In this document: positions 1-11,654 of the stretch, one piece after another
Layout of the letters: the number at the start of each line of letters is the position of its first letter
Position numbering within the stretch: position 1 is the stretch's first letter
Virus record (IMG/VR): IMGVR_UViG_3300031965_000543
Coordinates: 1-11,654 of that record
Length of the DNA stretch: 11,654 bases
Direction: 5' to 3' (one strand)
Origin: a virus
Made by a program: the position numbers and the translations under genes
Notes under the pieces: model-generated
What the model was told of the DNA's origin: nothing
Databases searched by the model: none
Seen by the model: only the letters and a program-made list of their open reading frames with translations

Positions 1-121
1 AGAGCACCACCCAGAGACAGGAAGACTAAAGATATATGGTAATGATAGTCATGTAGCCGAAGGACTAATAAGAGCCGCACAAATAAGTAAAGAAAAAAGC
101 TTAAATATGTGGATACGCTAA
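1..121 (+). CDS. terL: Terminase large subunit, C-terminal fragment (redundant copy of 11530-11650 created by the terminal overlap)
   Basis: Identical nucleotides to the last ~40 codons of ORF 10418..11650 (...HHPETGRLKIYGNDSHVAEGLIRAAQISKEKSLNMWIR), with stop TAA at 119-121. Confidence 0.85.
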   Translation, partial: EHHPETGRLKIYGNDSHVAEGLIRAAQISKEKSLNMWIR

Positions 122-125
122 GATA
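1..125. repeat. Terminal direct repeat, copy 1 (exact duplicate of 11530-11654): circular-closure overlap or terminal redundancy
   Basis: Direct comparison of the window ends. agagcaccacccagagacaggaagac...aaatatgtggatacgctaagata is present at 1-125 and 11530-11654 with no mismatch seen. This implies a unit length of 11529 bp. Confidence 0.95.
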
Positions 126-129
126 AAAC

Positions 130-237
130 ATGGGAAAAGTTAAGATTAAGGAAAAGGAATATAATTTAACAGAATTTGAAGAAGCTTTAATACTTGAACT
201 TAGAGGTATTAAACTGGCACTAAAAAAGAATGGCTGA
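130..237 (+). CDS. Hypothetical small protein (35 aa), not in the supplied ORF track
   Basis: Hand translation from ATG 130: MGKVKIKEKEYNLTEFEEALILELRGIKLALKKNG, stop TGA 235-237. It fills the gap after the TerL stop. It overlaps the next start (ATG 230) in the aATGGCTGA arrangement typical of this genome. No clear SD. Confidence 0.35.
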   Translation: MGKVKIKEKEYNLTEFEEALILELRGIKLALKKNG

Positions 238-595
238 TACAGGAATATTTGCAACAACAGCAGAAGTAATGAGAAAAGCAGGTGATGGAGCTAGTACAAC
301 CTCTAATACAGAAGCTTATATTAATGACTTCATAACTCAGGCGGAATCTGAAATTAATGTAGCAACTAGGTTTAATTGGAGTGATGCATACTCTGGACTT
401 AATGCAGATGTAAAAGGAATTCTAAAACAAGCAGCTAGTAATTTAGCGGCTATTTATGTTATTCAATATGATATGAGTGGATTTACAAACAGAGCAGAAG
501 CAGAAAACATGGTCAATATTTTACGTGATGGTTATTTAAGAAACCTAGCAATCCTTAGAGATATAAAAGCACAGGACTTTATGAATGGCGCATGA
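230..595 (+). CDS. Putative head-tail connector/adaptor protein (gp6-like, by eye)
   Basis: 121-aa helical protein. The N-terminal pattern (ATTAEVMRKAG...EAYINDFITQAESEINVATR) resembles phage gp6/gp15-type head-tail connector families, and it sits just after TerL. Not verified by search. Confidence 0.45.
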   Translation: MADTGIFATTAEVMRKAGDGASTTSNTEAYINDFITQAESEINVATRFNWSDAYSGLNADVKGILKQAASNLAAIYVIQYDMSGFTNRAEAENMVNILRDGYLRNLAILRDIKAQDFMNGA

Positions 596-1040
596 CTTTA
601 AAAGATTCCCAGAATTAACAAATAGCCAATTAGATATTTATTATTTCGAAAGTCCTCACAAACAAATATTTGAAGATTTTAGGTGTGAAGTAATAAAGGT
701 TCATGATGGAGATACTATTACTGTTAGATGGTTTGAAAGAGACTTTGACTTTCCAATAAGATTATTAGGTATTGATGCCCCAGAATTAAGCGAAGAAAAA
801 GGAGCTGAAAGTAAGTACTGGTTAGAATCATTAATACTAAATAAAAAAGTAGATATAGAAATAGACCCAAAAAATAGAGTAGAAAAATACGGAAGATTAT
901 TAGGAAATATAATATTTAATGGTATAAACTTAGGTGAAGAAGAAGTAAACTTAGGTAAAGCAAAACCTTTCGCTCAAAGAACAGAAGGAAAAATACCAGA
1001 ATTAAATAAAGAGTTAAGGATATCACAATGGCTGACTTAA
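585..1040 (+). CDS. Staphylococcal nuclease (SNase/thermonuclease)-like nuclease
   Basis: Classic SNase motifs in the translation: HDGDTITV, IRLLGIDAPE (compare SNase RLLLVDTPE), KYGRLLGNI, and GEEEVNLGKAKP near the C-terminus. Confidence 0.85.
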   Translation: MAHDFKRFPELTNSQLDIYYFESPHKQIFEDFRCEVIKVHDGDTITVRWFERDFDFPIRLLGIDAPELSEEKGAESKYWLESLILNKKVDIEIDPKNRVEKYGRLLGNIIFNGINLGEEEVNLGKAKPFAQRTEGKIPELNKELRISQWLT

Positions 1041-1636
1041 TAAATAATCCAAGTAATGTAAATGCAAATTATAACTTTGAAGATATAGCCGCAGGTTTTG
1101 GAGAGATAACTTATTATTTGTTTTCGTGGGATGATGATGGAACTATTAAATATGGATTAACAAAAGATATCATTGATTCTGCAGATCCAGCAGAAAAACG
1201 AAGTTCTGCCGGAGATTTAGATTTTGATAGTCCAACTTTTAGACTTCCAAAAATATTACAGGGAACTGCTACATTTACTTTTATGGGAGCTAATCAAGAT
1301 CAAGGAGGTGGAGGGAACCCTTTTAAACCAATAATAAAAGTAATGCATTGGGATGGTACTACTGAAACTCAAATCGGCTCTGATATAAATGGAGGGGGAT
1401 TAGGAGCTAGTGGTACTGCTGTTAAAAAATGGACTTTAAGAGCAAATTTACCAAGAACTAAATTTAGAAAAGGAGATTTATTAAGAATTAATGTTTCATG
1501 GGTAACAGTAACCCCAGACGAAGCAGAACTAGGATTCAGCCCTACAGATCAAGATGGAGATTTTTTAACACCTAGCTCAAATGCAGATCATACAACAATA
1601 TTTAAAGCAATAATACCATTTAATATAGATATATAA
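1028..1636 (+). CDS. Hypothetical protein, probably beta-rich virion-associated
   Basis: 202-aa ORF translationally coupled on both sides (overlaps the nuclease stop; its stop is 1 nt before the portal start). Contains Gly-rich loops (QGGGGNP, NGGGLGASG). No family recognised. Confidence 0.6.
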   Translation: MADLINNPSNVNANYNFEDIAAGFGEITYYLFSWDDDGTIKYGLTKDIIDSADPAEKRSSAGDLDFDSPTFRLPKILQGTATFTFMGANQDQGGGGNPFKPIIKVMHWDGTTETQIGSDINGGGLGASGTAVKKWTLRANLPRTKFRKGDLLRINVSWVTVTPDEAELGFSPTDQDGDFLTPSSNADHTTIFKAIIPFNIDI

Positions 1637-1637
1637 A

Positions 1638-2735
1638 ATGCCAGAAACAAATATAGAAAACACCGTAGTAACTGATTTAACTAATGCCATTACTGATTTT
1701 TCAGTAGATCAAGAGACTACAGACGCTCCAGGATATGAAGAAGACTTTACATATCAAAATGAGAACTGGTCTAAACAACTAGGATATTATAAAAAAATAC
1801 CAGAGTTAAGAGCGTCTATAGACGCTATAGCAAATTGGACTGTGGGTAATGGTTACGAAGCAGATGAAATAACAACTTTAATTCTAGATAGAGTAAAGGG
1901 TAATGGTAAAGATATATTCAATACAATTTTAGAAAATCAAAGAAGGGTAGCAGAGATAGCAGGAGATAGTTTTGCAGAAATAATAACTAATGATGAAAAT
2001 ATTTTAATTAATCTAAAACCACTAGACCCAAGTACAATTAGAGTGCATTTCAATAGTAAAGGACAAATAAAAAAATATGTTCAAACTACTAAAGTAAAAG
2101 GAAAAAGCAAAGAGCATACATTCAAAGTAGGGGAAATATTTCACTTATCAAGAAATAGAACTGCGGACGAGGCTCATGGTATTAGTGTTGTTGATTCTGT
2201 AGAAGAAATAATATTAATGCGTAATGAAGCTATGACCGATTGGAAAAAAGTACTACATAGAAATGTAGTCCCATTAAGAATTATAGAGATAGATTCAGAT
2301 GATAATACAAAGATAGCGAGTATGAAAGCTGATTATCAGGAAGCAATTAGTAAAGGAGAAGTACTAATAATACCAAAGGGTAATGTAGAGATTAAAGATG
2401 GGGGTATAGCTCCTAACGCAACACTAAATCCTTTACCATGGATAGAACAACTAAATTCATATTATTATCAGGCAGTAGGAGTACCAGACATCATAGTTGG
2501 AGGTAGTAGGGCGTTAACAGAGGCTAGCGCAAAGATAGCATTATTAGCTTACGAAAGAACTATTAGAGCCAATCAATTAGATGTAGAGGAGCAAGTATTA
2601 TCTCAACTAAACTTAGAGATTAAATTACAATTCCCAGTGTCATTAATGAACGAATTATTATCAAGTGTACAACCACAAAAAGAACAGGCAGTAGAATCAA
2701 ATGATTTAACAACGGAGGTAGAAGGTAGAAAATGA
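1638..2735 (+). CDS. Portal protein
   Basis: 365-aa ORF in the head module. Portal-like blocks seen by eye: ELRASIDAIANWTVGNGY, GDSFAEII...LKPLDPSTIRV, IFHLSRNRTADEAHGISVVDSV, acidic C-terminal tail. Not search-verified. Confidence 0.7.
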   Translation: MPETNIENTVVTDLTNAITDFSVDQETTDAPGYEEDFTYQNENWSKQLGYYKKIPELRASIDAIANWTVGNGYEADEITTLILDRVKGNGKDIFNTILENQRRVAEIAGDSFAEIITNDENILINLKPLDPSTIRVHFNSKGQIKKYVQTTKVKGKSKEHTFKVGEIFHLSRNRTADEAHGISVVDSVEEIILMRNEAMTDWKKVLHRNVVPLRIIEIDSDDNTKIASMKADYQEAISKGEVLIIPKGNVEIKDGGIAPNATLNPLPWIEQLNSYYYQAVGVPDIIVGGSRALTEASAKIALLAYERTIRANQLDVEEQVLSQLNLEIKLQFPVSLMNELLSSVQPQKEQAVESNDLTTEVEGRK

Positions 2736-2941
2736 CAAAAGAAACTGAAAAAGAAAAACGAGAACTAAACAAACCAATCATAGAAACCATAATAAATACT
2801 ACAGCGTTGACTATGACAGGGTTTGCAGTACAGCAAATAATTACGAATAATCAAAATATTGTTTATGCATATCTAGCTTTGTTTATTGGTATGGGCTTAG
2901 AATTTATTAAATATTGGGGTAGAAAACGAGAGTTTTGGTAA
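2732..2941 (+). CDS. Small membrane protein (1-2 predicted TM helices)
   Basis: 69 aa. Charged N-terminus, then hydrophobic stretches ALTMTGFAVQQII and IVYAYLALFIGMGLEFI. ATGA overlap with the portal stop. Confidence 0.6.
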   Translation: MTKETEKEKRELNKPIIETIINTTALTMTGFAVQQIITNNQNIVYAYLALFIGMGLEFIKYWGRKREFW

Positions 2942-2945
2942 ATGA

Positions 2946-4352
2946 ATGGCAAAGATAGGTAGATCAGAATTTTTAAAGAGAAGACAGCAGCAGATAGATA
3001 GCGGTATAATAAATCCATCAACTAATGCTCCATCTTATGCTCCACCTTCTAATCCTCTAATACCAGGCTCTCAAATAGAAGATCAATTAGGAGGAAATAT
3101 ACCTGGAGTTGAGCCTAATTTCGGAGCTAATGTACCTTTTAATAATCAATCTAGGGCATCTCCAGAAGATTTACTACAGCAAAGTCTATTACCTCAACAG
3201 TCTACACCCCCACCTAATAATTTTACTCCCTTATCCAATAATGTTAACCTTTCAGTAGAACAATCAAGAGCAAGCCAATTTCAAAACAATTTACCTTTTG
3301 AAGAAAGATTACTTAATTTAGGTAACGAAGCAGCGCAGGGATTAGGTTTACCAGACCCAAACCAAAATAATCCTAATGCAGTATTTGATGAGTATGGTAA
3401 CGTAATAGGATTTAAAGATACAGGACAGGGTATACCGCCAGGTTTAGCTTTAGGAGGGGTAGGTTTAGCAGAAGGAGCTTTAGCAGCCTCAGCGAGACAA
3501 GCTCAATTAGTTTTTGCAAAGGTAGAAGCACAGTTCATAGATGATTTTACTAGATTATTTAATCAAAAATTATTACCAGCTCCATCTGGTGGGAGAATAT
3601 TTATAGGGAGTAAATTTAAAGTTCCTGAAATTAAAGAAATATATAAAATAAAACCAGAAGTTTTTACGCCAAGTAGTGGAAATGTAGAACAAAATACAAA
3701 GACGGCTAGAATAGTAAATAACTATATATATAACGAATATACAAAAAGTGGAAGACCCATAAGTAAATTTGGGAAATTTATAATAGCAGGGATAGGATTT
3801 AATGGTTTAGGAGAATGGGCTAGATTAGATAATGTTGGGACTGGAGTAGAAATTACTTATAATAAAGTATTACAGAGAGGATCTGTAGAAGAAATAGAAG
3901 CAGCTAAAAAAGTAAGAGATGATATTTATAATGAGCCTTTATGGAGTGCTATTGGAAGATTCTTACCTTTTGTAGGGGGAGTTACTGGATTTATACAGGG
4001 ATATAAAGCACTTAAATTTCAAATAAGTGTTAATGATATGATAACAGAAGATATTATTAATGGAATTCCTTTAACAGAAGAAACCACAGCTAAAAAAGAA
4101 TCTGATTTATTTAAAGAAGATACATTATGGTTTCATGAAGAACAAGAAAAAGCAAGAGAAAGGGAAAGACAAGCAGAAATTGAAGGTAGAAATGAAGACG
4201 CAGCTTTCTGGAGAAAAGAAAGACAAAAGAAAATTGAAGATGAAAGAAGGGCAAGAATTGAATCTGCAGAGTTTTGGCTAGCATACAGAAAGAAAGTAGC
4301 TGAGATGGAATCAGATAATTCACCTAGTAAATTAGCTTTCGGATTATTATAA
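2946..4352 (+). CDS. Large hypothetical virion/ejection-type protein: Q/N/P-rich disordered N-terminus, Gly-rich hydrophobic segments, charged coiled-coil C-terminus
   Basis: 468-aa ORF. About 170 aa are rich in P/Q/N/S. Hydrophobic Gly-rich segments: GLALGGVGLAEGALAASA, FIIAGIGFNGLG, FLPFVGGVTGFIQG. C-terminal EEQEKARERERQAEIEGRNEDAAFWRKERQKKIEDERRARIESAEFW. Confidence 0.7.
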   Translation: MAKIGRSEFLKRRQQQIDSGIINPSTNAPSYAPPSNPLIPGSQIEDQLGGNIPGVEPNFGANVPFNNQSRASPEDLLQQSLLPQQSTPPPNNFTPLSNNVNLSVEQSRASQFQNNLPFEERLLNLGNEAAQGLGLPDPNQNNPNAVFDEYGNVIGFKDTGQGIPPGLALGGVGLAEGALAASARQAQLVFAKVEAQFIDDFTRLFNQKLLPAPSGGRIFIGSKFKVPEIKEIYKIKPEVFTPSSGNVEQNTKTARIVNNYIYNEYTKSGRPISKFGKFIIAGIGFNGLGEWARLDNVGTGVEITYNKVLQRGSVEEIEAAKKVRDDIYNEPLWSAIGRFLPFVGGVTGFIQGYKALKFQISVNDMITEDIINGIPLTEETTAKKESDLFKEDTLWFHEEQEKARERERQAEIEGRNEDAAFWRKERQKKIEDERRARIESAEFWLAYRKKVAEMESDNSPSKLAFGLL

Positions 4353-4361
4353 GGTTTTGAT

Positions 4362-4382
4362 GAAACTTTTCCTAAAAGTTTC
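4362..4382. promoter_or_regulatory. Palindrome family copy P1: GAAACTTTT-CCT-AAAAGTTTC (perfect 9-bp arms, centre inverted relative to other copies)
   Basis: Read directly. Lies between the stop of 2946..4352 and the SD/start of 4395..4643. Confidence 0.8.
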
Positions 4383-4394
4383 GGAGGTATTGAA

Positions 4395-4643
4395 ATGGAA
4401 GAAGATGTTAAACAACAAAAAGAAGTTATATCAGGTTCTCAGAACATGATTGATCAGGCAAGAGAGCAAGCTAATAGAATAGAAGCAGCTAATAAACGTC
4501 AAGAAGAACTAATTAAGAGACAAGAAGAAATATTAATAAGAGCTCAATTTGGTGGTAGGGCAGAGGCTGGAAGTAAAGACGAAACTCCTAAAGAAGAAAC
4601 CCCAGCAGAGTATAAAGAAAAAGTTATGAAGGGGGAACTATGA
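4395..4643 (+). CDS. Coiled-coil protein, scaffolding-protein candidate
   Basis: 82 aa, strongly charged and helical (QAREQANRIEAANKRQEELIKRQEEILIRAQ). GGAGG SD upstream (4383-4387). Position upstream of the decoration and capsid genes. Confidence 0.5.
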   Translation: MEEDVKQQKEVISGSQNMIDQAREQANRIEAANKRQEELIKRQEEILIRAQFGGRAEAGSKDETPKEETPAEYKEKVMKGEL

Positions 4644-4828
4644 GTAGAGAAGTTAAAATTAATAAGGAGCTAGTAGCAAAGATTGGTACAGAAGAAGAGA
4701 AAGCATGGTCAGATATTAAGAAAGACGCAACAGAAAAGAACAAAGAGTTAACTAGAGTTATACAAATCAATGAGCAAATAATTAAATATGCAGATACTAA
4801 AATTAAAGAAGAAAAAGGAAAAGTTTAA
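4640..4828 (+). CDS. Small coiled-coil hypothetical protein
   Basis: 62 aa, K/E-rich helical. ATGA overlap with the preceding ORF. Confidence 0.5.
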   Translation: MSREVKINKELVAKIGTEEEKAWSDIKKDATEKNKELTRVIQINEQIIKYADTKIKEEKGKV

Positions 4829-4852
4829 ATACATATTAAATAAGGAGAGGCT

Positions 4853-5266
4853 ATGGCATTAGAAGCAACATTAGTTTTTGAAACCGGTTTACCAATTCCT
4901 ATGCAATGTGCAAACGGTACAGGAATAGAGAAAGGGGCTATATTAAAATTATCTGATCCTTTTACTGTAGCAACAGCAGACGGAGATACTGACGCTGTTG
5001 GAGGTATAGCAGCAGAGGAGAAGATAGCTAATGATGGTAAGACTACTATAGCAGTATATAGAGAAGGAATCTTTAAAGGTTTTGCAGGTGCTGCTGGAGT
5101 TATAGTTGGTATGGGTATTATTACTGATGTAAGTACAGGGGCAGCTAATGAATTAGTCGTAGCAGATGTTAACTCAGAACATTTAGTAGGGATTGCTTTA
5201 GAAACAGCAACAGATACAGAATCATTTTTATTTGAATTAAAACCTTTAGGGTTACAACTAGCATAA
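4853..5266 (+). CDS. DUF2190-like head decoration / capsid cement protein candidate
   Basis: 137 aa, Gly/Ala/Val-rich beta pattern (GAILKLSD...AVGGIAAEE...TIAVYREGIF...GIALETA) resembling the DUF2190 family. That family typically sits directly upstream of HK97-type MCP genes. Strong SD AAGGAGAG upstream. Confidence 0.55.
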   Translation: MALEATLVFETGLPIPMQCANGTGIEKGAILKLSDPFTVATADGDTDAVGGIAAEEKIANDGKTTIAVYREGIFKGFAGAAGVIVGMGIITDVSTGAANELVVADVNSEHLVGIALETATDTESFLFELKPLGLQLA

Positions 5267-5284
5267 GCTTTTAGGAAAAGATTA
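5264..5284. promoter_or_regulatory. Palindrome family copy P2: TAAGCTTTT-AGG-AAAAGATTA (8/9 arm pairs)
   Basis: Read directly. Its first TAA is the stop codon of 4853..5266, and it ends 8 nt before the MCP start. Confidence 0.75.
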
Positions 5285-5291
5285 ATAGAAG

Positions 5292-6191
5292 ATGGCAGAT
5301 ACAAGCGGACAAGCAGACATTAGAGGATTAGACGTAGATAAATTAGCAAAGGGATTTGCTGAAGAAGATTTAGTATTAAAGAATTTTTGTAATGTATCAT
5401 CTACATCTGCAAGGGAAATCAGATGGTATCAGAAGACAGCAGGATTTATAACAGGAACTACAACTTCGGGAATGACCTCAGAGTTAATAGCTTTAGGTGC
5501 TAATAAAGCTATAGCTAGTGTAGCTGAGCAATCATGGACTAGAAATACAAGTTATGTAAGACAATATTTTGTAGAGTCTCCAACTATTTCAAATGCAGAT
5601 ATCAAAGATACAGATATAGATATCTTAGCTGCTAATATAAGAGATTTAACAAGATCAGTAAATAATCAAGTTGATAAAAGAATTTATGATGTTATAACTG
5701 ATAATGTTTCTGGAACTCCTTTTGATGGGAGCACAGTTACTTCTAACGCTGCAACTGCAGACGGATGGGATGACACAGTTACAGGAGATCCTATTAAAGA
5801 TTTGATGTTAGCTAAAACAACAATAAGATTACAAAGTTATAATCCAGAAGGAGCAATATTATATATTCATCCTACAGAACATTCTAATTTATTACAATAT
5901 TTAATAAGTGTTAAAGGAAGTAGTATCCCTCAATTTTCTAGTCAAAAAGTAATGAGTGGAGTGGTTATGGAAATTCTAGGATTAAATGTAGCTGTGAGTG
6001 CTAACGCAACTACTGATTATGCTGTTGTATTTGTACCGAAAGTAGCGTGTACATGGAAACAATTTACTCCTATAACTGCAGTATCTATTAATGATCCAGG
6101 CATAGGAACTAAGATAAGAGTATGGGAAGAGGGAGAAGCAATCTTAACAGATCCTAATGCGGTCTGCGGAATAACTGATACGGTGGTATAA
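5292..6191 (+). CDS. Major capsid protein (HK97-fold candidate)
   Basis: 299-aa ORF in the canonical position after the scaffold-like and decoration-like genes. Size and sequence texture (ISNADIKDTDIDILAANIRDLTRSVNNQVDKRIY; C-terminal ILTDPNAVCGI) are consistent with phage capsid family proteins. Not search-verified. Confidence 0.7.
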   Translation: MADTSGQADIRGLDVDKLAKGFAEEDLVLKNFCNVSSTSAREIRWYQKTAGFITGTTTSGMTSELIALGANKAIASVAEQSWTRNTSYVRQYFVESPTISNADIKDTDIDILAANIRDLTRSVNNQVDKRIYDVITDNVSGTPFDGSTVTSNAATADGWDDTVTGDPIKDLMLAKTTIRLQSYNPEGAILYIHPTEHSNLLQYLISVKGSSIPQFSSQKVMSGVVMEILGLNVAVSANATTDYAVVFVPKVACTWKQFTPITAVSINDPGIGTKIRVWEEGEAILTDPNAVCGITDTVV

Positions 6192-6193
6192 AT

Positions 6194-6361
6194 ATGACAT
6201 TACAAACTTGTTATAAAAGGTTAGAAATTGCAAAAGCTTCAAATAATCAGAAACAGGTTAAATTATGGGAAGAAAGAATTAAAAGAAAAGAATCCAAATA
6301 TAAAGAAACTGAAATTTATGATGTTCCTAAAAACTCCAATGGTAAGAAATCAAAGAGATGA
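6194..6361 (+). CDS. Hypothetical small protein (55 aa), not in the supplied ORF track
   Basis: Hand translation from ATG 6194 (2 nt after the MCP stop): MTLQTCYKRLEIAKASNNQKQVKLWEERIKRKESKYKETEIYDVPKNSNGKKSKR, stop TGA 6359-6361. It competes with the TTG-started 5' part of track ORF 6228..6509, which is in another frame. Confidence 0.35.
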   Translation: MTLQTCYKRLEIAKASNNQKQVKLWEERIKRKESKYKETEIYDVPKNSNGKKSKR

Positions 6362-6509
6362 AGGAAAAGGTAGTTATACAGTAACAAATCATTCTGTAGA
6401 CAGAGCTTTAGATTGTAATGGAGATGATGATTTAGCAACTGCGGATGTTCTAGGATCATTAATTGCAGATCTAATTGAAGCTGGAATTATTAAAGGTAGT
6501 GTAAGTTAA
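6318..6509 (+). CDS. Hypothetical protein (start uncertain: ATG 6318, 6321 or 6339; the track calls TTG 6228)
   Basis: The C-terminal part (SYTVTNHSVDRALDCNGDDDLATADVLGSLIADLIEAGIIKGSVS) looks protein-like. The 5' extension to TTG 6228 is K-rich, overlaps the ATG-started ORF 6194..6361, and lacks an RBS. Confidence 0.4.
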   Translation: MMFLKTPMVRNQRDEGKGSYTVTNHSVDRALDCNGDDDLATADVLGSLIADLIEAGIIKGSVS

Positions 6510-6539
6510 TTATTTAAATAAGTAAATTAAATTAATTCT

Positions 6540-6692
6540 ATGGCAAATACATACAATCAAAAAGAACTTAAAACTAAATGGCCTATCACCTCAGGACTAA
6601 TTGCTGGGAGTACTAAACAAAAAGGAAGAAGATCTACTCTCGTACCAGAACGTGGTAGTTTAGTTCCTAGTAGAAAGAAGATAGGTGTATAA
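6540..6692 (+). CDS. Hypothetical small basic protein (50 aa), not in the supplied ORF track
   Basis: Hand translation from ATG 6540: MANTYNQKELKTKWPITSGLIAGSTKQKGRRSTLVPERGSLVPSRKKIGV, stop TAA 6690-6692, 1 nt before ATG 6694. It fills an otherwise empty gap. No obvious SD. Confidence 0.3.
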   Translation: MANTYNQKELKTKWPITSGLIAGSTKQKGRRSTLVPERGSLVPSRKKIGV

Positions 6693-6693
6693 T

Positions 6694-7047
6694 ATGGCTT
6701 ACAACAAAACAAGTCATATTCTAAATAGATTAACAGGTAGAAATAAAGCCGTTAAACCTAAATTTGAAACAGAAACTAGAACACCTATAGGAACAGACTT
6801 ATATCTACCTAATAACTCAGGAGTTAAGAGATCTCTTCAAGAGAAAGATCTAAGTTTTAATTGTCTGGAATTAACTGGAAGTGGAGGCTCTGAAATTAAT
6901 AGCGATATAAATTTCAATGGAGATATTAAAGTAAATGATACTACAGCAGTATCTGGTTATTTCGATGATGGAGTTAACTTTAGAATAACAGTTGTCAAGG
7001 GCATTATAACAGCCATAGAGGATAGTTCTGGGGCGGGTCATTCTTAA
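6694..7047 (+). CDS. Hypothetical protein, possible tail/fibre component
   Basis: The track ORF starts at GTG 6685, but ATG 6694 (MAYNKTSH...) directly follows the upstream stop and matches the MA- start seen in many genes here. Its stop is 1 nt before the next gene. Function guessed from its position in front of the lectin-like protein. Confidence 0.6.
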   Translation: MAYNKTSHILNRLTGRNKAVKPKFETETRTPIGTDLYLPNNSGVKRSLQEKDLSFNCLELTGSGGSEINSDINFNGDIKVNDTTAVSGYFDDGVNFRITVVKGIITAIEDSSGAGHS

Positions 7048-7048
7048 T

Positions 7049-8113
7049 ATGCCTGAGCCATCTTTATCTAATAAAACGTATCTCTGGGAGTTTAAAGATA
7101 GTACTGGTTATGTTATAAACTCAGCTATAACATTCGAAGATAATGGAGAAGGAGCTAGATTAGGTTATACTGAGGCTTTATTAGGAGACATAGTAGAAGA
7201 TTTAGATGATAATGATTTTAGTAATTGGTTTAGTGATGATACAGCAACACAAGATCTTTCATTAAAAAGATTTGGGGTAAGCTCTGCTAAATTTGAAAGC
7301 TCTGTTAATGATGATAGTCAACTCAATCTGGGTGGGGGAGTATCCTCAGGAACTGCTACCTCATATTTATTCTATGATAATGGAGCGTTAGGTACTACAA
7401 ATAGGATAATCCAGCTTAAGAATGGGGTTAATGGGAGGATATTCTTCTTTGGATACAGACCCTCTACATCTAATACAAATTATTCTTATAGATCTGATGG
7501 AGCTTGGATAGATTCTGGAATCGTAAGATCTGTTGGGTGGCACGACATAAAATATCTAGTTAATAACACAACAGGAACAGTATGTTATTTGGATGGACAG
7601 CAACTATTCAGTAATGCTGTTTTAATATCACATCCTGAGATATTTGCTGTTGTAACAAATACTATAAATCAACCATTATGGATAGATAGAATATTACATA
7701 ATAGGGCAATTCCTGGATTATATGTCCCTACTGGAGATCTAATAACTGCTGATGTGTTTCCTACTCGGGTTATTAGATGGCTAAGTAGAAGCTTTAGTAT
7801 TAGCTCTGATGATTATTGGAGAAATAATAAAAGTAATGTAGTTTTAAGTTTTAAAGCTAGTACTGATGGAGGGCTCTCATGGGGTACTAATTCTCCTAAT
7901 TATAATGATGATAATTATTCTGGGCTAAATGATAATAATTTAAAAAATATTAAATGTGATGGGGATGGCTTAGATGGGATTAGAATAAGAATAACTTTAA
8001 ATATATTTGCTGAAAAACAGCAAAGCCCTTTAATAAATCAATTAACTTTAAGTTATGCGGATAGTTCTAAACTTTATGATGCTAAACTTTATGATGCTAA
8101 TTTAGGATGTTAA
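7049..8113 (+). CDS. Putative receptor-binding / tail-fibre protein with a jelly-roll (LamG/concanavalin-like) central region
   Basis: 354 aa. The central segment (TSYLFYDNGALG...RIFFFGYRP...GWHDIKYLVNNTTGTVCYLDGQQLFSN) resembles LamG/ConA-like lectin folds. It is the last gene of the structural block. The C-terminus carries a KLYDA tandem duplication. Confidence 0.6.
   Translation: MPEPSLSNKTYLWEFKDSTGYVINSAITFEDNGEGARLGYTEALLGDIVEDLDDNDFSNWFSDDTATQDLSLKRFGVSSAKFESSVNDDSQLNLGGGVSSGTATSYLFYDNGALGTTNRIIQLKNGVNGRIFFFGYRPSTSNTNYSYRSDGAWIDSGIVRSVGWHDIKYLVNNTTGTVCYLDGQQLFSNAVLISHPEIFAVVTNTINQPLWIDRILHNRAIPGLYVPTGDLITADVFPTRVIRWLSRSFSISSDDYWRNNKSNVVLSFKASTDGGLSWGTNSPNYNDDNYSGLNDNNLKNIKCDGDGLDGIRIRITLNIFAEKQQSPLINQLTLSYADSSKLYDAKLYDANLGC
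8067..8100 (+). repeat. 15-bp tandem repeat (ctaaactttatgatg x2.3) at the 3' end of the receptor-binding candidate
   Basis: Units at 8067-8081 and 8082-8096 plus a partial unit at 8097-8100. Encodes ...KLYDAKLYDA... Confidence 0.9.
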
Positions 8114-8114
8114 A

Positions 8115-8135
8115 TAAGCTTTTAGAAAAAGCTTA
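8115..8135. promoter_or_regulatory. Palindrome family copy P3: TAAGCTTTT-AGA-AAAAGCTTA (perfect 9-bp arms), followed by an extra half-site AAAAGCTT at 8139-8146
   Basis: Read directly. Begins 2 nt after the stop of 7049..8113. Confidence 0.8.
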
Positions 8136-8149
8136 AAGAAAAGCTTAAA

Positions 8150-8165
8150 CTTCTTTCAAAAGAAG
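8150..8165 (+). terminator. Small hairpin CTTCTT-tcaa-AAGAAG after the structural operon, with a T5 run further downstream (8189-8193)
   Basis: Read directly. AT-rich 6-bp stem with no adjacent U-tract, so only weak terminator character. Together with P3 it marks the end of the structural block. Confidence 0.3.
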
Positions 8166-8230
8166 CAAAATAGAGATAAGTTGCAATCTTTTTGGATGTA
8201 AATGACATGACGACAATAGCCACCGCCAGG

Positions 8231-8238
8231 TTTATATA
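8231..8238 (+). promoter_or_regulatory. TATA-like promoter candidate (TTTATATA) upstream of gene 8282..8749
   Basis: TTTATATA at 8231-8238, followed by more AT-rich TATA-like sequence, AGGAGG SD at 8268-8273 and ATG 8282. It matches the archaeal TATA consensus, but bacterial -10-like hexamers (tatatt, tataaa) also occur here, so the promoter type is unresolved. Confidence 0.25.
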
Positions 8239-8281
8239 GTTATTTATATTATCATATATATAAAACTAGGAGGTTTTACAA

Positions 8282-8749
8282 ATGAAAAAAATTATAACAA
8301 AAATTAGTGCTATAGACAATACAAAAAAAGATAGAAATGGTAAGCCTTATTTAAGGATACAATTAGAAGAAGATAATTCTTGGCATAGCGTGTTCAGAGA
8401 AGGGCACAAAGTAGACGCAATTCAGAGTTTAAATAACAATACTAAGGTTGAAGTTACTTTAGAGCAGAATGGAAATTACATTAATATATTAGATATTTCT
8501 CCAATAATTGAAGAAGAGCTAGTAGTTAACCCTATAGAGCCAGAGAAAGAGTTTAAACCTATAGAGAATAAACCTTTATTTAGAAGACATGAAGATAAAG
8601 ACTATAATATGTGGCTTAGTACTAGGTTAAGCTATGCAAAGGATATATATTGTGAAGCTATGAAGCAAAACAACAATACGTATTCTATAGATCACTGCGT
8701 TAAGTTGATATTGCATGCAGAAGAGTTACTAAAAGAGAGGAGCTTATAA
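8282..8749 (+). CDS. Hypothetical protein; N-terminal beta-rich (possible OB-fold) domain plus C-terminal helical domain
   Basis: 155 aa with strong AGGAGG SD. The N-terminus (KISAIDNTKKDRNGKPYLRIQLEEDNSWHSVF...KVEVTLEQNGNYINILDI) looks like a small beta-barrel, so nucleic-acid binding is a guess only. Confidence 0.65.
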   Translation: MKKIITKISAIDNTKKDRNGKPYLRIQLEEDNSWHSVFREGHKVDAIQSLNNNTKVEVTLEQNGNYINILDISPIIEEELVVNPIEPEKEFKPIENKPLFRRHEDKDYNMWLSTRLSYAKDIYCEAMKQNNNTYSIDHCVKLILHAEELLKERSL

Positions 8750-8770
8750 GAAAATAAAGGAGGAATTGAT

Positions 8771-9238
8771 ATGAAAAACAATTGTATAGATATACCAGAA
8801 TTAAACATAAGTGTAGAAAAAGAAGTCCATGATAAAGGAAAATCATGGGATGAGTTAGGTTTAGATTACAACAGAAAATACTTATTAACAGCAGAAGAGT
8901 GTATTTGGTTAGCTAATTCTAAATATGCTAAGATACTAAAAATGGATGGAAACTCTTCACAGGATGATTTCTTCATCCAACAGCCATTTAATAAGAATAA
9001 AGACTTTGACTATATCGCGGGGTTCTGCGCCTACTCTGGCGGGGCTAACCTCGATTGCGGCGGGGATTCGGCTTACTCGAATTCTGGGCTCGGGGTAAGA
9101 TTCAAAAAGAAGCTTTTAGGAAAAGCTTCACCAAAAGAAGCTTTTAGGAAAAGCTTCAAGGAAAGGGTGAAGGTTTGTGGTTTTGGGGTGACTCACCTCT
9201 TTTTTCCACGCCTCTTAGGCCTTCACCCCCTTAAATAA
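8771..9238 (+). CDS. Hypothetical protein; the 3' third is compositionally aberrant (GC-rich codons, then read-through of palindromic repeats and a hairpin+T6)
   Basis: AGGAGG SD and an AT-rich 5' two-thirds look like a normal gene. From ~9017 the codons switch to GCG/GGG/GGC/CTC/TCG (52/81 G+C by hand count). 9105-9158 is a 26-nt repeat translated in two different frames. The extent of the true CDS is uncertain. Confidence 0.5.
   Translation: MKNNCIDIPELNISVEKEVHDKGKSWDELGLDYNRKYLLTAEECIWLANSKYAKILKMDGNSSQDDFFIQQPFNKNKDFDYIAGFCAYSGGANLDCGGDSAYSNSGLGVRFKKKLLGKASPKEAFRKSFKERVKVCGFGVTHLFFPRLLGLHPLK
9105..9158. repeat. Tandem pair of palindrome family copies P4 (9109-9129) and P5 (9137-9157): GAAGCTTTT-AGG-AAAAGCTTC, within 26-nt direct repeats at a 28-bp period
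   Basis: aaaagaagcttttaggaaaagcttca at 9105-9130 and 9133-9158, identical. Each contains perfect 9-bp inverted arms. Confidence 0.9.
9165..9228 (+). other. GC-rich long stem-loop: GGGTGAAGG (9165-9173) pairs with CCTTCACCC (9220-9228); inner GTGG/CCAC pairing
   Basis: Reverse-complement pairs checked by hand. The element encloses the hairpin+T6 at 9185-9205. Confidence 0.5.
9185..9205 (+). terminator. Intrinsic-terminator-like hairpin GGGGTG-act-CACCTC followed by T6
   Basis: 6-bp stem (one G-T pair) at 9185-9199 and TTTTTT at 9200-9205. It lies ~30 nt before the stop codon of ORF 8771..9238, which is atypical. Confidence 0.35.
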
Positions 9239-9256
9239 GCTTTTAAGAAAAGATTC
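9236..9256. promoter_or_regulatory. Palindrome family copy P6: TAAGCTTTT-AAG-AAAAGATTC (7/9 arm pairs; same AAAAGATT variant arm as P2)
   Basis: Read directly. Its first TAA is the stop codon of 8771..9238. Confidence 0.7.
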
Positions 9257-9324
9257 ATATGAGCGTTACGATAACGTATTCAAAGGAACAAGCACTATGC
9301 CAACATTTAAATACTTTAAAATAT

Positions 9325-9351
9325 AAATTCACATAGTGAATTTACATAGTG
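9325..9351. promoter_or_regulatory. Inverted repeat AAATTCAC-ata-GTGAATTT overlapping a direct repeat of ACATAGTG (9331-9338 and 9344-9351)
   Basis: Read directly. Operator-like architecture in the ORF-free region. Confidence 0.6.
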
Positions 9352-9390
9352 CCTAATTCTCGACTAGTTCTTAAGTACTTTGAATATAGA

Positions 9391-9420
9391 GGGGTTTTAC
9401 GGGGTTTTAGGTGTTTTAGT
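9391..9420. repeat. Three 10-bp phased tandem repeats GGGGTTTTAC / GGGGTTTTAG / GTGTTTTAGT
   Basis: Read directly. T4 tracts are phased at one helical turn, giving iteron-like or bent-DNA character. Confidence 0.85.
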
Positions 9421-9440
9421 ACACGGGTATGGTAATAACA

Positions 9441-9461
9441 GAAACTTTTAGAAAAAGTTTC
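9441..9461. promoter_or_regulatory. Palindrome family copy P7: GAAACTTTT-AGA-AAAAGTTTC (perfect 9-bp arms, same A:T variant as P1)
   Basis: Read directly. It immediately precedes the GC-rich hairpin cluster. Confidence 0.8.
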
Positions 9462-9616
9462 ACTGGCTCGTAGCGTTGGGACGCTACTTCGCTGTGCTAT
9501 GTGGCGAGGATTCACCTCAAGCTCCTCTCCTCGCAGTAGCCCCCCCGCTCTCGCTGCCCCCCGCTGGGGGGCCAGACACTTGGCGAGTAGCTTGCCACTA
9601 CTCGCGGAACTAACCA
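9462..9616. ncRNA. GC-rich cluster of four consecutive perfect hairpins: candidate structured ncRNA or cis-acting origin/packaging element (strand undetermined)
   Basis: Four hairpins: 9470-9487 (GTAGCGT/tggg/ACGCTAC), 9504-9534 (GCGAGGA...TCCTCGC), 9556-9572 (GCCCCCC/gct/GGGGGGC), 9583-9605 (GCGAGTAG/cttgcca/CTACTCGC). 43/60 G+C at 9541-9600 versus 17/60 in a typical coding line. Only low-complexity ORFs overlap it. Confidence 0.35.
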
Positions 9617-9662
9617 ACCCCACCCACCCACCACATCCCACCGCCCACCCACCCACCCACCC
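9617..9662 (-). repeat. (CCCA)n on + strand / (GGGT)n on - strand: G-quadruplex / i-motif-forming tract
   Basis: + strand: accccacccacccaccacatcccaccgcccacccacccacccaccc. The minus strand of 9644-9662 reads GGGTGGGTGGGTGGGTGGG, five G3 runs with 1-nt loops. Confidence 0.85.
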
Positions 9663-9722
9663 TAATGTTTATAATATAATGAGTCTTAATAGGTTTTTTT
9701 TGTGTGTTATCAGGAGTTAACA

Positions 9723-9734
9723 GAAAAATTTTTC
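9723..9734. repeat. Perfect A5/T5 palindrome GAAAAATTTTTC
   Basis: Read directly. A nearby hairpin ATAGGC-tttttatg-GCCTAT lies at 9742-9761. Confidence 0.7.
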
Positions 9735-9766
9735 ATATTTTATAGGCTTTTTATGGCCTATTTCGT

Positions 9767-9829
9767 AATCTCCATAGGAAAAGTAGGTTCTGGAGTATAT
9801 AGAAATCTCCATAGGAAGCGAAGGTTCTG
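9767..9829. repeat. Two 26-bp direct repeats at a 37-bp period (AATCTCCATAGGAA + AGGTTCTG core)
   Basis: 9767-9792 is aatctccataggaaaagtaggttctg. 9804-9829 is aatctccataggaagcgaaggttctg. The first 14 nt and the last 8 nt are identical. Confidence 0.85.
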
Positions 9830-9926
9830 TGATAGGTAGAGAGTCTGTAGTATCAAAATAGGTGTTTTCGGGTAACCTACGTTTCCAGTGGAGAAATATT
9901 GGTTTAACAATACATACCTATATATA

Positions 9927-9940
9927 TACTTACGTAAGTA
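9927..9940. promoter_or_regulatory. Perfect 14-bp palindrome TACTTACGTAAGTA
   Basis: Reverse complement checked by hand. It shares GTAAGTAC (9934-9941) with a second copy at 9981-9988. Confidence 0.8.
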
Positions 9941-9946
9941 CAAGTA

Positions 9947-9969
9947 TAGTAGTAGTAGTAGTAGTAGTA
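9947..9969. repeat. Trinucleotide microsatellite (TAG)7 plus TA
   Basis: tagtagtagtagtagtagtagta read directly. It lies ~40 nt upstream of the start codon at 10010. Confidence 0.95.
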
Positions 9970-9985
9970 ATTTAATAAGTGTAAG

Positions 9986-9995
9986 TACGTACGTA
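9986..9995. promoter_or_regulatory. Perfect 10-bp palindrome TACGTACGTA abutting the SD of gene 10010..10204
   Basis: Read directly. GGAGG at 10000-10004 follows, then a 5-nt spacer and ATG 10010. Confidence 0.75.
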
Positions 9996-10009
9996 GGATG
10001 GAGGTTAAA

Positions 10010-10204
10010 ATGAAAAAACATTACAATTTATATCTAAGCATAAACAAAATAGAGCCATTAAAAGAAGAAGGAATTAATATTTCTAGATTAATAGATAATG
10101 CTCTTTCTGATATTTCAGAACAAAAACCACTTATAAGAAGAATAGCAGAACTAGAAGAACAAAATAAACAAATGAAATGGGCTATAAAGAGGTTACAAAG
10201 ATGA
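10010..10204 (+). CDS. Ribbon-helix-helix-like DNA-binding protein with C-terminal coiled coil (regulator or small-terminase candidate)
   Basis: Start moved from the track ATG 9998 to ATG 10010 because GGAGG (10000-10004) sits 5 nt upstream. MKKHYNLYLSINKIEPLKEEGINISRLIDNALSD fits a beta-strand/helix/helix pattern, followed by IRRIAELEEQNKQMKWAIKRLQ. Confidence 0.55.
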   Translation: MKKHYNLYLSINKIEPLKEEGINISRLIDNALSDISEQKPLIRRIAELEEQNKQMKWAIKRLQR

Positions 10205-10428
10205 ATAATACTAGACTAGAAAAATGGGGACATACTTTAATAATGAAAAATCCCCCTAAAAGATGTTCAAAATGTGGAATAAATTTAGTACCACCTTTTC
10301 AATTTTGTAAAGAATTTGAAAAAGGATTCTGTGAAAATTGTGAAAAGGGAACATCTAAAAGACTATGTTATAGTATGGAAGAAGAACATGAACACTTTAA
10401 CATCATAAAAATAGAAGATGAATCTTGA
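10201..10428 (+). CDS. Zinc-ribbon protein (CxxC...CxxC)
   Basis: The in-frame ATG 10201 overlaps the upstream stop as ATGA, with AGAGG 8 nt upstream (the track start at 10177 is less likely). Motifs CSKCG and CENCEKG. Confidence 0.6.
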   Translation: MNNTRLEKWGHTLIMKNPPKRCSKCGINLVPPFQFCKEFEKGFCENCEKGTSKRLCYSMEEEHEHFNIIKIEDES

Positions 10429-11650
10429 TAAATGGCAAGAAGAAGTACTAGCTACAAAGGGCAACATTTGCCTACGATCTGGTAGACAAGTAGGAAAATC
10501 TACTATTATAGGTTTGAAAGCAGCTCAATATGCTTTAGAAACTCCTGATAAACTTATTATGGTTATATCTAAGACAGAAAGACAAGCAGGACTACTATTT
10601 GCTAAAATTCTTAGAAATATTAATAATATTGATAGAAAACAAATAGAAAAGGGAAAATTAAGACCTACAAAACATCTTATTAACTTAAAGAACAAATCTC
10701 AAATACATTGCCTTCCAGCGGGTGATACGGGCTATGGGATTATGGGATTTACAATTGATCTACTAATTGCTGATGAAGCAGCATTCATCCCTGAAGAAGT
10801 TTGGAATAGTGTAATACCAGCTTTAGCAGTTACAGGGGGAGATATTTGGCTATTATCAACACCATTTGTTAAAAAAGGATATTATTATAATTGTTTTTCA
10901 GATCCTACCTTTACTTCATTCCATACAAGCAGCGAAGATTGTCCTAGAATATCAAAAGAATTCTTAGAACACAAAAGAAATACAATTACTAAAGCCCAAT
11001 ATGCACAGATGTATTTAGGTAAGTTTGTAGATGAAGTAAGACAATTCTTTTCTGATGAACTAATAAGAAGAACTTGTACCCTAAAAAGAAGAACTAAAAT
11101 TGGAGTAGGAGATTATGGCCTAGGTTGTGATGTAGCTAGAATGGATAGAGATGAATTTACTTATGAAATTATAGAAAGAATAAGATCAGATTATTTAGAA
11201 CAAGTAGAAAATATAATAACTAAAGACATTCCCCTACCAGAAAGTACCAGAAGAATTTTACACCTAAACCAGATATATGATTTTAAGAAAATATACATAG
11301 ATTCCGGAGGGATGGGGATTGCAGTTTGTGATATGTTAAAAGAGATCCCAGATATGAAATATAAAGTAGTTGAAATAAATAATGCACAGAGAATTTATGA
11401 TAAAGAAGAAAGAAAGAAGAAACTCATAAAGGAAGATCTTTACAATCATTTAAAGTCATTAATGGAAAATAGAAAAATAAAATTGTTAGATGATGATGAA
11501 GTAAAAGCTTCTCTTAAAGGTATACAAGCAGAGCACCACCCAGAGACAGGAAGACTAAAGATATATGGTAATGATAGTCATGTAGCCGAAGGACTAATAA
11601 GAGCCGCACAAATAAGTAAAGAAAAAAGCTTAAATATGTGGATACGCTAA
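10418..11650 (+). CDS. terL: Terminase large subunit
   Basis: 410 aa. Walker A-like RSGRQVGKST, Walker B LLIADEAAF, coupling motif LLSTP. RNase-H-like nuclease half with GCDVARMDRDEF, IYIDSGGMGIAV and GNDSHVAEGLIRA. Confidence 0.9.
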   Translation: MNLDKWQEEVLATKGNICLRSGRQVGKSTIIGLKAAQYALETPDKLIMVISKTERQAGLLFAKILRNINNIDRKQIEKGKLRPTKHLINLKNKSQIHCLPAGDTGYGIMGFTIDLLIADEAAFIPEEVWNSVIPALAVTGGDIWLLSTPFVKKGYYYNCFSDPTFTSFHTSSEDCPRISKEFLEHKRNTITKAQYAQMYLGKFVDEVRQFFSDELIRRTCTLKRRTKIGVGDYGLGCDVARMDRDEFTYEIIERIRSDYLEQVENIITKDIPLPESTRRILHLNQIYDFKKIYIDSGGMGIAVCDMLKEIPDMKYKVVEINNAQRIYDKEERKKKLIKEDLYNHLKSLMENRKIKLLDDDEVKASLKGIQAEHHPETGRLKIYGNDSHVAEGLIRAAQISKEKSLNMWIR

Positions 11651-11654
11651 GATA
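11530..11654. repeat. Terminal direct repeat, copy 2 (exact duplicate of 1-125)
   Basis: Same comparison as copy 1. The repeat lies inside the TerL coding sequence plus 4 nt past its stop codon. Confidence 0.95.

Follow-up and report, generated by a model that had tools for sequence, protein, structure and literature searches.

The window analysed, the whole 11,654-nt stretch of the IMG/VR virus record IMGVR_UViG_3300031965_000543, contained seven 21-nt palindromes (P1 to P7), all of which were located exactly at the coordinates and with the letters given by a preliminary description of the sequence. The core CTTTTNNNAAAAG was matched seven times in the window, compared to a mean of 0.09 and a maximum of 1 in 200 dinucleotide-preserving shuffles. 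The pattern used in the preliminary description, RAARCTTTTNNNAAAAGMTTN, was likewise found 0 times in 200 shuffles, and it was limited to P4 and P5 because its R bars the copies starting with T and its M bars AAAAGTTT. Arm mismatches were absent from P1, P3, P4, P5 and P7, with one in P2 and two in P6. The family sits at gene 3′ ends, as had been reported. Moreover, all copies were found outside conserved coding sequence; with a noncoding share of 10.5% of the genome, the chance of six independent sites falling there was ~8e−7, taking the end of ORF 8771 as ~9108, where its 251 homologues end. The seven palindromes are a genuine repeat family, at a density of seven copies in 11.5 kb. Four of them lie in or beside a large noncoding region with iteron-like repeats and GC-rich hairpins. 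The TerL of this virus is closest to that of Halogranum tailed virus 1, the name of one ORF 8771 homologue assigns it to a Pacearchaeota MAG, and the host is presumed to be archaeal.

The repeated unit proved to be 28 nt long rather than 21 nt, comprising a 9-bp stem, a purine-rich 3-nt loop and a 7-nt 3′ tail. The stem has the form N-AAGCTTTT/AAAAGCTT-N′ or the variant AAACTTTT/AAAAGTTT, and the tail the consensus A-[G/C/T]-CAAAA. Two subfamilies were present in the window, a GC-type with the tail A[G/C]CAAAA and an AT-type with the tail ATCAAAA, and both recur elsewhere; the tail subtype tracks the stem subtype. The flanking pair N/N′ was complementary in 66 of the 70 tail-bearing units (CG 20, GC 19, TA 16 and AT 11), and in 24 of 56 matches lacking the tail. 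The outermost stem pair thus covaries freely through all four pair types, and a formal count returned two covarying pairs, with a score reached by none of 500 shuffles. G.U intermediates were absent at both covarying pairs, a pattern no less compatible with a palindrome at the DNA level than with an RNA helix, while the free covariation of the outermost pair points to a hairpin and not to a protein-read half-site. The Thermococcus copies showed a compensatory change of T:A to G:C and loops of 6–7 nt; overall, loops vary in sequence (including GGG, CCC and GAG), and in Thermococcus their length ranges from 3 to 7 nt. Furthermore, the flank immediately 5′ of the unit is A-rich and depleted in C, which occupies position −1 in only 1 of 70 units. 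The compensatory change from G:C to A:T previously noted in P1 and P7 did not originate in this genome; it is the mark of a second subfamily also present elsewhere. Covariation over the family as a whole is nonetheless real.

P1 (4355..4382, minus strand) is an inverted unit occupying a 42-nt gap, with the AT-type stem GAAACTTTT/AAAAGTTTC, the loop AGG and the tail ATCAAAA when read on the minus strand. The stretch 4355–4382 is 89% complementary to 9109–9136 (P4), forming an inverted pair 4.7 kb apart, in agreement with the reported occurrence of the element in both orientations. P2 (5264..5291, plus strand) is a decayed unit, TAAGCTTTTAGGAAAAGATTA followed by ATAGAAG, that exactly fills the space between the final coding triplet of the cement gene (ORF 4853–5266) and the major capsid ATG, and its G.A mismatch destroys the RNA fold (−1.4 kcal/mol). 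P3 (8115..8142, plus strand), TAAGCTTTTAGAAAAAGCTTA followed by AAGAAAA, folds at −6.9 kcal/mol and begins one base past the stop of a 354-aa gene, the last one before a 168-nt gap; units identical to its 21-mer are present in 11 fetched loci, mostly archaeal. Directly after P3 there is a spare right arm, AAAAGCTTA (8139–8147, plus strand), with an extra AAAAGCTT at 8139, and the fold of 8105–8175 places a further small hairpin, CTTCTTTCAAAAGAAG (8150–8165, plus strand), next to the P3 region.

P4 (9109..9136, plus strand), located where ORF 8771 natively ends, is a consensus unit, GAAGCTTTTAGGAAAAGCTTC followed by ACCAAAA, with a fold of −9.2 kcal/mol. Units identical to it over 28 of 28 nt were found in Micrarchaeota (three loci), Thermococcus (one locus) and Novacetimonas (one locus). 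P5 (9137..9164, plus strand) is the tandem copy of P4 with a period of 28 and a diverged tail, AAGGAAA; both were flagged as terminator-like on the minus strand, that is, in the antisense form. P6 (9236..9263, plus strand) is another decayed unit, TAAGCTTTTAAGAAAAGATTC followed by ATATGAG, with no stable fold (−0.2 kcal/mol); it has the arm AAAAGATT in common with P2, and the 25-nt stretches spanning the two copies are 92% identical. As described before, the TAA of P2 and that of P6 are upstream stop codons, of the cement gene and of the read-through ORF 8771–9238, respectively. P4, P5 and a GC-rich hairpin encode the tail of the latter (9109..9238, plus strand), which is not part of the conserved ORF 8771 protein: all 11 aligned homologues (of 251) end around GVRFxRKKISKKSK, corresponding to window positions ~9108–9125. 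P7 (9441..9468, plus strand) is an AT-type hairpin, GAAACTTTTAGAAAAAGTTTC, that has lost its tail (ACTGGCT), folds at −6.8 kcal/mol and is placed in the large noncoding region directly before a GC-rich island. Regarding the GC-rich segments said to be bracketed by palindromes, 9158–9236 is indeed bracketed by P5 and P6, but it is the only one, as P7 lies just 5′ of segment 9462–9662 and does not flank it on both sides. In general, the AU-rich stems are weak, ranging from −7 to −9 kcal/mol in the foldable copies; P2 and P6 do not fold, so that a hairpin function is ruled out for at least these two copies, which resemble insertions in decay.

The 28-nt unit was absent from all 27 relatives examined (22 + 5). 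The junctions holding P1 and P2 measure 42 and 25 nt in the window and 0–11 nt, or overlap, in the closest relatives (a gap of 1–2 nt or overlapping genes for P1; gcaTAAatg, or 2–11 nt, for P2). As the genes of the relatives abut where the window has P1 and P2, these copies are recent insertions, and the unit was shown to have inserted recently and then multiplied within this genome. Copies were also absent from three large contigs that encode homologues of ORF 8771. Moreover, only ~5 of the ~21 gene ends in the window bear a copy and the relatives manage without them, so that any function must be dispensable. The relatives keep positional counterparts of the small ORFs, without palindromes.

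The same unit was found dispersed in genomes of DPANN archaea and Thermococcus, in intergenic gaps, at stop codons, immediately adjacent to tRNA genes and within tRNA introns, either single or, often, in head-to-tail arrays with a tandem period of exactly 28 nt. The tail was present in 70 of 130 genome matches, and ~55 of the ~65 loci concerned were archaeal according to our tally. In tRNA introns, the 28-nt module forms the 5′ end of introns that are otherwise tRNA-specific. Units occur directly after the tRNA-CCA and downstream of a ribosomal stalk protein gene in Thermococcus, and in Micrarchaeota an array starts on the aEF1A stop codon. AT-type and GC-type units were also found side by side, in this order and in the same orientation. 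The spread is patchy, some MAGs having many copies and the relatives of the virus and loci L157–L159 none. Similar units occupy gene boundaries in contigs of giant viruses and virophages: in the viral contigs, mostly from giant viruses, 115 of 118 units did not overlap any ORF, the nearest upstream ORF ended ≤8 nt from the unit in 15 of 18 cases, and gene pairs were convergent in 13 cases and divergent in 7. The virophage contig L184 had seven copies in 14 kb, several directly on stop codons. N/N′ covariation was not found in the giant-virus units, which may be analogous and not homologous, and the other viruses bearing units had no protein in common with the window virus. No publication giving the sequence of the unit was found in the literature searched. 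The preliminary description included neither the 7-nt tail nor the insertional origin nor the connection with tRNA introns and the genomes of archaea.

Window copies are oriented 6:1 in the sense direction, and units between archaeal co-directional gene pairs follow transcription in a ratio of 23:8. Those of tRNA introns and trailers are nearly all same-sense. The intron copies are not at 3′ ends. No U-tract follows the stems on the sense strand, so the units are not intrinsic terminators for the upstream genes, as the preliminary description had stated. Our preferred but tentative reading is that the units could be host-type hairpin cassettes marking the 3′ boundaries of cistrons on the transcript; the earlier suggestion of RNA processing or stability hairpins is thereby retained. 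Each unit would be transcribed along with the upstream gene and fold on the 3′ side of the cistron, where the hairpin might mark or shield the 3′ terminus of the transcript, or a site of processing, via a host factor reading the conserved stem and tail, in the manner of REP elements in bacterial operons or of the hairpins at which Mimiviridae and virophage transcripts end. The sense orientation of six of the seven copies would keep oligo-T off the mRNA, while on the antisense strand the hairpin with its T-runs would halt an archaeal-type RNA polymerase. The unit itself would be copied by a host-supplied, hairpin-specific enzyme. In favour of this reading are the family membership, the covarying hairpin, the insertions, the placement at 3′ boundaries, the orientation bias, the terminator-like antisense form of P4 and P5 and the archaeal affinities of the virus. 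Against it stand the weak stems and the unfolded P2 and P6, the lack of G.U intermediates, the intron copies, the small share of gene ends with a copy, the relatives without any, the missing sense-strand U-tract, the giant-virus units without N/N′ covariation and the copy-free contigs with ORF 8771 homologues.

The main rival, a selfish mobile mini-element of the REP or PATE kind with no role for the virus, is somewhat less likely. A hairpin-specific DNA enzyme acting in trans (e.g. of the Y1/HUH type) would mobilise hairpin and tail, insertion beside A-rich targets, including the element's own tail, would produce head-to-tail arrays, and copies would survive only where they do no harm, namely between genes, at gene ends and within tRNA introns. 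The clean insertions relative to the relatives, the patchy distribution, the exact 28-nt arrays and the 28/28 identity between distant lineages all fit such an element, as do the perfect palindromes without G.U pairs, the A-rich, C-depleted upstream flank and the decayed copies, of which the defective AAAAGATT variant was itself duplicated (P2 and P6). The linkage of tail to stem subtype recalls IS608, in which guide sequences are paired with cleavage sites, and the orientation bias could come from selection against sense-strand oligo-T. However, no transposase was found in searches of element-bearing loci: in weak tests, an IS608 TnpA query gave no significant match in 1.6 Mb of these loci, and a single TnpB query gave one fragment only, ~5 kb from units in L130. 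Neither target-site duplications nor a GTAG tag were found. Furthermore, the densities in the window virus and in the virophage, at gene boundaries, far exceed the cellular density suggested by the genome matches, which looks more like use than accident. A DNA-level signal, where a cruciform or single-stranded hairpin would act in packaging, in the priming of replication or as a boundary of recombination modules, would account for the perfect symmetry without wobble pairs, the clustering of four copies at the large noncoding region and the inverted 28-nt pair P1/P4, yet it is improbable, as the relatives replicate and package without units, the cellular units are found in housekeeping operons and tRNA introns and not at origins, and the orientation bias tracks transcription.

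Two further explanations fare worse. A promoter role, with the unit forming a symmetric BRE-TATA-BRE core that fires towards the GC-rich segments and the genes behind it, is very improbable, given that loops such as GGG, CCC and GAG, or of 6–7 nt, are incompatible with a TATA box, that the spacing of L082 puts the predicted starts within the capsid gene for P2 and within tRNAs for L074, L082 and L085, that units are present inside tRNA introns and that N/N′ covariation is left unexplained. On the other hand, the left arm AAGCTTTT is similar to the BRE/TATA part at the beginning of a canonical Woesearchaeal tRNA promoter (GAAGCTTTTTATAGCC) and is shared with the canonical promoter in L082, the distance of 12 nt from the end of the L037 unit to a tRNA fits that promoter's spacing, the downstream gene was co-oriented 27:13 in the tally of a first, noisy ORF analysis, and P5 and P7 precede GC-rich islands. 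The proposal of the preliminary description that the palindromes bind a dimeric regulator, taken here as operators for the RHH (9998–10204), zinc-ribbon or other dimeric protein of the phage that would act as stoperator-like roadblocks, is hardly credible. A 21-bp palindrome with 9-bp arms compares in size with Arc/Mnt-type operators, the genome has an RHH-like ORF (a weak CcdA match, E = 5e−4, below the curated cut-off), and copies lie in short intergenic gaps, mainly in one orientation; nevertheless, the unit abounds in archaeal genomes and in unrelated viruses with no common protein, its loop varies in length and sequence, its outermost pair covaries freely, its conserved asymmetric tail is unexpected for a symmetric dimer, and relatives have counterpart small ORFs with no palindromes.

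Among known systems, REP/BIME elements of Enterobacteria and Pseudomonas, associated with RAYT transposases, are likewise short (20–40 nt) palindromic extragenic repeats placed between operon genes or at operon 3′ ends, in both orientations and in clusters, with high copy numbers in some genomes and absence from close relatives. They shield upstream mRNA from 3′ exonucleases and disturb the termination of translation when near a stop codon, and the boundary-marking hairpins proposed here would act comparably. However, the 28-nt unit has an AU-rich instead of a GC-rich stem, a 3′ heptamer A-S-CAAAA instead of a 5′ GTAG or CGTC tag, and head-to-tail clusters of exact 28-nt period instead of alternating ones (REP elements are reviewed in PMC3733652). 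No RAYT-like gene was found, and the unit occurs in a small tailed virus and in archaea, also within tRNA introns, with similar units in giant-virus contigs. The subterminal hairpins of IS200/IS605 and PATEs resemble it in their single-stranded-DNA type of hairpin with a conserved stem and a short, co-varying conserved flank, in the adjacency of two related hairpin types in the same orientation (AT-type then GC-type), and in the lack of terminal inverted repeats and target duplication; still, its tail is immediately 3′ of the stem, its size is well below that of all PATEs described, and neither TnpA nor TnpB adjoined units in the weak searches of element-bearing loci. For the transposed tRNA introns of Thermoproteales, the account of Fujishima et al. 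2010 given in PMC4090602 regards the copying mechanism as unknown and probably DNA-level. Here, in contrast, the shared part is the 28-nt module only, at the 5′ end of tRNA-specific introns, it also occurs outside tRNAs and in viruses, and the lineage is DPANN.

The 17-bp intergenic palindromes of Cluster O mycobacteriophages and the stoperators of Cluster A similarly consist of many copies of one short motif in small structural-gene gaps, mostly in one orientation. These motifs are conserved across the phage cluster, are tied to the phage repressor or of unknown role and, to our knowledge, are not shared with host chromosomes, while in our case the relatives lack the motif and host-lineage genomes have it. 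Finally, the "hairpin rule" of Mimiviridae and virophages also involves palindromes in short gaps right after stop codons, usable from both strands: Mimiviridae transcripts end at hairpin-forming palindromes, which in Mimivirus are described as diverse in sequence and cut by a viral RNase III before polyadenylation (PMC4402537). Unlike these, the 28-nt unit has a conserved stem sequence and tail, and N/N′ covariation is lacking in the giant-virus units. Archaea, to which the presumed host belongs, generally lack RNase III as far as we know. The virophage L184, with its giant-virus-like hairpins, parallels the window virus with units of its presumed host lineage.

The seven palindromes of the preliminary description were all recovered exactly at their positions in the window, and their core (CTTTTNNNAAAAG) was observed 7 times versus 0.09 expected from 200 shuffles. 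The degenerate pattern offered there for the family gave no match in the shuffles, and as a description of the copies it held for P4 and P5 only. The palindromes belong to a 28-nt unit (GAAGCTTTTAGGAAAAGCTTCACCAAAA in its full form) with a 9-bp stem, a 3-nt loop and a 7-nt 3′ tail, placed on the minus strand at 4355-4382 (P1) and on the plus strand at 5264-5291 (P2), 8115-8142 (P3), 9109-9136 (P4), 9137-9164 (P5), 9236-9263 (P6) and 9441-9468 (P7). A total of 185,579 species genomes were scanned with AAGCTTTTARRAAAAGCTT, the bases flanking the 19-mer being left free and the arms being fixed by the pattern, and at least 120 loci were found. Among the matches listed, the palindrome was followed by the tail N′-A-S-CAAAA (N′ closing the outermost stem pair, S being G or C) in 70 out of 130. 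According to their record titles, about 55 of the roughly 65 tailed loci listed were archaeal, comprising about 45 DPANN (Woese-, Pace-, Nano-, Micr-, Aenigm-, Alti- and Iainarchaeota), six Thermococcus and two Methanosarcinales loci, and nearly all of the untailed matches listed were bacterial. Moreover, P4 was identical over 28 of 28 nt to units in three Micrarchaeota, one Thermococcus and one Novacetimonas loci.

The outermost bases N and N′ were complementary in 66 of the 70 tailed units compared to 24 of the 56 untailed matches among those listed, and all four pair types were represented in the former (CG 20, GC 19, TA 16 and AT 11). In the 47 distinct units, two of the nine stem pairs covaried, with none of 500 shuffles attaining the observed score, and no G.U intermediates were found at these two free pairs. 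For a test of the functional strand by G.U wobble asymmetry, the imperfect copies were too few and the arms were fixed by the search pattern. Furthermore, the Thermococcus copies had loops of 6-7 nt and a compensatory T:A to G:C change, and loops elsewhere included GGG, CCC and GAG. The unit is thus a hairpin and not a TATA box; the reading as an archaeal BRE/TATA core promoter was rejected because of these loop contents at the centre and because the spacing at locus L082 puts the predicted starts within the capsid gene and tRNAs. Pair covariation and loop variation also make a rigid dimer-binding site in duplex DNA less probable. The operator role for the RHH (Arc/Mnt/CopG-type) protein of the small ORF 9998-10204, previously suggested, was not supported, as the unit occurs beyond regulator-encoding genomes, in archaeal chromosomes and in unrelated viral contigs sharing no window protein, with loops of 3-7 nt. 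An RNA hairpin and a single-stranded DNA or cruciform hairpin both fit, the balance leaning towards DNA given the absence of wobble pairs.

A second subfamily, with arms AAACTTTT/AAAAGTTT and the tail ATCAAAA, adjoins the first one in the same genomes. It corresponds exactly to P1, and to P7 minus the tail, so that the arm differences of these two copies, formerly taken for a compensatory change within this genome, reflect two imported subfamilies. On its minus strand, P1 matches P4 over 28 nt (palindrome plus CAYCAAAA). The copies are related in pairs, as P4 equals P5 (in tandem with a period of 28), P2 resembles P6 (both having the defective arm AAAAGATT) and P1 resembles P7, which implies that the unit was copied after its arrival, including a variant that does not fold.

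The window copies are insertions. No counterparts were found at equivalent positions in relatives, where the preliminary description would have sought them: neither this nor any other repeated palindrome was present in 22 IMG/VR relatives (terminase 51-73% identical) or in the five closest ones (capsid 77-80% identical). The junction between the cement and capsid genes takes 0-11 nt in the closest relatives (e.g. gcaTAAatg) versus 25 nt in the window, which consist entirely of the unit, the resident TAA being reused. Similarly, the junction before ORF 4395 measures 1-2 nt or is a gene overlap in relatives, compared to 42 nt with an inverted unit in the window. The 11 homologues of ORF 8771 that were aligned, out of 251, all end at approximately GVRFxRKKISKKSK, and the window ORF (8771-9238), having lost the native stop, is extended by about 42 codons of inserted DNA, made up of P4, P5 and a GC-rich hairpin, as far as the P6 TAA. 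Taking this ORF as ending where its homologues end, all seven 28-nt copies are confined to the 10.5% of the genome outside conserved coding sequence, an outcome with a chance probability of about 8e−7.

The window genome is complete (11,529 bp) and circular or terminally redundant, bases 1-125 being repeated at 11530-11654, with all genes on the plus strand and a G+C content of 33%. Pfam identified a terminase large subunit, a portal, a cement protein, an HK97-type capsid protein, an SNase-like nuclease and a weak RHH-like match, and no recognizable replication gene. The family to which the virus belongs, that of 11-12 kb tailed viruses, is very large, with 1,698 capsid protein homologues found at E ≤ 1e−20, many of them on 11-12 kb contigs and some from Tara. 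The nearest capsid homologue among 5.8 billion proteins was 81% identical, and no closer relatives were found in IMG/VR with the receptor-binding gene and ORF 8282 as queries. The only identical contigs were those of the window itself, with six SNPs, none within units. An archaeal host, probably DPANN, is likely but not proven, considering that the best terminase match was the archaeal Halogranum tailed virus 1 (30.6% identity), that one ORF 8771 homologue is assigned by its source to a Pacearchaeota MAG, and that the unit has an archaeal distribution. The assignment of one capsid homologue to an Elusimicrobiota MAG is regarded as a binning artefact. The ORF 8771-9238 family comprises 251 proteins, 60-71% identical across the first 115 residues or so, and the three homologues examined lay on virus-like contigs of 14-53 kb (L157-L159); units were absent from these contigs, so the presence of the gene family is not coupled to that of the unit.

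Other noncoding features were observed in the window. A long GC-rich hairpin (GGGTGAAGG...CCTTCACCC) occupies 9165-9235 and includes on the plus strand a terminator-like GGGGTGACTCACCTC followed by T6 (9185-9209); the fold of 8985-9240 had a z of −4.6. A GC-rich island (55-58% G+C in the 33% genome) with several hairpins spans 9462-9662, ending in a (CCCA)n run (9625-9662) of G-quadruplex type on the minus strand. GC-rich hairpin clusters, several with TCC loops, appeared at the same place in relatives, upstream of small genes and the terminase gene (L012 1930-2005, L016 2123-2191 and L008 582-602). Possible roles of the island are those of a packaging site, an origin or a non-coding RNA, and it had no Rfam match. 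Further features of the large noncoding region are a direct repeat of 37 nt (76% identical), a TATATATA stretch and a (GTA)7 microsatellite (9751-9824, 9917-9929 and 9946-9968), and (TA)n stretches were also seen there in relatives. Moreover, TTTATATA at 8231-8238 has the consensus of an archaeal TATA box and precedes the ORF 8282 ATG by 44 nt; as it follows a 168-nt gap that begins with P3, a separate transcription unit 8282-9238 is suggested. Rfam gave no match at E ≤ 1 in the whole window, and the tRNA scan of the window found nothing.

The cellular settings of the unit were established with ARAGORN, Rfam and inspection of the sequences. In DPANN genomes, it was found at the 5′ end of canonical tRNA introns in the tRNA orientation (L131, L135, L133, L085 and L101) and within D-loop and T-loop introns (L076 and L152), with two copies in a single tRNA at L120. 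It also appeared 1-3 nt 3′ of tRNA ends (Thermococcus L048 and L148, and L126), and inverted directly 5′ of tRNA genes (L074, L082 and L085). Rfam detected only tRNA and 5S rRNA in 19 element-bearing loci. In a Micrarchaeote, an array of 4-5 units extends from the aEF1A stop codon towards rpS10, and others are situated upstream of rpS13 or between the genes for an aminoacyl-tRNA synthetase and aRF1. Between co-directional archaeal genes, 23 units were oriented with transcription and eight against it, a bias for which it is reason enough that reversed units would place runs of T5-7 on the sense strand. The unit was multi-copy in several DPANN MAGs, and the near-identical sequences in different DPANN tRNA introns recall the tRNA ‘intron transposition’ of Thermoproteales, which is described as unexplained (PMC4090602). 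Several side observations were made at these loci. A longer recurring module, the unit plus GAAAAGTTTGCA(A/G)AATTCAGCAGCAAACCTGCT.AAGCTT, was seen in a Micrarchaeota MAG (L063 1168-1250 and 7119-7246, L044 1830-1867 and L058 6789-6840). The GC-rich acetic acid bacterium Novacetimonas hansenii JCM 7643 (L054 and L099) had exact units beside other palindromes, including at L054 an AT-rich stretch of about 190 bp between two inverted units, with a MITE-like look. In Thermococcus, units lay in extended noncoding DNA flanked by convergent genes for tRNA, 5S rRNA and ribosomal proteins (L048 4900-5950 and L148 2280-2900), in which C/D-box sRNA-like sequences and GC-rich UUCG-type hairpins were noticed by eye.

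In IMG/VR, scans with the full patterns recovered 23 loci of the GC type and 55 of the AT type, many of them giant-virus MAG contigs. Two of these (L025 and L027) carried eukaryote-like genes (UCH, RING, SWIB and SAP), and their arrays had the architecture of the unit, including the tail. Perfect head-to-tail arrays were found in giant-virus MAG and other low-GC viral contigs (L171 at 11485-11707, L175, L195, L196 and L229), with up to nine copies at a period of exactly 28 nt, and 3-5 copies at periods of 28-38 nt in the others of this set; the arrays of L171 and L175 begin directly 3′ of a stop codon. Overall, 115 of the 118 units in viral contigs were outside ORFs, commonly starting on or just past a stop codon, with more convergent than divergent gene pairs (13:7) and an unbiased orientation (25:25). 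A virophage contig (L184, IMG/VR 3300050014_000478, 14.2 kb), carrying two capsid genes of the Sputnik type and one gene with collagen repeats, had seven AT-type hairpins, several directly on stop codons; five of them read N-AAACTTTT-NNN-AAAAGTTT-A followed by A-rich sequence, and two had an ATG within a few bases downstream, possibly starting the next gene. None of these contigs shared a protein with the window. N and N′ were mostly non-complementary in giant-virus and viral contigs, so the units there may be analogues rather than homologues.

The window copies are members of a cross-genome family of 28-nt hairpins, of insertional origin, with placement at cistron boundaries and a preference for the sense orientation. 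Their function is put forward tentatively, at somewhat less than even confidence, as that of transcript boundary hairpins read by a host factor. The hairpins would mark or protect transcript 3′ ends or processing points, a host factor recognizing the conserved stem and tail, and on the antisense strand the units may act as hairpin plus T-run terminators, where the sequence is TTTTTCT in P3 and P7, and T5 or T4 follows the hairpin in P4 and P5. An intrinsic terminator on the plus strand was discarded, as no T-run follows any copy and the terminator scan picked out only P4 and P5, on the minus strand; the sense strand of the unit has T4 at most, compared to the archaeal oligo-T criterion of at least five T. 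Against the boundary function, however, the stems are weak (−7 to −9 kcal/mol, with 2-3 G:C out of nine pairs) and P2 and P6 are unfolded, the relatives of the virus manage without units, and the tRNA-intron copies are located elsewhere than at 3′ ends.

The main rival, somewhat less probable than the boundary function, is a selfish mini-element of the REP or PATE kind that a hairpin-specific enzyme would move and that would be harmless where it persists; the arrays, decay, patchiness and stem-tail linkage fit it. No transposase was found by two weak tests, however: tblastn with an IS608 TnpA query gave nothing significant in 1.6 Mb of element-bearing loci, and the sole match of a TnpB query (from L158) was a fragment in L130 about 5 kb from units, with nothing adjoining them. 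Such an element and a boundary hairpin would not be exclusive, since REP elements are both. On a broader reading of similar probability, the unit would be an ultra-small mobile module not described before, or the recognition site of an undescribed machinery specific for hairpins, which colonizes intergenic DNA and tRNA introns in DPANN and other archaea, is carried from genome to genome by their viruses and serves as the vehicle of archaeal tRNA-intron ‘transposition’; it might also be related to the hairpin signals known from giant viruses and virophages. A CRISPR or solitary repeat was ruled out, as multi-copy spacings were of 28-30 nt without spacers, or irregular (47-300 nt).

In the library searched, full-text queries with diagnostic strings of the unit found no relevant paper, and the unit is without an Rfam model. 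The kind of element is already known, namely short extragenic palindromic repeats and boundary hairpins, and the family appears to be new in its architecture (an AU-rich 9-bp stem plus a 3′ heptamer, with tandem arrays of exactly 28 nt period), in its presence within tRNA introns and in its distribution over archaeal cells and viruses. A member of an unstudied family of 11-12 kb tailed viruses is likely tied to archaeal, probably DPANN, hosts by a shared cis-element, a shared gene family and terminase affinity. Moreover, the unit is a compact, easily searched 28-nt element with true stem covariation, located in housekeeping operons, next to tRNAs and in tRNA introns of uncultivated archaea, and offers a handle on near-identical sequences in different tRNA introns, canonical and non-canonical. 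A small dependent virus that would copy the boundary hairpins of its host system, as in the virophage contig, suggests a general rule for host prediction. In Thermococcus, a genus with cultivable and genetically tractable species, the AT-type unit directly follows tRNA genes, which may allow a functional test if the unit is present in such a strain.

Among known systems, the unit resembles REP/RAYT elements in being a short palindromic repeat within the 20-40 nt class, extragenic and multi-copy, but the profile of 70 units has no GTAG or CGTC tetranucleotide, its conserved flank being the 3′ A-S-CAAAA. Unlike IS200/IS605 elements and PATEs, the units had no TnpA or TnpB next to them in the loci searched and are solitary or in seamless tandem arrays. 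They also differ from MITEs, as the flank positions −1 and +21 are not repeats of each other, +21 being A in 55 of 70 units whatever the N. Finally, Mimiviridae transcripts end at hairpin-forming palindromes (PMC4402537), and the units in the window, the virophage and the giant-virus contigs are comparable to this ‘hairpin rule’ in their intergenic placement after stop codons.

Follow-up and report, generated by a model that had tools for sequence, protein, structure and literature searches.

The window analyzed here, by which we mean the whole stretch of 11,654 nt, is a complete IMG/VR virus record. Bases 1 to 125 are repeated exactly at 11530 to 11654, and this 125-nt terminal repeat closes a unit genome of approximately 11.5 kb (CheckV completeness, 100%). 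The genome as a whole is 33% GC and 39% A, and its + strand holds all of the credible genes. The gene under study, ORF 8771-9238, is the final one ahead of a 770-nt ORF-free control region. Neither a tRNA scan nor a search of Rfam at E <= 1 returned anything for the whole window. The features that place the ORF in its genome are the following.

1638 to 2735, + strand: portal protein.
5292 to 6191, + strand: HK97-type capsid protein.
8759 to 8763, + strand: Shine-Dalgarno-like GGAGG, read from the sequence, 7 nt ahead of the ATG at 8771.
10418 to 11650, + strand: large terminase (TerL).

The virus has 22 relatives, on contigs of 3.7 to 12.7 kb (complete genomes, about 10 to 12.7 kb), which have the terminase-portal-capsid block in common with it and whose TerL proteins are 51 to 73% identical. 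ORF 8771-9238 and its two upstream neighbors are absent from all 22 of these viruses. No match was obtained when region 8700 to 10100 was compared by blastn with 50,697 phage records or when viral contigs were scanned with the single protein encoded by ORF 8771-9238. A second GC-rich island (9463 to 9665) was considered as a template or a structured RNA linked to the variable region described below and was rejected in both roles, as it has no similarity to that region and fold z-scores of -1.7 and -1.4. Similar islands, made up of GC-rich hairpins and C-tracts, occur in several of the related viruses roughly 400 to 1,900 nt upstream of TerL.

We noticed that the base composition changes abruptly inside ORF 8771-9238. 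As an earlier sequence-only reading of this DNA had pointed out, the first 246 nt are typical of the genome (A 0.43, GC 0.29), and the patch from 9017 to 9097 contains 52 G+C in 81 nt. Its GC fraction of 0.64 and A fraction of 0.11 correspond to z scores of +5.8 and -4.2, respectively, relative to all 81-nt windows outside 8930 to 9700 (GC mean 0.32, sd 0.055, maximum 0.53; A mean 0.40, sd 0.069). Codons containing an A account for 6 of the 26 in the patch, compared with 79% genome-wide (binomial P = 2e-9). The motifs reported in the patch, GCGGGG at 9017, 9039, and 9060 and TCGGGG at 9090, are all present.

A search of 5.8 billion proteins yielded at least 251 homologues of the ORF product, 130 to 160 aa in length and 60 to 71% identical to it over approximately residues 5 to 115; none of the 251 covers the tail region. 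The few named records belong to Pacearchaeota, Nanoarchaeia, and an unclassified "archaeon" MAG (DPANN-type archaea), and further homologues derive from one Omnitrophota MAG and two IMG/VR records. The home of the family is mainly in MAGs of DPANN-type archaea and also on mobile elements, with only a few members named. Pfam, PHROGs, and NCBIfam gave no match for ORF 8771-9238, Pfam gave none for 19 family members, and a profile search of PDB sequences found no match for the family.

Conservation was assessed from alignments of 19 and of 120 sequences. Residues 7 to 82 are almost invariant in both alignments. In residues 83 to 107, invariant columns (approximately 0 bits of entropy among 120 homologues) alternate with hypervariable ones (1.5 to 3 bits). 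Invariant or nearly so are A83, F85, S89, A92, L94, C96, S100, S103, S105, and L107, while the 14 variable columns (84, 86, 88, 90, 91, 93, 95, 97 to 99, 101, 102, 104, and 106) are occupied by D, Y, G, N, V, S, C, or F, with R, G, or W at 84 and 98. G108, V109, and R110 do not vary in the 120 sequences and F111 hardly does. Beyond F111 the protein has a short tail rich in Lys, and family conservation runs through GVRF and a nearly invariant Lys at residue 114. Judged by these alignments, the GC-rich patch is coding sequence and is the most characteristic part of a conserved family, with a scaffold that spans residues 83 to 111. Whether homologues conserve the full-length C terminus at the protein level, the point on which the sequence-only reading had staked its proposal, receives a divided answer: they do up to approximately residue 114 and do not beyond approximately residue 122. 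The viral copy itself is an outlier of the family: of 74 near-invariant columns it deviates from the consensus in 10, compared with a median of 1, and it is without the N-terminal 20 to 25 residues that are usual in the family.

An AlphaFold2 model built from the 120-sequence alignment is of moderate confidence (pLDDT 62.5), with means of 41 to 48 in the 10-residue blocks spanning residues 121 to 150. When this model was submitted to a wide (exhaustive) structural search with VIA-align, only C-type-lectin/FGE-like folds were returned, over residues 1 to 117. The Z scores were 8.5 for the C-terminal domain of Bdellovibrio Bd2740, 6.9 for CD72, and 6.3 each for Treponema TvpA (2y3c), Bordetella phage Mtd (1yu0), and Legionella Lcl, values of 6 to 8.5 being in the range that the search tool calls middling. 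A Foldseek search against PDB was less clear and produced only weak rows. Its best were the Bd2740 domain (E value of 4e-3) and C-type lectin domains, and Hsp90 chains, which are unrelated, also appeared lower down. The model, itself of moderate confidence, thus predicts a C-type-lectin-like fold for the protein. Two of the matched structures, Mtd and TvpA, are the classic variable proteins of diversity-generating retroelements (DGRs).

A DGR has a template repeat (TR), and reverse transcription of an RNA made from it, with random misincorporation opposite adenines, yields a cDNA that overwrites a variable region (VR) in a target gene. Since mutation takes place at adenines, residues of a DGR target protein that are to stay constant need codons free of A. 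The alternation of constant and variable columns seen in the family was compared with the codons of the viral gene and with eight homologous VRs, and the ORF was divided as follows.

8771 to 9013, + strand: conserved N-terminal two-thirds of the predicted lectin-fold domain, residues 1 to 81; nearly invariant in 120 homologues.
9014 to 9094, + strand: DGR-type VR, codons 82 to 108, with 14 hypervariable codons and A-free scaffold codons; it is the GC-rich patch with the GCGGGG motifs and is collinear with the 80-nt TR/VR homology of loci L010, L004, L006, and L007.
9092 to 9103, + strand: G-rich 3' boundary of the VR, encoding GVRF; a 12-nt block shared, with no more than two differences, by the eight homologous VRs.

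In the window the 11 scaffold codons are without exception free of A, and the same is true of the eight homologous loci despite differing synonymous choice. Computed from the codon usage of the genome, the chance of 11 A-free scaffold codons in the window alone is approximately 4e-5. Across the nine loci, the A fraction is 0.05 to 0.15 in the VR versus 0.38 to 0.47 in the upstream part of the same gene, and the corresponding GC fractions are 0.46 to 0.65 versus 0.25 to 0.32; the VR in the window is the most GC-rich of the nine. The GVRF block of the window is one base off the commonest form found in cassette-linked VRs, and the sequence past the block is unlike that of the homologues. The TRs diverge from this 12-nt block at non-A positions. 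DGR targets have an IMH at the 3' end of the VR that differs from the IMH* at the end of the TR, and the GVRF block may be such an element.

Evidence for diversification comes from four loci (L010, L004, L006, and L007, from three source records), each of which contains a homologue next to a DGR cassette. In L010, L007, and L006, the reverse transcriptase (RT) profile PF00078 has a match no more than about 1 kb upstream of the homologue. In the two loci with mapped ORFs, 25 nt (L010) and 53 nt (L007) separate the end of the RT ORF from the next target ORF. In L004 a TR and two VRs were mapped, and the same contig has an RT within a few kb. RTs of the DGR clade carry [I/L/V]GxxxSQ in place of the group II QGxxxSP, together with YxDD. 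The RTs adjacent to the homologues carry LGNYTSQ and YVDD, the form of the active-site region that marks an RT as belonging to a DGR. An 80-nt TR was found upstream of the RT region in all four loci, ending about 25 to 30 nt before the RT ORF in L010 and L007, and each locus has one TR and two VRs, the latter in two tandem paralogous target genes. No PF05635/Avd-like gene was found in the records behind L010 and L004. One archaeal MAG holds three such cassettes.

Comparison of TR with VR gave a consistent pattern. In the eight pairs taken together, 101 of 114 mismatches affect an adenine of the TR, and in four pairs every mismatch does. The VRs show a change at 101 of the 180 template adenines; 74 of these have become G and 27 have become T, with no change to C. 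The A-containing codons of the TR (AGG, TAT, AAY, and GAY) are 14 in number and coincide exactly with the 14 hypervariable columns of the protein alignment. Read from these TR/VR pairs, the homologues in L010, L004, L006, and L007 have demonstrably been diversified by their associated RT and TR. A 39.5-kb virus (G005, the genome behind locus L011), considered as a possible second virus without RT, has three VR-type copies; RT was not found in it, and the contig ends inside these repeats.

The composition of the patch in our virus can be read in the same terms. At the diversified residues, template codons AAY, AGG, TAT, or GAY would have been replaced in the VR mostly by G- or T-substituted forms. 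Avoidance of adenine in the scaffold, combined with A-to-G/T rewriting at the variable codons, would leave an A-poor, G-rich island with odd codons at 9014 to 9094; the odd codons and G-runs would thus exist because the scaffold avoids adenine and the variable codons have been rewritten. The GCGGGG motifs map to codons 83-84, 90 to 92, and 97 to 99. Homologous templates have AGG at codons 84 and 98 and AAY at 90 and 97 (some have GAT at 90), and the window has G for A. The G-runs coincide with three sets of variable codons (84, 90/91, and 97/98) and with the G-rich 3' boundary of the VR, which is the TCGGGG motif. The 21- to 22-nt spacing of GCGGGG, which had been proposed as a helical phase, is real in this copy and is not conserved in the eight homologous VRs. 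A distance of 21 nt is seven codons, and the spacing comes from variable codons that happen to read GGC or GGG here, not from a periodic DNA signal. The sequence-only reading was right in taking the switch in composition as the mark of a process acting at the nucleic acid level; a composition of this kind is the hallmark of the VR of a DGR.

Downstream of the GVRF block, the ORF continues for 44 aa, whereas the tails of 119 homologues have 4 to 21 aa (median, 10), mostly Lys. This part of the ORF overlaps the following elements.

9104 to 9136, + strand: Lys-rich tail of 11 codons, matching whole homologue tails in length and character.
9109 to 9129, no strand assigned: 21-nt palindrome with a 9-bp stem and a 3-nt loop, copy 4 of seven in a genome-wide family.
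9137 to 9157, no strand assigned: second, identical palindrome; it opens with GAA, in frame, where the copies at 5264, 8115, and 9236 have TAA.
9137 to 9235, + strand: 33-codon extension of the ORF, without a counterpart in any homologue and of low pLDDT, over palindromes, the large stem, and the terminator-like hairpin.
9164 to 9230, + strand: long imperfect stem with 9-nt arms at 9164 to 9172 and 9222 to 9230, enclosing a hairpin (9185 to 9199) and T6 (9200 to 9205).
9236 to 9256, no strand assigned: palindrome copy 6; the TAA stop of the ORF (9236 to 9238) is its first three bases, as at 5264.

The palindrome family has seven copies, at 4362, 5264, 8115, 9109, 9137, 9236, and 9441, and zero chance matches were obtained in 200 shuffles. 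Four of them (4362, 5264, 8115, and 9236) are located at, or no more than 10 nt from, stop codons. The copies at 5264 and 9236 open with the TAA stop of the preceding gene, and copy 8115 also starts with TAA. The identical 26-mers at 9105 to 9130 and 9133 to 9158 noted earlier are indeed translated in two different frames, and the hairpin with T6 was likewise found, as a 6-bp hairpin at 9185 to 9199 followed by T6; it is the sole terminator-like site on the + strand in 8000 to 10100. RNA folding of 9000 to 9270 gave z = -3.7, and 0 of 200 shuffles folded as well. In being 21 nt long and near stops at four sites, with a hairpin plus T6 at 9185 to 9205, these elements resemble the intercistronic or 3'-end RNA hairpins of small phages, stem-loops that are like intrinsic terminators or that stabilize mRNA. 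They differ from them in that the palindromes have no T-run downstream on the + strand and that two copies lie inside an annotated ORF.

In about a third of DGRs, an inverted repeat 3' of the IMH acts as a cruciform that enhances homing. Two perfect palindromes begin 5 nt past the GVRF block of the viral gene. These are AT-rich, and the same element is found at five further sites unrelated to any VR, which makes a role as a DGR cruciform unlikely.

Their position does suggest how the ORF acquired its long tail. Between the GAA of the 9137 palindrome and the stop-bearing palindrome downstream, the distance is 99 nt (33 codons), in the same register, and a TAA at 9137 would yield a 122-aa protein with a tail typical of the family. 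The protein proper would end near codon 122, with GAA replacing TAA at the 9137 palindrome, and translation would then continue through intergenic hairpins to the next palindrome at 9236. On this view, the 33 extra codons owe their existence to a GAA where that palindrome could have supplied a TAA. There is no in-frame stop before 9236, and the tail is translated if ribosomes reach it. We read these 33 codons as probable read-through across hairpins of the intergenic space, which are non-coding elements. The earlier doubt about the far 3' tail as ordinary coding sequence was well placed, in that this tail is absent from homologues and overlies palindromes and a terminator-like hairpin.

Other explanations of the patch were weighed against the DGR reading. 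Foreign GC-rich DNA inserted into, or fused to, an AT-rich gene, one of the two proposals of the sequence-only reading, would be in line with the abrupt composition switch at 9014 to 9017, and the whole gene does appear to have been acquired horizontally, being absent from the 22 related viruses. However, the same switch occurs at the same codon in all eight homologous loci, and the GC-rich part is collinear with the homologues and bears the invariant scaffold of the family, which a private insertion cannot account for. We regard a chimera as extremely improbable. No better are the prospects of the other proposal, in which the protein ends before the GC-rich patch and 9017 to 9238 is an open frame over cis-acting elements such as phased G-runs or G-quadruplexes. 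It can draw on the G-runs at 9019, 9041, 9062, and 9092 and on a region, 9000 to 9270, that folds better than all 200 shuffles, but the fold signal stems from the palindromes downstream of 9104, the positions of the G-runs are not kept in homologous VRs, and no stop codon is present ahead of the patch. Moreover, the 120 homologues conserve residues 83 to 111 as protein sequence, including the invariant G108, V109, and R110. A cis-element reading is contradicted for 9017 to 9103 and is viable for 9137 to 9238 only. What survives of the shorter protein concerns only the last 33 or so codons (9137 to 9235), which have no counterpart in homologues; the GC-rich patch is conserved coding sequence.

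A third explanation would leave retroelements out of this lineage altogether, with the hypervariable columns reflecting ordinary diversifying selection on a binding surface and the A-poor composition being inherited and irrelevant. The surface of a lectin fold is a plausible target in an arms race, and both RT and TR are absent from the virus. Yet selection of this kind would not keep 11 scaffold codons free of A in nine loci amid synonymous change, nor would it confine TR/VR differences to template adenines, and we consider it very improbable.

By sequence pattern, by fold, and by the diversification of its homologues, the product of ORF 8771-9238 qualifies as a DGR variable protein; a complete DGR is not present. 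All in all, it is likely that the ORF encodes a single-domain C-type-lectin-like DGR variable protein whose VR is now an orphan and whose tail is read-through. In the closed 11,654-nt record, RVT_1 (RT) gave no match at E <= 10, neither strand of the window has a second VR copy usable as a template, and no PF05635/Avd-like gene was found in the window, although this accessory gene does not strictly define a DGR, cassettes without Avd being known (PMC5758913). No RT was found in the five related viruses searched. Degenerate patterns, designed for any VR or TR sharing the fixed bases of this copy, detected no cognate template in IMG/VR or in 241 million metagenome records (one viral and two metagenome scans). 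The four known TRs differ from the VR of the window at 14 to 18 non-A positions, and therefore none of these four wrote it.

Regarding the origin of the gene, the virus appears to have captured a DGR target gene horizontally, from a DGR-bearing cell or element, because ORF 8771-9238 is the only gene common to the window and the DGR-bearing loci and is missing from the virus's own relatives. We infer that the site of capture is the variable end of the structural module, probably one concerned with host recognition. In a search for a closer donor among 401 genomes from the phylum of one homologue-bearing MAG, close copies were found in that MAG alone.

The orphan VR is most likely a recently captured and currently static copy. 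Just one near-identical genome is on record, in an ENA assembly (11,669 nt); the VR is the same there, and the gene differs only by R110S. This pair of sequences gives no sign of ongoing diversification. A long static history is harder to reconcile with a scaffold that is fully A-free (11 of 11 codons) and a VR of the highest GC content among the nine, in a genome with a strong A/T mutational bias. These last features fit recent capture and rewriting in trans equally well. In the latter case, which is less likely, the DGR of a host or of a co-infecting element would recognize the conserved G-rich 3' boundary and diversify the viral gene during infection. The GVRF block, a single base away from the commonest cassette-linked form, is compatible with such recognition, and one archaeal MAG does hold three cassettes of this kind. 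Action in trans is documented for RT, TR, and Avd, and so are remote DGR targets, seven extra Treponema targets being an example (PMC5758913). Nevertheless, the same survey argues against remote targets for phage-borne systems, in which target and RT would not be co-inherited (PMC5758913), the scans of viral and metagenome contigs did not find a cognate template, and the second assembly of the virus shows no change in the VR. We therefore view rewriting in trans as unlikely. If it were true, this complete tailed virus would be borrowing foreign hypermutation machinery to vary its binding protein, or a host DGR would be scrambling a viral gene.

That archaeal DGR targets have a lectin fold is already established (PMC5006420). 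Similarly to Mtd of BPP-1 (1yu0), TvpA of Treponema denticola (2y3c), and the variable proteins of archaea and archaeal viruses (PMC5006420), the viral protein has its VR at the extreme C terminus of a lectin-fold domain, in which scaffold residues that do not vary alternate with positions specified by template codons of the AAY type, and a G-rich 3' boundary. The Z score of 6.3 for the model against Mtd and TvpA extends over about 110 residues. In contrast to those proteins, it is far smaller and consists of the lectin domain alone (about 120 aa). It also stands apart from the Mtd/TvpA class in that no sequence similarity was detected to any PDB chain or Pfam family and that RT, TR, and Avd are nowhere in the genome of this virus. 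Avd-less TR-RT-target cassettes correspond to architecture A1 of Wu et al. 2018, which is common in CPR bacteria and DPANN archaea (PMC5758913). The L010 and L007 homologues have this layout, with two tandem targets directly 3' of the RT ORF, and L004 and L006 show the same arrangement of one TR and two VRs, whereas the window holds the target gene only and the cassette is missing. In having its VR gene away from any RT or TR, the virus resembles genomes with remote targets such as the Treponema ones. Those targets share a genome with the RT, whereas the virus is a complete 11.5-kb replicon without RT, and any RT would have to come from another genome.

What lies behind the composition anomaly is a familiar mechanism, that of DGRs; the unusual part is a closed viral genome that lacks RT and holds the target without the machinery. 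Large DGR surveys state that they are unable to detect targets away from the RT (PMC8144416), and orphan copies, which may be fossils or may be diversified in trans, would therefore be under-counted. Even with no RT nearby, a small gene of an AT-rich genome can reveal a DGR VR through a short island at its 3' end that is depleted in A and rich in G. The analysis also defines a previously unannotated lectin-fold family of at least 251 members, a DGR target with no sequence match in Pfam, PHROGs, NCBIfam, or PDB.

The adenine substitution spectrum of the variable repeats (VRs) looks strongly skewed, as judged from comparing template repeats (TRs) with the two VRs at each of four homologous loci (L004, L006, L007, and L010). 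Among the 101 adenine-directed changes in these eight VRs, 74 were A to G and 27 were A to T, and A to C did not occur (0). An A-to-C change is not impossible, because Thr is present at alignment column 106 in some family members.

Essentially the same virus as in the window was assembled a second time, as an ENA contig of 11,669 nt. The protein P0002 of this contig is identical to that of ORF 8771 except for a single change, R110S. The affected residue is part of GVRF, the invariant block located at the boundary of the VR. This replacement would require the last A of the AGA codon to be changed.

L010, a 22.5-kb IMG/VR record with terminal repeats, carries a complete diversity-generating retroelement (DGR) lacking the accessory gene Avd at 7985-10217, with a weakly matching ORF upstream on the opposite strand:

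6287-7228, opposite strand, STAND-NTPase-like ORF (E 2e-4)
7985-8064, TR
8088-9146, reverse transcriptase (RT)
9171-9644 and 9777-10217, tandem lectin-fold targets

The DGR-region BLAST hits of L005, an 11.8-kb MAG contig binned as "bacterium," match those of L010 in identity and length and are displaced from them by a constant offset; the VR and the sequence downstream of it are also the same in both. Either the element or the bin assignment of L005 is therefore questionable.

Three VR-type copies, all A-poor and 90 to 94% identical to one another, were located in a 39.5-kb IMG/VR record (L011 / L042 / L045):

2-108, minus strand
508-615, plus strand
39259-39369, plus strand

Neither an RT nor an A-rich template was found in this record. 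Since the contig begins inside one VR copy and stops approximately 180 nt past another, its DGR cassette may simply be unassembled.

The window contains a second GC-rich island, unrelated to the VR, which seems to be a control, origin, or packaging element common to the family. Similarly built islands are present in related viruses:

window 9463-9665, plus strand, hairpins (68% GC) with a C-rich tract downstream
L029, 421-610
L030, 1431-1630
L034, 2171-2380
L035, 2011-2460
L024, 1381-1560
L032, 3251-3530
L033, 1111-1390

No sequence could be aligned between the window island and those of the relatives. In several related viruses, the island lies upstream of TerL at a distance of approximately 400 to 1,900 nt.

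A 21-nt palindrome with a 9-bp stem and a 3-nt loop occurs in seven copies in the window:

4362-4382
5264-5284
8115-8135
9109-9129
9137-9157
9236-9256
9441-9461

A stop codon lies at, or no more than 10 nt from, the palindrome in four of the seven copies, and in two copies palindrome bases 1 to 3 constitute the TAA stop. On the minus strand, two of the copies (9109 and 9137) are scored as terminators of the hairpin-plus-T-run type.

Two genes lie upstream of the target gene:

7049-8113
8282-8749

Like the target gene, both are absent from all 22 related viruses (22/22), and Pfam and PHROG gave no match for either. These two genes and ORF 8771 make up a lineage-specific block, which is located at the distal end of the structural module and possibly serves in host recognition.

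Follow-up and report, generated by a model that had tools for sequence, protein, structure and literature searches.

The stretch of DNA analysed here (the window) is the viral record IMGVR_UViG_3300031965_000543 from IMG/VR, positions 1 to 11,654 (11,654 nt). With a 125-nt overlap between its ends, the genome is a circular map of about 11.5 kb, which the window seems to cover in full. The virus apparently belongs to a large and so far undescribed family of minimal tailed viruses (10–12 kb). All credible genes lie on the + strand in a single co-directional array. TerL (profile matches: Terminase_6N, 4e-15; phrog_2, 9e-38) has more than 1,100 relatives at E ≤ 1e-100; the closest one found amongst 5.8 billion proteins is 74% identical, and the closest relatives range from 60 to 74%. 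The closest TerL in GenBank is that of a haloarchaeal virus, while MCP and portal searched against GenBank phages, and 9000–10100 searched against GenBank phage DNA, gave no match. The binning of relatives into MAGs conflicts, one being placed in an archaeal bin and another in that of a Melioribacteraceae bacterium; an archaeal host is slightly more likely than a bacterial one. No replication gene was recognised in the window or amongst the extra ORFs scanned in six larger relatives, no polymerase gene was found, and orc1/cdc6 was absent from the window and from the extra ORFs scanned in six relatives. The SSB-like protein of 155 amino acids has homologues in four related loci (L012, L013, L015, L043), encoded 5′ of the non-coding region.

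There is only one large non-coding gap (9239–10009), roughly 8% of the window's genome, and its most prominent component is the GC-rich island that is the subject of this work. The features of the region are as follows:

8282–8749, + strand: gene for the 155-aa protein, with a predicted N-terminal OB fold, SSB-like
9105–9158, unstranded: tandem repeats, two of 28 nt, a perfect 21-nt palindrome, GAAGCTTTTAGGAAAAGCTTC, in each
9185–9205, + strand: hairpin GGGGTGA-ctc-ACCTC, then T6; intrinsic-terminator-like, at the end of the array's last ORF
9441–9461, unstranded: AT-rich 9-bp palindrome GAAACTTTT-aga-AAAAGTTTC, left border of the island, from a family dispersed at gene boundaries
9470–9487, unstranded: hairpin 1, GTAGCGT-tggg-ACGCTAC, perfect 7-bp stem
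9504–9534, unstranded: hairpin 2, GCGAGGA (9504–9510) and TCCTCGC (9528–9534), 17-nt C-rich loop (TTCACCTCAAGCTCCTC)
9540–9572, unstranded: C7 run, duplicated CCCCCCGCT and hairpin 3
9556–9572, unstranded: hairpin 3, GCCCCCC-gct-GGGGGGC
9583–9605, unstranded: hairpin 4, GCGAGTAG-cttgcca-CTACTCGC, perfect 8-bp stem, 7-nt loop
9617–9662, + strand: C-rich, G-poor tract, (CCCA)n; C 33, G 1, A 11 and T 1 in 46 nt
9665–9745, + strand: conserved module of about 80 nt, GCGAtTATT-N27-TAGGAnCCCACAGAAAAATTTTTTAAAA, containing a T8 run
9694–9701, + strand: T8 run, 32 nt 3′ of the C tract, candidate U-tract terminator
9769–9789, + strand: 21-nt repeat, copy 1, TCTCCATAGGAAAAGTAGGTT, origin-recognition-box-like (ORB-like)
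9806–9826, + strand: 21-nt repeat, copy 2, TCTCCATAGGAAGCGAAGGTT
9874–9894, − strand: 21-nt repeat, inverted copy, TCTCCACTGGAAACGTAGGTT
9900–9997, unstranded: AT-rich low-complexity region with TATATATATA, (AGT)9 at 9943–9969 and GTAAGTAC palindromes
10010–10428, + strand: two small early genes, ribbon-helix-helix-like (RHH; weak CcdA match) and Zn-ribbon-like, directly 5′ of terL
10418–11650, + strand: terL, full large terminase

The sequence-only reading had singled out 9462–9616 as a GC-rich island of four back-to-back perfect hairpins in an AT-rich genome, and we could confirm this description. The island has 98 G+C in 155 nt (63%) versus 33% for the whole window; the counts given for two 60-nt sections (43 at 9541–9600 and 17 at 601–660) are exact, and a scan of the window found 155-nt stretches of at least 50% G+C at the island only. 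The four perfect stems, read directly and also found mechanically, lie at the coordinates that had been reported for them. Hairpin 2 has an alternative TCCTC register at 9523–9527, and the duplication of CCCCCCGCT (9541–9549 and 9557–9565), by which the G6 run acquires two possible C-run partners, is a real feature of the sequence; the switch proposed on its basis is hypothetical. All stems in the window are perfect Watson–Crick palindromes in which G-U pairs are absent. The palindrome upstream and the CCCA tract downstream, said to bound the island, are both present. G exceeds C over most of the coding strand, and this skew is reversed at the island. No credible ORF covers it, as had been proposed: the two ORFs that overlap it have no Pfam match, and the gene caller of an independent record made no call between 9238 and 10010.

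The palindrome AAGCTTTTAGRAAAAGCTT occurs at or just past gene ends at seven sites in the window genome, with a change in both arms (G-C to A-T) in two copies; a scan through IMG/VR recovered the AT-rich palindrome at 119 loci, none of which is related to the window virus. The hairpin at 9185–9205 is the only intrinsic-terminator-like site of the + strand and lies 260 nt 5′ of the island.

The sharp difference in composition between the island and the rest of the genome could point to an assembly chimera or a foreign GC-rich insert, a concern that the sequence-only reading had raised. However, the ENA contig L023 (ERZ27256875 k141_493800) was assembled independently and breaks the circle at another point; it is 100% identical over 9422–9711 and differs from the window at only two positions (9100 and 9821) over 8750–10020. 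Since this assembly carries the identical island, and equivalents occur in dozens of relatives, the island is not chimeric; as far as sequence data allow, that explanation is refuted, and we consider it barely conceivable.

The C tract (9617–9662) is unpaired in the predicted fold and would present on a transcript the C-rich, G-poor, unstructured stretch that defines a Rho-type rut site. It is the genome's only four-run C3+ motif (G4Hunter minimum, −2.16) and is therefore G-quadruplex-prone on the − strand, where 9618–9662 conforms to the G4 motif rule (at least four runs of G3+, loops of 1–7 nt). The canonical four-run motif occurs in only seven unique relatives: C-richness is general but G4 potential is not. 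CCCACCC is seen 21 times versus 0.75 expected, in 10 of 40 non-redundant loci, and its reverse complement twice. Downstream of the C tract lies a T-rich stretch (T8 in the window), which most module-bearing relatives have as well. We rejected an avoidance of T-runs on the coding strand, as the three runs of T≥6 match the chance expectation estimated from base frequencies.

The adjacent module of about 80 nt (in the window, TGAGTCTT...AGGAGTTAACAGAAAAATTTTTCATA) occurs in 28 loci, always on the + strand, and yielded no RNA consensus structure. It was considered as a sigma-70 promoter and dismissed: its conserved bases would sit in the spacer, and there is no sigma-70-like site in 8700–10100. 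The 21-nt repeats further downstream share a core, TTCCAGTGGA, which resembles archaeal mini-ORB sequences. By our own count, the core matches 11 of the 13 positions of the consensus TTCCAGTGGAAAC. Published work gives the archaeal mini-ORB as TTCCAGTGGAACT, in which TTCC..GAA does not vary (PMC1904270); the repeats of the window keep this part incompletely. Amongst the relatives, L070 carries an exact TTCCAGTGGAAAC, another copy is found in L060, and L031 has two tandem CTCCACTGGAAAC-CAT-GGGGGG units within (TA)n; TTCCAGTG is seen 6 times versus 0.38 expected. The low-complexity region at 9900–9997, with (TA)5 and (AGT)9 and about 25% G+C, lies directly 5′ of the first early gene and may serve for unwinding, as a promoter region or for both. 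Relatives likewise have an AT-rich region of this kind.

Conservation of the island in related viruses, a check that the sequence-only reading had advised, was not found at the level of sequence. The island could be aligned in none of the 94 related loci, and a BLASTN search with 8750–10020 against all of them, including a very sensitive setting, left it without a match; the sole weak similarity, around 9634–9743, led us to the conserved module. An exact-pattern scan of IMG/VR for the G6/C6 hairpin found none. Nevertheless, equivalent GC-rich islands exist in dozens of relatives from other samples, and the order hairpin cluster, C tract, (TA)n or microsatellite, early genes, terL is shared, with constant orientation, in at least 10 lineages. 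An island of the same polarity with the same neighbours is present in most sampled lineages, whose genomes are otherwise tightly packed. The constant partner of the island is the (TA)n or microsatellite region, seen with it in all lineages examined, and not the module. In L057, hairpin and CCACC tract alternate three times.

The hairpins themselves vary between relatives in number (from 0 to more than 5), spacing, order and sequence. In GC-rich hairpins with triloops, the loops are pyrimidine-rich and G-poor on the + strand, with 18 C-TNC-G versus 2 C-GNA-G loops in 11 loci (p = 4e-4). The pair L008 and L030 illustrates the turnover: their flanks are about 97% identical and their islands about 50% (alignment read by eye), the hairpins are kept with entirely different stems, a C-rich loop of 15–16 nt is retained, and the island changes at roughly the neutral rate. 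The window, L008 and L030/L024 all have C6–7/G6–7 palindromes. A scan of eleven genomes and loci placed the GC-rich hairpins together, 5′ of terL in the non-coding region; they are confined to one locus and not scattered, and we discarded dispersed mobile GC-rich palindromes (of the kind of yeast mitochondrial GC clusters or REP-like elements) as their origin.

What we observe directly are the features themselves, where they lie, which strand polarity they have, and that the architecture is conserved and the sequence is not. Because the architecture recurs while the sequence does not align, we take the island to be a polar cis-element that is structure-defined, not sequence-defined. It is evidently one half of a fast-evolving hairpin-plus-C-tract element kept across a large virus family, and from the gene maps, this element marks the boundary between the end of the late genes (the gene array) and the AT-rich origin-like or early-promoter-like region. 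The island's mode of evolution, as far as it can be read from the loci compared, is unusual: the sequence changes at a rate close to neutral, yet the capacity to form hairpins persists, as do the high G+C and the excess of C on one strand.

The proposal of a structural RNA gene found no support. Perfect hairpins are strongly enriched locally (10 nested matches in 9413–9667 versus a mean of 0.42 in dinucleotide shuffles, with 0 of 300 shuffles reaching 10), so that the shuffling control suggested earlier bore out the hairpins, but the folding energy of the whole region is only weakly better than that of shuffled sequence: z is −1.57 (+ strand) and −2.32 (− strand) for 9462–9616, −1.5 and −2.2 for 9385–9700, and −1.5 to −2.8 overall, depending on strand and limits. 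The Rfam search that had been advised returned no family at E ≤ 10 over 8800–10100, and nothing in the window or 18 relatives reached the gathering score; the library presumably includes the phi29 pRNA family. ARAGORN found no tRNA or tmRNA gene, and there was no tRNA match in Rfam. An rRNA fragment was also discounted: the only resemblance to the 3′ end of 16S is a short GATTCACCTC, and there is no SSU match in Rfam. For the window's own island, no related virus could be aligned (nearest TerL, 74% identical); the imperfect stems of relatives contain four G.T versus five A.C mismatches, i.e., no wobble asymmetry. Perfect stems and this lack of asymmetry may fit better with dyad symmetry at the DNA level than with selection on RNA only.

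We tentatively favour, at rather less than even confidence, a function of the island as a transcription barrier with 3′-end protection over that of an origin-auxiliary DNA structure. RNA polymerase exiting the last gene would transcribe the island as sense RNA; the stable hairpins would pause the polymerase and then shield the 3′ end from exonucleases, and transcripts would end at the unstructured C-rich stretch and the U-tract (T8, 9694–9701). Transcription would thus be kept from circling the 11.5-kb genome into the origin-like repeats and the early promoter. We infer that the region is transcribed, that 3′ ends lie there and that a host factor acts on it. The island is well placed for such a role, since it comes after the last ORF and ahead of the early genes and of the conserved module on the + strand. 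Conservation without sequence is also typical of terminator hairpins and of C-rich loading sites, and the sequence-free conservation of the island hairpins therefore counts for a terminator-type barrier. The hairpins are not intrinsic terminators themselves, because none of the GC-rich stems has a T-run directly after it. Several findings speak against a barrier: the T-run goes with the module and not with the island, being absent after the C tract in L012, L013 and L016, where the module lies elsewhere, and an intrinsic-terminator-like site already exists upstream, at 9185–9205. The biased triloops, read on the − strand, are C-GNA-G, which is a very stable DNA mini-hairpin, and this, like the perfect stems and the lack of wobble asymmetry, argues against a barrier. 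Furthermore, should the host be archaeal, no factor acting on C-rich RNA is known there. The archaeal factor aCPSF1/FttA recognises U-tracts (PMC8716108).

A cis-acting element near the packaging genes, as first suggested from the sequence, is compatible with the polar element found; of the two roles then named for it, a part in an origin is nearly as likely as the barrier and a pac site very improbable. As a DNA-level auxiliary of a replication origin, the island would act when the AT-rich region opens, by − strand hairpins and a G-quadruplex or by cruciforms in the duplex; such a structure would act by stopping or timing a replication fork, by recruiting priming or by limiting how far unwinding extends. 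In an R-loop-primed variant, a G-rich transcript of the − strand would hybridise to the C tract. The three adjoining ORB-like repeats (two direct, one inverted), the ORB-like copies in L070, L031 and L060 and the enrichment of TTCCAGTG are consistent with an origin, as are the AT-rich region, and not the module, being the island's constant partner, the perfect palindromes without wobble asymmetry, the − strand C-GNA-G triloops and the location of the genome's only G4 motif. An OB-fold, SSB-like gene lies near the region of a genome with no recognised replication gene. On the other hand, the canonical G4 motif is restricted to the seven unique relatives mentioned, no orc1/cdc6 gene is adjacent, and the ORB likeness is that of a short near-palindrome, which might serve instead as an operator for the adjacent RHH protein. 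The hairpins cannot be initiator sites, because their sequences are not conserved. The cleavage or recognition region for packaging (cos or pac) would require the terminase to cut GC-rich dyads such as GCCCCCCGCTGGGGGGC symmetrically, leaving stable GC-rich ends, while the small DNA-binding proteins whose genes adjoin terL would bind to the flanking repeats. GC-rich cohesive ends 5′ of the terminase genes are common in cos phages, the RHH, Zn-ribbon and terL genes begin about 400–950 nt downstream of the island, and the recurrent C6–7/G6–7 palindromes could serve as such dyads. Yet the closest relatives, with a TerL identity of 60–74%, do not share the island's sequence, a G/C palindrome of this type is missing from many relatives, and the stems differ within one genome, which is ill-suited to a sequence-specific terminase site. 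Moreover, assembled contigs of the same virus (L013/L014/L044; L010/L011; window/L023) are circularly permuted, and their ends do not coincide at the island.

A discrete non-coding RNA of about 300–400 nt acting in trans seems unlikely to us. It would start at a TATA-like sequence near 9305–9327, run through the palindrome, the hairpins and the C tract and end at T8, and it would sequester a protein or G-rich RNA or take part in packaging. The island does lie between the + strand's two non-coding or terminal T-runs (9200–9205 and 9694–9701), AT-rich TATA-like sequences occur upstream, hairpins are locally enriched, and strand-specific loops and C-tract composition would suit recognition in single-stranded form. 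Besides the Rfam and folding results, the lack of conservation of sequence, helix number and spacing amongst relatives stands against this RNA, as does the chance number of T≥6 runs (estimated from base frequencies); no conserved promoter was identified upstream, and the family's only conserved module is downstream, pointing away. The likeness to phi29 pRNA drawn earlier also fails on context, since a full TerL implies no phi29-like setting. The extreme, roughly neutral turnover in L008/L030, the variation from 0 to more than 5 hairpins and the perfection of the palindromes would all be expected if the island had no dedicated function and GC-rich palindromes, products of template switching or small selfish elements in themselves, merely accumulated in the one stretch where the compact genome tolerates insertions. 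We hold this explanation to be very unlikely, and slightly more so than a packaging site: polarity and neighbours are kept in most sampled lineages of tightly packed genomes, GC-rich hairpins are confined to the non-coding region 5′ of terL in the genomes scanned, and the strand bias of loops and C tract is significant.

Which of these roles the island plays (transcription stop, replication or packaging) bears on how a tailed virus without replication genes organises its life cycle. In a more far-reaching reading, which we regard as improbable, these would be the smallest terminase-bearing tailed viruses yet seen, with no recognisable replication gene and probably archaeal hosts, and their host-Orc1-type origin would be set by a polar array. 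This array would combine hypervariable stable hairpins with a G-quadruplex- or R-loop-prone tract and would act as a fork barrier or in priming, in a structure-specific manner that has been described neither for archaeal viruses nor for archaeal origins. Should the ORB likeness hold, the virus would provide a compact model in which to study how uncultured archaea use their origins. As no more than a terminator or insulator, the element would be ordinary biology, albeit in an interesting genome.

Amongst known systems, Rho-type terminators (lambda tR1) show the same order on the sense strand, with stable hairpins leading to an unstructured, C-rich, nearly G-free stretch and a T-rich region next; they too lie at the end of a transcription unit, just 5′ of the next promoter-like element, with almost no sequence conservation between relatives. 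In contrast to these, the island has four to five hairpins and not one, and the host of the window virus may be archaeal, while archaea lack Rho and their known factor reads U-tracts. Like the island, the phi29 pRNA is hairpin-rich, does not code for protein and belongs to a very small tailed virus, in which it lies close to the packaging genes. However, the island has neither an Rfam match nor a conserved secondary structure amongst relatives, and where phi29 has a protein-primed linear genome, the window virus has a circular map and a full large terminase. The stable intercistronic hairpins of T4 have C(UUCG)G loops. As in T4, GC-rich hairpins sit here in non-coding spacers of an AT-rich viral genome, a short C-G-closed loop recurs (C-TCC-G in relatives), and the window genome has a second hairpin family at gene boundaries; unlike in T4, the window's loops are neither UNCG nor GNRA, and its hairpins lie together at a single site along with a C tract.

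Archaeal oriC-type origins compare with the window in its two direct and one inverted TTCCAGTGGA repeats beside a (TA)n-rich stretch, and with relatives in the exact TTCCAGTGGAAAC and the ORB-plus-G-string-like unit. They differ in that the window has no adjacent orc1/cdc6 and its repeats have no G-string, and the described ORB origins offer no counterpart to the GC-rich hairpin island. GC-rich segments beside AT-rich regions are known from RK2 oriV and from the GC clusters of yeast mitochondrial ori, and transcript-primed G-rich blocks from the ColE1 and mitochondrial CSB II origins. The island has no sequence relationship to these origins, and the order of elements differs; the yeast GC clusters, moreover, are dispersed and mobile, whereas the hairpins of the window's family stay at one locus. 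What the island shares with these four origins is a strand-specific G/C asymmetry and structure-prone GC-rich DNA that adjoins a promoter-like element and an AT-rich region prone to melting.

The window ends in an exact direct repeat of 125 nt (1-125 and 11530-11654) and so comes from a circular assembly, about 11,529 bp long. This appears to be a complete tailed-virus map, including a portal, an HK97-type capsid protein and a full large terminase (TerL), and the + strand carries all credible genes. Its features are:

1638-2735, + strand: portal
+ strand: cement-like protein
5292-6191, + strand: HK97-type capsid protein
4363-4381, 5265-5283, 8116-8134, 9110-9128, 9138-9156, 9237-9255 and 9442-9460: 19-nt palindrome AAGCTTTTAGRAAAAGCTT
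9239-10009: single large non-coding gap (771 nt), containing the island
9462-9616: the island, a GC-rich hairpin array
9617-9662: C tract, (CCCA)n, with 33 C and 1 G
9665-9745, + strand: module of ~80 nt, consensus GCGAtTATT-N27-TAGGAnCCCACAGAAAAATTTTTTAAAA, directly after the C tract
9769-9789 and 9806-9826: direct 21-nt repeats, downstream of the module
9874-9894: inverted copy of the 21-nt repeat
9918-9927: (TA)n
9943-9969: (AGT)9 microsatellite
10418-11650, + strand: large terminase (terL)

Upstream of the gap is the last ORF; downstream of it, ahead of terL, two small genes encode an RHH-like protein, whose match to CcdA is weak, and a Zn-ribbon-like protein. No replication protein was recognised in the window or in the extra ORFs scanned of six relatives. 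The gene directly upstream of the last ORF (8282-8749) encodes a 155-aa protein with a predicted N-terminal OB fold followed by a helical hairpin (single-sequence model of moderate confidence; pLDDT 65 overall, 76-88 in the N-terminal part), the best Foldseek matches of which (E ~1e-3) are proteins that bind single-stranded DNA: baculovirus LEF-3, bacterial and mitochondrial SSBs, RPA and PriB. It has homologues in four related loci, and the gene adjoins the non-coding region in several. The last ORF (8771-9238) includes a GC-rich stretch specifying Gly/Ala/Ser/Cys-rich sequence (~8981-9100, G+C up to 49%); its final ~45 codons cross tandem palindromes and a hairpin-plus-T6 site, and its real C-terminus may therefore be a read-through of regulatory sequence.

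Genomes of phi29-like phages are about 19 kb, so that of the present virus is smaller. According to a review, phi29-like phages are the smallest known tailed viruses (PMC11476376). TerL relatives at E <= 1e-100 number 1,150, on contigs mostly of 9.9-12.7 kb, and a search of 5.8 billion proteins gave a nearest TerL of only 74% identity. The closest GenBank TerL is that of Halogranum tailed virus 1 (30.6% identity, 5e-43), and the capsid and portal proteins match nothing in GenBank phages.

The base counts of the sequence-only reading were exact (G+C 43 of 60 at 9541-9600; 17 of 60 at 601-660). In a composition profile, G+C is 63% in the island and 33% in the window, and the island is the sole place where a 155-nt segment reaches at least 50%. 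The four hairpins it described lie where it had placed them (9470-9487, 9504-9534, 9556-9572 and 9583-9605; perfect stems of 7, 7, 7 and 8 bp), and the duplicated CCCCCCGCT, the bounding AT palindrome upstream (9441-9461) and the (CCCA)n tract downstream were likewise recovered. Perfect hairpins are in excess, with 10 nested hits against 0.42 in dinucleotide shuffles (none of 300 equal), and the folding energy of the whole region gains modestly over shuffles (z between -1.5 and -2.8 for both strands and for RNA and DNA folding). As had been claimed, no credible ORF covers the island: both crossing ORFs lack a family match, and an independent gene call is empty across 9238-10010. A chimera was checked against a second contig of this virus, from ENA, with another circle break point, which is identical over 9422-9711 and differs twice in 1,271 nt; the island is no assembly artefact.

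Three tandem GGGGTTTTA units (9390-9419, + strand) lie 45 nt upstream of the island, on the opposite side of the hairpins from the C tract, and have the genome's top + strand G4Hunter score (1.48). Two copies of GA(C/T)TCACCTC (9190-9199 and 9509-9518, the one inside the loop of hairpin 2) resemble the 16S rRNA 3′ end, GGATCACCTCC, and are thus anti-Shine-Dalgarno-like; strong GGAGG-type ribosome-binding sites occur at this virus's genes.

The suggestion of a structural RNA gene gained no support. Rfam returned only noise at E <= 10, and neither the window nor any of 18 relatives had a hit that reached gathering score; no tRNA or tmRNA was found. Against 94 related loci gathered through TerL (here given L numbers), the island could not be aligned, even by very sensitive blastn: islands compared between viruses proved unalignable unless they were 100% identical, in which case one virus had been sampled again. 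By these searches, the island is not recognisable as a known or conserved RNA. The pRNA family, a tRNA-derived attachment site, an intrinsic terminator and a dispersed GC-palindrome family were tried as well; a defining feature of each was absent, and the island belongs to none of them.

What recurs is the architecture. In most relatives, the corresponding place upstream of terL is GC-rich too, and GC-rich perfect hairpins cluster there (eleven genomes or loci scanned). In at least 10 lineages, with constant orientation, the hairpin cluster is followed by a coding-strand C-rich tract, an AT-rich region of (TA)n or trinucleotide repeats, and the early genes with terL; in L057, hairpin and CCACC tract alternate three times. 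Across 40 non-redundant loci, the non-coding regions contain CCCACCC 21 times (0.75 expected) and its reverse complement twice. Among GC-rich triloop hairpins on the + strand of 11 loci, C-TNC-G outnumbers C-GNA-G by 18 to 2 (p = 4e-4), and no two of the 13 unique C-TCC-G-type hairpins share a stem; the window's own loops differ. One pair of relatives, L008 and L030 (85% identical overall), is at a useful distance: in the alignment as read, the non-coding flanks are ~97% identical and the island ~50%. The hairpins are kept with changed stems, CCCCCCGCC-TTC-GGCGGGGGG versus TCCCCCCC-TCC-GGGGGGGA and, closing a retained C-rich loop of 15-16 nt, GAAATGTGG/CCACATTTC versus AGTTGCTG/CAGCAACT. Taken with the conserved architecture and polarity, this argues that selection acts on the structure and composition of the island, not on its sequence.

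Relatives also share a ~40-nt element, ACCGAGACAAC-N3-5-GTTTTCTCAGGACTCTTTCC (L090 55-92, L008 748-783, L030 1440-1477, L024 218-255), which includes a small hairpin with a variable loop; a purine-rich (GAAGAG)n tract comes next. A 24-bp palindrome, AGTTATTCGG-N2-4-CCGAATAACT, absent from the window, is conserved in several relatives' control regions (L005 1196-1219, L016 2429-2446, L052 ~925-940, L060 ~155-180, L070 ~2003-2030, and L072) and is probably the operator of a dimeric protein. Within the window, AAGCTTTTAGRAAAAGCTT stands at or just past gene ends at its seven sites (0.03 matches expected); copies 4363 and 9442 change G-C to A-T in both arms, keeping the stem, and the palindrome may serve as a punctuation hairpin in RNA or as a site for a protein.

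The module is the family's most conserved non-coding sequence, with fixed internal spacing. A sequence-only model detects it in 28 loci at E < 1e-3, on the + strand without exception (L052 842-924, L078 1968-2049 and 25 other loci besides the window). It has no consensus RNA structure, its T-rich spacer includes a T8 run (9694-9701), and BRE/TATA-like promoter, regulatory site and packaging site are its possible roles. It lies ahead of the early genes or, in some relatives, immediately before or after terL; the constant partner of the island is, therefore, the AT-rich region. In many relatives, trinucleotide microsatellites, (ACT)n, (AGT)n or (ACA)n, and (TA)n directly precede the first early gene (L052 ~940-975, L051, L016, L013), and slippage could vary promoter spacing.

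The core of the 21-nt repeats, TTCCAGTGGA, resembles archaeal mini-ORB sequences (ORB, origin recognition box), e.g., Pyrococcus TTCCAGTGGAACT, in which TTCC and GAA are conserved (PMC1904270). The ORB-like core TTCCAGTGGAAAC occurs exactly in L070 (2263), L031 has two tandem CTCCACTGGAAAC-CAT-GGGGGG units, with a G-string-like run, within (TA)n (~270-300, ~360-390), and L060 has another copy (~205-225); TTCCAGTG is enriched 16-fold. This resemblance hints at an Orc1-type origin served by host Orc1/Cdc6, and an archaeal host. Sigma-70-like promoters gave no match in the control region (3.5 expected), and MAG binning placed the contigs of two relatives one with archaea and one with bacteria.

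These observations fit a cis-element that is polar, defined by its structure, and placed where the gene array gives way to an origin- or promoter-like region. As its function we rank first, tentatively, a barrier to transcription. Sense-strand hairpins would pause the polymerase and shield 3′ ends, transcripts would end at the unstructured C-rich stretch and a U-tract, and, on a circle transcribed in one direction, termination would insulate the origin and the early promoter. Such a barrier would make sense of several features: the polarity, conservation free of sequence, an extreme excess of C over G where segments are unpaired, the T-rich stretch and the genome's hairpins at gene boundaries. 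However, an archaeal host would leave no known C-tract factor, some relatives have no T-run after the island, and stems and loops have DNA-like features. Because these weaknesses are serious, an auxiliary DNA structure of the origin is almost as likely, in which - strand hairpins or a G4 beside the unwinding element would stop the fork, offer a priming site or bound the melting.

The other explanations rank lower. A discrete non-coding RNA with its 3′ end at the T8 run is improbable, given the Rfam result, and a cos or pac site slightly more so: where a virus was recovered from more than one sample, its contigs are circularly permuted (L013/L014/L044; L010/L011), and L044 (12,373 nt) exceeds its 9.95-kb unit genome, which fits circular or concatemeric templates and does not indicate a fixed terminus. 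Neutral accumulation of palindromes is a little less probable again beside the constant order and orientation, and an artefact, in view of the second contig, is scarcely credible.

We rate the island as a variant of the viral non-coding control region, in an apparently undescribed family. In working, the element would be closest either to a rut-type terminator with protective hairpins or to the GC-rich part found beside the AT-rich region of some plasmid and organelle origins.

Follow-up and report, generated by a model that had tools for sequence, protein, structure and literature searches.

What is the role of a C-run tract that lies in the only large non-coding region of a small virus genome? 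The DNA analysed here (the window, the whole stretch of 11,654 nt) carries at positions 9617-9662 the sequence ACCCCACCCACCCACCACATCCCACCGCCCACCCACCCACCCACCC, made up of 33 C, 11 A, 1 T and 1 G, that is, 72% C and 2% G over 46 nt. A first-pass annotation had read it either as a G-quadruplex (G4)/i-motif sequence or as a Rho utilisation (rut) site at the end of the + strand transcription unit. The strings on which that annotation relied are all found where it placed them: the tract itself, the minus strand of 9644-9662 and of 9618-9632 (the latter reading GGTGGGTGGGTGGGG), and the AT-rich tttataatataat at 9668-9680.

The tract exists and lies far beyond chance. Tandem Repeats Finder describes a CCCA array at 9619-9662 with a period of 4 and 10.8 copies. 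The G4Hunter score of the tract, proposed as a check by the first-pass annotation, is -2.16 (25-nt window), the extreme value of the whole window, whose minus strand has no canonical four-run motif outside the tract. Allowing at most one mismatch, CCCACCCACCC gives 5 matches against 0.02 expected, which none of 200 shuffles equalled, in agreement with the view that such a tract is very unlikely by chance; the G+C content, put earlier at ~30%, measures 33.2%. An artefact of assembly, which had been raised as a possible refutation, is unlikely since the 759-nt non-coding stretch including the tract is 99.87% identical in L023, an independent ENA assembly of the same genome (relatives and their contigs are denoted here by L and a number), where the tract is unchanged.

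Because its first and last 125 nt coincide (1-125 identical to 11530-11654), the window represents a complete genome that maps as a circle of 11,529 bp, and this genome sits at the lower limit of tailed-virus sizes, reported to be 11.6 kb (bioRxiv 10.1101/2025.06.18.659913). Every gene is on the + strand. In addition to the large terminase subunit (TerL), portal and major capsid protein genes listed in Table 1, the window encodes a cement protein, an SNase-type nuclease and small unknown proteins; within it we recognised no replication genes, no tail genes and no small terminase subunit. The sole large non-coding region, 9239-9997, has a G+C content of 0.41-0.44, against 0.33 for the genome. 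About 500 nt upstream of this region, the gene at 8282-8749 encodes a product of 155 aa with scarcely any sequence relatives, whose N-terminus is predicted to be a β-barrel of OB-fold topology (single-sequence AlphaFold model, N-terminal pLDDT ~80); the best structural matches of the model are ssDNA-binding proteins (baculovirus LEF-3, bacterial and mitochondrial SSBs), at only E ~1e-3.

Metagenomes contain more than 1,698 relatives of the capsid protein, the longest contigs being of ~11-13 kb, and the genomes of the family are of ~11.5-12.5 kb, circularly mapping and HK97-type. Terminal overlaps of like kind are present in many related contigs, and one contig of 24 kb is a head-to-tail dimer. 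No family contigs were found inside cellular genomes, and those binned in MAGs are few, short and inconsistent in their taxa. The nearest database relatives are 74% identical in TerL and 81% in the capsid protein, a megablast search of the whole window against isolate phages gave no match, and our literature searches found no published description of the family or of its non-coding region.

Table 1. Features of the window that bear on the C-run tract (positions are those of the 11,654-nt window)
Feature	Position	Strand	Sequence or remark
Portal protein	1638-2735	+	gene
HK97-type major capsid protein	5292-6191	+	gene
(AGGGGTTTT)x3	9390-9419	+	G-runs on + strand, beyond the hairpin cluster as seen from the C tract
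GC-rich hairpin cluster, left of tract	9441-9605		9441-9461, 9470-9487, 9504-9534, 9556-9572, 9583-9605
C-run tract	9617-9662	+	imperfect (CCCA)n, nine C3-4 runs, one G
G4 unit A (putative)	9618-9639	-	GGGATGTGGTGGGTGGGTGGGG; includes GTGGTGGGTGGGTGGG, 16/17 bases of T30177
G4 unit B (putative)	9644-9662	-	GGGTGGGTGGGTGGGTGGG; three-layer G4 in the MFE fold with G4 term
TATA-like TTTATAATATAAT, then GAGTCTTAAT	9668-9690	+	GAGTCTTAAT kept in L048, L092
T8, then GTGTGT	9694-9707	+	T/GT-rich element after the tract in a subset of relatives
CAGGAGTTAACAGAAAAATTTTTCATA with palindrome GAAAAATTTTTC	9711-9737	+	motif CCACAGAAAAATTTTT recurs in many relatives
ORB-like repeat 1	9769-9789	+	TCTCCATAGGAAAAGTAGGTT
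ORB-like repeat 2	9806-9826	+	TCTCCATAGGAAGCGAAGGTT
ORB-like repeat 3, inverted	9874-9894	-	TCTCCACTGGAAACGTAGGTT; 11/14 match to euryarchaeal mini-ORB GTTCCAGTGGAAAC
AT-rich stretch, (TA)n + (AGT)9	9898-9997	.	candidate duplex-unwinding element
Large terminase subunit (TerL)	10418-11650	+	gene

The placement described in the first-pass annotation holds: the tract comes after the last + strand gene and has the hairpin cluster on one side and AT-rich sequence on the other. The hairpin at 9504-9534, with the loop ATTCACCTCA..CTCCTCT, is common to the window, L048 (~6980-7010), L092 (~1460-1490) and L049 (~1165-1200), and an IMG/VR search with the loop sequence ATTCACCTCANNCTCCTCT returned a single family member, a duplicate of L092. 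The loop resembles the anti-Shine-Dalgarno end of 16S rRNA (UCACCUCC), and its opposite strand is a strong Shine-Dalgarno sequence. A coding reading of the tract was rejected: the ORF 9499-9720, rich in PTHP, has a GC3 of 0.55, compared with 0.16 for the core genes, lacks a Shine-Dalgarno sequence and is matched at the protein level by none of the relatives.

Several other repeats surround the tract. A 21-nt palindrome, GAARCTTTTAGRAAAAGYTTC, is present in four copies (9109-9129, 9137-9157, 9237-9256 and 9441-9461), the first two within a 28-nt tandem repeat that overlaps the 3' end of ORF 8771-9238; these palindromes may form hairpins or may be bound by a dimeric protein. A different palindrome of ~20 bp, GTTATTCGGTATACCGAATAAC, is conserved in the non-coding regions of L005, L012, L016, L030, L079 and L224, most of which do not have the palindromes of the window, and could serve as an alternative site for protein binding. 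The motif CC(C)ACAGAAAAATTTTT, an A5T5 palindrome, is found in the window (9711-9737), L016 (3183-3200), L025 (2341-2356) and L140 (~1955-1975); it lies upstream of the ORBs in the window and L140 and abuts the TerL start codon in L016 and L025, and because of this placement a simple BRE/TATA promoter is a poor fit. The G-runs at 9390-9419 recall the G4T4 telomere repeats of ciliates and are on the strand opposite to the G-runs of the tract; a telomere-like reading was set aside, as the genome maps as a circle and the polarity is unlike that of 3' G-rich ends.

Comparison with related contigs, which the first-pass annotation had suggested, shows that the element is common in the family, not universal. 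In the 2.3 kb upstream of TerL of 52 non-redundant relatives, IMG/VR relatives added, a C-type G4Hunter window (<= -1.7) occurs in 23 (~44%) and a G-type window (>= +1.7) in 4, and the C-run tracts reappear with unchanged strand and position over TerL identities of 33-74%. When four-run motifs with loops of up to 12 nt are counted, the upstream regions (66 kb) contain 15 of the C type and 3 of the G type, and coding sequence (107 kb) none of the C type and 1 of the G type. In the complete genomes compared (window, L012, L016, L019, L030, L064, L079, L092) TerL lies 0.7-1.75 kb downstream of the genome-wide peak of C minus G (40-nt window), which is located in the non-coding region. Only about one third of the relatives have a canonical four-run G4 motif, and the conserved property may be C-richness rather than G4 competence. 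The tract of the window is the most regular example of this strand-fixed element, with C-runs on the gene strand and G-runs on the complement.

Close look-alikes are present in L033 (CCCACCACCCACCCCACCCACCC; TerL 33% identical), L048 (ACCCACCCACCCACCC), L051, L098, L013 and L168. Of 2.9 million IMG/VR contigs, only 27 contain the exact 19-mer CCCACCCACCCACCCACCC; among them is L140, which belongs to the family and whose TerL is 53% identical. The tract of L140 precedes TerL by ~700 nt, and the elements follow one another as they do in the window: hairpins, C tract, GT/T-rich stretch, CCACAAATTTTTAAAATA, two ORBs, (TA)n(GA)n, a small gene and finally TerL. L224 and L201 carry the tract on the + strand beside ORBs; to the left of their non-coding region the genes are encoded on the minus strand. 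Against all family loci, blastn with the non-coding region found L023 only, the regions being too divergent to align.

Strand bias extends to other short motifs of the non-coding regions of relatives, where GCTCCGC outnumbers GCGGAGC 27:1 and GCTTCGC outnumbers GCGAAGC 12:1. Motifs of the CGCTC/GCTCCGC kind were seen in L026 (400-560 and 780-900), L016, L012, L009, L025 and L079, and L026 carries long (CGCTC)n-like arrays. Read on the minus strand, which is also that of the G-runs, GCTCCGC and GCTTCGC are GC-GNA-GC units, and such units form unusually stable DNA mini-hairpins. The mismatches of imperfect hairpins, 7 G.T and 6 A.C, favour neither strand.

The minus strand of the tract holds (GGGT)4GGG plus GTGGTGGGTGGGTGGGG. 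With a canonical intramolecular G4 motif taken as at least four runs of at least three G on one strand and loops of 1-7 nt, seven overlapping matches are found on the minus strand at 9618-9662. Folding of the minus strand of 9597-9682 with the G4 term of ViennaRNA predicts two tandem three-layer G4s at -58.7 kcal/mol, against -12.6 kcal/mol for the same strand without that term, and the + strand folds to only -3.5 kcal/mol. For the i-motif the case is different: runs of C3 joined by loops of one nucleotide form i-motifs poorly at neutral pH, a near-neutral i-motif usually needing at least five C per run and adequate loops, and the tract has runs of C3-C4 with loops of 1 nt, so this half of the earlier proposal is weak. 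For the G4 half, the four-run motifs, the fold with the G4 term and the likeness to T30177 (GTGGTGGGTGGGTGGGT), which adopts a propeller-type parallel G4 in K+ (PMC3203613), make a strong G4-forming capacity of the minus strand plausible at the sequence level. The sole four-run G motif on the + strand of the window, GGGTGATACGGGCTATGGGATTATGGG at 10720-10746, is internal to the terminase gene.

To the right of the tract, several ORB-type repeats, one of them inverted, stand next to an AT-rich element, which is the layout of an archaeal-type origin. The string TCTCCAYWGGAARNGWAGGTT occurs 3 times in the window with 0 expected, and the euryarchaeal consensus GTTCCAGTGGAAAC, allowing at most three mismatches, has 3 matches against 0.47 expected. 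The published euryarchaeal ORB consensus is GTTCCAGTGGAAAC-AAA----GGGGG (PMC1868953), and Pyrococcus ORB sequences (PMC1904270) were also used for comparison with the repeats of the window. A single base in ORB-like repeat 2 distinguishes the two assemblies of this genome, GGAAGCGAAGG (9808-9826) versus GGAAGCGGAGG (L023 4557-4575). Across the family, mini-ORBs with at most two mismatches number 8 in 111.6 kb of upstream regions versus 1 in 105 kb of coding sequence; exact 14/14 matches are present in L051 and L160, and ORBs are recognisable in only ~10 of the first 35 relatives. Equivalents of the AT-rich stretch, (TA)n/(GA)n/(AGT)n, are found in L140, L016 and L213, and the order tract, ORBs, AT-rich stretch, small genes, TerL is shared by the window, L140, L224 and L012. 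The nearest ORB of the window is ~105 nt to the right of the tract. If an ORB with a G-string is defined as a GTTCCAGTGGAAAC-like dyad followed within ~10 nt by a G-run on the same strand, L012 has one, its G-runs running straight on from an ORB (GTTCCATAGGAAATCAAGGTGGGGGTTAGGGGGTG), and in the window no mini-ORB dyad adjoins the tract.

Sequence comparisons indicate that the host is probably an archaeon, because of the ORB-type repeats and of two further observations. An Rfam search of 12 relatives at the gathering threshold returned nothing except a tRNA in L018, a 90-nt tRNA-Thr(GGT) at 10949-11038 in the non-coding region, with an insertion of ~16 nt in the anticodon loop that we take to be an intron of archaeal type. 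Among 50,697 isolate phage records, the best TerL match is the haloarchaeal Halogranum tailed virus 1 (30.6% identity, E = 5e-43). Archaea are not known to have Rho and, the host being probably archaeal, Rho is therefore not expected here.

Our preferred reading, to which we give a probability of about 0.4, is that the tract could be a DNA-level accessory element of a viral replication origin of archaeal type. What we say about function is inferred from position, composition, comparative recurrence and published precedent. The non-coding region would be an archaeal-type origin with host Orc1/Cdc6 as the initiator, and the tract would be the counterpart of the ORB G-string and of the G-rich enhancer repeat of Haloarcula hispanica oriC1, whose ORBs have essential G-strings at their ends and are adjoined by a distinct G-rich inverted repeat (GGGGAGGGGG / CCCCCTCCCC) that boosts initiation (PMC3936714); haloarchaeal G-runs of this kind have been described as G4-prone (PMC7565180). 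The tract might act in one of two ways: it might widen the area that the initiator or a regulator can contact, or, after unwinding of the origin flank, the minus strand might fold into two tandem parallel G4s that would keep the flank open or label that strand. Since in L224 and L201 the tract stands beside ORBs with the left-hand genes on the minus strand, its position is tied to the origin side and not to the upstream operon. Against the origin reading, the tract of the window is no canonical ORB G-string, as no dyad abuts it, and the extended C>G asymmetry exemplified by the arrays of L026 would be unexpected for a purely double-stranded protein-binding site; this asymmetry hints at a single-stranded or direction-dependent process.

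Other explanations were weighed against the origin reading, and we take them in falling order of probability. The first, which we consider unlikely, is an RNA 3'-end element, in which unstructured C-rich RNA after the hairpins would aid 3'-end formation, stability or processing together with the U8. Its position after the last + strand gene speaks for it, as do the unpaired state of the tract in + strand folds of the window and most relatives, the T8 at 9694-9701, 32 nt downstream, which with the following GTGTGT is a possible archaeal U-tract terminator, the occurrence of strong tracts mostly where the left-hand genes are co-directional, and the 10:3 ratio of CTTCGG to CCGAAG on the + strand. 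However, no + strand gene reads into the tract of L224 and L201, and the hairpin-stem mismatches favour no strand. A run of T6 or longer follows within 160 nt in only 3 of the 23 relatives, for which reason a U-run terminator was rejected as a general companion of the tract. Archaeal factor-dependent terminators are U-rich, FttA/aCPSF1 choosing U-rich and not C-rich RNA (PMC11616081, PMC8716108). A scan for bacterial promoters and terminators gave nothing informative at the tract.

Improbable too is a pac or cos function, with the tract as part of the DNA-packaging recognition site of the terminase. TerL and its preceding small genes always lie 0.2-1.7 kb downstream of the tract, which stands where cos and pac are classically found, many non-circular family contigs end within the non-coding region, and CCACAGAAAAATTTTT directly precedes TerL in L016 and L025. 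The contig ends, however, could equally well result from repeats and hairpins, which hamper assembly; furthermore, a small terminase subunit was not recognised, the sequence and length of the tract are independent of TerL similarity, and in L012 and L224 its position is tied to the ORBs.

A neutral microsatellite, arising by replication slippage in a permissive non-coding region, has low odds. It would account for an interrupted repeat of period 4, for strong tracts being present in less than half of the relatives and for the lack of conservation in sequence detail. It would not account for the recurrence of strand and position over the range of TerL identities given above, for the ratio of C-type four-run motifs between upstream regions and coding sequence (15 to 0), or for the return of the rare 19-mer in the distant L140.

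We think it quite improbable that the tract is the tail of a structured ncRNA, encoded on either strand of a GC-rich island at 9441-9662 and possibly bearing anti-Shine-Dalgarno-like loops. The island has ~60% G+C against 33% for the genome and several stable hairpins, a conserved loop, AUUCACCUCA..CUCCUCU, is shared by the window, L048, L092 and L049, and the z-score of the minus-strand fold is -2.55. That of the + strand, on the other hand, is only -1.2, a search of the window against Rfam gave no match at a threshold as permissive as E = 1, divergence of the regions prevents their alignment and a promoter/terminator pair is not established. A tRNA/tmRNA scan of the window also found nothing.

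Slimmer still are the chances of R-loop or G-loop priming, for which ColE1 RNA II and mitochondrial CSB II are parallels: a leftward G-rich transcript, started from the AT-rich sequence and hybridised to the C-rich template, would prime DNA synthesis. The tract is near the origin, and TATA-like sequences stand 5-17 nt upstream of the minus-strand G-runs in the window, L033, L043, L013 and L016. The minus-strand transcription that this requires is a supposition, though, the G-runs sit where an archaeal promoter must melt, and the ORBs already offer an initiator-dependent route. Finally, the rut site of a bacterial Rho-dependent terminator, as first proposed for the tract, is very improbable: like rut sites, the tract would give C-rich, G-poor RNA with no predicted structure past the last gene of an operon, but at 46 nt it is shorter than the usual 70-80 nt (PMC8501993), its probable archaeal host is not expected to have Rho, and in L224 and L201, where the flanking genes diverge, it persists with no co-directional gene before it.

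A further possibility, rather doubtful, builds on the origin reading: the minus strand of the origin flank, folding once it is single-stranded, might be a strand-specific signal for initiation or priming through which a virus lacking replication genes would recruit the archaeal replisome of the host. The folds would be two tandem parallel G4s in the window and GC-GNA-GC mini-hairpins in many relatives. We keep it as possible because the G-runs and the GC-GNA-GC units are both on the minus strand. If true, it would represent a natural origin element dependent on G4s or mini-hairpins in an archaeal virus.

The origin reading matters beyond this locus, since G-rich elements near the ORBs of haloarchaeal chromosomal origins are essential or stimulatory through a mechanism that is not understood. 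The tract is an extreme, almost synthetic-looking version of such an element, located near ORB-type repeats in a virus of 11.5 kb that has no recognised replication protein, and similar tracts are present across a very large, uncultured and globally distributed virus family. It would thus offer a compact natural system in which to ask whether origin G-runs serve as contact sites in the duplex or as folded G4s, and in what way a minimal virus borrows the Orc1/Cdc6 machinery of its host. The tract calls for archaeal, not bacterial, rules of interpretation.

The OGRE of metazoan origins and the mitochondrial CSB II have strand-specific, G4-capable G-runs beside a replication start, with an ORC-type or transcription-coupled mechanism; the tract is likewise strand-specific and G4-capable, while the domain of life and the machinery differ. 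If the minus strand does fold when single-stranded, its functional likeness would be to mitochondrial OriL/CSB II and to the single-strand initiation signals of bacteriophages. With the oligonucleotides (GGGT)4 and T30177 (PMC3203613) it shares a near-identical pattern of G3 runs and single T, in two tandem units; these oligonucleotides are free single strands in K+, whereas the tract is normally duplex and could fold only after unwinding or after transcription from the minus strand. The closest parallel to our preferred reading is H. hispanica oriC1 (PMC3936714; PMC1868953), which also has a G/C-run element near ORBs and an AT-rich unwinding region, and with whose elements the tract would share an action in cis and an orientation fixed relative to the ORBs. 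Unlike those elements, the tract is 46 nt long with a tetranucleotide periodicity, is separated from the nearest ORB by ~105 nt, lacks a dyad partner within the ORB pair, and belongs to a virus genome of 33% G+C instead of a haloarchaeal chromosome.
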